In this document: in pieces, positions 1-64,000 of the stretch
How positions within the stretch are numbered: position 1 is the stretch's first letter
Layout: each line of letters starts with the position of its first letter
Source of the DNA: Basidiobolus meristosporus CBS 931.73
Lineage: Eukaryota; Fungi; Basidiobolomycota
NCBI GenBank assembly: GCA_002104905.1
Contig: MCFE01000386.1
Location: 1 to 64,000 of the forward strand
DNA length: 64,000 nucleotides
Reading direction: 5' to 3'
Notes under the pieces: generated by a model
Database searches by the model: none
The model's input: only the letters and a program-made list of their open reading frames with translations
What the model was told of the DNA's origin: nothing
Program-made: the position numbers and the translations under genes

Positions 1-16
1 AACTACATTGGCAAAA

Positions 17-478
17 TTATTTGGTTTCTGTAATTGTCAATTCTTGTTCCGTCTCTTGGCTGTGCGACTGTTTCTCTACCTGATCTAAGAAGTGATGCAA
101 TTGACTATCACTTAATTTATCAGTCTCTGCCTGATTCTCCTTCATACGCTTATAATCAAAATAAGCCACTTGGAGTACTTTATAGTGAGGCAAAGAAGAA
201 CTAAGCTGAAGTTCGTTTCGGAACTGCTCAATCGCATTGGTTCGTTTTCTCCTCAGGACAACTGAGTCATCTGCCAATTTTTTCCGAGTTTTCTCCAGGT
301 ATTCGGGACTTCCAAAGGTACCACTACCAGAACTGGTAATTGTACTGCTCTTCTCGCCGCAATCTTTGTCTATAATAGACTCTTGGTCTTCCTTTGGAGC
401 GCGAGGACTGCTATGGTAGAGGCAGCTTCCTCTTTTGGTCTTGATCCCCGAGTAGCGGTCCTTAAGCTTTCCCCTCAT
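17..478 (-). CDS. Hypothetical 153-aa ORF, possibly mobile-element derived
   Basis: ATG-initiated ORF with charged helical composition at the edge of a repeat-rich block; no recognisable motif. Confidence 0.3.
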   Translation of the reverse strand: MRGKLKDRYSGIKTKRGSCLYHSSPRAPKEDQESIIDKDCGEKSSTITSSGSGTFGSPEYLEKTRKKLADDSVVLRRKRTNAIEQFRNELQLSSSLPHYKVLQVAYFDYKRMKENQAETDKLSDSQLHHFLDQVEKQSHSQETEQELTITETK

Positions 479-861
479 GACTTGTTTATTGTCCGTGTTG
501 GTGCTCTACTTGGTGGAGTGTCAGTGAGTGCTGTTTAACTACTAGTTGTTCTCTTCTGTCCTGTAGATTTATATTACTTTCATATACACTTACTTCATCA
601 CATTTCACTTTTGCCTCTCTTGTGACTGTACTCTGGTTTCATTCCTCGACGGCTAGACAAAACCAAGGCCACCGCATATTGGGTGCGGTGGTTTAGTGAT
701 CAAAGAGCAAGCTATTGATGCTAATATTGATTTTGAGCATATTGTCTAGGAATATCTTGGAACCAACTAGAGTAAATAGTTACTCAATAATTCACATAGT
801 ACCACTATTTGCGCATCAATACTTGCTAACAACAAAGCAATGCTTTTCTATGATGTTCCAT

Positions 862-1495
862 TCCCACGCGGCTGTTTGTTGATATTCCGTACAATACACA
901 AGTGAGCGTTTAAAGTAAGCATCCACACTACTTTCTGGGGGTATGGTTACCGCGCACTATAAAAGTGCGTTAGGGACTCATGTAAAACTATCATGATGAA
1001 AAATAAAAGCACTTTATTACCACGCGGCTGATGATTGATAACTCCCGCTAGACACAAGTAAACGTAGCAAGTGGGTATCCTTAAAACCTGTTGGGGTATG
1101 GTTACCGCGCACTATGAAAGTGCGTTAAGGACTCATGTAAAACTATCATGATGAAAAATAAAAGCACTTTTTTACCGCGCGGCTGATGATTGATGACTCC
1201 CGCTAGACACAAGTAAACGTAGCAAGTGGGTATCCTTAAAACCTGTTGGGGTATGGTTACCGCGCACTATGAAAGTGCGTTAGGGATTCATACAAAACTA
1301 GCATGATGAAAAATAAAAGCATTTCAGTATTGCGCGGCTGATGATTGATGGCTCCCAATAGACACAAGTAGACGTAGCTAGTGGACATCCTTAAAACCTG
1401 TTGGGGTATGGCTACTGCGTACTTTCAAAGTGCGTTAGGAACTCATGTAAAACTATCATGATGAAAAATTAAAGCACTTTTGTACCACGTGGCTA
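862..1495. repeat. Tandem satellite, 155-bp unit, about 4 copies
   Basis: GTATGG(T/C)TAC recurs at 941, 1096, 1251 and 1406 (exact 155-bp period). The central units carry the inverted repeat CGCACT-N5-AGTGCG; the outer copies are more diverged. Confidence 0.95.
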
Positions 1496-2149
1496 AGTTT
1501 TACAATTCCCGCGGGATACATGTGCGCATAGAACATAAGTAGTAGTTGCGATGGTGTCCAAATAAAGTTTCTATTATAGCCATAATATATATTGAACTTT
1601 TGGATACACTTTATATTTGGTAAAAGCAATCGGGTTACAGAAAATTTGTATTGGCCATGAATTTTTTTATCATATTAGGGCCGCGCAATTTATGGTGCCC
1701 GAAGCTTATCAAAATATGGGATTGTGGTCAGATTGGGATGAATCCCATTAATTATTAGATATATATTAAAAATAACAATTTATTAATTAAATAGTCATCA
1801 AGACTTATACAGAGCGTATGGACAGTATAGGGAGACAAATATTGGCCCAGACATGCCCACCATATGAGCAGACAATGTGCCAATTGTAGGGTAAAAATAT
1901 TTATGGTTAGGGTGATAAGGGTTAGGAGGAGGAATTCTAACCCTAAGGGACCAGAACCAAGAATGAGAGAAAAGTAATCCAACGGGAATTTAAAGAGTAT
2001 AAGAGCAGTATGGGGGATTGCATCCCCCAAACCCCCTGCTTTTTTATTCTCTAGGGGACTGCGTCCCCCAGACCCCCTGCTCTTCTAACCTTTTCCTAGC
2101 CCTTACTATAACACCTACACCCTAACCCTAAGATATATTCAGATTCTCA

Positions 2150-2280
2150 CTTCTCAGGCCTGGCTTTCCAGGAAACCTCTCTCAGACCTAGCTAACTAGG
2201 AAATATAGTACCACTCAGCTTCTCAACTCTCAGACCTGGCTTACCAGGAAGATATCTCTCAGACCTAGCTTTCTAGGAAT
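2150..2280. repeat. Four short hairpin units CTCAG(A/G)-CCT(G/A)G-CTWW-C(C/T)AGG-AA
   Basis: Perfect 5-bp stems at 2159-2172, 2187-2200, 2235-2248 and 2264-2277, arranged as a ~76-bp dimer repeated twice. Confidence 0.85.
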
Positions 2281-2491
2281 TACTTCAGATTAACATGGCT
2301 TCTTTAGATACTTGTCATAAGTAAATAAAGATTTCACCACTTGGTGACTTTCCTCCCCCTAACCCTAAGTGTGGTGATTATCATCCCCCCTAACCCCTAT
2401 CCATCTATCAATTCTGACTTCTGGAATTTTTGCTCCTTCCCTCTTATCTCCCTGCTAATTTTCCCTCCCACCCACCCTCTTCTTATTTTTT

Positions 2492-3220
2492 ATGCCTTCA
2501 CTCCATTCCCTTCAGATTTCTTTCCTTGAGGAAAGGCTTGCACTTGTTGAGGCTGAAAATGCTTTACTCAAGAAACAAGTTCAAAAGCTGTTTTCTGCCT
2601 TCTCTGATCTGCAAGAATCTATTGTCCCTGTGCCAACTCTTCCTGCCAACACGACTCCCCAAGAATCATCTGCTGCTGTTCACTCTTCCTACTCTGAAGC
2701 TGTCAAAAAGTCTGTTCCTGCTTCCTCAAGATATCCTGCTGCTCCTCCCAAGAGTAAAAGAAAGTTTCCTGCCACTTCTGATTTGCCTCCTGCTACTGAC
2801 TGGGCTGTCTGCTACTTTGCCAATGTGGAGTTTATTCCTATATCTGACCACAGGATGTATCTCAAGCAACAAGGTTATAATTTATCCAAGATTGTTAACA
2901 TGAGATTTATCAACCATCACACTCTTGAGGTAGTACTTGACAAAAGTATTGCTAAACAGTTCTCTCAAAATGTCTAGGACCAATTTTACTGGGAACCTAC
3001 TGACCATGCCTTTTAAGGGTTTCCTGATTCTCCAGTTTACAAGACCTTCTCATTGGAGGAATCTCTGCTCTCAAGATTCACTTCACTTATCAAAAACTCC
3101 CCTTCACCTGCTGTTACCCACTTCTTAAAAGATCATTATATCTCTCAAGCTTATTTACTTCACACCCCCATGAACCTGAACTCCAGTGTACTCTGGGAGA
3201 CTGCCTTAACTTTAGCTTAG
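2492..3220 (+). pseudogene. ORF1/gag-like protein of a retroelement, interrupted by in-frame stops
   Basis: N-terminal coiled coil (LEERLALVEAENALLKKQVQKL), SYSEAVKK motif and an RRM-like segment. The frame continues past TAG (2975) and a TAA 39 bp later as DQFYWEP...RFTSLIKNSPSPAVTHFL up to a stop at 3220. Confidence 0.5.
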
Positions 3221-3419
3221 ATTTATTTGTATTCAACTTAGTGTTTACTTTGGGAATCTTCTATTCCCAGCTGGCTTCTTTATTTGTAGTCAGACTTGTC
3301 TGAAATCAAATAAAGATTTCACCTACCTTGGTGACTTTCCCTCCCCTAATATGTGGTATTCACTTAATGATTTATTGTACATATGGTAATATTTATATTT
3401 CTGCATGATCTTGACAAAA

Positions 3420-4010
3420 TAAGCCTCTAGAATATACTTAGGAAGGTTCCAACAGCATGTGTGCAAAGTGTGATGCTGTTTGGACAACCTGGAAAATGCT
3501 CATGCTCTGAGTACCTGATGTTTAGTTGAAAATAATCCAAGTAAATCTCAACTACGAGTTAGGTAAGTAGTCTTGGAGATTTTTAAGTAATGATCCAAGT
3601 GACAAAGTTAGGTTGATATCAAGGTGAAATTACAAACTTTTAATGGAATCACTACTTATACAACAGGATTCTCATTTCTTAACCCTGTAGGATCTTTATG
3701 ATATTGAATTTTGTCAAAGATATATTCTCTCAGCAGCTGAGCATGACAGGTTAGTGTCTTCTGATGCCTTCCAAGCATTCTTGGCAGTTTTTGCTTTTAA
3801 GCAATAAGTTGGCTATTCATCTTTACTATTAAGGGTAATGTGGTTTAAGGTACTCTATTCTTTCTACTGGCATTTCACAGCCTCTTCAGCTACACATTTA
3901 GGAGGGCACTCTTCTGGTATATCAATAGCCCAAAGACAAAATAAACACATACCCTGTGTTTAGGAAGGTCCCAACAACATGTGTGCAAGGTTTGGCTGCT
4001 TACTTAGCAA
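3420..4010 (-). pseudogene. Decayed coding fragments paralogous to 6750-7250
   Basis: Translations IYLDYF-x26-GT (LCTHAVGTFLS) and KPCTHVVGTFLK align with LYLDYF-x26-GT (KPCTLAPGTFSS) at ~6900-7020; many stops; CpG-depleted. Family not identified. Confidence 0.4.
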
Positions 4011-5299
4011 ATGAAGACTTCACCAAACTGGAGACTTTCCCTCCCACTACTTGGTGGCTTTCATCCCCCTAGTTCTAAGACAAGCAATTACCAGGGATAT
4101 TTTTGTATTCAAATCTGTGAGGTAACAGTAGTGTACTTTGCTTTAGGTATATATTAGAGAAGGTTCGAGACTGAACAGCCCTTTGGCAGTTGCTTTTATA
4201 TTATTGGATAATTACATCTAGTTAATACCAAAAACAATCAGTTCTGCTATATCGATGTTTCTGAATCAGTATCAGTAAGTGACAACAGCACACAAACGCT
4301 TTTAGGATAACTCTGTATAAGCAATATAGTTGGTGGTTCTGATGGCCCAATCCAGAATAACGGAAACCCCATTAAGAATATTGGACTTTTTCCTATGGCC
4401 AAATCTTTTCTTTTGGAACATCGGGAGGGGTCACTCATGCCGTGAGTTCTTGTCCTAGTAATTGATACAGTAATCTGTGCGAATTAGGTATTTTGATGGT
4501 GACCTGTATTTACCACACTCGAACCACACTCGAACGATCGGAGAATACAGATGCTCCCACAACATTGGCATCTTTCCCCAAGGAAGGAAAATTTACATTT
4601 GGCTACTAGTAGTTGTAGTGTGAGGGTAAATCTTATTCTACAACGGCATTGATCAGTCTATGAAATACCTTGAGCAGTAAAAGCTACTTCCATTATCCTC
4701 CAGGTGTAGTCATTGGTGAATTTTCGATACACAACGTGAACTATGGCCAAATCTTATTTTTGGAGGACAAATACTAGGTCCTTCATCACTCTAACCGCAC
4801 ATGCCATAAATTTCCTATCTTAGTTATCAGATTAGATATTTTGGTAGTAGCCACATTATACCAAATCCAATTAATCCGAGGATTGCCAATCAAAAAAGCC
4901 TCGTTTGTGAGGCTATATGTTATCTAAAGAAGGGATCAATAGTAACGAGTCACATTCCTTGAACTGTTTTGCTCAAATGTATTGAGGAAAAGGCTCTTTC
5001 ACCGATATCTCAACATTTCTCCCCACACATAGGGCCTGGATTGACTATTACTTCAGTGTACTACGCTACCGTAAATGGGGTATCGGTACAATCTTGTGCT
5101 AGATAGAATACTTCTGGTAATTGGAAAGTAAAGTTGTATTCTTCTCAAATTGATGTAACATATAAGGTAAGATAGTGAGGATAGGAATGAATTAGTATGA
5201 TTGACTCTTCGGTCCCACGACCACAACGCTGGTTCAAAGATTCCACACCACATAACACCACGTGGGAGGAGAGGACAAATTATTTCCAAACATGCACTA

Positions 5300-6700
5300 T
5301 AAAATGAGAACTGTCGCTTGACAAACATTGTACAACTTTCCACCATCCAAAAGCCTCACCGCTAAGCCGCCTATTCCGCCTGCAGGGTCTCCGCTACTCA
5401 GCCAAATATCTGGTGCTGATTGTTCTCCGTAGTGGTTGCTATGCTCACTGTTAGAGTATATCCAGAACACCGGACTGTAGTCTACTGTCAATTGGAATAA
5501 AGTGTTTATCAGTGATAATTATACATTTGTTGGGCAAAGTAACATCTAAATACTTGGTGCGCGTAAAACTAAACCCAGGGGAACAGAAAGATAACGGTTT
5601 TATGTCATCAGAAGAATGGTTTTGTATCATGTTAAAAATGCGCAGTTGCATATCACCCATGGGTCAGGCTACAGTTAAACTCAGGACAACTGTGCAAGTT
5701 TATAATATAGTATTAATTAGGGATGCAAACTGCTAGATGTAGAGTAACGGAACTCTCACTCGAAGTTCTAAATTCAGTTGTCTTTCCTTTTAAACACTTC
5801 GCCTCATATAGGCCCATCATCACATTACCGGGCCGCACTTATCCCTATCTTGGTGATTGGCATGTTAGTCTGCACAAATTGGGAATCTGATATCCACCAC
5901 ATTGGTTTCTTTCATCTATTTACTTTCAGTAAATTTGACTTTAAACTCTCTAACCGTTACCGGCAAAAGCAGTATAAAAAGAAGCCTGTCAATTGACCAA
6001 CGTTGTACAAATTTCCACTGTCCAAAAACCTCACCGTTAAGCCGCATATTCCGTCTACAGGTTCACCGCAATCGTCCGTGGCTCACTGTTCTCCGAAGTG
6101 CATACTATGCCACATGGTGCTCACCGCTCTCCATAGTGGTAGCTCTGCGCACTGGATAGCCCATTCATGTCATATTGTACCTGAGCAACGGGCTGTAGAT
6201 GAAAAGTCAACATATCCATTGTATTGATGGGAGATGTAACACGGAATAAAACGTTTACCAGTGATAATTACATACTTGTTGGACAAAGTAGCTATTGAAT
6301 ACTTGGCTAAGGTTGAAGAACAAACTCGGTATTTCGTTGTAGTCACGATATACCAAATATAACGAATCCAGCATATCCAAATAGATGTTTCCACAGCGTT
6401 GGGTTCTATCACCAATCTTACCAATACTTTTACCCTCCGTTGACTATTATTTACAGATACTTTTGCCCGCCGTTGACTATTATTTACAGATACTTTTGCC
6501 CTCCGTTGACTATTATTTATAGATACTTTTGCCTCCGTTGACTATTATTTATAGATACTTTTGCCCTCTATTGACTATTATTATTGTTGATGCAGTCAAT
6601 ATATTCATTGTATTGATGAGAGAGATAATACGGAATAAATCGTTTATCAGTGATAGTTATGCATTGATTATTTTGGTGCAAAGCTTAGGAAACAAACTGG
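5300..6700. repeat. Nested degenerate duplications (5300-5620 vs 5985-6330; third partial copy 6600-6700)
   Basis: Shared blocks such as TTGTACAA.TTTCCAC..TCCAAAA.CCTCACCG.TAAGCCGC and GGAATAAA..GTTTA.CAGTGATA.TTA recur two or three times. Confidence 0.75.
6425..6585. repeat. 33-bp minisatellite, 5 copies (TACTTTTGCCCTCCGTTGACTATTATTTA(C/T)AGA)
   Basis: Units start at 6425, 6458, 6491, 6524 and 6556 (one unit is 32 bp); head-to-tail with no spacers. Confidence 0.95.
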
Positions 6701-6749
6701 CCATATGGATATTAATGCTGGTATGAAATCACTCCAAAAAAATCAATAT

Positions 6750-7250
6750 CTCATTAATAACCATAGTAATAATTGGTGTATACATCATTGGAAGGTTTCT
6801 TGCATGTTGCAAAGGCTATATAGGGCCAGACTCATGAATGTATCCATACATCTATTCTGTCATTTCCAACTGCACCATTGCTATCACCTTGTGCAATATA
6901 CTTGAGAAGGTCCCTGGAGCAAGTGTGCAAGGCTTGAAGTTCTTATACAATCTGTTTTCTAAGATCTTTTATGTTCTTACACTTCAAGCTGTAATGAAGT
7001 AATCCAAGTAAAGTTTTGAGCCATGATATAAGTGACTGAACTAATAGAAATGCAAGTGTAAGCAGAAAATTTACTGTATCCAAAACCTTCCTGAGTATAT
7101 ATATAACAAGCTTTGTTAGATCATTAATTACATTCCTAGATAATGTTGAAGATTTTGTATTACACCTATAGTCTACAAATTTTAGAATCTCTTGCCCAAA
7201 TACTTTGTCGGTTTGGTAGGGGCAATTATTATTCCATATTGATATAATCA
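6750..7250 (-). pseudogene. Decayed coding fragment paralogous to 3420-4010
   Basis: Shares AATCCAAGTAAA and GAAGGT.CC...GTGTGCAA blocks with 3430-3550 and 3960-3990; no CpG seen between ~6660 and 7200. Confidence 0.4.
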
Positions 7251-7439
7251 TAGAGTGTTCCAGCGTTCATTTTTCTTCTTGGGTTAGGGCTACGAAAGAG
7301 TTGCTGGATCGAATCGGATTAAAGTAAGATGATCGGGCGAGCGATTGGCTTCAATTTCGATCCTATATATGGCCAATCCAGTCGATGATTCCCAGTCGAT
7401 GATTCAATCGGTAGATAACCATATACGACCCTACACTCT

Positions 7440-7725
7440 TGGTGGAACATTCCAAGCCAAATTAAAGTGGCTTACAAGCGATCTATCATGATCTACAGAT
7501 CGGATTTGAATCGGACATCACTTGTCACAGAAGTCAACTGCTACTACTACAAAACAGACTACAACTCCGAAGCAGTGATAGAGATTACAGAGGTCTACAG
7601 CCACAAAGTAGTGATAGTGAATGCCATTGTCCACAACAACAAAGCAAGCATTCTCCTCCCAACAAGGTTTACTGCTGCTTCTCGCTGGTAGAAAGGTCAG
7701 AGCATACATGTATATCATGATAGAG
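7440..7725 (+). pseudogene. Possible gag-like remnant
   Basis: One frame reads SGLQAIYHDLQIGFESDIT...VYCCFSLVERSEHTC, resembling a degraded zinc knuckle; weak similarity only. Confidence 0.2.
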
Positions 7726-8176
7726 CGCATCGACCTCTTTTCCTAAATGGGTGGGAGGACTTATATTAAATTTCCAAACTGGCATCTAGTTCTGACTCTA
7801 CACTTGTGTGGAAGCTGTCGCATTCCTCTTGAGCGGTAACAACCGAAACCACTTACGTGGAACTTTTTGCACACAGAAGCCTTCCTTGAAACGGGCTTCC
7901 GTTCTACACAGCTGAAATATGGTATTCCTAGACCACAACATACGCTGGCTATAGGAATGTCAAGCTATTCCCTAAAAGAGCATCAATGGCTTGAGGAGGA
8001 AATCACCCGACTCTGAAAATTTTCAGTTGCCATCATCTTCTATATATGCACTTATCTTTGCGAGTCCTGGTGGGCTCGACATGGAGCATCCACATTCTTA
8101 GAAGAAAGAAACTGGCAACCGGAAGTTATAAAAATGCGAAGGACCAGCTCAGTTCATCAGACACATCCCAACTACA

Positions 8177-8980
8177 ATGCTTCTTGCCACCGCTTTGTTC
8201 GCTTTCTGCGCTTTGACAGCCACTGATGCGCTTACCTGCCCTGATGGTAACGGGCTCTACTGTGGCAATACACTAGGTACACTATGCTGCGTTTACTTTG
8301 TATAGGACATATTGGCTAACTGTCGAATTTCATATATAGGACTTGACTCCGATGTTTTGTATAACTGCGACTCGGACTCTTGGAGCTGGAGCTACAATGC
8401 AGTCCAACAATGTAGTAATGGGTGTGTCAATGCTGCACCTGGAAGCCCCGATTATTGCGCGGAACAAAATGCCAGCAATAACAACAATGACAACAATAGC
8501 AACAACAGCAACAGCAACAGCAACAACAATAATGATAACAACAGCAACAACAACAATAATAATACTAACACCAATAACAGCGGAAACGTCACATATACCA
8601 ACACTCTGAACGTTGCCAACTATCCTCTTGTGTTCCGTTTTGACAATGGCCAGTGTACCGATTGGGCTGATGCTCGCTACGCCCAGATTACTGGTCACCA
8701 TGTTACTTGGTGGGGTGATGCTCGTTTCTGGGCTGTCAGTGCTCGTGAAGCTGGCTGGGTCGTTTCTAAAACCCCCAAGGTCCCTTCGATCATTGTCATT
8801 CAACCAGGCTACCAGGGAGTTGGCTCTGATGGTCACGTTGCCGTTGTCGAGGAAATCATGGCAGATGGAAGCGTTTACACCAGTGATTACAACTACATCA
8901 TCAATGGCTATGGTGGGCCATACATCAAAACATACGTCACCTTCTATCCAGGCAACGGGGTCGACTTCATCTGGTATTAG
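8177..8980 (+). CDS. Secreted CHAP-domain peptidoglycan hydrolase with N-terminal 6-Cys module and poly-Asn linker (intron 8277-8339)
   Basis: Signal peptide MLLATALFAFCALTATDA; GT..GCTAAC..AG intron keeps the frame; CHAP motifs GQCTDWA (catalytic Cys), WGDARFW and GHVAVVE (catalytic His); AAC-rich linker. Confidence 0.88.
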
Positions 8981-9099
8981 AGTGAACACGTTGTGCTGGG
9001 ATATTTGAAAGATCTTTAATAAATGATGGCAATGCTACAACAATGGAAGGATAAATATATAAGCCAATATAAAGCCAGGTATTCTTTCAAGAAAACCCT

Positions 9100-9787
9100 C
9101 TACCATCGCGAGATGGAGATGATATCTCGCTCGTCAAAAAGGCTCTGTCCATCATCGTTCCAGTCGTAGTAGAATTCTTCGATCACAGGATAGCCTGGTA
9201 CATTCGCAACCAGTAAGCGAGGGCCGGTCACACGTCCGTTGGATTTACCCCCGGTGATCGCAATGTCCGCACAGTTCATGTAGTATTCACGCCGCCCTTG
9301 GGCATTGATCCAGGACCAGGCAAAGACAACCACCCCGTTCCCAATAGAGCGTGGAAGCCGTACGTTGAAATTGGATCCGGAATCTGTAAGACATGTATGA
9401 AGTACCTCTTTTATCACTACAAAATTGACGCCATCATAGCTTACAGCAAATTGGCAATGGCCTCCCTCATGGTTGTTCGGGCCTATCAGTCTCACCGGGA
9501 TCGATGAGCCTGGTCGAAAGATTGCCTGGATAGGCCCTCGCGGCTTCCCCTGGCATGGATAGCTCTAACAGAACCTGGTTAGCATTCTCGATGAAGACCG
9601 GGGAGTATTCGACCCTTACTCTGTCACCCTCCAGCGGGGAAGCCACATCCCAATCTGGACTGTGTTGACGGTAATACGGACTGAATATCGAGTCTCTGGG
9701 ATACGGGTAGGCCATTTCCATATGGCCAAATGCAGTGCTTGTACAGAGTGAAACAAAGAATAAGTTAGCAGCAAAAGAAGGTCGCAT
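9100..9787 (-). CDS. AA11-like lytic polysaccharide monooxygenase (chitin-active family), one intron 9619-9565
   Basis: Signal peptide followed by His1 (AFG|HMEMAYPYPR), SPL..YPC, second His in NHEGGHCQ, then FAWSWIN and GRREYYMNCADI. Histidine brace and axial Tyr are present. Confidence 0.85.
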
Positions 9788-10092
9788 GGTGTTAAGGGTG
9801 TTCAACGATAAGACCAACACTATTTATAATGCTGTTGATGAACTAATTGCAGAAGGCGGGAATTAAGTGAGTTGTCTCTTCTTCCGTTACATTAGATTAT
9901 TGCAGGTAGAAATCATCCTGCTATTCTCTGTATCAACCGTATGCATCAACCGTATGCATCAACCGTTTGCATCAAATGATCTAAATATCCGTTATGGCGA
10001 TTATCACTCGACAATTGTATCGGAAACGAGATTTATTCGGACACTATACATGACTGAGATGTGGGATTGAGATATGGGAATCCGATCGCTAT

Positions 10093-10524
10093 TTACAACT
10101 CCAGCGAATGAGGGTGCGTTTCATTTTTGAGCCGCGACATGGTGAGATAGGGTGAAGCGCTCACACTATCCCAAAGCAGACGGGCCACTCTTTGGATCTC
10201 GGATGTGACCATCTCATTGACCCGGTGTAGTTCAGTCTTCTTGTGCTGGGCCTGGGATGAGTATCGTTGGAGCAGGAATCGGCCTTCACTGTGATACTCG
10301 GCTTTCATCTGGTTTAATCTCTTGAGTGCCTTTGTGGCATCGAACTCGGGATGTATGATGTCTCGGGCCACTTCTCGGACCACCGGACGAATCTTCTTGT
10401 TGTGCAACTCTTTCAGCTCGTGTACCACGTCAGGCTCTCTGTCTCTGAACTTTGAGAGATCAGGGATGGCAGCATGGGACAATGGAATGGACACAAGCAG
10501 GCAAAGTATAGGAAATGTGCGCAT
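10093..10524 (-). CDS. Small secreted helical hypothetical protein (143 aa)
   Basis: ATG at 10524 gives MRTFPILCLLVSIPLSHA (signal peptide); TATATA upstream; intronless ORF. Confidence 0.7.
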   Translation of the reverse strand: MRTFPILCLLVSIPLSHAAIPDLSKFRDREPDVVHELKELHNKKIRPVVREVARDIIHPEFDATKALKRLNQMKAEYHSEGRFLLQRYSSQAQHKKTELHRVNEMVTSEIQRVARLLWDSVSASPYLTMSRLKNETHPHSLEL

Positions 10525-10796
10525 CTTCGTGAATGGCTGGCTATCGAGCAGAGTAAGGTTTATATGAGCAATCAAATCATTTGTTTCAACCTCGGTTTTA
10601 TATATATGCAGCGCAAAACAATCTATTCGACGAAATTGGTTACAGTCATCCTCAATGATAAAGGAGAGAGGGGGTTACAGGGGCTTATATCCTCAACAAT
10701 AATAGTGGAATAAGAGAGATCTCATCTATATGGGAATAATCAGCAAGAAACTAAGGATAATCGCTGAGTTATCTATTCATATCATCAGGTCGGCCA

Positions 10797-11899
10797 TCAA
10801 CTGCACGGGGTACCAAAGCGCACATCCCAATAACTCAGATGATCATCGCTATCGAAAAGCATTCTATTTCCGCGTATACAGGACAGATCTTCGACAAACT
10901 CCCCGTCCTGTATTTTATTCTGGCAAAGGACCGTGTAACCCTCCTCCCGGATCCAGTTTTCCTGCGGGTAGTGCCTGAACCCGAGAATGGTAGGAGGGAA
11001 GTGGGGGACGGATCTTTTCGTGAGGTTACTCGTATCAGATTGGCGCCATCCTCGGACGACGATAGTGTCTCAAAGACCAGGCCGAGCGAAACCAGAGTTT
11101 CCGATGCGGGGTCCGCCGTAGGTGTGAACAAACATCTTCTTGGGGTTGATGGCAAAACTTTCTGCGGCCTTGTCACCGCTGTAGTTTTGGGAAAGATCCA
11201 TGGCGGCAAATACCGCTATGGCTGCACCCTGGAATATGAAGATGGGAGTTAGAATCTCAAAGAAGCGCCGTCAAGAATCGGTGTGTACCAGTGAATGGCC
11301 AGTGACTATGAGCTCGTATTCCGGAAATTCGTCGGCTAAAATCGACCCAAGCAGCTCAATGGCATCTCTCACCTGCGCCCTGAGGGATTCGTACGCTCGG
11401 AAAAACCCGCCATGCACCTTGATACCGAGCGGATAGTCGGATGCCTGGTGAGGGTATTCGAAATCTATGGGTAAAAATTGGACGTCATGTATCCAGTTCT
11501 GAATATTGCTTGAACTAGGTCTCACATTAGTCCATATAGTCGCAAAATGGCGCAAAGGAATGAAACCTACCCTCGAAAAGAGACCACCATCTTGCGCTTG
11601 TCAGGATTGTATCCCATAAACCCTGCGACTTGGCTCGATGGGGACACAAAATAGGATGTTACGTTTAGCCCGCTTTCACATCGATCTCCACAGCTCCAGC
11701 TCATCACCCTCTCCGTAGGGCAATAGGCAGCTGCTGCGTATCTCGCATGTAGCTTTAGATCCTCTACAATTTTCTCCGAGACCACGTTGAGATGGGAATT
11801 TCTATGATTCCACAAGCTCGGTAGGTGGATCAGAGGGCTCCATAGAGAGGCCATAGTAAACGAGGGGATGATTGTCAACAGGATTAGAAATCGGTTCAT
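10797..11899 (-). CDS. Secreted class 3 lipase (2 introns; two compensating 1-bp indels in exon 3)
   Basis: Signal peptide; YAAAAYC, VVSFRG, VHGGF, GHSLG nucleophile elbow, YGGPRIGN, RVT..KD.VPH.PP and terminal DHLSYW. Frame shifts near 11080 and 11010. Confidence 0.88.
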
Positions 11900-11903
11900 A
11901 TCG

Positions 11904-11954
11904 TTAGGTTGGGGTTAAAGGGAGGGGAGGTTAAGGTTAGGGGTTAGGGTTGGG
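11904..11954 (+). other. G-rich, telomere-like (TTAGGG-related) tract with G-quadruplex potential just upstream of the lipase ATG
   Basis: TTAGGTTGGGGTTAAAGGGAGGGGAGGTTAAGGTTAGGGGTTAGGGTTGGG: six runs of 3 or more G. Confidence 0.6.
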
Positions 11955-12405
11955 TTTTGGTCACGAAGGAAGTTCAAGCTTCCACTCCAAAGGAATTGGC
12001 GGAGGTTGGCGGATATAAGTAATTGAATTTGGCGAGGAGGCTCCAACCTTGCGTACATTGGTCTACATCGAAATCAACAACACGTCAATCGGAATATTAT
12101 TGTTGATCCGAGTATGCCATAGATTTGCCCCCTCTTTCCATCAGGTGTCTTAGAAATCATCGCATTTGACGCTAACGGTCCACAAAGCCTAACCTAACTG
12201 TCTGTTGACCAAACAACTCCCAAATGAAGGCTCGAACACTTGATGATACAAAAGTAAAAGAACCCTGTTCCGGTTTAATTATCATTTCTTTTATAGTGAT
12301 TAAAAGCGATACATGGAAGAACAAGGTCAATATAGAATGATGGGGTTCGAGGGAATGGTGGCAGAATCATCCAGGTCAGGCTAACAGTGAAATCTGCTGT
12401 GTCAT

Positions 12406-13441
12406 TTAGTTCTCTTCTTTGTCAATGTAGGAGCCAGGAGCATGGGGATCCTTCCTCAACTCCAACAAAAGCTCCTTCATTCTTGAGGTGTCTCTGGTGG
12501 ATTTCACATTACGGTTGCCAGAGTTCGCCACGTCGATCTCACGCCACACCAACTCCCAAGGGGAGCCGCCTTCAGAGACGTGTCCCTCAAGACCTCCGTT
12601 CTCTCTAAACGATTCGAAATAGAGTGATGAGTATTTCTTCGGAACGGAGTAGGGGCGGGTACCGAGGTTACCTATTACGCTCAAAGTTGCGCTCTTTCTT
12701 GGCATTGTAATCCTCATAGAAATCATCGATCGCCTTACGGGCCTCTTCCTTGGTTTCGAGATGTTTGGTTTCCGCCACCTCATCACGCTCCGCAATAACT
12801 GCGTTCTGCTTCTCACGCCATTCCCTAATACAAGGTGCGCTTGTTAATACTGATACTGGAGAGCTATGCTCAAGCCAAAGAGAAATGTCCACAATACTTG
12901 ATAAACTCGGAATCTGGCTCAGGCTGCTTGTAAGAGCTCTTGCTCAGGTTCGGAGATTTGTAGGTAGACTGAGGGGATTTCATGGAAGAGAAGCCTGGGC
13001 TGCTGGCTTGGGGGCTGGTGAAGAAATCCTAAGCATCGCAAGATAGTGAGTTTGGTCGAAGCGCGGAACATCGACCATTCGAGATATACTTACTGGGCCT
13101 GAGGTGTCTAGTGCTGGGTATTCACTTGAGAAGTTGGCAAAGTCATCCTGGCTCATTTGACTAGGCTGGGTTTGCGATTTGGGAAGCGGTACGTTCTCTG
13201 GCTCTGGGAAACTATCCAGAGCAGGGAACTTATCCATGCTGTAATTGCTCTGAGATTGAGATTGAGGAAGAGGTACATCTTCTGGCGCAGCGATGTTATC
13301 CAGAGGTGGGAACTTATCCATGCTACTGTCATCAAACTTCAAGTCATCACTACCTCCGGTCAGGAAACTGGCATCATCTCCCAAAAGTTCGCGTTCCCGG
13401 GCGAGGAAATCGGCTGTGGGGTCTTCGGTAAAATCAGCCAT
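12406..13441 (-). CDS. CLC1: Clathrin light chain (multi-exon)
   Basis: DPTADFLARERELLG at the N-terminus; IREWREKQNAVIAERDE coiled coil; PWELV..D.SRMKELLLELRKDPHAPG at the C-terminus. Confidence 0.9.
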
Positions 13442-14212
13442 GTTGATGTTGTTTCTAATTGACAGAGGGTGGAAGTGTAAGAAAAAGGTAAAGAAAGTTG
13501 TGAGATGAGTTTGGTTCCTATTGTGCCTCTAATATCAAAGGAAACTAGGGCAATTAACGACGGCACATATAACTCACCTGGATTGATTTTCTTGGAGAAC
13601 AACAACGTTCGATGAACTGATTTTACTTGCCTATGCGTAATTGAATATTAACGAATGGCATTCGACCGAGTTTGGGGGAAGGTATTCATAAACACCACGG
13701 ATTTCTTGGCCAATTACGTCACTAAGATTCGATTAGATTGTGTCCCAACCCACCATCAAAGACTCTATGAGTCACGTGATGTGCTGGTATGTTTAAGCCA
13801 AATGTCAACTTGGTTTATTTTCTGCTAAACGACTGTGGAAACTGTTGGGTTTTGGTCAATTTATTAAGTGAGAGGGAGCCAAATGGTATGTTGTGAAAGA
13901 AATGCTCTTACGGATATGGGATCTCTATGTACACATAAATTCAACGAGAACCAGAAAAATAACGCGAAAATGCAACCACGAACAGACCAGATAAATGCAT
14001 ACAACAACGATGACAACAACAACAGACCTGAAGAGAAACCAAACAATGAAAGGGCAAGCCTATATCAACATGATATGTATGTGTACGTGAATGGAAAGGG
14101 GAGTAAATAAATGGTGGTTTTTTTGTATAAGTGGCTATATAAACAATTATCCGTGCAAATGGGAATGGGAATGGGTATTTGAGATGATTTACATCTCCAC
14201 AAGCTTCGATAT

Positions 14213-16617
14213 CTACATGTCTTCTGCGACCGAGGAGACCGACTCTACCTCGGTGAAATGGTCAGGATTATCCAAGTCAAGGAAACTGGAAATGTCGTCT
14301 GAGAACTCCTCGCCATCGACCTCTGAGCCTTCTTCGATCGAATAAGCCGTATCCGGTTGAATTTCGTCAAGGTCGTTCGGATTGGCCTTGCTCTTGGAAG
14401 GGCGGCGTGAGCTGGTGGAATCGTCGAGTGCCGAGTAGCTCTTCATTTGTTTAGATTGGAGTCCCAATATTTGATTCAACTGGTGTCCAACTCCGGAGAA
14501 AAAGCTCTTGCTAGTTGGGTGCAAGCAACGAGGAGCAATCCCGATGTTAGCCACGTAATTATCACGAGGCTTCAAACTGGCAGCTCTAGAACGCATGAAT
14601 TGCTTCAGCCTAGATGACACCTGGGCTGGATTGAAAGCGGCAATATGCGGAGGCAATTGAGAAGGAAAGTAGTTGGAAAGGTCATAGTCAAGAAAAGGCC
14701 CAAGCTTATGCTGAAGTGAGCATGTGGCCGCCAGTTGACGAGCTCTTTGCAAGGGAATCCAGGTACCAAAGAGCGGACTCTCTCGGCGGCGAATTCGAAT
14801 TCTTCCGACTTCCAAACTCAACACCACCGCCTGCTCCTTCTCGCTTTCCACACCACCAACACTGAGAAGTGTGGTGGCATTTACGTAACCAGAATCGTAG
14901 CGGCGTAGCAGTTGATAGGTATTGATGAGGCCTTCTGCAGGGCCGACAGTAGTGACGTAAAATGGCAAGGACTCCACCATGGTAATATATATCTGAGGTG
15001 ATATGGATGCAACGGGCGATATGAGCATATTGGGATTGAATTCTGCGCCAGCGGTGACGCGGCCCTTGTGCTTAGTGCTTCTCGACTTGGTCTTCGCGCT
15101 CTGAGTGGAGCTGGGAATTGGCTGGGAGAGTTTACTATGGCTCTGAGGAGCTGCAGGCATGACTTTGGTATCGGCAGTGGTATTCACTACATCCTTTTCC
15201 AGGTCTTCAAAACGAAGAAATGATGATACCTCATCAACCGGATGTGGTGCAGCCACAGTACGTTCCAGTGCAGGACTCGTTAGAAGACCGTTCAAGGAAT
15301 CATCTGCTTGAGCAATTTCGGACTGATCAATGGATTTAGAATCCAAGAGTTGATCTGTTGAGATTGGTTCCGGATCCATGATCAATATGTCCATTTTGGA
15401 ACTAGTGGTAATATTATCATTGCCATGACCAATCCCGTTGATTCCTAGAAGCTCGTCCAATTCAGGGATTTGTAACGTTTCGATACTAAGAGCATCATGG
15501 ATATCGCATTTGGCATCTGGCGGTGCGCCCTGATTAAGAAAAGCATCGTCGAAAAAAGATGGTTGAATGGTGGATATCGCATCCAGACTTTCAGAATCCC
15601 TTCTTGGTGATGGCTCAGGAGTCATGAGTGGAGACTCGCTGCTCGCTCCGCTCTCGGTGCTATGCGCAGAATCGGAATGGAACCCTTGATCTGATAGAAG
15701 GGCAGAGAGCCCAGTATCTTGGCTACTATCCATATTGGTCAAAAAATCAAATTCGAGGTCACCGTTCATCATGTCTTCGCAGAAATCACTCGGCTCAAGT
15801 TCGCATTCACTGCTGGAATCCATGTCGGTACGATCATCGACGGACTCGTCACCGTCGTTAGGAGACTCCTCACAGGTGGAGTTGTCGCTTGAACTCTCGT
15901 ACTCAATCGGAATAATGGTGTCAAAATTGAAGGCATTCCTGTTTTGATCATAGAGATCGATAGCAATCGCTGACGCGTTATCGCCATTCCAGCTATCTTC
16001 GAAAGGTAGAGAAGCAACCATCTCGGACTCCTCAAGAAAGTTAGGCTTGATCCTCTTCATGGGTTGATCCATTAGAGAAGACGGCCTTTTCCTACTTAAC
16101 GAGCCAGGAAGTTCGGTAGGAAGCTGACTGCCGTTGCCATATGGCAGGTAGTATTTTGCGTTAGAAGGATTCGCCCGGTCTTCCAGTTTAGCCAAAAGGG
16201 CAGAATTTGAGGATTGAAGGCGGGAGCTATACTCGAGATATTGACCGATGCGAGCAGAAACTGTAGCGGATGGATTTGGTCCACTGAATATAGGTATCGA
16301 GGTTAGCACGCGCTTTGCGAAGGTTTCATAGAGTGAGCGCTGACGGTACATAACGAAGGTTATGTTGTCAGTGAGTTACGAAGAGATGCTTACCCAAGCA
16401 CAGCGAGCCTGTATTTCACAATACAGTTGGCTATCTCTTGAGAGGAACAAGGCGTGTTACCCATCAACACTAAAGCCTTAACAACAGCAGTAATGAGCTC
16501 ATCTTGGCTTTCGTCGGAGGAGGCTTTCAAGCCCCACGACACAACGGACTTGTTGCCGTTTGGAAGTTGCCCACCTTCGTAATACTGGGGAAAACTTTCA
16601 AACGCAAGCTCGGGCAT
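14213..16617 (-). CDS. Transcription factor with N-terminal Gds1-type winged helix and C-terminal APSES/KilA-N-like domain
   Basis: KALVLMGNTPCSSQEIANCIVKYRLAVLG|GPNPSATVSARIGQY across an intron; LLRRYDSGYVNATTLL...GTWIPLQRARQLA APSES-like motif; long acidic disordered middle. Confidence 0.75.
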
Positions 16618-19308
16618 TGACAAAAACAAATAGCATACAACAGAAGAGTCTGAAAGGTTGATCAATGTGCAATCCTGCTGCACTCTTCTAGCGAAAATTG
16701 ATAGAAAGCTGTCGTGTATATAAGGCTGAAACCTCAAGCTAAGAAGCAAGAAATAGAAGATATCCAAACCGACCTTTGTGTCATCCCTCCACTATTTATG
16801 CTAACCTCCTTGGTTAGGATATCTTGGTTTCATCAAGTACGAACCTCAATCCCAATCGGGAAAGTCAAAATACAGATGGCCGAGGATCCAGATGATCCTA
16901 TTCGATCCGGCAGCTGGTTACTTTGATTGGCTTAAGATGTTGGAATATCATTGGAGAATTCAGTGGCTTTTTTATATCCCCTCATTCTCAGCCAAGAAAA
17001 ATGCTATTACATTGGGGATATATTGGGGATTGATGGATTTGGTGAAATATGACTTCAAACATCGATCATTTAATCTCGACCTGATTAGCAGCCTCTTTAA
17101 CCTCTCTTTAGTTGCTGACATGAGAACAGCCGATGCCCCCCGCTCCCGCAGCGTAGCTAGGAGAGAAATGAACGCGCAATCTGAGGCTAATGGTTCGAAC
17201 GTGTCCTATCCGCAATCGCCTGCCGGCTCATTTTGGTGAGATGCCTGTCTGTCGCCAGGTTTAGATTCATAAAAGCATCAACCCAAAACCTCATCATTGG
17301 TGTCTTCCCATACCTTGCTTTTGGTCTCCAACTACCGTGATTGGCCGCCAGGGGTTATATTGAGCGGGGCATTATATCAGCCCTTTTATTTCCCCAGATC
17401 GTAGATCCAATTTATCATCCTGTTATATTCCATACATATTTATATGAGGAGCTTACTGTATGATGATGGAGATGCCAGGGTTTTATAAAAACAGGAAAGC
17501 CTCCAATTTTTCCATTGGTCAACATTGGCCAATGTTGACACCTCAAGGACGTACGCCGGCTAGAAACCATTGGTCCCAGTGAATATGATCGTAATTTAGA
17601 AAATTAGATTGTGCAAGTGTAGGTGCCAGTCAACGATCATCAATAGAGTAAACTCGGGTAGCACCAAACCGATCCAAATGGAAGACATGCGTGTGTTGGT
17701 GCATGCTGCGCAGTTTTATTCCACGGAGAGTTTCGGAGGTCTGAACCCTTCGGAAGCTCTTGATCATTTTTCCTGAGGATGTGCAGATGAAACCTTGCTA
17801 GTTTGACGTGGGATGGCTCTCCACGAAGTGGATCCGAGCTTCTCGATGAAGATTCCCACAAACAGATGCCGCTCGGTTAGCATTTAACACTCCAATCAAG
17901 GTTGGTTTTTAGCCGGCTCTCTTCCCACGAAAGCACGCTGACAGTTCAGATTTCGTCGGATCTTTAAAGTAACTGGAATCACCAACCTGTCACTTTAGTG
18001 ATACACGCATAAAGCTGAAACATCCAGGCTTAGGATGTAGTATTGGAAATCAACCCACTAAAGTGTCCGAAAATAAGAGAAAGCCTCTGTGCTATGGAGC
18101 CTCATACCCTTTGAATCTTCTGGGCCTGGACATGGTTACAAATGCACAGTAGGACATTGTACCTCCTGAGTCATAACGTCCAACTAGTTTATCAATTAAT
18201 TTGGACAACGGGATGAAAACCTCGCATCCGAGAGTATATGGATTGGAAACTGGGTCGCGTCATTAGATAAGCACTGAGTCCGAATTCTCAGTATGTATGG
18301 CCAACATGTGTAACTTGGTGCGCGAAGTCGTACAACGGAAGGTGAATGAGCCGCAGCCAGCTCTGGAGTACATATTGAAGGCATTTATAGAGCCATAAAC
18401 GCATAGTACTTTATTCTATTTGAATGCCAAATTTAGTGAAAGCACGAGTTGACATGCCGTTCGAATTGGCGAATTAAGCTGATGTTTAGGAGAGGCAATT
18501 TATCCATAGAATGGGCCAATTGGTTATAGCTGGGCTCCGGCAATTCATTGCCAATATTTCTATATACCAACTAATTAATTCGATTAGTGGTGAAGATCTT
18601 TAGATATTGGTATATAATAGGCGAGAAAAATGCTCTTTCCGAAACATCTGTGGCTTAAGTCCTTTCGAAAGACTGAGCCGACAATGGTCGTATCTATCAC
18701 TATATAAGCCCATTGATTGTTGCTCGTATCAGTGACTATATCAACCTCCGCAACAATATACCGCTTCGTGTTAACCAGAACAATATTTTGCCCCGGCTGG
18801 TATCACGAAGACTCGGCGCACAGACGAGGGCGATGATTTTCTGCTGTCTCTGAAAATGCTATGGTGTGGCCAATGGGTGGTGTGGTAGTTCCCCGCATAT
18901 CAACTCGTTTGGAGCCCGCCTAAAATTGTCGTAATTCGCCACTTTACAACACTCAGGAGCCGTTTATTGGGCACTAATGATGGATAAATGATTATCACCT
19001 GGGTGATTGTTTTCACTGCTGTTGACGTAATTTACATTCTAGTTAAATGGCTGAATGTGCTAATACGCGAGATTGCAATGATAATCCTAGTGGCATGGAC
19101 GAGGTTACTTGGAGGATTACAGGGGTGGATTGATTGGGTTGATTGGATTGATTCATGAGCTTGACTCTTATTTATGTACCTTGCTTTGTTAACTTGTATT
19201 TATGCAACTTGCTTTAATCCCGCACAGTCCACTCAACCTTAATCCAGTACTTCAGTGTACACGTAGCTGCTTCAATGTCTAAATCCCCAGATCTTTAACA
19301 GTAAATCG

Positions 19309-19530
19309 TCAGGAGGTTGGTTTCATTGCTGGTTTCTTTGACACCTTGTCATCGGTGGGCAACAGCTCAATCGAGAGACAGCGCCCGAGACTTGAATCAT
19401 CGGCGATTTGATGGTTGTAGATGACCAATCGTTGTTGGTCGGGTAAGGGTTCATGAGGTTGCAGAGCAGAGTGTGTTGCGTTTCTGTTGCTAATGTGCAA
19501 CTGTAGGGGTGTTTCATGACGGAGCTCAAA
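19309..19530 (-). pseudogene. Ubiquitin-like domain fragment
   Basis: PDQQRLVIYNHQIADDSSLG aligns without gaps to ubiquitin [20 protein letters not shown]; no ATG or clear first exon found, and no C-terminal GG. Confidence 0.35.
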
Positions 19531-20071
19531 TTAATGTTGACCGGTGTGGGAACAGGTTATTGCCAGCAGAGCTTTTTATTCCAATGGGATCGACAGTGAG
19601 TTCAACATTGTAGATCAGTGGTTACCATCTTCAAACAGATATTACCTGCATGGGATAGTGGTTGAGACACTAACCAAGAATGTTTGTTACCGTCGTTGTT
19701 ACCTTCGCCTTTCCTAAATGGGATAGCTCTGTTGTGTCTGGCAGTCACTGGTATACTTATATTGACTCTACACCCTCAAGTTATTATGAGCACTTCTTTT
19801 CTCTGTTATTCTTGCAAGCAATAGAAAAGCCAACATCATTCCTACCTTCGTGAATAGCTATAGAGTAGCACGCTCTTCTTGCTGCGCCAGAATTAACGTG
19901 TTAGTGCACGAGCTTTACACTGCCTGGTAAGGCGCCTTACATCGAGCTTCCAAAGAAGTATTCTAAAGCCTACAATAAGGTTTTCCCCTTTCAAACCTCC
20001 TACAGAGTGTCCAGCTTCAGGCGCCATGCCATATCTCAAGTTCAATAAAAACAATGTGGAGAATTCTATAG

Positions 20072-23000
20072 TCCGAAAACGAAAGTACCGAGCTGGCCGT
20101 TGCTGAGCTGATCGAGTTGAAAGATTGGTCTAAAACTCCTCTAGGTCCGAAAGCAGGTTGGGGGGACCATCTCAAGTGGATTCTTAATCTAGTTCTCCAC
20201 TCGCCCTTTCCAATGGCAGTTTACTATGGGAGTGAGCTCCTGCTATTCTATAACCAAGCTTGGATACCGGTTCTCGGGGATAAACACCCTGCAGGTAAAG
20301 TCATTGGTTTACAACATGGAAACCATATATTGACCCTCTTTGTATCAAAGCTTTTGGGGAACCCGGTCACAAGATATGGTCAGAGGTTTGGTACGTTGTG
20401 GAACCTATGATTAGGAAAACCTACTTGACTGGGGAGACCACATACATGGATAATTATCTATTCATCTTGCAGCGCGCCAGTTACGAAGAGGAGGCTTGGT
20501 TTCGGTTTTCTCTTTCCCCGGTTTTTGATTCGAACGGAGGTATTGTTGGTGTGTTCAACACAGTATACGAACAAACACAGCAATTTATTGGTCATCGCCA
20601 GTTTACTGTGTTGAACGAAGTTGGAAAATTGACACGTGCTGCCCAGTCCCACCTAGAGGCATGCCATTTGGTCATCTCAGCACTCAAAAGTCACAACGAT
20701 GATGTACCCTGGTCCATGATATATTATCCTTATCGATCGAACAGTGTCTCTTCGTTGAGCCTTGTCTCCAGTAGCTTCGGGGAAGATATCAGCAGTAGTG
20801 GATTAGACCCCAGTGTTGTTCGAGATTTGACGAACGTAATCGAGGCAGACGTATGCTTAGATTACTGGCCCGGCGTCAAAGTCGCAAATTCCGGCGAAGC
20901 TGAGCTTACCAGGCTTCCGGGAAACACACGGGCGGTGTTTCTTCCTCTTTTCGTAACCCAGATTTCCGAAGGTCACTTGTTACCGGTGATGGTATGTGGA
21001 CTCCGCCCGTTGCGGCCTCTGGACGACAATTATCAAGATTTCTTCTCTCACCTTGCTGCATATGTAACTGCAGCGATAAAATCGGGGATAACATGCGAAG
21101 AGGAAAATAATCAGATCCAAAAGTTAGCCGAACTAAATCGATCCAAGACGGCATTCTTCCAAAATGTATCTCATGAACTTAGGACGCCATTGACGCTGAT
21201 CCTAAGCCCTATGGAGCAGATATTGCGCGAGCAAACACTTCCACACAAAACCCACCAGAGCCTACTGATGATCCAGAGAAACAGCAGGCGATTGTTGAAG
21301 TTGGTCAACACGCTTCTCGAGTTCAGCAAAATCGAAGCAGGAAAGAGCACTGCGGTTTTTCAGAAAACCCAAGTTTCACTGTTCACTCGGGAGTTGCTGG
21401 CATCGTTTGAGTCGACCGCGGAGACTCTGGGAATCAAATTTGTCATCGAGATTCCAAAGATCTTCCCCCAGCATCCCATCTACCTTGACCAGGATATGTG
21501 GGAGAAAATACTGTTTAACCTGGTTTCAAACGCGTTCAAGTTCACTAAAAACGGTACTGTGATGGTTAGACTACGGTTGGGCGTCCTTGGCACAGTCGAC
21601 AGGCAACCCGTCGAAGCAATTCATTTGTCAGTAGCCGACACAGGGATAGGCATTTCGCAAGAAGACATGAAGCATTTGTTCGACCGCTTTTACTGTACCA
21701 GGAGCGTTGAAGCTCGGTCATACGAGGGAACTGGAATAGGGCTTGCTCTAGTCAAAGAGTTGGTTCAATTCCATTCCGGGATCATTGATGTCGAGTCGGA
21801 AGAGAGGGTTGGGACAACGTTCAACGTGTTTATTCCAACCGGGAAATCACACATTCCACCGGAATTTATCCTAGATGATAGCGGCACGTCATATGGAGTA
21901 AATGCCAAAAAAACCGCAACGCTTTTCATAGACGAAATGCAGCAATGGGCCTCCACCACTCAAAAGTCCCCATCTCCGGTTAAGCTAGACGCGGCTCCAA
22001 AAGGCCCATCTTCTACGCAAAAGTCATGTGTTCTTCTAGTGGACGATAACTGTGATATGCGGCAATACATACGCGCTTTGCTAGAGGATGAGTTTGAGGT
22101 ATTGGTGACATCGAATGGGCTCGAGGCTCTGGATGTGATAGAATCCCGAATACCAGACCTAGTTTTGACAGGTAAGCGCACCACCATTAGTATAATTCTT
22201 GTTGAGCGGTTTCTGAATATTCTATCCATAGATGTGATGATGCCTCATTTGGATGGATTGGAGCTATTAAAAGCGTTGAGAAAGGATCGTCGAACATCCA
22301 CGATCCCAATCGTGTTTTTGTCTGCACGAGCAGGCACTGAGGCTTCCACAGAAGGCGTAGAGGCTGGAGCTGACGACTATCTTGTAAAACCGTTTTCTAC
22401 TCAAGAACTACTTGCTCGTGTTCGTACCAATATCAAGTTGAACAAACTAAGACACGAGCTTCTCGTACAGCAACAAATGCAAACAGAGTCCAAGCAAATG
22501 GTGATCAACATTTCAGGGAAAATCCGGGCTAGAATTGGCCTGGAGAGCATCCTGCAAGAGACGGCTAATGAAATCAGAGCAGCGTTAAATGCAGACGGAA
22601 TATTGATTTGTCGTAGCTCAGGGGGCCAGCATGAGTTCATTGTCCATGCAGAAGCACGGTGCCCGAACTCCAGGTTCCAGTCTTTCCTTGATCGAGCGTT
22701 CAGTTATGTCTCTGGACCAACGCTGGTCGAGTTCTTCAATGATGGCGGTTCGGTCGACCTGACTAATCTGTTTCCATCGGATTTCTTCGAAGACTGCTGC
22801 TTTGTTGGAGTACCAATTATGCTGAATGATGAGCACTGGGGCTGGATTGCAGCACGTCAGAGACCTGGTCTTGCTTGGAATGATCAACAAAGCTCTCTGG
22901 TCGAACAGATAGCAACACAGGTCGCTCTAGCCATTTCCCATGACAAACTTGTCAGTGAAAGAATCTATCAGGAGATCCAAATTGAGGCGGCAAATGCTGC

Positions 23001-24780
23001 CAATAGGGCGAAGAGCGTTATTCTTGCTAACACATCGCATGGTAAACTCTTATTTACTTGGAATCCTTCCACAACTGCTCATCATTAATTCTTAGAGATT
23101 CGTACGCCATTGAATGCGATCATCGGGCTGGTGAGTGCGTTTGAGGACACACAGCTGACGTTGGAGCAGAGAGAAATGCTGAAGATCATGCTTACTGCTA
23201 GTGGTGTATTGTTAAGGGTGGTTAACGATATTCTTGATATGGCTAAGCTGGAAGCTGGAAAAATCAAGCTCAAACCGATGGATTTTAACCTCCATGACTT
23301 GGTTCAGTCTACTGTGGATCTATTCTCGGAGCAAAAAGAACAGAAAAACCTCAAACTAACATTCAGCTGCGACCCAAGTGTGCCAAAGATGGTTGTGGGA
23401 GATTCAGCGCGTATCCAACAAGTGTTGATGAATCTTCTGGGCAACGCATTGAAATTTACGGATAAAGGCGAAGTCTCGATCTTCGTAGATGTGATGGATT
23501 CTCTGAAAGCCAGCCCTCCCGACTCCAACAAAGTGGCTCTTCGATTTCGGGTCACGGATACAGGTATTGGTATTTCAAAGGAAGCCATAAACACGCATCT
23601 TTTCCGCTCCTTCCACCAAATCGATGGCTCCATGACTCGCAAATATGAGGGCGTGGGTCTTGGATTAGCCATCTGCAAGGAGCTGATTGAGATTGGGAAT
23701 GGGGACATTGGCGTCGAGTCCACTCCTGGCGAAGGGTCTTCTTTCTGGTTTACCTGGCATTTCACTTTACCAGACTCTCCCCAAATTGTTAAGAGCCAAT
23801 ACCTGGACGCAATCCACACACAAAAATGTCTGACTATATGTGCGGGTGATGCCGAGGATAACTCCATTGCAATGTTAATTCAAGATCTAGTGAGATCTCA
23901 TACCCAAGCCAGAACGTATAGTGACGGCCTGGATGTTTTGAAACGGACACAGCCCTCATCCGACCCATTTCAGTGTGTGTTTCTCAATGTACTGGGGAAT
24001 GAGGTGCCTAACGCGCTTTTGGATAATGTATCCAAGCTGAAGGCTTTGGATCCATCGCTACGAGTCATGGTCATATTCCCATTGTCATGTCTCCATTTGG
24101 CTCAGTCTGCTGTGAGCCATTTTGATGACACCGTTGTGGGAATGTCTATGCCAGTTACTAAATTTAAACTGACCTGCGCACTGCTCAACTTATATCAGAT
24201 GAAATTAGACTTGGAGCCGAAGCCTAGGAAGGGTAATGAATCGCCAAAATGTGACAGGTTTCCAGTATCGCCAACACAGGATCCATCGTCCGACAAATGC
24301 CCACATAAATCATTCCCGAAGAGGACCAGGAACCTATCTACCAGCCCAAGGAGGCAAAGCTCAGAACTGGAGCCTGAGGACAACAATGCTTGCGCCAACG
24401 GAGATTTTATGATATTAGTGGTGGAAGACAATCCTGTCAACATGGAAGTGGTCCATAGACAACTGAAACGTCTTGGCTATCGATCAGCAGGAGCCAAAAA
24501 CGGTTCAGAAGCTGTGGAAATGCTAAAAACCTCTGGAGACACATTTTCCCTGGTTTTAATGGACTGTGCAATGCCTGTCAAGGATGGATTCGAGGCCACA
24601 AGAGATGTCCGACAACTATTCAACACACCCGTCCGGGACATCCCGATTGTTGCACTGAGTGCCAGTTGTATTGATAGCATACAGCAAGAATGCATCACTT
24701 CAGGAATGAACGACTTTCTATCCAAACCGGTAAAACTTGGTGAGCTGAGCCAGATGCTTCAAAAATGGCTGGCAAAATGA
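20072..24780 (+). CDS. Dual (tandem) hybrid histidine kinase: PAS-like/GAF - HisKA - HATPase - REC - GAF - HisKA - HATPase - pseudo-REC - REC; 5' end uncertain
   Basis: DWSKTPLGP sensor motif; H-boxes VSHELRTPL and TSH|EIRTPLN (intron-split); N and G boxes twice; receivers LLVDDN..T|DVMMP and VVEDN..MDCAMP. Introns at ~20295, ~22172 and ~23042. Confidence 0.92.
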
Positions 24781-24791
24781 GGAGTGTAAAC

Positions 24792-24795
24792 CATA

Positions 24796-24829
<34 letters not shown>

Positions 24830-24840
24830 CATATATACAC
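24792..24840 (+). repeat. (CATA)n microsatellite in the kinase 3' UTR
   Basis: catatacatacatacatacatacatacatacatatatac. Confidence 0.9.
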
Positions 24841-25920
24841 ATCGTGCTAGTGTTTATTTCCGTGTGTCGATATAATCAGAGATAGGTACGCCTCCAAAGC
24901 CTCCTCTTTGCTGTTGGTTATTCACACACATTCTGTAAATAGGATGAATAACAAATCTGTTATGAAGGAGTCTCTAGTCTGCTTCGCAAACCAATCGTAC
25001 TAGACCATACTCATCCATAATTGCTAAACACAAACCAGTACAGATCAGCACCAATGGATCCTTGGCGATTCAGAATGTATAGGGGCAATAATAGGGGATT
25101 GTCATGGCAAGTGGTGATGTTCCACATTCGTTGAGAACATGGCGAAGGTTCACGTGTAAGGCAACATGGGATACTACCGCAGAAGGTATTTACCGGATCA
25201 TGCAGCAACAGACCAATGCACAGATTGTTTCACGAGTTAGCAAGCAACGCATCGATAGGATAAACCAACAGGGAAGATTGGCCTGGAAGAGACGGGCTTA
25301 CTAATCAGCAGTAAACATCAAAGTGGACCATATATATTTAGTAAAGGGTTTCAAAGGCTACACAAGTTAAACCATGAATCAACGTTACTGATTTCCTTTC
25401 TGGAATGGCGAGTTGGCTAATCAGAAAGCTTAATGATGACCAATGGTTGGTTGCGTAATTTCGATGACTATCCATCAATCAAGTCCTTCAGTCTAGACGA
25501 ATAGTTGGTTATTAGAATCATCCACGCCCTTGGTAAACGCATGTTGCACAAAGCTTACTTTCTTCCATTAAATCTTTGTTTGATTCTCGAATATATGTCA
25601 TCCAGTCAGTGGCTGACGATAATTGGCTGCCCTGACGAGTTCTATCGATCATCTTGCTAGATTGAGAAAAGAGAACTTTTATATTTATTATGCTTTTGAT
25701 TTTATCCTCGACTATACTATAAATGTGCTCTTTTTCTCGAGAAATTCTGGTTCGGAAACAAGCGTAAAGCTATAATTCTTCTTTCCTTTAAGCATATGTT
25801 CTTTATCCTGAACTTGTTATATTGTAAAGCCCCTTGTAAATCTTTCTAGTTTTTGCCCTCGAAACACAGTATATTTTCACTGCTTCTTGTAAATTGTCCT
25901 TTAACTGCTACAGAAGCGTA

Positions 25921-27126
25921 ATGACCGCTAGTGTCCTAGGCCTAATTATAGCCGTGTCTATCTATGATATCTTTATCCTCGTGACAGTTGGCCTTCTAAT
26001 ATACTACCGAAACGATCCTTTCTTTGCCCATCGTAACATACTCATAACAACTATCATTGGTCTAACCTCGGCAGTCTTACTTCCTGTGGTCGTCTTCATC
26101 CCATACATTCCTTGTTGGCTATTCCTCTACCTAGTCAATCTTTTATTTCCTCTGATTTTCATCTGCTTTACCGGAAAGGTTATTCAGCTAACCTTTCTGT
26201 ATTACTCTACCCAAGCCAAGCTCAGTCGTAGTGAGGATTACGCCTCAAGTGAGACCTCGCAGACCATCCTGGCAAACCCTGGAGCAAATGTTTTCTATCG
26301 ATACCAGCGCTATTTCAACAATTACGTATGGCTCACTTGGTGCGGGGTGGAGCTGACACTTTATCTTATTTTGATATCCATTATACTCTTCACTGCCCCC
26401 TCACTCCCAACAGACTTTTCTGATATCCAAACTATCGCTTTCTCGCCCACCCTCATATGCTACTCTTTTCATATTTTGATACAATGGCCAATATTTATTT
26501 GGTACCTGCGATATGTCAATGATGCTTTTCATATCCGATTCGGGCTGCTGCTAATGGAATTGATGGAGATTGTCAGTATTGTTGGGCTGATACTTCGCGT
26601 CACCATCGACTACATCAAGGAACACTGGGAGATCTACGCTATATATTGTGCCGTACGGATCATACTGGTTCACATTGCTGTCCTCGTAGTCCCTCTCTGC
26701 CGTCGTCCTCGGACACCCAAAGCCGTGGACCCGTTCCACCCATGCTATGATATCAGTTCCTTGCTGTCAATCATGAAAGATCCGGTGCTCTATGAAGATT
26801 TCAAGCAATTCGCGCTGCGTGTCTTTGCCGTAGAGAACACCTTATTTTACCGAAGGTGTATGGATTTGAAGGCGGCATCTAATTCAGTGATCACCAACAA
26901 GAAGGAAGTCTACAACATATACAATATATTCATTCGGCCCAATAGCGAGATGGAAATCAACATTACCGAGGATGTCCAGGACCAAATTTCTTTCGCCTTG
27001 ATGAAACCTCACCATGACGGATACCCAATGGATCTATTTGATCGAGCAATGAATCAAGTCCTTGACATCATCTATCATGACATCTTTCCAAGATATTTGG
27101 CATACAAAAACCGTCTGCCCGTTTAG
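25921..27126 (+). CDS. Multi-pass (about 7 TM) membrane protein with C-terminal RGS domain
   Basis: About seven hydrophobic segments, then LLSIMKDPVLYEDFKQFA..FAVENTLFY..IYNIFIRPNSEMEINI..LFDRA..DIFPRY; intronless. Confidence 0.88.
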   Translation: MTASVLGLIIAVSIYDIFILVTVGLLIYYRNDPFFAHRNILITTIIGLTSAVLLPVVVFIPYIPCWLFLYLVNLLFPLIFICFTGKVIQLTFLYYSTQAKLSRSEDYASSETSQTILANPGANVFYRYQRYFNNYVWLTWCGVELTLYLILISIILFTAPSLPTDFSDIQTIAFSPTLICYSFHILIQWPIFIWYLRYVNDAFHIRFGLLLMELMEIVSIVGLILRVTIDYIKEHWEIYAIYCAVRIILVHIAVLVVPLCRRPRTPKAVDPFHPCYDISSLLSIMKDPVLYEDFKQFALRVFAVENTLFYRRCMDLKAASNSVITNKKEVYNIYNIFIRPNSEMEINITEDVQDQISFALMKPHHDGYPMDLFDRAMNQVLDIIYHDIFPRYLAYKNRLPV

Positions 27127-27428
27127 TGAGGGCGGGCATGCAAAATCTCTCCATAGACAACTTGTATTATTCCTAGCATATTAGAGGTATTGATGTGTTG
27201 AAGCGTTGTACATAATTAATCAGTGTGTAAATAAACCGACTCCAATGCATATTCAACTCAATCAATGCACAAATTGCTTCGTGACTGCCCTCTACGAGAT
27301 ATTTGCGCCGCAATATTTACTGATTGAATGTTATTGGTTTCTTTGTTGATATTTTATTTTTCCTTTGAACCGTTTAACCTGTCGACTGTACTTCTTTCCA
27401 TCAATATAGAATAAACACCTGAACACTC

Positions 27429-30400
27429 ATGTTGGCTACGGAAGGAGGTATTCTACTATCTCGCCCCTGACCGCCCAAAACTCTGTCCACTAAAGCCTTG
27501 TCATCTTGCAGATCTCAAATCTTTCTTTGAACGTACAATAGAGAAGGCTGGGTTAAAGGTGGAGGAAGACTCCTTTACGCTAGGTACTTGTGAAATATGT
27601 ACCCATTCTGAATGGACTAAACGATTTGCGTGCCTAACCCAAATGCTATACCTTAGCTGTGGAGCAGTCGTTATTCCGTAGAAATATACAACTAGAAATT
27701 CTCAAGGCGAACGCCAAAAATAACATTGTTGAGGAGTTTATACAGCAATTCGAAGTGTTTGTAGATGACTTGAATACCCTCAAACTTTGCTTGCAACCTA
27801 CTGCCATTGCCGGCTCCATTAAGGGAACATATACAACCGATAGCTTAGTTCGGATTCTGCTCAGTATCGACTCTGTACAACCAGATTTATTGGATTTGCT
27901 CCTAGAAAAGCTGACCCATTTTATTTCCGCCGGGGACGACGCGTACGTAGATACATTCTGAGCCTATATTCCAGCGAAATTTCAACTGATTACGTGTTAC
28001 TAAGCGAGCTGGAGAGTTTCCCAAAATCAATCCTACATCAATTAAGGTGGTTAGATCACATAGTCGAGCCCGAAAGATTGACCGCCAAGATTATGGAGGT
28101 AGCTTGCTTGGAGCGCTGAACCATACAGAATACGTTGATTTAAAATCCATTCTAGATAATATCAATTACTCCTATCGAGATCCAAAGGGAACTCATTGTA
28201 AATCTACCAGAAATAGTGAATGACTCTGAACATAAGGTTCGTTGATGTTTATATATAATACCAAATAACCCATCAATACGCCGTTAACATAGAGAAAATA
28301 AAAGGTGGTTGTTGCTGAGCTACAAACTTTGATGGAGGAGAACGCAAATCTTATGGCCCCAATCCTGGATGCACTGTCTAATTTGAATCTGCAGAAAGAG
28401 TTATTGGTAGGGATGTGAATGTTTGTGCGCAAGGAGAATCTTATATTGAAACTGGGTTTCTCTAGGATAACATACGAGAGCCCATAATAGATCGCTTGGA
28501 GTCGGCCGACCTGGACGACCTACCTATCATGATCAAATTCTTACTCCAATCAGTTGACGCTGACAACGCTCAATACGTAGGCTTCCAAGATGTTGGCATT
28601 CTCAACCCATTAGCCCTGACATTTGTATCGTGTAGGTTATCGGGCGTATTCGATCCAAGTTGGATTTGAAATCGATCTATCGTTTACGCGACGACAAATT
28701 ATTTTCTCAGAGTACTAGTTCGAAGGCGGCACAGAAGACAAAGAAGATACCAGAAACCTTGATTCTAGGTATTGCGCCAGCATCTACTTGCTCTACCTCA
28801 CCACGATTGTAACCTTTCTGGTCAAGAATCCTTAAGATCAGGACTTCAATTCAACAAAATGCTCCGTGACGTCTGGCTCAAGGTTATCGGTGAAGTTGGT
28901 GATGAGCAGGACCACCAATTACTCGACTTTATTATATTGATCATCATGCACTCGTTAAAGAACATTAAGAAGAAGGCTGAAAGCATATTTCGCAAGAAAA
29001 TCTCTTCCGGAGTTTTCTCGCTCTCTCTACTCGAAGAGACAATCATCAATCACCACGAGGCTTTGCGGGAATACTTTGGTTCGCTGCTGTCACTTGCAGA
29101 GGCTCAATTACGGGCTTGCCAAAACAATATGATCCTTGGCCGAGCTGCCAGCGTTATTTATGAAGCGTGCTTTCGAACCTTTGACTCGTACTACCGACAG
29201 GAAGTTATTGGCTCGCTGGTCACTCACATCGGGAGTGGAGCCTCCTGGGAAATTGACACTGCCCTTGACTGTTTACTGAATATCGTCACGACATGTGCCA
29301 AAGAAGCGGTCCCCTTTTCTATTTTTATCAAAGGGATCCTCGATTATCTTGACAACTTATCTATTACCCAGATCAGAGTTTTGTTCAGTATTTTCAGCGC
29401 TTTAGCCTCGGAGGTAACTAATATTATTACTATCTATGATAACCACAAGACTAAGCAACCTTTCACCAATCAGGGGCAGAAAAAAGGAGAAGACGGGATA
29501 TTGAATGATCTCAACATTGTCATACGGAAGCAATTGTCGAGCTCCATCGAAAAATATCGGCAAATGGGTGTCGTAGGTGCCTTGGCGATTGTCAAGAAGA
29601 TAGGTTCTAAAGATAGCGTAGCTTTACGAGCTGGAAGTAGTCGCATAGGTAGAGTTTTTTATTCGTACCAGGCTGGATATTTTGGATTCTAAACCTTATG
29701 CCACTCCAAAGATGACGAGGTGCACATGTCTCAAGCCCTGAAAAACCCTCAGCTCCGCCAAGCAATCGCCGTCATCGAGATGACCATGGAATCTTGCAAG
29801 AAATCATCGGTTAGTTCCCTCATAGTATAGTGTTGCTAGGAACACGCCATGCTGATCACTATTCAAGAGCTCTCTTGCGTTGGCTTACGATGAATTGTCG
29901 AACATCATTGAATCCAATATGCTGGATCCGCGCTTAACATATTGGATCAACGAAAATATTGCTTGTAACTTTGCGGATGTGTTTCTCTGTGAGAAGTCGG
30001 AAATCTATAGTTTGGAAGGCAATACGCTTCTCAACACATTGCCAACCGAAATCTGGATGGATATTGATGGAGAGGTGTAAATCAAAAGATCTACGGAATT
30101 CATCTCACCGGTGCTAATTGTTATATTTGATAGAACTCTGCAGTTACTCTCAAAATATACCCCATGCTAAGTGGAACATGCTCTGTTGATGAAGACTACG
30201 CCTCAGCAACTGGAATTAGCAGTGGACTCCACACACAAAACTTCCTACGATATATGTGCTCACTGTTCAGGTTGATGCAGAATTGCACCAAAGCCTTGAA
30301 CAATGGATCCCTAGATGATATTGATGCACTTCTAGGATGTGGATTAGCCATGTATTCCAAAGTGAAATTAGAGGTTTGCTATATATGCCATCATTGGAGT

Positions 30401-33161
30401 TCGGCTACTAGGTCTCTGACAGCACCATGTACAGCACGTAATATCTGAGCACACAGAAAGTTTAAAAACACTGACATACTCGACGCTATTGTATGCAATC
30501 AATTGGTAAGTATAGCATGAACACTCCATCGCTTACTTGGCCTTACATCCATGATTCATAGGTTACGTGAGCTTTTAAACGCGTTCAGCGACCAAAAAGA
30601 CGAAGAGATGTTAGGTATTCCATTCACTGTCTACTCTTGTATCTATTCCCTGAGCTAATGTACATCGATATCAGGAAAATGTCTTATTCGTCTGAGCCAT
30701 ATCGAGGCACTTGAGCATGAATTGGAGAGCATCCTATCATATATGCCTAAAATCTCGCCGTCACTCCACTTACTTGACTTACCCGAGACCCAGGAAGGAA
30801 ATGGCGCAACTCGCTCAACACAAAACAAAGAAATAACAATTCAGGTGGGTTGTGGCAAAGAAAATGAGAATGCAATTGGAAGCAGCATTCTCAAATGGTT
30901 CCCATGTTTTCGTAGGCACCCAAGAAGCGAGTTACCGAAAAAGCTGGCTCAGATAGAGAGGATGACTCAACAAGCGTAAAAGCCTCACATACTACTCAGG
31001 TTACCGGAACGCTTCCTTATTTCCGAGAATTGGAGGTATTTCCATTTTTATTTTCTATGTCGGCTTGACTTACTAACCCTGGCATTGATTAGATGAGCGT
31101 ATTCAAACTGCTTCGTTGTGAACAACTGAAAGCCACACACGATCCAGATGTTTCACCCCACGAGAAATCTACCTTAACGGTATGGTGCGATGTATCCGTA
31201 TCTTCCAATGCCAACTCACTAACGATGAAATTCAATGACTCAAGTATTCCGATTTGCGTTTTCTCATCAAAGATCTGAAAGAGAAACTTGCGTTTAAATT
31301 GGGACAGACGACTCCCTCGCCTTTTGGAAGACTCAAGAAGAAAGACAACGGATCTCGCTTTCAGATGTTGGCGCGCAAAGGACCTCAAGAAGTCATGTCA
31401 GAGGTGGGTCAGTCATATATAGATATCTCAAAAAACCATCACTTAATGAAGGATATGGAATAGGTCAACGAAATTCTACCATACCTTTGTAGGCATCTGG
31501 AGAATGCTGCACAAGAGATTCAAGTTTTGGTAAGTCAACAACCTTCCGGTCTCGTTGCTGCTACCGCTGCTTATTTATTTGCCATAGGGAACAGATGGTG
31601 ATACCACCTCTGAGGTAAAGTGCAAGCATTCAATACATGGACAGCGTAGTTTTACTCAAAGTGCTTGCTGGTTCACAGCGGATCGAAGTTGAATGTATCG
31701 ACATCATACTCAATACTTTGATCATTATCTTCTCCTGGTCCGACCTGTCGAGTCCAGATAATGAACCGATTCTATCGGTAAGCTACCGATTATTCTCATC
31801 GATGTGCTGTATTCGTACTAACATTGGGACCTTGGCCAGAAAACATTGAATAATCTAGCTTCTAGAATAAAGCTCTCCACCGAGTCACCCACAAACCAAC
31901 TTCAAGAACTAGTCCAGGAGGCCTTCGAATATGTTTACAAATTCTCCGACCTTTTCCAAACAGCTAGCTTGTCTATCTTACTACACAAATTGCTAGGGAA
32001 AATCATGGAGCTTGCTCCACAAGTACAGCTACTCTCGCCGGAAATTGGGAAATTCTCCGAAAAGCTTCTTGGTTGTCAATGGAGTGACATTCACGCAATC
32101 AAGGTATATTAGCACTGCTTTATGCACACGATTGCAGACCCTAACTTCGAAGTGATACTCTACAGAGTGACGATTTAGGATATTTGCTACGACAGCGAAT
32201 CCTTCATTCAGAAGACCCCTTGGGCACAATCGAGGAGTATGCATCTGTTATCCTCCCAGGCCTGTTTTCAGGCGATGTAGACCTATTGGAGGATCATCCT
32301 CTGCTCACCCGAGAAACATTCTTGACATTTTACAAGACGGTAAACAACGAACTGATCAATGTGGTGGGACAATTTCAAGACCGTTTAGAAGAGCAGGATG
32401 CTCTGATATGTCACATCTCCAAGATCGTCATCAGTTGGCAAAACTTGGTGGGATTTGCCAAGAATTGTGAAAAACGGCCGTTACTTACACTTGTACTCAA
32501 AAATGGTCGAACTTTTATCGAACTCTTCCTGAAGAAAATCATGCCCTGTCTGGACGTAAACTTTCGTACCTATCGAAACGAGATCCTTTCCATCTTCAAG
32601 AAAATTCAAAATGCCACTCGCATATTGCAAAATGTTTGCTCTCACTCTAAGGTCACGAAGGACCTGGTCCTTACTGCCAACGTACCATTGACACGCAAGG
32701 CCCTGGAAACACTGTTGTTTAGAGTTAAAGCTTTGCTGGAACACAACCATTGCTTGGGTGCATTCTGGCTGGGAAATCTCAAACATCGCAGTATTACCGG
32801 TGAAGAGGTATCCTCCCAGATTCCCCAAGATGAAATACAAGATCAAGAGTCGGAAGCGTACGGCTCAAGTTCTCATGCTCCTCTTAAAAGTGCCAAAATT
32901 CGGCGAAAGCGTAAGGCTCCACCGACGCATTCCAATAGCAACTTGGACGCCGATGAGGAATCCAACAAGCACACTCGGACGGAAGTACCTCCGGAACACA
33001 GGAAACTCTCCAACTCGCAAATATCAAATAGTGACGTTGAAGAGGAAACTGCTGAACAATATTTGAACCTGGAGGCCATTGAGGACGAGATGGAGGAGGA
33101 GGATGAAGAAGAGGAAGAAGAAGAAGAGGCACAAGATTCTGATGGCTCCATCCTAATTTAA
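27429..33161 (+). CDS. FANCD2: Fanconi anemia group D2 protein homolog (many introns)
   Basis: DSLVRILLSIDSVQPDLLDLLLEKL, QLRWLDHIV, LPEIVNDSEH, QEVIGSLVTHIGSG, IRKQLSS..MGVVGA, PYFREL, LQNVCSHSK and FWLGNLKHR motifs; acidic C-terminus. Confidence 0.92.
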
Positions 33162-33995
33162 CTTACGCTGCTCCGTAACGTATCGCACATTTATTGTATT
33201 TGTTGAATAAATAATAGTCATTGCGAATAAACCCTACGTTTGCAAATATAAACCTCGCCACACTTGATACGTATTATATGGCCCTCGTTCATTCAACTAT
33301 CTTTAATAAACACCAGCAACTAGTATTTGATGCCAATGAAAGGCAACACCGACTACAGCGGTTAAAAAGAAAAAGAAAATGCGCAGCTCAGGGAACAAGG
33401 TGTAGTTTGTTTATGGGCAAACATACCACCGAGCCCTATCACACTATCGTACTAATAGACTAATCTAACTCCAGTAGAACAATCAATGCAATATCGGGAA
33501 GACGAATCATGAAGAAGCTTTGGGGAGGGGTAAACATTCGTAATAGAATAAACAAACATTAGGAAATCAAAAAATCCAGAATTCAGTAATTTGTGTTACC
33601 GGAATTGCCATAACACAGCTCAACAACAGTCGGGAAAGGAGAAAATTTTCCTCCAAAACCACGGGGATTCCTTTTTTTTTTCTCGAAACGAATCGAAGGA
33701 ATCGGATGACGGGGGTTTGATTCGGTCATCATCACAATACTGACCGGATGGATTAAATAGGGCTTTAATACGAATCTTGAATGTCAGTATGGTCTAAAAT
33801 CATTGTCCATAGTCCTGGACTTTCGTCCGGGGATCCACTAGGATTACGTATATTTGAGTACTTTAAAATTGATTTCTATCGGGGGTCCCTGACCATCAGA
33901 AAAGGGTTTTCCTCATCCAGAGTTCCTAATAAAAGGAGGCCATCTGCATATTCGTTGATTTGTCTCTCTTCTCTTTATCCTCAGAGTATACAAAC

Positions 33996-34704
33996 ATGGC
34001 CGCTGAAGTTCCTACTTTCAAACTTGTTCTTGGTAAGTGCACTCTCTTCTGGGTATGATCCCGCCTTGTGCTCGTTGCTGACCTGCGATGCTTCTCTAGT
34101 TGGTGATGGTGGTACCGGTAAGACTACCTTCGTCAAGCGTCACTTGACTGGTGAATTCGAAAAGAAGTACGTCGCCACCCTCGGTGTCGAAGTCCATCCT
34201 TTGACTTTCCACACCAACTTCGGTGCCATCTGCTTCAACACCTGGGATACCGCTGGACAAGAGAAGTTCGGTGGACTTCGTGATGGTTACTACATCCAAG
34301 GACAATGTGCCATCATCATGTTCGATGTCACCTCCCGTATCACCTACAAGAACGTCCCCAACTGGCATCGTGACTTGGTCCGTGTCTGCGAGAACATCCC
34401 CATCGTTCTTTGCGGTAACAAGGTCGATATCAAGGAGAGAAAGGTCAAGGCCAAGACCATCACCTTCCACCGTAAGAAGAACCTCCAATACTACGATATC
34501 TCCGCCAAGTCCAACTACAACTTCGAGAAGCCTTTCCTCTGGTTGGCCCGTAAGTTGGTTGGTAACCCTAACCTCGACTTCGTTGCCTCCCCTGCCTTGG
34601 CTCCTCCCGAAGTCTCAGTTGACCCTGCCCTCATGGCTGAATACAACAGGGAACTCGAGGCTGCTGCTAACCAACCTCTTCCTGAAGAAGATGAAGACTT
34701 GTAA
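33996..34704 (+). CDS. GSP1: Ran GTPase (one intron near the 5' end)
   Basis: [12 protein letters not shown]|[43 protein letters not shown] and an acidic tail. Confidence 0.98.
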
Positions 34705-35067
34705 ATGTAATGCTAGCCTATTACCTATACTCCCGTAGTTTCTTGCTATGAAAAAATATCATGAAACCTGTATTCTTTAATAGAAAATGATTAAAACCAT
34801 CATGAAAATGACGTCAAACTGCTCTATTCTCCCATGATTCAACCATTATTTCGAAGTTGGTACGTTTGGAGCCATGTCTGCATGGGTAAACTGTAGTCGA
34901 TGACTATGATTTAATTAGCATGTTTCAAGAAATTAGTTGGTGATGCTTCGGGGAATGAAGATTGCTCGTAATATGTACTACTGAACTGAAGGGGGGGGGG
35001 CTTGGAGTATATTGGACAAAAAGAATGGGATTAATGATCGGGTCACAGGGTGGTTGGGTCTAGCAGG

Positions 35068-37381
35068 CTAGTGGCCGAAGTGGCTTGGCGCGTTGTGGAA
35101 CAATGTTTTCCAGATGTAGGCTTGTGACAGCAGCATCTCAATCTCCTTCTCGGTCCAGTATTGGGTGGGGAGGGACTGGAGGTACATGATGATCTCCTGG
35201 AACTCCAGCTTTCTCAAATGCTCCGACCAGTGGACCAGGAACGCGGCGCACATGTACAGATGGAAGTCCGAAAAGCCCGACTCTCCTTCGGCCTGTTTTC
35301 GCGTCGAAAAGGATGGTGAAGGGAAATTAGCACGGGCTCAAGTCAAAGTGACCTCATATGGCGTACCAAGTAAGTGTCCCACATACGGATGGTGGCGTTC
35401 ATGGGGATTTCTCGCATTAGCAGACAGTTCATCCATCGGAAAGTGAACTGGATATACTCCACTCCTTCGGCTGCGAGGTGCGCGGCCAGCGGGGCTGTGA
35501 ATTCAGAAAGGTCAATACTCCGGTTGCCAGGTCAGGCTTGGGGTACGGCGGGCTTACCATCGACTCGCTCAATGAACTCGCGAAGTTTGAAGATCTGGCG
35601 CTGAATGCCAGGTTGAGCAAAAGTATAGTTGTCCTGTCCAGGGAGGTGAGAGATCTGTGGGTCTGTCACGATGGCTTGTCTGTCAACTAACCTGAATCCC
35701 ATCCAGTAGTTTGGTCAAGCACCAAAAGCTATCCGCCTCCAATGTGGTTAGGGCTTCTTTGGAGAGTACGCCAATATCATAGGTTTCAGGGTCTACGCCT
35801 TCATCTATTTCAACAAATGAATGGTTGTTCTTATCGAACCAACAGCATGCTGTGGGTAGGAATACCTATATAGGCAGTCAGGAAAACTTGGAAGAACGGG
35901 GTTACCAGATCATTGATCCCCTGTACATAGCCACTCGCTGGGTGTTGAACTGCCCAACAATACAAGATACGTTTAAGGCACTGTCAGTACAAGGGTGAGT
36001 AACCTGAGTGAGCATACACAAGGGCTATCAGCACGAACCTCCTGTGTTACTGGATGCCGATATAGGGCGACTTCGGGGTTGGTTCTAGGAACGTCAATTG
36101 AGATCTGCTCAAATAAGCTTATTACGTCATGGCGATAAAGTCGGGTTGGAATAGATAGATCTTGCCTGGTGCCACATTTCCTCATCCAGACCAGCCTCGC
36201 CGCGACCAAATGTTTGGGTGATAGCGTCCTCATACTCTTTCCGCTTTCGAGCCAGTGTTTGGGCGCGTCGTTCAGCATTGCATGGCAAATACCCCTTGAT
36301 TCGATGTATCAGTATGGTTGGCAAGGCAAAAAGTGCGGCAGGTACATACTAGCATTAGTCGCCATGCGGTTGGTCTTAGGTCTACTGGTATGCCATTCCA
36401 GCAAAGTTCTTGCAGCTTGGCTGAACAGTGAAGCCATCAGTTTGTGTTTTCCCAAAATTTCAACAAGTTCTCCTACCTAGGTCGACACTGGGTGCTTCAA
36501 GTAGCTTCTTCAGACGATTGTACTTCGACAATTGCGAGTCTGACATCTTGGATTTCAATGAAACCCGGGATGCGGATATCGGTGAATTTGTAGCGGACTG
36601 AGAGGTTTCTGGAAGGTTGAACATTGAGGTGTTAGTACTGCCTTCTTCAGATACAACGTAAGGAATTGTTACTTGGTGGTGGGGTGCGTCCTCTGGTCAA
36701 TTGTGCCGATAGGTCGCCTTCGAGATCACAATCAGATTCTCCCAGGTTTTGAGCACTGAAGAATGGTACATGCAGAGTATCTTTGTTGGAGTGAGCTTCC
36801 CCATTTACATCAGAATCCCAATCCTGGTTGATGTTGTCAATAAAGTCGGTTGGACTAATCCTTCCGGAGTATTTTTGGGTGCGTTGTGAGCTGCCTCCTT
36901 GCCGGTAGGAATTTCTAAAGGGAACCAGGGGTGTTGTTTAATACACCCAAAAAGGCAAGCTCGAGCGAAAAGCCTTTTGGCCAGATAATCTAGTATATAC
37001 TCACGACAAATCCGAACCGGTGATGGCAGCTCCGTGAGAATACTGTGCTCCAAATATATTGAAGCCATTTTGTTCGGATGACCTGAAAAGTGGACAAGTT
37101 AGCTTTTTCAATGAAGCATTCGATGTTGGCGGAAATGGTTTCATTGTCACAACGATGTGTTCAAATGAAAGCGCCAAACACCACCTACTTCTCAGGAAGT
37201 TTCTTGAAAGAGCGTCTCCAGAAAGATTTGGTATCGGATTCACTAGGTCAAGCAATAGGTAATGAGCAAAATGACCTGTAGATTCAATCGGAGGGGGGCT
37301 GGGAATGACCAGGTATTCTGGTAATTTTTTGGTAAGGAAAACCCGACGATCTATTAGGATTCCACCTCACCTTGTATTCAT
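35068..37381 (-). CDS. GYP1: TBC-domain Rab GTPase-activating protein, Gyp1/TBC1D22 family (multi-exon)
   Basis: Reconstructed start MNTSESDTKSFWRRSF; QISIDVPRTNP, GYVQGINDL, EFQEIIMYLQSLPT..W..KEIEMLLSQAYIWK. Confidence 0.85.
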
Positions 37382-37831
37382 TCTTTGTACAGAGAAAACA
37401 CGGAATGGGCTCTAGTGTGGGCGAGTACTAAATCTAACCTAGCTTTAGAGGGTCACTTCAAAAATGAGCTGATATTGTTCGGTTGGTTCGAGATTCGGCC
37501 AAAGTAACCACCAACTGCCCATATTAATCAAATATGAATTGGAAAAGCCACACTGGATCACAAAATATATGGTTTAAAGTCCCACCAATCAGTGCCCCCT
37601 CTGATCCCAATGTACTGGCGATCAATTGGTGATAGGAACTCATTTCAACTCGAATAGTACTTTAATTGCATGTGCAGCTGACCCGTACAATAGTGCATTC
37701 CTCTGACATTGTTTCAAATCATCGAACAATCCGCATTGAGCGCATGCATTACGGGTGTCAAATTTAAGGTTTGTTCACTATGTATGTTACATAAGCAGTC
37801 TTTTATTACAAAATCTCAAAACTGTGGACAA

Positions 37832-40800
37832 CTACTTTTGAACACGGAAGATACCCCAACTGTCTAATAGGAACTCGGTGTTAATCCAGCCAGGACGATA
37901 AGCCCAGTCACCGGTGTAATTACTGGCATAGAATTCATTGGTGATACTGGTGCCTGTACTGATTGCATTATTAACTGAGGAAACTCCGTGTTGTGGGGCC
38001 TTGAGTTGGTCTTCCCAGGCGTGGCCATGAAGATGGAACGAAAGCGGTCTTGGTTTATCCAGACCGCTGACAACGTGAAGTAATTGTTTAACTCCGGCCT
38101 GAGCGTGGAAGATGTGTGTTGAGGGATTGTTGTTTTTCAACCAGTTGGGTGCAGCAGCAGGCTGGTTGCGGTAGCTCATTGCCTTCAGACCAGTGTCTTG
38201 CAAACTAATAGTCGACTCGTTGGGAACAGGAGTAGTGAGGTTTGCAAGGATTTGGACTGGGCTGTTAACGGCATATGGGATTGGTTGGTTGACCTGATTA
38301 TTCTGGAATAGACGCAAGCCAGACTGTAAGAGCACCACCTTGTCTTGGTAAAGCAGTCTTCTGCGGTTCTCGGATTTACCATAGACATTGTTGCGGTAGT
38401 AAACATTGGCTTCTGCCCCGTACCATTTGTCAGGTGTTTGGTGCGAGTCCAGGATCACCAGAGCTCCAATAAGCCCGTGATGCTTGTGGTTGCGAATGTC
38501 AGCGTGATCCTGAATCGGGAGAGCACCCAAATGCTGGTCGGCATAGAGACTGTAGGAGATTGTCTTCCCAGGGCCAACAGTCGAGTCCGGGTTGTAGCCA
38601 ACATTCGTACCATCATCATATCTGACATCATGTTGTATGAGTGGCACATGCATAGATACCCTGCTAGACACCTTGCGGTCTGGAATGTCCGCTGTAACTG
38701 GGACAGGGAATGGCTCAGGCTCTAGCTGCTTCGGCAGAGCATTGTGCAGATGAATCAAAACACGCTCCCCTACCAGCCCTCTGATGATCAGCGGGTCGAC
38801 ATCCTTCCCGTTCACATTGAAGCACTCTCCGTTCTTGGGCTTGATGATCTTGGTGGTGTGGGGATGTTGGTACCCAGTCAAGCAATAGATCAGCCCAAAT
38901 GGATCACTCCACCCATCCGAGTTGTACACAATCTCCTGACGCTTTGCAGTCACGAAGTATTGGCGTTCACCAGTCACCTTGGATCTGAACTTGCTGGCTG
39001 CTCTGGTCAAGCTCTTGCCCACACCCTTGGACTGTCTCGTGTGTGCATACCGATATCTGGCGATGCTCTTCAGCAATGGCGAGTGGTAGAAGGATGATCT
39101 CCTTTCTTGAGAGTCAGGAATCGGAGGCAAGTGCTTCTGAGGGGAGTCATGAACACGAACAATGCCCCAGTTACCAAGCCATAGGTCATCCACACCACCG
39201 AGCTTGTAGAGATGATCACCAGCACTATAATCAGCCTGAACTCTGAATGTGAAACCTTCAGAGATACCAATAGTCTGCTGAGCAGTAACATTAACATTCG
39301 CAAGGTCTCTGAACTTTTGCCAGCGCATTCCATGCATCTCAAGACTGTGCGATTTGTCATGAGCACCTTGTGCCAAACGTATGATAATATTGTCCCCTCG
39401 GTAGGCTTCGAACAAAGTGGTCGAAGGATCCCCATACTTGTTCTTGCTACTGAACCACTCCGACGGGTCCAATCCCTTTCTCTCGGATAAAGGCTCATTT
39501 CTGTAATTTAACAAAACTATACCTTGCTCCGGGAATGGGCTTTGGGCAGGTGGTGGATTGATTGCAGTGCCGTTTGAATAAAATGCTGGTGCAAAGTCAC
39601 CAATGAACAGGACCTGCTCTCTGAATGACTCTTCCGGTCCAACCACTACTGCACTAACATTATAGCGCTGTTCAGTCTTTACATCACGTGGATTTAGGAA
39701 CTTTGAGCCTTCGGGAGCCACTGGCGCCAGCCCATAAAGCCCCTTCTTCTGGCGATAACTAGCAAACAAGTGATCGTGGAAGAATACGTGACCCAGAGCA
39801 TCGTCGATCCACCAGCGATTAATCAGATACTTTCCGAACCGAGCCCCACTAATATAGTTCCAGCCAACAGACGCACCATCACTACTAAGCACATCAAACT
39901 TGACGAGATGTACGTGCATTCCTGCCTCACCTTCGTGAGCCACAGCCTTACATCTCGGGAAATCGGGATCAAATACTGTGCCAGGAATGAATTCTGGCAG
40001 GTGGTTGTTGTATTGACTGACGGAGACACTCTTCTGAGTCACTCGCATTGCAAATGGCTCGTACTTGGCTGGGCGGCCAGGATCCGGTTTGACTTGCTCT
40101 TCTGCCTGGTACATGTGGCCATAAGGATAATACCATCCATGCTTGTTGTATTCGAGTTGGCGAGATTGAATACTGACATTGAAGAAGTGCGTATCGACCT
40201 CACGAGGAGTGGGGATCAGGGTGAAGAAATTTCCAGGTTGAGGGTCCGAGTTCATATTGGCAACCTCTACCTTGGTAGCAGGACGGTAGTCCGAGCCCTC
40301 AGGGACCTTGCCTAGAATCTCCTCTGGCCATGGAACTCTCGGAGATTTCTGACCAGGAGTACCAGCAATGAAGTTGGGGAAGCCTGGCTGGATCTCGCTC
40401 TTGTATGGGGGATGTGGTCGACCCGGTAGTGGAGTCAACTTGGGAATAGGAGAGCCATCTGGATAGGTATAGCGCCCGTCTTCGTAGCGGTCCAACACAC
40501 GCATCATACTCCACATTCCTGTCTCGAAGTGAACGTACAAATGGCAATGGAGAATAACATCTCCGATCAACTTGAGTCTAGAGCCGGCGCCGAAGTGGAT
40601 GTCCAAATCCCAGGTGGTCAATGGGGACAAGGAGAAGGAGTCGATGATGTCACTCTTACGATCACCTCTGCCTGAACTCCATTGATGGCCGTGCAAGTGG
40701 AATACGTGAGTTTCGGTAACACCAGTCTCGATCACTCTGAATCTCACCGGATCACCGGCGTATGCTCGGAAAACTGGGGTGGCTGGATCGCCAAACAGCC

Positions 40801-41860
40801 AGCTTGAGTGATGCTGTTCTTCACCATTCACGTTCGATATAGTGCCTTCGTTGATCATTCTCCACAGTGCGAGTTCCCGATTCTTCATTGGCTCCGAGCG
40901 GTAGTTGAAGAAATTCTCGATGAGGGTGCTCCCGGTGCTGTTGTTTCCGGTGCAAGGGTCGATTGTTGGGGGGCCGTTGTTGACCATTTGCACACGATCC
41001 TGGAAGAAGAGGGTGAACTCTCTGAAGGAGCAATCGGGGTGTGAATGCATCCTTTCTTCTGCATAGAAGTTTTCCACCTCCGGGCAACCTCCATGCATGG
41101 GGTAGGGATGGATATCAACATGGGTGCCCTCCTCTGTAGGCTTCCCAGTGACCGGGTCGGTCCAGAGAGAACCTCTTGGCTCCACAATGATAGCGGCGAA
41201 CAACCCATGGACTACAGTACCTGTTGGGAATCCATCGTAGTTTCCACCGTCAGATATGAGGTAGGTTCCTTCCTTCAAGCAGGGCCATTCATATTCTGTC
41301 TCCTCATTGGTACTAACAATACTGGCTTGGTTATCACCGACTACAGTCCCGTCATTTGTGATGTCGTATCCAAAGAGGTAAGGATGCATCCCGACTTGGC
41401 GCCCATTGACAAGATTTGTGAATTTGACGTGCATCTTATCACCCTGGTTGCAGCGAAGTACCAGGGGACTGACGAGTGGATGTGTGGGCAAGTCACTGGA
41501 GTTCTGGGCTATCAGAGCTTGTAAATCCTGACGATAGGTGAGAAGTTCCTTGGCATTCTTCTTCAAAGCAAACATGGCGCCAGCTGGATCGTAGTCGCCC
41601 CAGTTGTTCACGACTAGAGGCATATCTATCGCCATGACATCATATTGACGGGTCTTGGGGACAAGTCGCTGAGACATACTGCCGCCTCTCTGATTCCAGT
41701 TGGATCGGCCTCTGTACGAGCTGTAGCCTCTTCTTTGTTCAGCGGCCGAAATTCCAGGAAGAAGCAAACCGAGTACCAGCATCAGCAGCATCAAGTAGAT
41801 CATAGGACGTCCACCCCTGTCCCGTGCGTGCTCACGTTTCGATGTACGATTGTTGAACAT
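37832..41860 (-). CDS. Large secreted multicopper oxidase, MnxG-like (copy 1), intronless, ~1,340 aa
   Basis: Hydrophobic signal (IYLMLLMLVLGLLLPGISA); copper motifs in order HVFHLHGHQW, HCHLYVHFETGM, MHVHLVKFD, FFHDHL; extra degenerate C-terminal motifs (HSLEMHG, FHLHGHAW). Confidence 0.9.
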   Translation of the reverse strand: MFNNRTSKREHARDRGGRPMIYLMLLMLVLGLLLPGISAAEQRRGYSSYRGRSNWNQRGGSMSQRLVPKTRQYDVMAIDMPLVVNNWGDYDPAGAMFALKKNAKELLTYRQDLQALIAQNSSDLPTHPLVSPLVLRCNQGDKMHVKFTNLVNGRQVGMHPYLFGYDITNDGTVVGDNQASIVSTNEETEYEWPCLKEGTYLISDGGNYDGFPTGTVVHGLFAAIIVEPRGSLWTDPVTGKPTEEGTHVDIHPYPMHGGCPEVENFYAEERMHSHPDCSFREFTLFFQDRVQMVNNGPPTIDPCTGNNSTGSTLIENFFNYRSEPMKNRELALWRMINEGTISNVNGEEQHHSSWLFGDPATPVFRAYAGDPVRFRVIETGVTETHVFHLHGHQWSSGRGDRKSDIIDSFSLSPLTTWDLDIHFGAGSRLKLIGDVILHCHLYVHFETGMWSMMRVLDRYEDGRYTYPDGSPIPKLTPLPGRPHPPYKSEIQPGFPNFIAGTPGQKSPRVPWPEEILGKVPEGSDYRPATKVEVANMNSDPQPGNFFTLIPTPREVDTHFFNVSIQSRQLEYNKHGWYYPYGHMYQAEEQVKPDPGRPAKYEPFAMRVTQKSVSVSQYNNHLPEFIPGTVFDPDFPRCKAVAHEGEAGMHVHLVKFDVLSSDGASVGWNYISGARFGKYLINRWWIDDALGHVFFHDHLFASYRQKKGLYGLAPVAPEGSKFLNPRDVKTEQRYNVSAVVVGPEESFREQVLFIGDFAPAFYSNGTAINPPPAQSPFPEQGIVLLNYRNEPLSERKGLDPSEWFSSKNKYGDPSTTLFEAYRGDNIIIRLAQGAHDKSHSLEMHGMRWQKFRDLANVNVTAQQTIGISEGFTFRVQADYSAGDHLYKLGGVDDLWLGNWGIVRVHDSPQKHLPPIPDSQERRSSFYHSPLLKSIARYRYAHTRQSKGVGKSLTRAASKFRSKVTGERQYFVTAKRQEIVYNSDGWSDPFGLIYCLTGYQHPHTTKIIKPKNGECFNVNGKDVDPLIIRGLVGERVLIHLHNALPKQLEPEPFPVPVTADIPDRKVSSRVSMHVPLIQHDVRYDDGTNVGYNPDSTVGPGKTISYSLYADQHLGALPIQDHADIRNHKHHGLIGALVILDSHQTPDKWYGAEANVYYRNNVYGKSENRRRLLYQDKVVLLQSGLRLFQNNQVNQPIPYAVNSPVQILANLTTPVPNESTISLQDTGLKAMSYRNQPAAAPNWLKNNNPSTHIFHAQAGVKQLLHVVSGLDKPRPLSFHLHGHAWEDQLKAPQHGVSSVNNAISTGTSITNEFYASNYTGDWAYRPGWINTEFLLDSWGIFRVQK

Positions 41861-42452
41861 CGTCAAGTGATACCAGTATCTACCTGAGCTGACGTTCTCG
41901 ATGGCACCACAGCAGCTTATATATTGGCTAGCCTGTGACTGCTGTCTCATAGACGCACGCTTTGAGAGAATTTAGCTGGCACTGCATACAACTTTTGTTT
42001 GATCATTCCCATATCTTCTGTGTTTATCACGTTCCGGACTACCGATCAATATGAAACGAAAAAATGAAATTTTGTCACGCATTTCGACCGACCGAAAGCC
42101 AAGCAAAATCACGCAGACATTGGTAGATGAAACTTGTTCCGATTCCTACGCGATCAGAGCTTAGCTGCTTGATTGGATGGTCAAGAATTTCCCTGTTGTG
42201 TTGTTGCGCATGACACGATTGTTCACTGATTCGAGGGGTTTTCTTGATTCGTTGATTAGAGGAAATGCACTGGACCGCTTACGATATTTACTTGTTACTG
42301 TGGCCTTTCCTTCCAACTCCTGCATTTGTGGCAGCTCAATCGACACTTTTTATTTGGCTCCATATACTGACCCATGATGCAAGACAAGAATGGTTTGAAC
42401 CGACTTTATTAACGAAACCACTGAATTTCTAAATTCTCTACAAAATTGCCAT

Positions 42453-45400
42453 CTACTTGTGCACCCGGAAAATTCCCCAGTTCGATAATAGAAATTCCGT
42501 GTTCATTAGGCCAGTTCGATAAGCCCAGTCACCAGTGTAATTACTGGCATAGAATTCATTGGTGATACTGGTGCCTGTACTGATTCCACTGTTGACTGAA
42601 GAGACACCATGTTGCGGTGCCTTGAGCTGATCTTCCCAGGCGTGGCCGTGAAGATGGAACGGAAGCGGTCTTTCTTTGTCTAGACCGCTGACAACACGAA
42701 GATATTGTCGAACACCAGCCTGGGCATGGAAGATTGGCGTGGAGGGGTTACTATTCTGCAACCAGCTAGGTGCAGAGACTGGTTGGTTTCGGTAGTTCAT
42801 TGCCTTCAGGCCCGAATCCTCGGCACCAATGCCTGCCTCATTTGGTACAGGAGTAGTGAAGTTTGCGAGGACTTGAACCGGACTGTCGTTGGCGTATGGG
42901 ACAGGTTGGTTCTTTTCGCCATTTTGGAACAGGCGCAAGCCAGACTGTAAGAGCACCACCTTGTCTTGGTAAAGCAGTCTTCTGCGGTTCTCGGATTTAC
43001 CATAGACATTGTTGCGGTAGTAAACATTGGCTTCTGCCCCGTGCCATTTGTCAGGTGTTTGGTGCGAGTCCAGGATCACCAGAGCTCCAATAAGCCCGTG
43101 ATGCTTGTGGTTGCGAATGTCAGCGTGATCCTGAATCGGGAGAGCACCCAAATGCTGGTCGGCATAGAGACTGTAGGAGATTGTCTTCCCAGGGCCAACA
43201 GTCGAGTCCGGGTTGTAGCCGACATTCGTACCATCATCATATCTGACATCATGTTGTATGAGTGGTACATGCATAGATACCCTATTTGACACCTTACGAT
43301 TTGCATCATCTACTGGAACTCGAACAGGGAATGGCTCAGGCTCTAGCTGCTTCGGCAGAGCATTGTGCAGATGAATCAAAACACGCTCCCCTACCAGCCC
43401 TCTGATGATCAGCGGGTCGACATCCTTCCCGTTCACATTGAAGCACTCTCCGTTCTTGGGCTTGATGATCTTGGTGGTGTGGGGATGTTGGTACCCAGTC
43501 AAGCAATAGATCAGCCCAAATGGATCACTCCACCCATCCGAGTTGTACACAATCTCCTGACGCTTTGCAGTCACGAAGTATTGGCGTTCACCAGTCACCT
43601 TGGATCTGAACTTGCTGGCTGCCCTGGTCAAGCTCTTGCCCACACCCTTGGACTGTCTCGTGTGTGCATACCGATATCTGGCGATGCTCTTCAGCAACGG
43701 CGAGTGGTAGAAGGATGATCTCCTTTCTTGAGAGTCAGGAATCGGAGGCAAGTGCTTCTGAGGGGAGTCATGAACACGAACAATGCCCCAGTTACCAAGC
43801 CATAGGTCATCCACACCACCCAGCTTGTAGAGATGATCACCAGCACTATAATCAGCCTGAACTCTGAATGTGAAACCTTCAGAGACTCCGATAGTTTGTT
43901 GATTAGTAACATTAACATGCGCAACATCTCTGAACTTTTGCCAGCGCATTCCGTGCATCTCAAAACTATGGGCCTTATTATGCGAACCTTGCACTAAACG
44001 TATGATAATATTGTCCCCTCGGTAGGCTTCGAACAAAGTGGTCGAAGGATCCCCATACTTGTTCTTGCTACTGAACCACTCCGACGGGTCCAGTCCCTTT
44101 CTCTCGGATAAAGGCTCATTTCTGTAGTTCATCACCACTATACCTTGATCCTGTCTCATATTTTGGTTGGCAGGTGGATTGATTGCAGTGCCATTTGCAT
44201 AAAATGCCGGGGTGAAATCGCCAATGAAGACAATCTTTTCTCTGAATGACTCTTCAGGACCAACCACTATGGCACTTGTGGTGTACGGTTGTGGAGATTC
44301 TGCATTACGTGCGCTCAGGAACTTGGAGCCTTCAGGAGCCACCGGTGCCAATCCATAAAGCCCCTTCTTCTGACGATAGTTCGCAAACAAGTGGTCGTGG
44401 AAGAATACGTGACCCAGAGCATCGTCAATCCACCAACGATTCACTAGATACTTTCCGAACCGAGCCCCACTCATGTAGTTCCAACCAACAGACGCACCAT
44501 CACTACTAAGCACATCAAACTTGACGAGATGTACGTGCATTCCTGCCTCACCTTCGTGTGCAACTGCCTTACATTTGGGGAACTCTTCATCAAATGGAGT
44601 GGCTGGGAATTCGTGTGGAAGGTGATTCGTGAACTGGCTTACTGCCACACTATGCTGCGTCACTCGCATTGCAAACGGCTCGTACTTGGCGGGACGACCA
44701 GTATCCGGCTTCACCGTCTCCGCCGCCGCATACATATGTCCATAAGGGTAGTGCCATCCGTATTTGTTGTATTCTACGTTTCGGGACAGAATGCTGACAT
44801 TGAAGAAATCATGTTTGACCTCACGAGGTGTGGGGATCAGGGTGAAGAAGTTCCCTGGTTGAGGATCCGAATTCATACTAGCCACCTCCAATTCGGTTGC
44901 TGGGCGATAGTCAGAACCTTTGGGGATCTTGCCTAAGAGCTCCTCTGGCCACGGGACCCTTGGGGATTTCTGCCCGGGCGTACCAGCAATGAAGTTGGGG
45001 AAGCCTGGCTGGATCTCGCTCTTGTATGGCGGATGTGGTCTCCCTGGTAGTGGGATCAACTTGGGAATAGGTTTACCGTCGGGATAAGTGTGGCTACCAT
45101 CCTCGTAGCGGTCCAACACACGCATCATACTCCACATTCCTGTCTCGAAGTGAACGTACAAATGGCAATGGACGATGACATCGCCAATTGTCTTTAGTCT
45201 AGAGCCAGCACCGAAGTGGATATCCAAGTCCCAGGTGGTCAATGGGGACAAGGAGAAGGAGTCGATGATGTCACTCTTACGATCACCTCTGCCTGAACTC
45301 CATTGATGGCCGTGCAAGTGGAACACGTGGGTCTCGGTAACACCAGTGTCGATCACTCTGTACCGCACAGGATCTCCCGCGTATGCTCTGTAGATTGGGG

Positions 45401-46522
45401 TGGCTGGATCACCAAACAACCAGCTGGAATGGTGTTGTTCCTCACCGTTGACCTTGGATATCTTGCCAGCCTCCATCATTCGCCACAGCGCCAACTCCCG
45501 ATTCTTCATTGGCTCCGAACGGTAGTTGAAGAAATTGATGATTGGATTCCTTGCGTAGCTTCTCCGGTACAGGGATCTTTCGTCGGGGCAGCGTTGTTCT
45601 TGATCCTCAACCGATCCTGGAAGAACATGGTGAACTCTCTGAAGGAGCAATCAGGATGTGAGTGCATCCTCTCTTCTCCATAGAAGTCGGACACCTTCGG
45701 GCAACCTCCATGCATGGGGTAGGGATGGATATCAACATGGGTCCCATCCACGGTGGGCTTCCCGGTCACTGGATCAGTCCACAGGGAACCTTTTGGCTCT
45801 ACAATGATGGCTCCGAACAGTCCATGAACCACAGTGCCTGTGGGGGATCCATCATAATCACCACCATCGGCGATGAGGTAGGTTCCTTCCTTTAGGCAAG
45901 GCCATTCATACTCCTTCTCTTCGTCAGTGCTAAGGGTACTGACATAGTTATTCCCGACCGCAGTTCCATCGTTCTTTACGTTGTACCCGAAGAGCGAAGG
46001 GTGCATTCCGACTTTACGCCCTTTAACAAGGTTTGTGAATTTGACCCGCATCTTATCACCCTGGTTGCAGCGAAGTACCAAGGGATTGACGAGGGGGTGC
46101 ATAGGCAAGTCGCTGGAATTCTGGCCTATCCGGGCTAGTATATCTTCCCTATAGGGGAGGAGCTCCCTCAGATTCTTCTTCAAGGTAAACATGGCACCGT
46201 TCTCATCATAGTCGCCCCATGCATTGACAACAAACGGCATATCTATCGCTACGACCTCATAGTGCCGGGTCTGTGGGACAAGTCGATGTGGTATGCGCTC
46301 CACACTACGATCGTACTCTCCATGTCGGTAGTGCGATCGAGCGCCGCTCTGGTGGCTCTGACGAGACCGGCTATGACGAGAATGATGGTCTGACCGGTGT
46401 CTATATGCCGACACCTCCGGTAACAAGCACAACACAAGTAGGAGCAGAATCAAGTAGACCCCGGGATGCATGCCCCGTTCCTGGCGACGCTCACACTTCG
46501 ATGATCGATTGCTGAACATCAT
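42453..46522 (-). CDS. Large secreted multicopper oxidase, MnxG-like (copy 2); one 1-bp frameshift at ~45545
   Basis: Paralog of copy 1 along its full length; ORFs 45506-46522 and 42453-45650 join if GGAAT is read GGAAAT (QG-NPIINFFNYRSEP). All four copper motifs are intact. Confidence 0.88.
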
Positions 46523-47476
46523 CAGTGGTACCAGAATCTACCTGAACTGATACCATTTGCCCATTAGCCACTCGATCTATTTATACTCCGCTCGGTAACC
46601 ACATTCACGAAACATCCGCAGTATGCGGGATTTAAGCTACAATGATTTGAATGAACTGATGTGTTCTAGGTGCAAACACTCGCCCACAGCCAAATCCAAC
46701 CGTTTCACCCGCTTATGTTGGTCGAAATCGGCAGTTTGGAAACAACCGAATGAAACGTCGTTACGAGTCTTGGATGCCAATCTCATCGGGATGTTGGCAA
46801 ATGGGCTCGGATGGCCCGTTCCTGTACATTTCAAAGTGAGACTAACCTCTGTCAAAGCTCACTCCACCAACGAGCCCACTCAACAAACTCCGCATGACGA
46901 TTGTCAGCTTTGTCACCGCTACGGTTGAACTAATACATTTAATGATAGTAGAGAAAAGCAAGTATGGAGGTTCAAAAGCAAATTACACAAAAAATAACAT
47001 ACGGCTAATTGTTGGGTTCTATCTTCGTCTAGTGCCATGGTGTGGAATCATTAAAAAAAGGTAGAAGATGACGAAAATAAAAATACATGGGGCAAAAAAT
47101 TGACACAGGGGGAAATCATAATGTGAAGATGCGGCTTCTATATTGTAACAGTTCGGCTATGCAAAAATCAAAAACAGGGTGGATGGATTATATGCACATG
47201 TAATAAATGGATCATTACATGATGTTCGTCATGTGAAGCAGCTTCACACACCATCCACGCTCAGTATCTTGATATATCTTGAGATATAGCGGCCGCGTGA
47301 CATCATTTTATCATCGTCGTCTTCGAAAAGGTCCTGCCCAGACAGGCAAGTAGGAAAAGGTATTGAATGCTTGAACGAAGCTAGTGTACAATAATGCGCG
47401 TGGGATAAGACAAATTTCAAAGAGATCACCTGCTCTTTTCCCTCCGGAGGCTCTACAAATCTAGAAAATCATTGGC

Positions 47477-49526
<2,050 letters not shown>

Positions 49527-50236
49527 TATGTTGGGAAAAAGGTAGGATTATTGAACAAAGAAAAAGTAGATAAATTATCCTCTTTAGGATAGGAAAGGAG
49601 AGAGAATAAATGCACCCCTATGACACTTAAAAGGAAGCTATATGAAAGGGGTGAACACTCGATGGAAAATAGCCAATCTTCAGGGGGTCCGGTTTTTTTT
49701 TCAGTGTTTTCATGATTGGGCCTTTGAATGAAGTGAATTCCTTCAACTATGATTGTCTAATGAAGTCAACCGACACCAAGATTAATTTGATGAAACCCCA
49801 TATCGCAGTTTTTTCCGGAACGCAGAGGCAATCCATTGGTCCATCTTAGATAAGAACTACGAGAATAACCAAGCTAATATCCCTGGGGCACAAGCTCAGC
49901 CTACCATTGGCCCAATCTGGATTCTGACATGATTTTTTTTTATGTCTGCTTGAATGTTACTTACGGGCTAGTGTGGTGATTTTGATCTTGTATACATGGT
50001 TGTCCCAAAAAGGCTTTGTTGATCTTATGATATTAAGTGTTACTCTAAAGCTTATCGACCGCTAACTGGCTTAACTTATGCCTTGTTCCCATTGTTCGCA
50101 TTGTTCCTCGGTTTGCTCCATTTGCTCGGGATCTAATTGATTGGCTGGGTTGGTCGTGTCAAATGTCTCCGGAAAATACTTTTCTTTATTGCACTGTAAA
50201 CGTTGTGCTTGGCCAAAATCACTCATACCAAAGATC

Positions 50237-51171
50237 ATGTCCTCCAGAACTTATGCTGAACGCGCTGCTGCTCACCCCAATCCTCTGGCTAAAGGAGTTC
50301 CTAGAGCTTATGGAGCGCAAGAAGTCCAACCTTTCTATCGCTGCCGATGTGTCCAGCAAGAAGGAGCTCCTTGAGTTGGCCGACGTGTTGGGCCCCTACA
50401 TTTGTCTTTTCAAGGTTGCCTTTCTATGTCTTCAATTCTCTAACCTCACACCTGTCTGACCAGTTTTCGCCTCTCAGACCCACATTGATATTGTTGATGA
50501 CTTCGACCAAGATCTTGTGGACCAACTTTCCGCTTTGGCCTTGAAGCACGATTTCATGATTTTCGAGGACCGCAAGTTCGCTGATATCGGTTGGTGTTAA
50601 ATTTACCCACTGCTCTTGACTGCAATGAAGGCTTATCACGGGAAATTGTTGCTGACCACTAAACTCTCCAGGGAATACTGTCAAAAATCAATATTCTTCC
50701 GGGGTTTACCACATTGCTTCATGGTCTCATATCACCAACTGCCACCCACTTCCTGGTGAAGGGATTATCAGCGGCTTGAAAGAAGTCGGTCTCCCATTGA
50801 ACCGAGGCCTGCTTTTGCTCGCCGAGATGTCCTCTGCTGGTTCGTTGGCGACCGGTGAATATACCAAGATCTCTGTTGAGATGGCCCGTCGTCACAAAGA
50901 CTTCGTCATTGGATTTGTTGCCGGACGTCGCTTAACCGAGGAGTCCGAGAACTTCATCTATTTTACTCCTGGTGTTGGTCTTGATACTACCGGAGATGGC
51001 TTGGGCCAACAATACCGCACCCCCCGCAATGTGATTCTCGAGTGCGGCTCTGATGTGATTATTGTTGGACGTGGTATCTATGGTCCAGGCAAGGATCGTA
51101 TTGCCCAAGCTAAGCGTTATCGCGAGGCTGGGTGGAGCGCCTATTTAGAGAAGATCGGCCACTCTGCCTAA
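50237..51171 (+). CDS. URA3: Orotidine-5'-phosphate decarboxylase (introns; apparent +1 indel at ~50292)
   Basis: [25 protein letters not shown]|[51 protein letters not shown]. Confidence 0.95.
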
Positions 51172-51311
51172 GCTAAAGTGGGTACTATGTTTGGCTAATA
51201 AAAAACCCTATCCTCTCTTTGAAGGCATATACATGATATGTAAATAAAATGAATGATAAGGTTAAGATGGGAACATGCATTTATTTGTATATAGTGTTCT
51301 TCACCTTTACT

Positions 51312-51863
51312 TTATGATTCAACGCTCAATGTGGAAACTCCAATCAGCCCAACATCTTCTATTAACCCAGTGAGCCAGACGCTAATCTCAATCTGACCAA
51401 GTCTGTAGATCGCAAGATCACTGGACTGAAAGTATTGGTCAAAGACCTTCTTTAGGTTGGAAAACTTTGAAGAATCTTCGAGGGCGTCGAAGAAAGCCCC
51501 AAAGGAGGTTTGCGTTTCGGCAACAGGTGCGTCAAGTTTAATCAGCTGGGAGAATTCCTCGACGGACGGGAGTTTGGTGGTGGAGAGGCGCTTCTCGGAT
51601 ATTTTGCTGGATGGAATGAAGAAGAAGGTGAACGGATAGTCTGCTTCACTGATATAAAGCAAATCCTCGGTGGCGTCTAGGAGGTCGGTCCGGATCTGCT
51701 TCACCAACTCCGGATTCTTGCTGTGCTCGACCTCGACCTCGTCCTCGACCTCAGAAGCCTGACTTTCGTCTTGTGCGACATTTTCCTGGCGCTTTTGGGC
51801 AAGCTCCTTGTCGGTCTTGTTTTGTTTTTGAAGAAAAGCCAAGTAATCGGAATCTGAGCTCAT
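51312..51863 (-). CDS. Nuclease A inhibitor (NuiA)-like protein
   Basis: LLYISEADYPF, FF..L..KF..LKKVF and YRLGQIEISVWLTG..GLIGVSTLSVES follow the cyanobacterial NuiA pattern (LLFMSESEYPF..YRLGEVELDVYVIG..LAGISTKVVET); intronless. Confidence 0.8.
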   Translation of the reverse strand: MSSDSDYLAFLQKQNKTDKELAQKRQENVAQDESQASEVEDEVEVEHSKNPELVKQIRTDLLDATEDLLYISEADYPFTFFFIPSSKISEKRLSTTKLPSVEEFSQLIKLDAPVAETQTSFGAFFDALEDSSKFSNLKKVFDQYFQSSDLAIYRLGQIEISVWLTGLIEDVGLIGVSTLSVES

Positions 51864-52780
51864 TGTGGGTCAAGTCTAAGGTTGTCGAGAAAGGGATTTC
51901 GCTATTTTTACCAGCAGTGACTGTAGTTCGTCATAGCATAAATGCGGGTAAGTGTAATTCAAAAGTGCTGGTATGACATCACCAGATATTTGAGGCTTGG
52001 CGAAGAATTCAACTAACTAAAAATCGATGGTTATTTCTAAGAACTGGGCTAAAAATACGTCAAATTGATCATTGGAGAATTGATTTCAACTTCTCATTTT
52101 GATGCATAAATGATGGTTTCTAAATATACAGATCATGTAAGGGGGATGTATATCTCACGAAGTCCCATTAGGGGCAGCTTTGGTCTAAATAGGTGCAGCA
52201 TTAATTACTTGGTTGAGCTGTAGTTAGTAGAACCTACTGCATGTATAAAAAGGGGTCATGTGCCAGAAGTCACCATCGTGTAATTCCCTTTTCATTTCCA
52301 ACCCATATCCTCCCTTGGACCTAATGGACACAAACTGGTGTATAATATGCGACAAGCACACCCAGGTATGTTTATCCTCAAGACGTGTCCAACGACCAGA
52401 TTGCTAACTGAACATATGTCGATAGGGCGGTATCTATTGTAGTCACCAGTGTAAACTCCAAGACGCTCAATCATCCAGTCTATACTGTAATCACACTGGG
52501 GGGCACACTGGTAGGCCTAGGAGGGACAATGTAATCTCGACAAAAATTTGGTCCCCACGCCTCGTTAATAGAAGAAGGGGTTTTCGTTCTTCTGTATATA
52601 CAGAGAATGGTTCGCTTAATACCTCTATACGTACTTCGCCCTCTTTAGTACTTATTTTGTAAACATAATGTCAACCCATAGTGAAAACACCCCTGGCGGG
52701 ATTGCTTCACTAATAAAGCCTCCAGAATAATCACAACAGCGTACGTTTGTAAGCTCTTTATTCAAATATCATCAACAAAT

Positions 52781-54362
52781 TTACACAATGTAGGTTGAGC
52801 TACTCACATTTCCACCCTTTCCTGTCCAGTTGGTATGGACATAGGTACCTGGCTTGTCAAGTAGCTCGTAGGTATGTGCACCGAAATAGTCACGCTGTGC
52901 TTGCAGTAGGCTAGCAGGGAGAGTACCAGTGCGGTATCCATCATAGAAAGCTAACCCAGTAGAGATGGCGGGCAATGATATGCCAAGGGTGACCGCTTGT
53001 GAAACGACCACTCTCCAATCCTTATGGGATTCGGCAAGGGCTTTGCGGAAGAAATCATCAAATAGCAAGGATTCAAGTTTCTGGTTTTTTTGATAAGCGT
53101 TTCGGATGTCTCCCAAGAAGGCACTTCTGATAATACAGCCACCACGCCACATAAGAGCAATGCCGCCATAGTTAAGCTCCCAATCATTTTCTTTGGCCGC
53201 TTCTCTTAACAACATGAAGCCTTGAGTGTATGAAATAATCTTGGAAGCGTATAACGCTTTGCCTATTTGTCTGGTAAATTCCTTCTTGTCGCCGGTAAAT
53301 TTGGCGTCTGGGCCATCTAGAATTTTACTGGCCCTTACACGCTCATCTTTCAGTGCTGAGAGACAGCGCGAGAACACAGCTTCTCCAATCAAGGTGATAG
53401 GAACGCCCATGTCGAGGGCAGATATGGCAGTCCACTTTCCTGTTCCCTTTTGGCCAGCAGTGTCGCGAATCTTGGTGACGAGGGGCTTGCCGTCGGTATC
53501 CTTGAATCTTACGATGTCGCGGGTGATTTCAATCAGGTACGAATCCAATTCACCTTTGTTCCATCCCTCAAAGACATCGCCTATTTCTTCATGGGTAAGG
53601 CCAAGTCCATCCTTCAGCAGGCTGTAGGCTTCGCAAATTAATTGCATATCACCATACTCGATTCCGTTGTGGACCATCTTGACATAGTGCCCGGCACCTG
53701 TGCCGCCAACCCAGTCACAGCAGGGCTCGCCATCAGCTTTGGCGGAAATCGCTTGGAAGATCGGTCTGATGTGTTCCCAGGCCTGGACGGAGCCTCCAGG
53801 CATAAGACTTGGGCCATATCGTGCCCCTTCTTCACCACCCGAAACGCCACAGCCAACAAAGTAGAATCCCTTGGATTCAAGCTCTTTACATCTCCGAAGA
53901 GTATCGGGAAAGTGGGAGTTACCACCATCAATGATGATGTCGCCCTTTTCCAAGTGGGGGACGATCTGTTCAATGAATGAGTCCACAGCAGAACCGGCCT
54001 TGACCATCAACATCACTCTTCTGGGGCTCTTTAGCTTTTTGCACATCTCCTCGATACTGTGGGCTCCGATGATCTTTGTTCCTACAGAGTATTACCAATA
54101 TAAATACGCATCTACGACAGGCCAGAGCCGGAGATACTCACCCTTTGCTTCGTTGTTCAAAAAGTCATCGACCTTCGATACGGTTCTGTTGAATGCACAG
54201 ACAACGAATCCATGGTCATTCATGTTGAGGATTAAGTTCTGACCCATCACGGCGAGGCCGATCACGGCAATATCGGCACTAGACACACAAAGAGCGAGGT
54301 TAGTTCCAGAGCTTGCACTGTGGATAGTTTAGAAAGCTCACTGACGTAGCATCTTTGGACAT
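52781..54362 (-). CDS. GND1: 6-phosphogluconate dehydrogenase, decarboxylating (2 introns)
   Basis: MSKDAT|ADIAVIGLAVMGQNL, IIDGGNS, GVSGGEEGA, KMVHNGIEYGDMQ, QKGTGKW, QAQRDYFGAH. Confidence 0.97.
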
Positions 54363-54972
54363 TTTGGACGGGTTTGATATGAAAACAAGAGTATTCGGTT
54401 TTGTCGGGCTGGTCTTGCCTCGTATTTATATGGATACCGGGGAGATGACGAATAAGCTGACGTTTATCTTCACCAAGTTCCATTTGTTGTTGGGTATCTC
54501 TTTACTAAGATTCGGATTACAAAAAACAATACCGATTAACCCGCTTTGAAACCAGCCACTAAGACTGGCTACTGAGAGATGGATGGGCACCCGTGTGCTG
54601 GTGATTGGGACATAAATAACCCAGTCACAAATGGCATGTTATTGATGTTCTATTGGGCTGGATGAGTGAGCGTATAATCACATCAATTTACCCAACCAAG
54701 CAACTGGCGTCGGCTAATTATCACAATTTAGAGGGTATTTCCGTTCGAGTGAGGGTTGCCATCATGTTCAATGCTAAGATTATTTCAATACGTAATCTCA
54801 AATAGGCTGGTCTCGAATCGGTGTTTGATTGGTTCTCTCCATCATAGTAACTCGAATGAGTGGCAGCAATTGCTGAGAGTACGTGATAACGATCAGAATC
54901 AGTAATCGTGTTGTATATAGGAGTTTGGGTACTCTTTGTTTCTTCGTAATATACTCTCAAGCTCTTGAAACA

Positions 54973-57188
54973 ATGCCAGTCTTAAAAGGTAGCTCCCTCA
55001 CCGTTTCTTGCTCGACTGTATCAATACTAAATGTTACGACTCCAGTGAACGTGAAATGGGCTGGAAAGAAGTTCGACAACATTGAACTAAATCCGGACGA
55101 ATCTCCAGCATTGTTCAAAGCCCAGCTGTATACACTGACAGGTGTTGAACCAGAGCGGCAGAAGATTCTCGTCAAGGGCGGAACCCTAAAGGTGACTAGC
55201 GTTTATTGCTTCCTTAGTATCTGGATAGCGCTGATGAATTATTTCTAGGATGACACGGATCTTAACAAGCTCAATCTCAAACAAGTATGAATTTCCTATT
55301 GTTTATTTATTTTGGCCGCTAATTAACGTACCTCTCAAGGGCCACACATTCATGGTAACATTCGCCAACGTCATGTACTTTGCGAGAATCTCTATTTAAC
55401 TCGTTCATGAAGATGATGGGCACTGCTGGTGAACTTCCAAAAGCCCCAGAAAAGCCGATCGTGTTTATGGAGGACATGTCGGATAACGAACTTGCCCGTG
55501 CTGTACGTAAATCCTGCTATGGAATCTGTCTCTTCTCATTACTCAACTTTCAACCTAGCTCGAGGTACCAATGGGCCTTCAGAATCTTGGAAACACATGC
55601 TACATGGTTAGTGTTACTTGACATAGTGGGTGTGGTTGTGCCACTTTTTCTAATGTGTGCTTGGCTAGAATTCAACACTGCAATGCCTTCGAGTGATGCC
55701 CGAATTAAAGGAATCGTTGAACAGGTAAACCGGTGAAAATCAACCACATACTTGCAAGCAGCTAACTGACCGGACTCGGACTTAGATTTAATGGCAATGT
55801 TGTTGGTGGTGTCGACCCATCCAATAATCTTGTGGCTTCGTTGAGAGACTTGTTCAAGCAGCTCGACCAATCTGGGGATAGCATAGCACCATTGGTGTTT
55901 CTCCAGATGTTGAGAACCGTATACCCTAAATTCTCTCAACAGGAAGCCGGGGGGATTTTCATGCAGCAAGATGCTGAGGAGTGTTGGACCTCTCTCGTAT
56001 CAGTACTGAAAGAAAAGTTGGGCTCGTCTGTAGATGCCCAAAACTTCGTCGACCAGTACATGTACGGAGAATTCACCACAACGTAAGAGTTGCTACCTGG
56101 ATTGAGTCAATCGTATACGCTACTCACTCTTCTTTAGTCTGAAATGTGACGAGAACGCTGAGGAAGAGCCTTCGATCTCCGCCGAGCAATTCGCCAAGTT
56201 GGACTGCTTTATTTCCGGACGTAAGTGTGTTCATTTGATTTCGTGTTCGTCGCGGTATGCTGATTTGCTTCAAACCAGAAACCAACTTCATGCAGCAGGG
56301 CATTACTGAGGTGAGCATTTACAGCCGTATCTATCCCTGGGTCATGCTAATTTGTACCCCTAGGGCCTCGAGCAAAAGATCGAGAAGAATTCGCCCTCTC
56401 TGGGTCGGTCTGCCTCGTACACCAAATCATCCAAAGTCAGCCGGTTGCCAGCCTATCTTGCCGTCAACTTCGTCAGATTCTTCTGGAAGCCCACTGAGCG
56501 CATCAAGACCAAGATTCTCAGAGTAAATACATTCGACTGTCTCTTACTAGTTTGCCCTCGCTCATGACCATAACCTTCACGCAGAAAGTCAAATTCCCCT
56601 TCGATTTGGATATGACACAATTCTGCACGCCAGATCTTCAAGAAAAAATCGCCCCTGTCAAGAGCAGGCTTCTAGAGCTTGAAGACAAGCGCCAAGCGGA
56701 AGTGGTAAGTGTTATCACTGCAGTGGATTGGCCAGAAAATGTATTGAGTCGTCTCCTCCTTAGCGTAAGGCCAAGCTCGCCAAAAGCAACCCTGGCACTG
56801 GAGAAAGCAGCACCAGCATGGATGTTGACCAACCCGTAGAAGAGGCGGTCTCTTTTGACGACATCATGCACAAGGACTTGGCATCTGATCTGGGCTGTAA
56901 CCCAAGTGGACAATACGAGCTTTGCGCTGTGCTAACTCACATGGGCAGAACTGCCGATTCTGGGCATTACATCGCCTGGGTCAAGAAAGCAGACAGCGGT
57001 ATGTAACATCGAAGCACCACAGAGAGCCCATGGTTGCGAGCTGACCTTTTTGCATTACAGACGACTGGCTGAAATACGACGACGACAAAGTGTCCATTGT
57101 CAAGCAAGACGAGATCACCAAGCTAGATGGCGGTGGGGACTGGCACATCGCGTACATCTGCCTCTACCGCTCCAAAAAACTTGCTTAA
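54973..57188 (+). CDS. UBP6: Proteasome-associated deubiquitinase Ubp6/USP14 (multi-exon)
   Basis: N-terminal Ubl (VKWAGKKF, VEPERQKILVKGG), MMGT, GNTCY Cys box, QQDAEEC, GQYELCAVLTHMGRTADSGHY, GGGDWHIAYICLY. Confidence 0.95.
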
Positions 57189-57429
57189 GAGCCTTAGCCT
57201 CATATCCAAGAAATTTTTATTCATAATAAAGTTGGTTAGCAGTAAATAGTAAATCATTTTCCTACGGGATGTGTTATGCACAGCGCGTGGAGCAAGGAAA
57301 AATCATCTCCGACTGAGTTTGGTCGTCCCAAACGAGATGAGAACTGCTGTTTCAGCTCTGATACGTCTGGTGGGCGGTATAAATACCGGAGTGCGAGGTA
57401 GCCTTCAAGCCAGTATTCGTTTGTTGACC

Positions 57430-57606
57430 ATGCGAGGCGAGTTGTTGTATATATTTTCGATCGTTTTCCTGATGAATAGAGTGCTAGATGCCAAGAACCT
57501 CCCTACGCAGAGGGACATCGACTGGGGAGCAGTAAGCCTGGACTCTGAATATCCGTTTTCGCCTGTTTACGACGAAGAGGCAGAGAAGCTGGATCTGCAA
57601 ACGTAG
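57430..57606 (+). CDS. Possible small secreted peptide (58 aa)
   Basis: TATAAATA about 50 bp upstream; MRGELLYIFSIVFLMNRVLDA resembles a signal peptide; acidic remainder. Confidence 0.35.
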   Translation: MRGELLYIFSIVFLMNRVLDAKNLPTQRDIDWGAVSLDSEYPFSPVYDEEAEKLDLQT

Positions 57607-57843
57607 TTAAGAGAGTTGGGAACCTCTGTATACGCGCATTTTGAATAAATCTACCAAACTTGGGTTAGGCTGGTGCCATCATTGAATTTCATGGTTTCCA
57701 TCCAATCGACCGTCGATGAAAGGAGATTGGCAGAATCATTATATCGTTCGATACATGTAACCATGTCAGCATTGGCATTTTCCTCGTATATCTAGTATTT
57801 TCTGTGCGAGTAGGCCCTCGACGTACTCTATCTTCAACCAACC

Positions 57844-59197
57844 ATGGACTCCTTCTCAAACTTCAGTCAAAAGTTGAACCCACTTGCAAGGAAGCTCACC
57901 CAGGGCTTCGGTCAGGCCAGACAGGTATACTCATGTCACGCTGGACCCAGCCCATCTCTTTGATTAATCCAGGTTTCCTGCTAGCTTGCCCAAGAAAAAT
58001 TCGGCGGTGCTGGTGAGATCACCGAGCTCCCCCAGGAGTACCTTGAACTGGAAAAGGTAGGCAAATTCGACTTGCGAGCCGACTGCTTCTTCTGCTAATT
58101 GTCATCTACCTCATGTGTGATCCTTTCCCCCGGTACAATAGAGAGTAGATGCCATCCGCAACGTTCACGTTAACCTTCTTAAAGTCACCCGTGTCTTCAT
58201 GTCCGAGAACTACGATTATCCTGCACAAATCCAAGATTCCATTGTTGATGTGTCCCGTTCCCTGGTGAAGGAGTTCAAACACGTTGCCTTGGGAGAAAAC
58301 GAGCAGGAAGGCCTCGTAGCCGAGGAGCCACCAAAAACCCTGAGCCATGCTCTTGCACGCGCATCAGCTCAAGGGGCTGAGGAAGTCGGCCTCGAGGAGC
58401 CTTTGGGTATGTCCAGTTGACTTCTCGATAATGTTTAAGCGTCTTGCCACTTACACTTGGTTAACTTCCAGGCGCTGCCTTGTTCAAATACTCCACTACC
58501 CAGGAGAAGTTGGGTGCCGAGAGAATGAAGATGGTAAATTACACTGACATTGGTAACGCTTGAGCTGTGGGAAGCTAAGCTAGTTCTATTGTCACCCTAG
58601 GACAATGACATCATGAAGAGATTCATCCAGCCTTTCAACACCACCCTAAACAACAACATCCAGTTCGCCATGGTAAGAGGCGGTCAGGATCCCCCTCGCC
58701 GAGGCCGGCACACTAACTGGGCCTTTATTTTGATGTCTGCATGCAGAAAGCTCGCAAAAGAGTGTATGCCGCCCGACTAAACCTGGACGCTTTCAAGACT
58801 AACATGAAGAACTCCAAGCCCGAGAAGATTGAGGCGGTAAATTCACAAATCATCCAAGGCTTATGTTGTCAATGATATATACTAATCGGCATCTTTAGAT
58901 CAAACTGGAGGTCGAACAAGCCGAGGAGGAGCTCCACGTAGCCCTTGATGAGGCGATGGGCATGATGAAATCAGTCATCGAAACGGTATGAGATTTGAAT
59001 CGCCTTCTGCCAATTGACTCTTGCCAGACCGCTAAACCTCCTTCCATCAGCCTGAGCCATTGCGCAACCTCGCCGACCTGGTTGCCGCCCAGCTGGCATA
59101 CTACAAGCAGGGCTTCGAGCTTCTCTCCGAGATTGCACCGGAGATCGATGAGATGCAAGTCACACAAGAGGCCTTGTACAGAAATAGCAGAGAATGA
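57844..59197 (+). CDS. GVP36: BAR-domain protein, Gvp36 family (multi-exon)
   Basis: AQEKFG..EITELPQEYLELEK|RVDA, ENYDYP, PKTLSHALARA, ARKRVYAARL.LD, EQAEEE..A.DEAM..MK, AQLAYYK. Confidence 0.85.
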
Positions 59198-59344
59198 TTT
59201 ATTCAAGTGTTTGTTACAAGCAACCAAATGGCATTTCCAATTTTTCCCTAGTAAAGACCCAAAGTTAGCCATTCTTGATGCGTTGGTTGTTTTGTGTTGG
59301 GATGGAATGAACAAGGCCCGGAGGGGGGGGGCGGTGTTGTCTCG

Positions 59345-59861
59345 TTATTTGCCTTCTAACAAGACCTGGGCGATGGCGTACTCTCCATCGTGGGACACTG
59401 AAACATGGGATTCCTTGATGCCACGGCTCTCGGCGTCAAGAATATTCAGATAGGGCTTTCCTGTGGTTGGTCAGAGTTAACAAAGTCGTCACCCACACAG
59501 GAGCGATGGATACGTACCGTCCACCTTATATACAGTCACCTCGTTCCAGGTTAGTTTCTCCCGAGGGAACAGGGCCTTGTAAGCGGCCTCTTTGATGGCA
59601 AACCTGTCAGACGTTTAACATGGATGAAGTTGGCCGAGCATATCCTTTGTAGCAAGGTTACCTAGTCCCCAGATACTTGACTACCTCGTTGTCTACCCGG
59701 TACTGGTCCTCCCCTTCTTGAGGAGACAGCTCCTGGAATTCGGTGAATTCGGCCGGCGACAGCACACGACGCGCGAAGCTCAGACAAGCGTAAGGATTTT
59801 TTGTGAGAAGCTGTTGGATTCTCGGTAGATGCACCAAGTCCACACCGATGCCAAGAATCAT
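59345..59861 (-). CDS. AcpS-type phosphopantetheinyl transferase (holo-ACP synthase, PPT2-like; 2 introns)
   Basis: MILGIGVDLVHLPRI, R|FAIKEAAYKAL, G|KP, HVSVSHDGEYAIAQV. Confidence 0.9.
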
Positions 59862-60041
59862 GCTTTCGACTGCGCACTAACACTCAAAGTTCCCGCCAAC
59901 CCAGCACTTGGATGGAGCAAGATAACGACCTGCGGACAGGATTCATGGGGAGAATTTTTTAATCAGATTGGATAGAATCGCATTTATCTATAGGAATTGG
60001 GTGGATTATCGAGGGCAATGCGGATGCGCATCCATGCTAAA

Positions 60042-61157
60042 TCACTGGTCGGCGAACTTCCGCTTGGGGATCACCTGGGTGAACGCCTGCTCCCAGTCCT
60101 TGCATTCTAGGTATTTGACCAGGATTTCAAACACTGCCAATGTACGTTCAGAAAGGGTGACATATGGAGGGATATCGAGGTGACGTACCGTGGTTGACAG
60201 CCAGCACCTTACGCGAGGCAAGCTTGACGAAGTCACCTATCGGCAACTGGGCCGTTTCAATCCCCTGTTTCTGGGCTTTGTCGTAGGTCAGGTGCTAGAG
60301 AATACGGAGGGGGGCTTGGTAAGAAGGTGACTGCCTCGTAGAGTACGGAATGCTGAGGTTCGGTTGCTTACCTTGTACCTATTCTTGTCCACGATGCCTC
60401 CCACGATGTAGACCTTCGACTCGTCAAGCTCGTGGACCACGTTGGGCGAATCGGCGGTAAGATAAACCAGTTTTTCGCTTGGAAAGAGGTCAAGGTAATC
60501 CTCGGTCTCCACCGAGATTCGGCTCCAATTCCTCCAGTCGGTGATATGTTCGAACCGACTCTGGAGGACCCCACTCAGACCGGTCAACACCAGGTTGACC
60601 GGATGTTTGCACACTTTGTTGGCTGAGTAGCAACGTCGAATCTGACTGTGTAGTGAGGCCACCTCCTATAGCGAAGGGAGCGGGTTAACTTTCCGTCAAG
60701 TCGAGTTGCGTCCAAGACGTACCTTCTCACTCATAAGCTCGTCGTAATCGAGATCGACCACGATGCTCAGCTCACTGGGCTCCTGGGTCACCGGGGCCTT
60801 CTTCTCGGGTGGAGGAAGTATCCCTAACGAACGGTAAAACCTACTTTAGCTCGGGGCACTTCGCCGGACCGATGAAAGGAGCCATTTACCGGCCTGGATG
60901 AGCTCGTGCTTCTCCTTCTTTTTCTCCTTCAGCTTCAGCCTCTTCTGGAGCTTCCACTCCTCCCGCGTTATCTCCCTCAATTTGTTTCGGACCGCTTTCT
61001 TCGCGGCGTTCTTGGTCAACCCCTCCACATCAACACCCAGGTCCGCCGCCTGCTGCTCGATTGAGGGGCAGTGGAATATCTCCTTTGGCTCGCTCAACGA
61101 CAACCCTTCCACTGAAGGAATCTCAACAACCGTCGGAGTCGAGGCCACTTCCTGCAT
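60042..61157 (-). CDS. TRM10: tRNA m1G9 methyltransferase (multi-exon)
   Basis: [14 protein letters not shown]|[55 protein letters not shown]. Confidence 0.93.
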
Positions 61158-61498
61158 TTCTGAATAAAAGGAACACTCGTTTGAGGGAGAAATACAAATA
61201 CCCGGCAATAGTCCAAGTGACTGCTCGCCCGCGACAGAAGTAAATCAATCGTCTATTTTATTGGGTCATCTCCAAAGAAAAAAATCCACCAGAAGATCCA
61301 ATCATGGAGTAAGTCGGACCTTCCCATCCCATCTCTCTCCAACTTTCCAAGCCAAAGCAAGACGAAATAAAGGTACCCATCTGGTCGTTCAATAAATATT
61401 TGGGTGGTGTTTGACCGCGAACGAAGAAACATCGGCAATAAACGAAATTAAAGTACACAAAGCAGTAATGCTACAAATAGACTTGGCAACTAGATTGA

Positions 61499-64000
61499 TT
61501 AGGAGGGCACAGACATCCCATTGGGGTTTCCGTGCAGCACCTTCACAAGTATCCCCCATATGCCTCGAGCAAGATGGACAGACCAAGATTGATCATGGTC
61601 TGCCTGGTCTCTGGAATAGTAGGTTCCATGGGACATAGTACCGAAGACGTCGTCGTATTGATTGTTGCTTCTTAGTATAACCCTGATGAAAAGCAGCTCA
61701 AAAACTATGAACACCCCAGTCAAGATAAATGCATTCAACATCAAAGATGAGAAGGAGCCAAGCGACCCATTATCCGGCTGATGGGCAACCAGTTCGGATT
61801 TGTTCTTTATACGCTTTCTGAGGGTGTCGATGACTTCGGTCATATCCGCGAGTTTAGCGTCTACCTCTTCTTCCGAGCGAACTCGCTTCTCCAGCTGGGA
61901 TTTCAACTCGCTCATCTCATTGTTCGTCTGATCAACGATATCTTTCATGGCTTTCATCTCCAGGAGCAGGCCATCTCGCTTTTGAGTTTTATCATTGAGT
62001 TCGTTCAAGTTGGCCTCCAGTGCATCTCCGAGATTTCTATGAACGTCCTGGCCATCTCTAAGCTCATTCATGATCTCCTTCAGATTATTGATTGCCTGAA
62101 CCATATCCTCGTATAGATAATCTTCAGTGCCATAACTAGGCTCTTCAAGATGCGACTCCTCAAATGTCTGATCAGGGTTGTATTCTTCTATCCCACTTCT
62201 TTCGACTTGAGAGTCGTCCATGTCAAGGAATGAGCTTTCATCTTGATTCGAGTATGTTTGGGATTGCTCCAACTCCTCATCCGCAGTGACTGATCCATCG
62301 TTGATCGAATTAAATATGTGGGGAGTTGCCGGTTGAGCTTCCGACTCTGGATGGATAAATGTATCATCATATTCAGTCAAAGAAATATCTGACTCTTTGA
62401 ATCGGTCATTGAGGTTTTTGATTGTATCCGACGGAGTGGTCATGCGGGAAAGTGACTGAAGGAGCCTCATGGGTGTCAACTCTCGAACAGTCTTAGCACT
62501 CTTCGGCAAGACGGACTCGTTACGGTCGAAACTGTCAACTTTAGCGGGAGGTGGGGCAGAGGAAACTTGTCTGGAAGATAGCTGCTTGAGGATCTTTTGA
62601 GGAGTCTCCACGTTGGAATAACTTGGAGTTAAACTAACGTTGCCCCTGGTGCTGCTAAACCTCTTGACTTCTACTTCAGATGACTCATTGTCAAGCTGCT
62701 GACCCTCTGGAGAATCGTCCATTGTTTCTCGAGTATTTTCCTCACTGCGATCTGGATGAAACGAGCTAGGCATTTCAGTTTGATGATCGCCATCTTCTAC
62801 ATTGTGTGTATGTTCAACGGAACTCTTCTCACTCTCTTGGTAATCATGTTGAGTAGTATATGTGCTATCAGTCACCTCCAAACTAACTGTATTCGATATA
62901 TTCTCATCAACGGAAGACAGGCTGGACTCTTGCGCGGACAAATTGGTTACAGAGTGCTTGGAATCACTGTTATCAATGGTGTCATTGTAATTCCAAGTAA
63001 TCTCGGAGTGATACTCAATATCACCATGAGATTGATTTTCAATTTGAGTGGATGCTTCCTGGCCAAATGGTGTGCTTGGAAGAGGGAATTTGGTTGGCCA
63101 TGAGTTGTCTAAGCTTCCGTCTATGTTAGAGGGCTCGGATTCGATCGCACTAGTGGTCTGTTGTTCATCGTGCTCTGGCTCGTCATGAGTAGAATGGGAA
63201 ACGATTTCAGCGTAAGAAATATTCGGGCGTCTAAGTGGATCATTGCCACCTTGATGCTCAGGAACAGTTTGCTCGGCATCTTCAGAAGAGTCGATTCCAA
63301 CAGGTACAGTCTGTTCATTCTGTTCAATACTTGATGTTTCGACATGATCACCAGCAGCTGTCTCATTTTCGTTTACATCACTGACTACCTCGCTGTATAA
63401 TCTTACATCGCTTCTATCATCACTAACAGAAGCCTCTGGTTGGACGATCGATTCTTCGGTTGCTATGCTATCGTGTTCAATGTTCGTGTCGGCTTTATCC
63501 GTAGCCGTATTTTCGGTAAAGTTTTCGATCCCCTCAGGAGCAGCATTTTGGGAGCCCTCGCTATGCTTCCCATTGAGCAACGAATTGTTTTGCTCATCAG
63601 CTCTACTGAAGCTTTCGAGGAAATCACCATAGCGCGAGTCCTCATAAGTAGTGAACTCGGATTGAGATACACCGGCAAAGAAGCGCTGCACCGCCGCCTC
63701 TTTATCCAATGTAGTAGCAGATGCGTTAGTAACATCCATCTCGGACATAAAACTTGCCTCATCCAAGAAAGAGGGTCGATATGTTCTAATGTCATCAGTG
63801 TCACTAACATATGATATTTCACCCATGAATGTACTGTCATCATTTTCTGTGGTGCTTTCATCGAAATTAACTGTATTAGCCAAAGGACTTTTGTAAAAAG
63901 GTGCAGTGTTGGTTGCCTTATTAGGTATAGCTGGTTGGATAGTGTCCCAATAACTAGCTATTTTTTCAGGCGAGTTGTCGTCGAAACGAACTTTCAGATT
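61499..64000 (-). CDS. Large acidic low-complexity protein with C-terminal coiled coil and single tail-proximal TM helix (5'-truncated by the window)
   Basis: Frame stays open to base 64000 (NLKVRFDDNSPEK...); coiled coil near the end; TM LMLNAFILTGVFIVFELLFIRVIL; ~55-aa tail ending VPS. Confidence 0.75.
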   Translation of the reverse strand, partial: NLKVRFDDNSPEKIASYWDTIQPAIPNKATNTAPFYKSPLANTVNFDESTTENDDSTFMGEISYVSDTDDIRTYRPSFLDEASFMSEMDVTNASATTLDKEAAVQRFFAGVSQSEFTTYEDSRYGDFLESFSRADEQNNSLLNGKHSEGSQNAAPEGIENFTENTATDKADTNIEHDSIATEESIVQPEASVSDDRSDVRLYSEVVSDVNENETAAGDHVETSSIEQNEQTVPVGIDSSEDAEQTVPEHQGGNDPLRRPNISYAEIVSHSTHDEPEHDEQQTTSAIESEPSNIDGSLDNSWPTKFPLPSTPFGQEASTQIENQSHGDIEYHSEITWNYNDTIDNSDSKHSVTNLSAQESSLSSVDENISNTVSLEVTDSTYTTQHDYQESEKSSVEHTHNVEDGDHQTEMPSSFHPDRSEENTRETMDDSPEGQQLDNESSEVEVKRFSSTRGNVSLTPSYSNVETPQKILKQLSSRQVSSAPPPAKVDSFDRNESVLPKSAKTVRELTPMRLLQSLSRMTTPSDTIKNLNDRFKESDISLTEYDDTFIHPESEAQPATPHIFNSINDGSVTADEELEQSQTYSNQDESSFLDMDDSQVERSGIEEYNPDQTFEESHLEEPSYGTEDYLYEDMVQAINNLKEIMNELRDGQDVHRNLGDALEANLNELNDKTQKRDGLLLEMKAMKDIVDQTNNEMSELKSQLEKRVRSEEEVDAKLADMTEVIDTLRKRIKNKSELVAHQPDNGSLGSFSSLMLNAFILTGVFIVFELLFIRVILRSNNQYDDVFGTMSHGTYYSRDQADHDQSWSVHLARGIWGILVKVLHGNPNGMSVPS

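Follow-up and report, generated by a model that had tools for sequence, protein, structure and literature searches.

Time and again, eukaryotes that live among bacteria have borrowed enzymes that cut bacterial walls, for use in attack or in digestion, and to our knowledge few such enzymes are known in fungi. Basidiobolus is a herptile-gut symbiont and an occasional human pathogen, and the Entomophthorales are insect killers. K493DRAFT_340078 of Basidiobolus meristosporus CBS 931.73, annotated as a two-exon gene at positions 8177-8980 (+) of the window (the whole 64,000-nucleotide stretch of contig MCFE01000386.1 analysed here), encodes a CHAP domain of bacterial type. The locus raises the question of how such a domain came to form part of a fungal gene and what its product does there. 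In the explanation that we prefer, with a probability of about 0.7, the gene encodes a modular and probably secreted CHAP amidase/endopeptidase, which goes back to an old transfer of Ktedonobacteria/phage type and has an anti-bacterial or feeding role.

Gene model and domain architecture

Every element that a sequence-only reading had claimed for this locus is present at the positions it gave, an agreement far beyond chance. The translations of the two exons, joined through the split Gly34 codon, reproduce the 246-residue database protein (P0001) of this gene. The intron begins with GT and ends with AG, has a CTAAC branch site approximately 19 nt upstream of the 3' AG and a GC content of 0.35 versus 0.47-0.53 in the exons, and an unspliced reading of exon 1 meets a stop codon at 8303-8305, inside the intron. 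In the Basidiobolus ranarum ortholog the intron interrupts the identical codon; the exon sequence on either side is conserved and the inside of the intron has diverged, supporting the earlier placement of a spliceosomal intron in the N-terminal part of the gene only. The paralog pair P0004/P0005 also has an intron at this position, and the paralog P0003 is intronless and aligns gap-free across the exon junction.

Table 1. Features of K493DRAFT_340078 and its flanks, in window coordinates
Feature	Position	Strand	Residues and remarks
TATA-like box TATAAAAA	8127..8134	+	43-50 nt 5' of the ATG; putative promoter element, from sequence
Exon 1	8177..8276	+	ATG at 8177; residues 1-33 and first base of the Gly34 codon; agrees with the P0001 N-terminus
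Signal-peptide-like segment	8177..8230	+	residues 1-18; predicted cleavage after T-D-A; judged by eye
Cys-rich module, part 1	8231..8276	+	residues 19-33; Cys21, Cys29
Spliceosomal intron	8277..8339	+	63 nt, phase 1, within the Gly34 codon
Exon 2	8340..8980	+	includes TAG stop at 8978-8980; 100% identical to P0001
Cys-rich module, part 2	8340..8458	+	residues 34-73; Cys43, Cys58, Cys62, Cys73
Poly-Asn/Ser/Thr/Asp low-complexity linker	8459..8593	+	residues 74-118; several N-x-S/T sequons
CHAP (peptidase C51) catalytic domain	8594..8977	+	residues 119-246, intron-free; PF05257
Cys139 (GQCT)	8654..8656	+	predicted catalytic; invariant in alignments A1 and A2
His199 (GHVAVVE)	8834..8836	+	predicted catalytic; nearly invariant in A1 and A2
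Asp216-Tyr-Asn218	8885..8893	+	predicted third and fourth relay residues at His+17 and His+19
AATAAA	9018..9023	+	38 nt 3' of the stop; possible polyadenylation signal, from sequence

The protein is made up of four parts, namely a predicted ER signal peptide, a six-Cys module that is probably disulfide-rich and β-stranded, a poly-Asn linker that is flexible and probably glycosylated, and the C-terminal CHAP domain. The N-terminus has a hydrophobic core (residues 2-14) followed by small residues at −3/−1 (T16 and A18), and a similar start is found in most Basidiobolus paralogs. Judged by eye, it resembles the signal peptide that had been read from the sequence, and the product is apparently secreted by this route. 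The linker, the poly-Asn tract of that reading, is found as a low-complexity stretch; it is disordered in the AlphaFold2 (AF2) model (pLDDT below 50 over residues 90-117), and Basidiobolus paralogs have comparable N/S/G-rich linkers.

All six cysteines of the N-terminal module are retained in the four full-length members that carry it (alignment A3), and the annotated P0005, which is truncated at its N-terminus, has only the last three. Sequence relatives of the module beyond five Basidiobolus proteins were found neither by Pfam (no match at E up to 1), nor by a feature search of the protein atlas, nor by a word-based sequence search, which returned P0001 and P0002 alone. Modelled on its own by AF2, the module gave a pLDDT of 84.6 and a pTM of 0.69. 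In its predicted fold it resembles accessory domains found on M23/Amidase_2 lytic enzymes of Myxococcota (myxobacteria), with TM scores of 0.52-0.76 (the best at 0.76 with an rmsd of 1.6 over 58 residues); the domain has about 55 residues, and the models compared are predicted ones. Against solved structures all matches were weak (Z at most 3.7), CBM14-type chitin binders being among them at Z 2.2-3.6. On these models the module may bind cell walls, and a binder of chitin type might just as well hold the enzyme on the wall of the fungus itself.

The CHAP domain matches PF05257 with 57.1 bits (59.5 for the domain alone; E = 2.6e-15) against a Pfam cut-off of 26, and its identity is also given by sequence matches to solved structures of peptidoglycan hydrolases. 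The AF2 model of the domain (pLDDT 93-98) has a papain-like α+β fold, in which residue 139 opens a helix and residues 199-206 form a strand. Foldseek returned a probability of 1.00 against more than 20 solved CHAP domains, including those of phage phi812, the Staphylococcus aureus amidase 5t1q and LysK CHAPk. Cys139 aligns with the nucleophile Cys of Staphylococcus CHAPs and, across 46 aligned sequences, this Cys, Ser215 and Asn218 are invariant, His199 is nearly so and the relay position Asp216 alternates between Asp and Asn. The His+17/His+19 spacing matches the E-S-N of the S. saprophyticus CHAP sequence, positions that we take to be part of the Cys-His-Glu-Asn relay in its structure. The Cys139/His199/Asp216/Asn218 relay predicted from these alignments is intact. 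The intron-free CHAP domain with its catalytic Cys and His is as the earlier reading described it, and the three longer motif strings that it had listed fit the translation of exon 2.

On its contig of 83 kb the gene is flanked by eukaryotic genes with introns; one neighbour encodes a clathrin light chain and is interrupted by introns, and the other is LPMO-like. The GC content of the CHAP domain is 0.50, similar to the approximately 0.49-0.50 of host coding sequence, with Ktedonobacteria homologs averaging 0.55; composition is uninformative as a signal of horizontal transfer, the domain being like host coding sequence in this respect. The CHAP domains of the B. meristosporus and B. ranarum orthologs differ at 62 synonymous versus 14 non-synonymous sites, which gives a dN/dS of approximately 0.018, and the ratio against the paralog P0003 is 0.074, both values being rough because dS is saturated. 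These ratios indicate strong purifying selection on the CHAP domain. The bacterial type of the domain and the lack of introns in most paralogs might suggest that the gene is a pseudogene in decay or stems from bacterial contamination of the assembly. Both readings are rejected, and retain hardly any credence, given the eukaryotic flanks, the spliceosomal intron shared with B. ranarum, the host-like composition and a dN/dS of about 0.02. The eukaryotic flanks, the intron shared between species, the signal-peptide-like N-terminus and the selection on the domain instead agree with the domestication that had been proposed for the gene.

Relatives and origin of the CHAP gene

At least 39 distinct CHAP proteins (clusters at 90% identity) are present in two Basidiobolus species, of which 20 and 17 per species came from one search and two more from an exhaustive profile search. 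Most of the corresponding genes are intronless and several are arranged in tandem, with one row made up of six intronless copies. Within this family K493DRAFT_340078 stands out by its extra module and its intron. The paralog P0013 has a hydrophobic C-terminal tail, which suggests, from its sequence, anchoring at the cell surface.

The profile search covered 1.84 billion representatives, and the best 150 of its 1473 matches were examined; a separate scan covered 185,579 bacterial and archaeal species genomes. In both, the nearest named non-fungal relatives were from Ktedonobacteria (Chloroflexota) only: all 76 loci from the species-genome scan belong to Ktedonobacteria/Chloroflexota, and one related protein cluster bears the name Thermogemmatispora. 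The suspicion that the motifs were of Chloroflexi style was therefore right, and nothing pointed to the Actinobacteria that had been named beside them. The named eukaryotes among the best 150 of the 1473 matches were Basidiobolus, Entomophthora and Massospora, and two environmental sequences cluster with the fungal ones, one of which is on a eukaryote-like contig. The Ktedonobacteria relatives from these searches are 44-62% identical to the fungal CHAP. In a further comparison, the CHAP domain of K493DRAFT_340078 has a mean identity of 55% to Ktedonobacteria and of 46% to Entomophthorales.

A maximum-likelihood (ML) tree was built from an alignment of 112 columns and rooted with two distant Firmicutes-type CHAPs from GenBank phages and plasmids as outgroups. 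The Basidiobolus sequences are monophyletic (support 100/94) and group with those of Entomophthora muscae, Massospora cicadina and the two environmental eukaryote-like sequences (98/90). Sister to this fungal clade is a group of four CHAPs found on phage-like contigs (99/91); the fungal and phage-like sequences together stand beside the main Ktedonobacteria clade (99/87). The fungal clade is thus nested among Ktedonobacteria relatives in the outgroup-rooted tree, in agreement with the bacterial origin that had been suspected. A CHAP phylogeny had been put forward as a check on that origin, and among the best 150 matches the fungal family proved to be confined to one subphylum, with no broad eukaryotic clade. 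Taken together, the sequence relationships point to an old transfer from a bacterium or phage to a fungus, followed by vertical descent and expansion; the presence of this large Basidiobolus family in Entomophthorales as well is the reason for regarding the transfer as old and the descent as vertical within one fungal subphylum.

Whether Basidiobolus and Entomophthorales owe their genes to one transfer or to two is addressed by the same data. Two separate transfers from related Ktedonobacteria-type or phage donors, with the enzyme functioning as in the preferred explanation, would fit the higher identity of the domain to Ktedonobacteria (maximum 64%) than to Entomophthorales, and the approximately unbiased (AU) test did not reject a tree with Entomophthora and Massospora outside Basidiobolus and the bacteria (p = 0.31), the alignment being only 112 columns long. 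However, that tree is worse by 21.7 log-likelihood units, the fungal sequences are joined both in the ML tree and in a quick tree of 266 rows (SH-aLRT 95), and the lower identity to Entomophthorales is explained by their long branches. A double transfer is an unlikely reading, if one to be taken seriously, and the tree favours a single transfer.

The contigs of three of the four sister sequences (P0073, P0130 and P0077) were read. That of P0073 carries the CHAP gene followed by an SLT transglycosylase, with weak matches nearby to a minor head protein and a HerA/TrwB-type ATPase; on that of P0130 the CHAP gene adjoins a LysM protein, and nothing diagnostic was found on that of P0077. The contig of P0124, a member of a more basal branch, encodes a protein-primed PolB and a small packaging ATPase of FtsK/HerA type. 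Scans of IMG/VR with the family alignment and with P0073 yielded no relative, and GenBank phages and plasmids yielded distant Firmicutes-type CHAPs only. A tentative and rather doubtful extension is that a small membrane-containing (tectivirus-like) phage of Ktedonobacteria, and no bacterial chromosome, was the donor to an early entomophthoromycotine fungus, and that the lineage of this gene later built its own lysin by adding a disulfide-rich wall-binding module whose fold is the one found on the lytic M23 and amidase enzymes of predatory myxobacteria. If so, K493DRAFT_340078 would be a lysin assembled by a eukaryote, convergent in design with those of bacterial predators.

Predicted function and alternative substrates

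In the proposed mechanism, a CHAP gene of Ktedonobacteria/phage-like kind would have entered an ancestor of Basidiobolus, most likely one shared with Entomophthorales, and tandem duplication would then have multiplied it within Basidiobolus. In the sub-lineage of K493DRAFT_340078 the CHAP gene probably acquired the Cys-rich module and the intron. Outside the hypha, we infer, the N-terminal module would anchor the enzyme on a glycan wall polymer, whilst the Cys139-His199-Asp216-Asn218 relay would cleave the peptide stems or cross-bridges of peptidoglycan, or the MurNAc-L-Ala amide bond. The predicted outcome is that competing bacteria are lysed, or that their walls are digested as food, in soil, dung and herptile guts.

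Since CHAP domains also include amidases that do not act on peptidoglycan, such as glutathionylspermidine (Gsp) amidase, membership of the family does not by itself establish a peptidoglycan substrate. The enzyme might spare bacteria and act on a different amide or peptide bond; candidate substrates would be glycoproteins of the fungal wall itself, small thiol-amide metabolites and proteins of a host or of prey, and the Cys-rich module would then anchor the enzyme to fungal chitin. The resemblance of the module to CBM14 chitin binders and the putative surface anchoring of P0013 would be consistent with this, as would the E. coli Gsp amidase among the distant fold matches. That match, however, has an E-value of only about 0.07, whereas the close matches in sequence and fold are all peptidoglycan hydrolases of phages and Gram-positive bacteria. 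The bacterial relatives, moreover, adjoin an SLT transglycosylase or a LysM protein, and the best fold matches of the module are on bacteriolytic M23/Amidase_2 enzymes, which makes a non-bacterial substrate improbable.

Peptidoglycan-degrading enzymes can also modulate animal immunity, and the family is common to gut-dwelling Basidiobolus and insect-pathogenic Entomophthora and Massospora. The product might on these grounds trim peptidoglycan fragments and so alter the immune sensing of gut bacteria in a herptile or insect host. Such a role would still need the same enzymatic activity, and the very high copy number in saprobic Basidiobolus suits nutrition or competition better; we regard it as quite improbable. 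An anti-bacterial or feeding role remains the preferred reading of the enzyme.

Relation to known systems

Staphylococcal and phage CHAPs (the phi812 hub protein 9eum/9euf, 5t1q, S. saprophyticus 2k3a and LysK CHAPk 4csh) share with K493DRAFT_340078 the Pfam family, the papain-like fold, the Cys/His pair and acidic or amide residues at His+17 and His+19, but are only 30-37% identical to it. They are bacterial or phage proteins that carry SH3b, amidase or virion domains, whereas K493DRAFT_340078 is eukaryotic, begins with a signal-peptide-like segment, has an intron and combines its CHAP domain with a poly-Asn linker and another kind of accessory module. Among named proteins, the nearest to the catalytic domain, and sharing its set of motifs, are Ktedonobacteria proteins with a C-terminal CHAP (Thermogemmatispora tikiterensis WP_112429574 and metagenome-assembled Ktedonobacteraceae). 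In contrast to the fungal protein, these are membrane-anchored proteins of 300-350 residues, with a long N-terminal region containing a transmembrane segment and neither the Cys-rich module nor the poly-Asn linker, and they presumably remodel the bacterium's own wall.

Laterally acquired wall hydrolases in eukaryotes include GH25 lysozymes (PMC4241558), the NlpC/P60 enzymes of Trichomonas vaginalis (PMC6299479) and tick Dae2 (10.1101/2020.04.10.036376), the activity of the latter two being proven, as well as a secreted CHAP family in Saprolegnia parasitica (PMC3681718). These cases share a logic in which a captured bacterial or phage hydrolase gained a secretion signal and was often multiplied. 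The Basidiobolus case differs in its recipients (Entomophthoromycotina fungi), its Ktedonobacteria-like donor and a Cys-rich module that does not look bacterial, and its function is predicted; the enzyme family is CHAP in Saprolegnia also, and a different one in the GH25, Trichomonas and tick cases.

According to the main text of Tabima et al. 2020 (PMC7466969), CBS 931.73 has 806 candidate bacterial genes, which are mostly intronless, are of host-like composition and have fungal genes alongside. K493DRAFT_340078 resembles the candidates described there in composition and in its fungal-type flanks; CHAP, peptidoglycan and Chloroflexi go unmentioned in that main text. In the searchable literature, no paper was found that connects CHAP with Basidiobolus, Entomophthora, Zoopagomycota or Conidiobolus, nor any description of the Basidiobolus/Entomophthorales CHAP family.

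The fungal lineage that holds Basidiobolus and the fly- and cicada-killing fungi carries a whole family of CHAP genes. Should its enzymes prove active, they would throw light on the way in which bacterial communities of the gut are shaped by Basidiobolus. They would also serve as a dated case of an old transfer with later expansion, and would give enzybiotic work a starting point in lysins adapted to a eukaryote, with secretion and glycosylation as natural properties. In K493DRAFT_340078 itself, a transferred domain has acquired host-side parts: besides the intron, these are the linker and the putative binding module.

Gene structure and conservation of the CHAP domain

K493DRAFT_340078 (protein record P0001) encodes a 246-residue protein that is made up of a signal-peptide-like segment, a cysteine-rich module, a linker and a C-terminal CHAP domain. 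The intron, which has a CTAAC branch site ~19 nt upstream of the 3' AG, splits the cysteine-rich module within the Gly34 codon and has a GC content of 0.35, compared with 0.47–0.53 in the exons. The exons were searched separately, and the database record P0001 was used for full-length protein analyses.

Coordinates of the CHAP gene, its encoded protein and its downstream neighbours
Feature	Position	Strand	Remarks
CHAP gene, exon 1	8177–8276	+	read from sequence
CHAP gene, intron	8277–8339	+	63 nt, GT..AG
Stop met by unspliced exon 1 reading frame	8303–8305		
CHAP gene, exon 2	8340–8980	+	read from sequence
Cys139	8654–8656		
His199	8834–8836		
Signal-peptide-like segment	residues 1–18		hydrophobic; T and A at −3/−1; by eye
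Six-cysteine module	residues 19–73		Cys 21, 29, 43, 58, 62, 73
Poly-Asn/Ser/Thr/Asp linker	residues 74–118		
CHAP domain	residues 119–246		Pfam PF05257
LPMO-like gene	9100–9820	−	two ORFs
Clathrin light chain gene	12406–13441	−	at least two ORFs separated by an intron

The PF05257 match scores 57 bits (cut-off 26), and every motif that the sequence-only reading had named was found in the gene. The nearest solved structures by sequence are the phage phi812 CHAP 'lytic cleaver', a Staphylococcus saprophyticus CHAP, a S. aureus amidase and PcsB. In the AlphaFold model, pLDDT is 93–98 across the CHAP domain and falls below 50 over residues 90–117 of the linker, which is disordered; Foldseek matches the model, with probability 1.00, to the same group and to the LysK/LysGH15 CHAP domains. 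Across an alignment of 46 fungal and bacterial sequences, Cys139 and Asn218 are invariant and His199 is nearly so. Asp216 and Asn218, at His+17 and His+19, are spaced exactly like Glu and Asn in the S. saprophyticus enzyme.

The gene belongs to the fungal genome and is maintained. The CHAP domain of its B. ranarum ortholog (P0002) is 93% identical, with 14 non-synonymous and 62 synonymous differences (dN 0.048; dN/dS ~0.018, with dS saturated). The cysteine-rich module has a dN of 0.21, about four times that of the CHAP domain, with all cysteines kept. The ortholog carries a 62-nt intron in the same codon, with conserved exon flanks and a diverged interior. Both downstream neighbours lie on the minus strand. 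The LPMO-like gene is directly downstream and convergent; in its N-terminal ORF a hydrophobic, signal-like stretch precedes His-Met, its C-terminal part has weak matches to AA9 and AA14 LPMOs (E ~2e-3, below cut-offs), and it may, judging from sequence, encode a divergent secreted LPMO. The intron-split clathrin light chain gene marks a eukaryotic context.

Bacterial relatives and a possible route into fungi

Searched exhaustively with HMMER, 1.84 billion representatives yielded 1473 matches, and the only named eukaryotes in the best 150 are Basidiobolus, Entomophthora muscae (five paralogs) and Massospora cicadina. Two environmental sequences cluster with the fungal CHAPs, one of them on a gene-poor, eukaryote-like contig of 27% GC. 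This contig (L083, from JGI 3300042649; 29.9 kb) carries an Entomophthorales-type CHAP gene, a CHCH-domain gene and a Tc3-like transposase, and probably derives from an unsequenced fungus or another eukaryote with the same CHAP family. Among prokaryotes, a scan of 185,579 species (one genome each) found 76 loci of 44–62% identity, all in Ktedonobacteria/Chloroflexota and including Thermogemmatispora, Dictyobacter, Ktedonobacter, Ktedonosporobacter, Tengunoibacter and many MAGs; its peptide patterns were drawn from this CHAP subfamily and are thus biased to close relatives, and the exhaustive HMMER search agrees.

The maximum-likelihood tree (152 rows, 112 columns, LG+G4, rooted on two Staphylococcus-type CHAPs; support as UFboot/SH-aLRT) recovers a monophyletic Basidiobolus (100/94), which groups with Entomophthora, Massospora and the two environmental sequences (98/90). 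The sister group of this clade consists of four proteins from metagenomes, P0073, P0077, P0130 and P0133 (99/91); together they stand beside the main Ktedonobacteria clade (99/87), and further metagenomic sequences branch beneath them. The tree, on its 112 columns, favours one fungal clade, and a single old transfer is the probable history. Placing the Entomophthorales group outside the fungal clade is not rejected by the AU test (delta lnL 21.7, p = 0.31), and the mean identity of the window CHAP is 55% to Ktedonobacteria versus 46% to Entomophthorales. Whether there were one or two transfers, the clade is vertically inherited within one fungal subphylum and does not amount to a broad eukaryotic family. 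The phylogeny supports the horizontal origin proposed in the sequence-only reading.

The sister proteins point to a possible route. The CHAP domain is N-terminal in three of the four (P0073, P0077, P0133), and each of the four has a transmembrane helix at its C-terminal end. The contigs read for three of them (P0073, P0130, P0077) are 8–12 kb long with short co-directional genes. In those of P0073 the gene after CHAP encodes an SLT transglycosylase, with weak matches nearby to a minor head protein and a HerA/TrwB-type ATPase; in that of P0130 the CHAP gene adjoins a LysM protein gene, and that of P0077 holds nothing diagnostic. P0124, a relative that branches more basally, is encoded on a 17-kb contig (L090) alongside a protein-primed family-B DNA polymerase and a small packaging ATPase of the FtsK/HerA type. 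Since these contigs look like tectivirus-type phages or related elements, a phage is suggested as the vector into fungi; a search of IMG/VR found no relative. Apart from the chromosomal clade of Ktedonobacteria, the closest non-fungal CHAPs are found on the contigs L079–L082, L090 and L091, which are 8–17 kb long and likewise made up of short co-directional genes.

Tabima et al. list 806 HGT candidates in CBS 931.73, mostly intronless and of host-like composition (PMC7466969); CHAP, peptidoglycan and Chloroflexi are absent from the main text of that paper. A literature search found no paper pairing 'CHAP domain' or 'Peptidase C51' with Basidiobolus, Entomophthora, Zoopagomycota or Conidiobolus.

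Proposed function as a secreted lysin

We favour, with a probability of about 0.7, a secreted modular lysin with which bacteria would be killed or digested. The cysteine-rich module would dock on a glycan polymer of the wall, the linker would provide reach, and the CHAP relay would cleave stems or cross-bridges of peptidoglycan, or else the MurNAc-L-Ala bond. Comparable precedents include GH25 lysozymes (PMC4241558), Trichomonas NlpC/P60 (PMC6299479), tick Dae2 (10.1101/2020.04.10.036376) and the Saprolegnia secreted CHAP family (PMC3681718). Action on a substrate other than peptidoglycan is unlikely, a role in host immune modulation somewhat less likely still, and it is barely conceivable that the gene is an artefact or pseudogene.

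Pfam, protein-atlas features and sequence searches gave no relatives of the module beyond five Basidiobolus proteins. Modelled alone, it is a small, confidently predicted beta structure (pLDDT 84.6, pTM 0.69). Matches to solved chains are weak (Z ≤3.7), with CBM14/peritrophin-type chitin binders making up six of the top 12 (Blo t 12, Der p 23, chitotriosidase CBM14, two Avr4 proteins and tachycitin). Among ESM Atlas models the best matches are accessory domains, belonging to Myxococcota M23 metallopeptidases (TM 0.76, rmsd 1.6 over 58 residues; TM 0.58 in a second cluster) and to an Amidase_2 protein (TM 0.52). Ascomycota proteins of ~90 residues, in two clusters, match as well. A fold that predatory bacteria also carry on their bacteriolytic enzymes would be in keeping with a wall-targeting role, as a lead rather than a demonstration for so small a domain.

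The Basidiobolus CHAP family and its intron

Clustering at 90% identity gives 20 distinct CHAP proteins in B. meristosporus and 17 in B. ranarum in one search, with two more from B. ranarum in a second. In the usual layout an N/S/G-rich linker joins a signal peptide to the CHAP domain, and the cysteine-rich module is confined to P0001–P0005. Tandem copies are frequent: P0003 and P0005 are adjacent, and MCFE01000226.1 (1–10534) carries six head-to-tail intronless CHAP genes in ~10.5 kb, a tandem array of the short form (signal peptide and CHAP) in which three genes are 177 codons long.

The intron is common to the window gene, P0002, P0004 and P0005. P0003, a gene of exactly 238 codons, has none; since it clusters with the intron-bearing P0004 and P0005 (SH-aLRT 98), this absence is most likely a loss. 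The annotation of P0005 (K493DRAFT_304014, 182 aa; MCFE01000319.1, 3238–4004) seems to lack the true N-terminus: upstream of it lies an ORF for a signal peptide and the beginning of the cysteine-rich module, and this ORF is followed by a GT..CTAAC..AG intron in the same Gly codon as in the window gene. In P0068 (K493DRAFT_367689), Phe replaces the catalytic Cys (GQFT) and the annotation stops within the CHAP domain, which marks this paralog, by its sequence, as either a pseudo-enzyme or a copy that is dead or in decay. P0013 (B. ranarum K7432_013800) has a C-terminal Ser/Thr-rich extension ending in a hydrophobic tail, suggesting a GPI-anchored or membrane-anchored surface form.

What the first reader, a model, noticed from the sequence alone, without database searches (positions are those of the whole stretch)
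37832..46522. Tandem MnxG-type (bacterial manganese-oxidase-like) multicopper oxidases in a fungus
Seen: two intronless ~1,340-aa MCO genes in an otherwise intron-rich genome, each with a eukaryotic-looking signal peptide. Their copper motifs run HVFHLHGHQW, HCHLYVHF..GM, MHVHLV, FFHDHL, with T1 His/Cys/His/Met intact. Known: this permuted order and large size are characteristic of Bacillus spore-coat MnxG (HVFHYHVH, HCHLYPHF, MHIHFV, FFHDHL), not of fungal 3-domain laccases, Fet3 or bilirubin oxidase-like MCOs. Inference: horizontal acquisition from bacteria (likely Firmicutes), retargeting to secretion, then duplication, possibly giving extracellular Mn(II)/metal oxidation. I do not know of a described fungal MnxG-type enzyme.
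Basis: partly seen in the sequence, partly recalled or inferred. Interest (0 to 1): 0.9.

Follow-up and report, generated by a model that had tools for sequence, protein, structure and literature searches.

The report
Secreted MnxG-type copper oxidases in fungi
Two neighbouring genes in the fungus Basidiobolus meristosporus encode secreted relatives of the bacterial manganese-oxidising enzyme MnxG; they belong to a small, undescribed fungal branch of that family shared with soil chytrids, and whether they oxidise manganese has not been tested.

Summary
On the minus strand, 37832-41860 and 42453-46522 encode two ~1,340-1,356-aa multicopper oxidases. They align end to end with Bacillus MnxG (PDB 9BXA, E 1e-196, ~35% identity). 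All T1 and trinuclear copper ligands are intact, in the MnxG order. Both have N-terminal secretion signals and no introns.

Contigs from three public runs carry an extra base after 45548 that restores the frame, so this is an error in the PacBio assembly.

- The genes are MnxG-family and ultimately bacterial in origin.
- They are not a recent Firmicutes-to-Basidiobolus transfer.
- All fungal copies (Basidiobolus, plus Spizellomycetales and Rhizophlyctidales chytrids) form one well-supported clade.
- That clade sits beside a mixed-phylum "long-form" bacterial clade, away from Bacillota. AU tests reject splitting the fungi.
- The chytrid copies contain introns; the Basidiobolus copies do not.
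- No MnxE or MnxF accessory genes occur in the window.
- dN/dS between the two copies is about 0.15, with a ~0.9-kb gene-conversion tract.

Mn(II) oxidation is plausible but untested. I found no paper describing fungal MnxG homologues. The scan separately noted a third copy on another piece of this genome.

The parts
37832..41860 (-). Gene 1: intronless CDS of a 1342-aa MnxG-family six-domain multicopper oxidase (start at MFNNRT; the open frame extends upstream to an ATG at 41950)
   Evidence: (P0001, 100% identity)
41744..41860 (-). Gene 1 N-terminal secretion signal: basic n-region, hydrophobic core MIYLMLLMLVLGLLLPG, ISA|A cleavage-type motif
   Evidence: Inferred from hydrophobicity and motif; no dedicated signal-peptide predictor was available.
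40679..40708 (-). Gene 1 domain-2 motif HVFHLHGHQW (T1 His plus two trinuclear-centre His; laccase L3 type)
40514..40549 (-). Gene 1 domain-2 motif HCHLYVHFETGM (T1 Cys, His and axial Met plus two trinuclear-centre His; L4 type)
39893..39919 (-). Gene 1 domain-3 motif MHVHLVKFD (HxH, L1 type)
39764..39784 (-). Gene 1 domain-3 motif FFHDHLF (HxH, L2 type)
38401..39301 (-). Gene 1 side of a ~0.9-kb gene-conversion tract, 95-100% nucleotide identity to gene 2 against 73-85% elsewhere
   Evidence: dS 0.11 inside against 0.84 outside; about double read depth on the gene 2 side of the tract
41861..42452 (.). Spacer between the tandem copies (gene 1 upstream region and gene 2 3' flank)
   Evidence: genomic contigs of X2 and X3 bridge it at even depth
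42453..46522 (-). Gene 2: intronless CDS of a ~1356-aa paralogue. The window sequence lacks one base after 45548 (plus strand), which splits it into frames 45506-46522 and 42453-45650.
45548..45549 (.). Site of the 1-nt assembly deletion (GG in the window, GGG in reads, on the minus strand). All read-derived contigs of three runs have the extra base.
   Evidence: table 4
46406..46522 (-). Gene 2 N-terminal secretion signal (MHPGVYLILLLLVLCLLPEVSA|Y, preceded by a basic n-region)
43022..43922 (-). Gene 2 side of the gene-conversion tract
47477..49243 (-). Flanking eukaryotic DEAD-box helicase (context). The same neighbour flanks the B. ranarum orthologue.

Best explanation
The region holds two intact, tandemly duplicated, intronless genes of Basidiobolus meristosporus. 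Each encodes a secreted six-cupredoxin-domain multicopper oxidase of the MnxG family. As in Bacillus MnxG, the single catalytic unit is a T1 copper (His, Cys, His, Met) plus the trinuclear copper cluster, formed between domain 2 (HxxHxH and HCHxxxHxxxxM) and domain 3 (HVH, HDH). Electrons taken from a substrate at T1 would reduce O2 to water at the cluster. The genes belong to a fungus-specific branch of the family, found so far only in Basidiobolus and in the soil chytrid orders Spizellomycetales and Rhizophlyctidales. This branch most likely descends from one old transfer of a stand-alone 'long-form' bacterial MnxG-like gene, not a Bacillus-type mnxEFG operon. It then acquired N-terminal secretion signals. 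Within Basidiobolus the gene duplicated repeatedly. The pair here arose after the split from B. ranarum (or has been homogenised since), exchanges sequence by gene conversion, and is under purifying selection. By analogy with the only characterised close relative, the most likely substrate is a metal ion, Mn(II) first. The enzyme would work outside the cell without the MnxE3F3 cap. My confidence by step: MnxG-family membership, gene integrity and fungal chromosomal location are shown (about 0.95). A single-origin fungal clade of bacterial ancestry is well supported (about 0.8). Secretion is inferred from sequence (about 0.8). Mn(II) oxidation is inference only (about 0.35-0.4). The overall figure of 0.75 refers to the statement without the Mn(II) substrate claim.
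For: Family: phmmer to PDB 9bxa_A MnxG gives E 1.4e-196. BLASTP is collinear over 71-1342 against 3-1194 of a Bacillus-type MnxG at 34% identity. AF2 models cover four plus two beta domains, with pLDDT 86 and 81; the best PDB fold is 9bxa_A with TM 0.82 and 0.69, then ceruloplasmin and factor V/VIII at about 0.49. All twelve copper ligands are invariant. Integrity: the extra base after 45548 appears in contigs of 3 runs, and dN/dS between the copies is 0.13-0.16. Fungal location: the flanks are a DEAD helicase, FancD2, Ras and 6PGD. The DEAD-MCO-Ras neighbourhood is syntenic in B. ranarum. Genomic depth is an even ~250-280x across genes and spacers. GC3 equals that of the neighbours. Fungal clade: SH-aLRT is 100 in FastTree and in three LG+C20 trees. 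AU tests reject chytrids plus bacteria without Basidiobolus (p 2e-5), Basidiobolus plus bacteria without chytrids (p 6e-56), and chytrids plus their most similar bacterial group (p 1e-5). Inside the chytrids the gene tree follows the two orders. The chytrid genes lie on contigs of 0.46-1.5 Mb, with eukaryotic neighbours confirmed for Spizellomyces and Powellomyces. They contain GT-AG introns, one at the same position in two genera. A second database search with a chytrid query found no other eukaryotes. Bacterial side: fungi share the 22-25-aa insert of the long-form clade. MnxE/F HMMs hit only the Bacilli-clade loci and nothing in the window at E<=10. Secretion: every fungal copy has an N-terminal signal or anchor, while the nearest bacterial proteins start directly at the conserved R-Y-D-V-V-A. 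Possible expression: run X1 (27 Mb of contigs) covers only the gene 2 ORF, as one colinear 4072-nt contig at depth 77, with zero depth on the flanks. That is the pattern of a cDNA library; this is inference, because the run kind is not on record.
Against: No enzymatic, proteomic or confirmed RNA evidence exists, and no RNA run could be listed. Bacillus MnxG needs MnxE/F for expression as an active complex (PMC5622069), and these are absent here. Most bacterial family members, many from anaerobic gut Lachnospiraceae, have no known function, so family membership does not fix the substrate. The trees are unrooted. The fungal, Basidiobolus and chytrid stems are all long (0.3-0.5 changes per site), and the AU tests were defined after seeing the tree. 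Fungi plus Bacillota is only marginally rejected (p 0.038). A single old transfer requires many later losses across Fungi, and it does not explain why all Basidiobolus copies lack introns while chytrid copies have many. MnxE/F were searched only in this 64-kb window, not the whole genome.
Confidence: 0.75

Rival explanations
1. One reading: a recent transfer from a Firmicutes (Bacillus-type mnxG) donor directly into Basidiobolus, followed by duplication.
For: Bacillus MnxG is the only characterised close relative and gives a very strong match. The Basidiobolus copies have no introns. Basidiobolus is reported to carry many bacterial genes (PMC7466969). The AU test against fungi plus Bacillota is only marginal (p 0.038).
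Against: In every tree, fungi lie on the long-form side of a split with SH-aLRT 99-100, away from Bacillota. They carry the long-form insert that Bacillota lack. Identity to Bacillota proteins (34-35%) is lower than to Actinomycetota, cyanobacterial or chytrid proteins (36-44%). No mnxE/F is present. Chytrid homologues form a clade with Basidiobolus. Composition is fully ameliorated, and the paralogue groups are only 54% identical, so residence is old.
Confidence: 0.04
2. Two (or more) independent transfers from closely related, still unsampled bacteria into Basidiobolus and into the chytrid ancestor, or one bacterial transfer followed by fungus-to-fungus transfer, rather than vertical descent from a common fungal ancestor.
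For: The distribution is very patchy: two chytrid orders and one zoopagomycote genus among all eukaryotes searched. Intron states contrast: none in six Basidiobolus copies, many in chytrids. All hosts are soil or dung organisms. Chytrid proteins are slightly more similar to one Actinomycetota group (44-45%) than to Basidiobolus (39-40%). A divergent Fimicolochytrium paralogue branches below the Basidiobolus-chytrid split.
Against: No bacterial sequence among 5.8 billion proteins interrupts the fungal clade. AU tests reject each way of breaking it. These data cannot distinguish fungus-to-fungus transfer from vertical descent with losses.
Confidence: 0.3
3. The enzymes are not manganese oxidases. 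They are secreted or wall-associated phenol, pigment or iron/copper oxidases (laccase-like or ferroxidase-like), for example hardening or pigmenting spore walls or detoxifying metals.
For: MCOs are promiscuous. A single T1 site with an axial Met is shared with CotA, CueO and Fet3-type enzymes. The MnxE3F3 ring through which Mn(IV) exits in Bacillus Mnx (PMC13689576) is missing. Most family members occur in organisms not known to oxidise Mn, including anaerobes.
Against: The only biochemical data in this family point to Mn(II). Conserved His clusters outside the catalytic pair (HS.EMHG in D4, RNHKHHG in D5, FHLHGH in D6) are retained from Bacillus to fungi, which suggests conserved extra metal sites. 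Nothing here tests substrate choice.
Confidence: 0.45
4. Bacterial contamination or a chimeric assembly; or gene 2 is a dead pseudogene.
For: The window sequence of gene 2 is frameshifted. The public model K493DRAFT_409940 bridges the shift with an artificial intron. Both genes are intronless and of bacterial type.
Against: Flanking genes are eukaryotic, and one has introns. Synteny with B. ranarum holds. Read depth is even and contigs bridge the gene-spacer junctions. Eukaryotic signal peptides are present. GC3 is host-like. Reads restore the frame, and dN/dS is 0.15.
Confidence: 0.02

Closest known systems
Bacillus sp. PL-12 / SG-1 MnxG, catalytic subunit of the Mnx Mn(II) oxidase complex (PDB 9BXA)
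   Same: Six cupredoxin domains in three two-domain repeats. Alignment is collinear end to end at ~35% identity. The copper-ligand motifs are identical and in the same permuted order, with T1 and the trinuclear cluster between domains 2 and 3. Additional His clusters in D4-D6 are conserved. It is the best structural match to both AF2 models.
   Different: The host is eukaryotic. An N-terminal secretion signal replaces exosporium localisation. No MnxE/MnxF genes lie nearby. There is an extra 22-25-aa insert between DIHP and SFREF, and a basic ~50-aa linker before domain 5. The fungal proteins belong to a different deep branch of the family. Activity is untested.
Uncharacterised 'long-form' bacterial MnxG-like MCOs (Actinomycetota MAGs, Geodermatophilus, Oculatella/Scytonema, Belnapia/Roseomonas, Allosphingosinicella, Pontibacter, Archangium)
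   Same: This is the nearest bacterial group in all trees. It shares the insert after DIHP, is stand-alone without mnxE/F, and has variable neighbours. Identity is 36-45%.
   Different: These proteins have no signal peptide at the start. Many carry His/Gly-rich inserts that the fungal proteins lack. Their function is unknown too; source labels of 'manganese oxidase' are automatic.
Pseudomonas putida GB-1 MnxG (NCBIfam NF041487 equivalog)
   Same: A large MCO implicated in Mn(II) oxidation, with detectable homology centred on the domain-2 copper motifs.
   Different: Much more distant: 201 bits against a cut-off of 3100. Even Bacillus-type MnxG reaches only 349 bits. It is about 1,900 aa long.
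Fungal Mn(II)-oxidising laccases / three-domain MCOs (Acremonium strictum KR21-2, Periconia and others) and Fet3
   Same: Secreted fungal copper oxidases, some shown to oxidise Mn(II) (PMC11220447).
   Different: They have three domains and 548-662 aa, with the trinuclear cluster between the first and last domain. They are reported only from Ascomycota and Basidiomycota. Structural match to the model is only TM ~0.23. Their evolutionary origin is unrelated to the MnxG branch.
Eukaryotic six-domain MCOs (ceruloplasmin, hephaestin, Chlamydomonas Fox1; factors V/VIII)
   Same: Six cupredoxin domains, and the second-best fold matches (TM ~0.49).
   Different: Sequence identity is about 10%. In ceruloplasmin the T1 sites lie in domains 2, 4 and 6 and the cluster lies between domains 1 and 6 (textbook knowledge), not between domains 2 and 3. 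A 2013 survey found MnxG-like proteins only in prokaryotes and could not link them significantly to the eukaryotic group (PMC3600357).

Membership tests
MnxG-like six-domain multicopper oxidase family (sequence and fold family of Bacillus MnxG) | Full-length collinear homology to MnxG over six cupredoxin domains | tested here: met
   phmmer E 1.4e-196 to 9bxa_A. BLASTP covers 71-1342 against 3-1194 at 34% identity. AF2 shows four plus two beta domains with TM 0.82 and 0.69 to 9bxa_A.
MnxG-like six-domain multicopper oxidase family (sequence and fold family of Bacillus MnxG) | One T1 plus trinuclear copper site built from HxxHxH and HCHxxxHxxxxM in domain 2, followed by HxH and HxH in domain 3 (permuted relative to laccases) | tested here: met
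   Motifs are present in both genes, and the ligand columns are invariant in the 12- and 40-sequence alignments.
Bacillus Mnx complex (MnxG capped by an MnxE3F3 ring) | mnxE and mnxF accessory genes adjacent to mnxG | tested here: not met
   HMMs were built from MnxE and MnxF orthologues verified against 9bxa_B and 9bxa_E. They hit 17-18 Bacilli-clade loci and nothing in the six-frame translation of the window at E<=10. The rest of the genome was not searched.
Bacillus Mnx complex (MnxG capped by an MnxE3F3 ring) | Mn(II) to Mn(IV) oxidase activity | not testable with these tools
   Needs an enzyme assay (leucoberbelin blue) on recombinant protein or culture supernatant.
NCBIfam NF041487 copper_ox_MnxG (equivalog, Pseudomonas type) | Score at or above the curated cut-off of 3100 bits | tested here: not met
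   201 bits. Bacillus-type and long-form bacterial members also fail, at 215-349 bits, so this model does not cover this part of the family.
Gene acquired by a fungus from bacteria (interkingdom HGT) | Fungal sequences placed among bacterial homologues, with no homologues in other eukaryotes | tested here: met
   Two searches of 5.8 billion proteins found only Basidiobolus and two chytrid orders among eukaryotes. The fungal clade lies beside the long-form bacterial clade. The trees are unrooted, so direction rests on the bacterial breadth of the family.
Gene acquired by a fungus from bacteria (interkingdom HGT) | Physical integration in the eukaryotic chromosome, not contamination | tested here: met
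   Eukaryotic flanks, synteny in B. ranarum, even read depth and bridging contigs, host-like GC3, introns in the chytrid copies.
   The fungal clade is sister to a whole mixed-phylum clade, so no donor phylum can be named. A Bacillota sister relationship is disfavoured (p-AU 0.038; the insert is absent from Bacillota).
Secreted eukaryotic protein | Cleavable N-terminal signal peptide | tested here: inconclusive
   A hydrophobic core (Kyte-Doolittle 15-residue mean 2.4-3.1) and AxA-type motifs are present in all Basidiobolus gene-1-type copies, and chytrid copies have signals or anchors. No dedicated predictor or proteomic data were available.

The most novel reading that the evidence does not exclude
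Early-diverging soil fungi (Basidiobolus, Spizellomycetales, Rhizophlyctidales) carry a bacterial-derived, secreted MnxG-type enzyme that oxidises Mn(II) outside the cell without the MnxE3F3 cap. It would be the first eukaryotic MnxG-type manganese oxidase and a previously unrecognised fungal route to Mn(III)/Mn oxides. It would have been inherited from a single very old transfer, or passed between fungi, and could serve as a relative time marker for these lineages.
Probability: 0.3. Interest if true: 0.75.

Novelty: new member of a known kind. Interest (0 to 1): 0.6.

Why it matters
MnxG is the model enzyme for bacterial manganese biomineralisation. In the literature I could search, it is treated as prokaryotic. 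Fungal Mn(II) oxidation is attributed to three-domain laccases, peroxidases or superoxide in Ascomycota and Basidiomycota.

An intact, secreted MnxG branch under selection in early-diverging fungi has three uses.
- It gives a directly testable candidate for a new fungal metal-oxidation activity.
- It offers a natural stand-alone version of an enzyme that, in Bacillus, can only be produced together with accessory proteins.
- It provides a shared derived gene linking Basidiobolus with two soil chytrid orders, which bears on old bacteria-to-fungus or fungus-to-fungus transfer.

On the practical side, two public gene models of this genome are wrong because assembly frameshifts were bridged with artificial introns. 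The gene 2 frameshift is shown by reads to be an assembly error. The one in the third copy is probably the same but could not be checked.

Tried and rejected
1. Intron as the cause of the gene 2 frame break. Rejected: the alignment with gene 1 leaves no room for one, and reads add a single base.
2. RNA evidence. No RNA run could be listed. Only the coverage pattern of run X1 hints at cDNA.
3. AU test on the 59-row data set. It did not finish in two 300-s calls, so I repeated it on 25 rows.
4. Using the NCBIfam MnxG cut-off as a membership test. It is uninformative, because the model is Pseudomonas-type and even Bacillus-type MnxG fails it.
5. Looking for conserved accessory genes beside long-form bacterial homologues as a clue to function. 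The neighbours are unrelated: an S8 protease with LysM, an M6 peptidase, a PKD protein, a transposase and a LuxR-type regulator.
6. Checking whether the published Basidiobolus HGT list contains these genes. The supplements are not held, and the main text does not mention copper or oxidase.
7. The JACS 2024 cryo-EM paper on Mnx is not held, so I could not compare Mn-binding and tunnel residues.
8. The apparent intron in the third B. meristosporus copy (P0005). Homologous coding sequence runs through it in another frame, so it is another 1-nt frameshift bridged by the gene model.
9. Full exon maps of the chytrid genes. tblastn recovered only part of the exons, so intron numbers are given as non-coding length, not counts.

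Full report
WHAT IS THERE

[quoted passage not shown] On the minus strand lie two large open frames.
- Gene 1 is uninterrupted. The frame runs 37832..41950, and homology with its paralogues and the annotated protein begins at MFNNRT (41860), giving 1342 aa.
- Gene 2 appears as two overlapping frames, 45506..46522 and 42453..45650.

The break in gene 2 lies between ...DPCTGEATQG and IINFFNYRSEP.... The alignment with gene 1 leaves no room for an intron and shows a net -1 shift. I laid the contigs of the three public runs that hold this DNA on 40700-46600. All three carry one extra C after 45548 on the plus strand (GG becomes GGG on the coding strand). That restores a single ~1356-aa frame reading ...EATQGNPIINFF.... 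The genome was assembled from PacBio reads (PMC7466969), so this is a homopolymer assembly error and gene 2 is intact. The public model for gene 2 (P0002) hides the error behind an artificial intron and a wrong N-terminus.

IS IT MnxG-LIKE?

Yes, by sequence and by fold.
- phmmer against all PDB chains gives MnxG of the Bacillus sp. PL-12 Mnx complex (9bxa_A) at E 1.4e-196. The next hits are two-domain laccases at about 1e-10, covering one domain.
- BLASTP against a Bacillus-type MnxG is collinear from residue 71 to 1342 at 34% identity. A second alignment reveals the internal repeat.
- The start motif of each two-domain unit (R-x-Y-x-V-x-A...YN) occurs three times, near ORF residues 101, about 587 and 996.
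- The AlphaFold model of residues 62-960 has pLDDT 85.8 and pTM 0.87 and shows four beta domains. Its best PDB fold match is 9bxa_A (E 8e-84, TM 0.82), followed by ceruloplasmin and factors V/VIII at about 0.49. Fungal laccases reach only about 0.23.
- The model of residues 925-1342 has pLDDT 81.3 and pTM 0.82 and shows two beta domains. Its best match is also 9bxa_A (E 2e-29, TM 0.69).
- The protein therefore has six cupredoxin domains.

HVFHLHGHQW and HCHLYVHFETGM lie in domain 2, and MHVHLVKFD and FFHDHLF lie in domain 3. Their ligand residues are invariant in alignments of 12 and 40 homologues. Further His clusters in D4 (HS.EMHG), D5 (RNHKHHG) and D6 (FHLHGH) are conserved from Bacillus to fungi. 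The NCBIfam MnxG equivalog model is Pseudomonas-type. It gives only 200-350 bits, against a 3100 cut-off, to every member tested, including a Bacillus-type MnxG (P0057). It is therefore not a useful test here.

IS IT REALLY IN THE FUNGAL GENOME, AND IS IT ALIVE?

The flanking genes are eukaryotic:
- a DEAD-box helicase directly upstream (47477-49243);
- FancD2 split into several ORFs;
- a Ras GTPase;
- 6-phosphogluconate dehydrogenase.

In B. ranarum the orthologue P0004 is also intronless and sits in a DEAD - EXS - MCO - Isy1 - Ras neighbourhood. A second B. ranarum contig has a tandem pair. Runs X2 and X3 cover genes and spacers evenly at about 250-280x, with contigs bridging the junctions. 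Depth is about double in the part where the two copies are nearly identical. GC3 (0.545 and 0.559) falls within the range of the neighbours (0.48-0.565).

Between the two copies dN/dS is 0.13-0.16, with dS 0.84. A ~0.9-kb tract (38401-39301 and 43022-43922) is 95-100% identical with dS 0.11, which indicates gene conversion.

Run X1 has 27 Mb of contigs and its kind is not on record. It covers only the gene 2 ORF, as one colinear 4072-nt contig at depth 77, plus a 153-nt piece of gene 1, with no depth on the flanks. That pattern fits cDNA and suggests that gene 2 is transcribed and unspliced. This is inference; no RNA run could be listed.

SECRETION

All gene-1-type Basidiobolus proteins start with a ~20-residue basic stretch. 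A 14-16-residue hydrophobic core follows, and then ISA|A, VSA|Y or ASA|F. Spizellomycetales copies have short classic signal peptides. Rhizophlyctidales copies have an N-terminal anchor-like segment. The nearest bacterial proteins begin directly with the conserved R-Y-D-V-V-A. I had no signal-peptide predictor, so this rests on hydrophobicity and motifs.

WHERE DOES IT COME FROM?

Among eukaryotes, two searches of 5.8 billion proteins found homologues only in these taxa:
- B. meristosporus (three copies) and B. ranarum;
- the chytrids Spizellomyces, Powellomyces and Fimicolochytrium (Spizellomycetales);
- the chytrids Rhizophlyctis and Borealophlyctis (Rhizophlyctidales).

In bacteria the family is very large and spans Bacillota (Bacillaceae and many gut Lachnospiraceae), Actinomycetota, Cyanobacteriota, Pseudomonadota, Bacteroidota and Myxococcota.

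I built a FastTree of 198 rows and three LG+C20 trees of 56, 59 and 25 rows. All place the fungal copies in one clade (support 100). Within it, Basidiobolus and the main chytrid copies are reciprocally monophyletic, and a divergent Fimicolochytrium paralogue branches below both. Among the main chytrid copies, the 56-row and 25-row mixture-model trees recover the two orders (support 83-85), while the FastTree and 59-row trees leave that split unresolved. The fungal clade sits next to a mixed-phylum clade of longer bacterial proteins, on the far side of a well-supported split from the Bacillota and the Actinomadura-type sequences.

AU tests on the 25-row set gave these results:
- chytrids plus long-form bacteria without Basidiobolus: rejected, p 2e-5;
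- Basidiobolus plus long-form bacteria without chytrids: rejected, p 6e-56;
- chytrids plus their most similar bacterial group: rejected, p 1e-5;
- fungi plus Bacillota: only marginally rejected, p 0.038.

An independent character agrees with the trees. Fungi and the long-form clade share a 22-25-aa insert between DIHP and SFREF, which Bacillota and Actinomadura-type proteins lack.

The chytrid genes lie on contigs of 0.46-1.5 Mb, with eukaryotic neighbours confirmed for Spizellomyces and Powellomyces. They contain GT-AG introns. About 2.1 kb (Powellomyces) and 1.3 kb (Spizellomyces) of sequence inside the gene is non-coding. One intron sits at the identical position (...GWH|DP...) in both genera.

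The gene has therefore resided in fungi for a long time. The donor phylum cannot be named, and a recent Firmicutes origin is not supported.

Several points remain open. All six Basidiobolus copies lack introns, even though their paralogue groups are only about 54% identical. The distribution across Fungi is very patchy. One old transfer with many losses, fungus-to-fungus transfer, or two transfers from one unsampled bacterial lineage all remain possible. I rate the last two together at about 0.3.

ACCESSORY PROTEINS

In Bacillus, MnxG is active only as a complex capped by an MnxE3F3 ring, and it needs MnxE/F for expression (PMC5622069, PMC13689576). I identified MnxE and MnxF next to mnxG in the Bacilli-clade loci, usually just upstream, and confirmed them against 9bxa chains B and E (E 6e-34 and 4e-29). 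HMMs built from them hit only those 17-18 loci. They hit nothing in the window at E<=10, and nothing in any Lachnospiraceae, Actinomycetota or long-form locus. Neighbours of the long-form bacterial genes are unrelated to each other. The fungal enzymes, like most of the family, are therefore stand-alone.

HOW IT LIKELY WORKS

Shown: an intact T1 plus trinuclear copper site at the domain 2/3 interface, in a six-domain MnxG fold.

Inferred: the protein is exported, takes single electrons from a substrate at T1 and reduces O2 to water. By analogy with the only characterised relative, the substrate would be Mn(II). Without the E3F3 exit ring, the product might be released as Mn(III) or Mn oxide at the hyphal or spore surface.

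I put Mn(II) oxidation at 0.35-0.4. A different physiological substrate (phenols or pigments for wall hardening, Fe(II), Cu(I)) is about as likely.

WHAT IS KNOWN

- Searches of the paper library found nothing linking MnxG to Basidiobolus or to fungi.
- A 2013 survey of six-domain copper proteins found MnxG-like sequences only in prokaryotes (PMC3600357).
- A 2024 paper states that fungal Mn(II) oxidation is known from Ascomycota and Basidiomycota and attributes it to 548-662-aa laccases/MCOs (PMC11220447).
- Basidiobolus is already known for many bacterial-like genes, with 811 candidates reported (PMC7466969; bioRxiv 10.1101/2021.12.02.471044). I could not check whether these genes are among them.
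- The scan itself noted the same stretch twice, and a third copy on another contig.

VERDICT

MnxG-type, bacterial ancestry, secretion signal and duplication all hold. A Firmicutes donor and a Basidiobolus-specific event do not. Mn oxidation is untested. This is a new member of a known enzyme family in an unexpected host group. I score interest at 0.6.

Noticed in passing
L083:3569-3690 (B. meristosporus contig MCFE01000211.1, third MnxG-like copy, P0005): The single 'intron' in the public model K493DRAFT_374135 is not an intron. Homologous coding sequence (GYKEPMATDW...LEPLIIRG...) runs through it in another frame, so a 1-nt frameshift was bridged by the gene model, as in gene 2. It is probably another PacBio indel. 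I could not check it against reads.
   Followed up: partly
window 42453-46522 (public model P0002 = K493DRAFT_409940): The public protein model for gene 2 has a spurious N-terminus (MALDEDRTQQ...). It skips about 30 real residues and reads about 25 residues in the wrong frame to get past the assembly frameshift.
   Followed up: yes
window 51312-51863 (-): A 183-aa ORF matches the NuiA nuclease-A-inhibitor family (Pfam PF07924, E 2.5e-14), which I know mainly from cyanobacteria. It may be another bacterial-type gene on this contig.
   Followed up: no
window 8177-8980: Another first-stage note (s1-212572) flags a bacterial-type CHAP peptidoglycan hydrolase here. Together with the MCO pair and the NuiA-like ORF, this contig may be rich in bacterial-like genes.
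   Followed up: no
window 1-8000: GC content is about 0.39-0.40 here against 0.42-0.51 in the rest of the window, with a strongly negative GC skew (-0.21) at 2001-4000. Not examined.
   Followed up: no
L081:51-1993 and 2780-6805 (B. ranarum contig JASJQH010000624.1): B. ranarum also has a head-to-tail pair of these oxidase genes (a 625-aa annotated gene 51 bases from the contig start, possibly a partial copy, plus P0003), on a different contig from the syntenic single copy P0004. Tandem duplication has therefore happened more than once, or the locus itself is duplicated.
   Followed up: partly
L085:8729-8847 and L084:8440-8506: Powellomyces and Spizellomyces share an intron at the same codon boundary (...GWH|DP...) of their MnxG-like genes. 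Basidiobolus has continuous coding sequence at that point.
   Followed up: partly
L014:10557-11344 versus L058:5327-5975 and 15 other Bacilli loci: mnxE and mnxF lie upstream of mnxG in most Bacilli-clade loci but downstream in Bacillus bruguierae, where a CopC/CopD-like membrane protein sits upstream. No E/F occurs near the many Lachnospiraceae, Clostridia or Actinomycetota MnxG-like genes.
   Followed up: partly
P0019, P0016, P0121 and other long-form bacterial homologues, region after the DPC motif: Many long-form bacterial proteins carry His/Gly- or Cys/Gly-rich inserts of up to ~100 residues (GHGG..., HHHRHH...), which look like metal-binding loops. The fungal proteins lack them.
   Followed up: no
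window 42448-46518 (run X1): The one X1 contig covering gene 2 starts inside the second codon of the long ORF. If that is near the true 5' end of the transcript, translation would start at the internal Met (MHPGVYLILLLL...), giving a short classic signal peptide. Contig ends are not reliable transcript ends.
   Followed up: no
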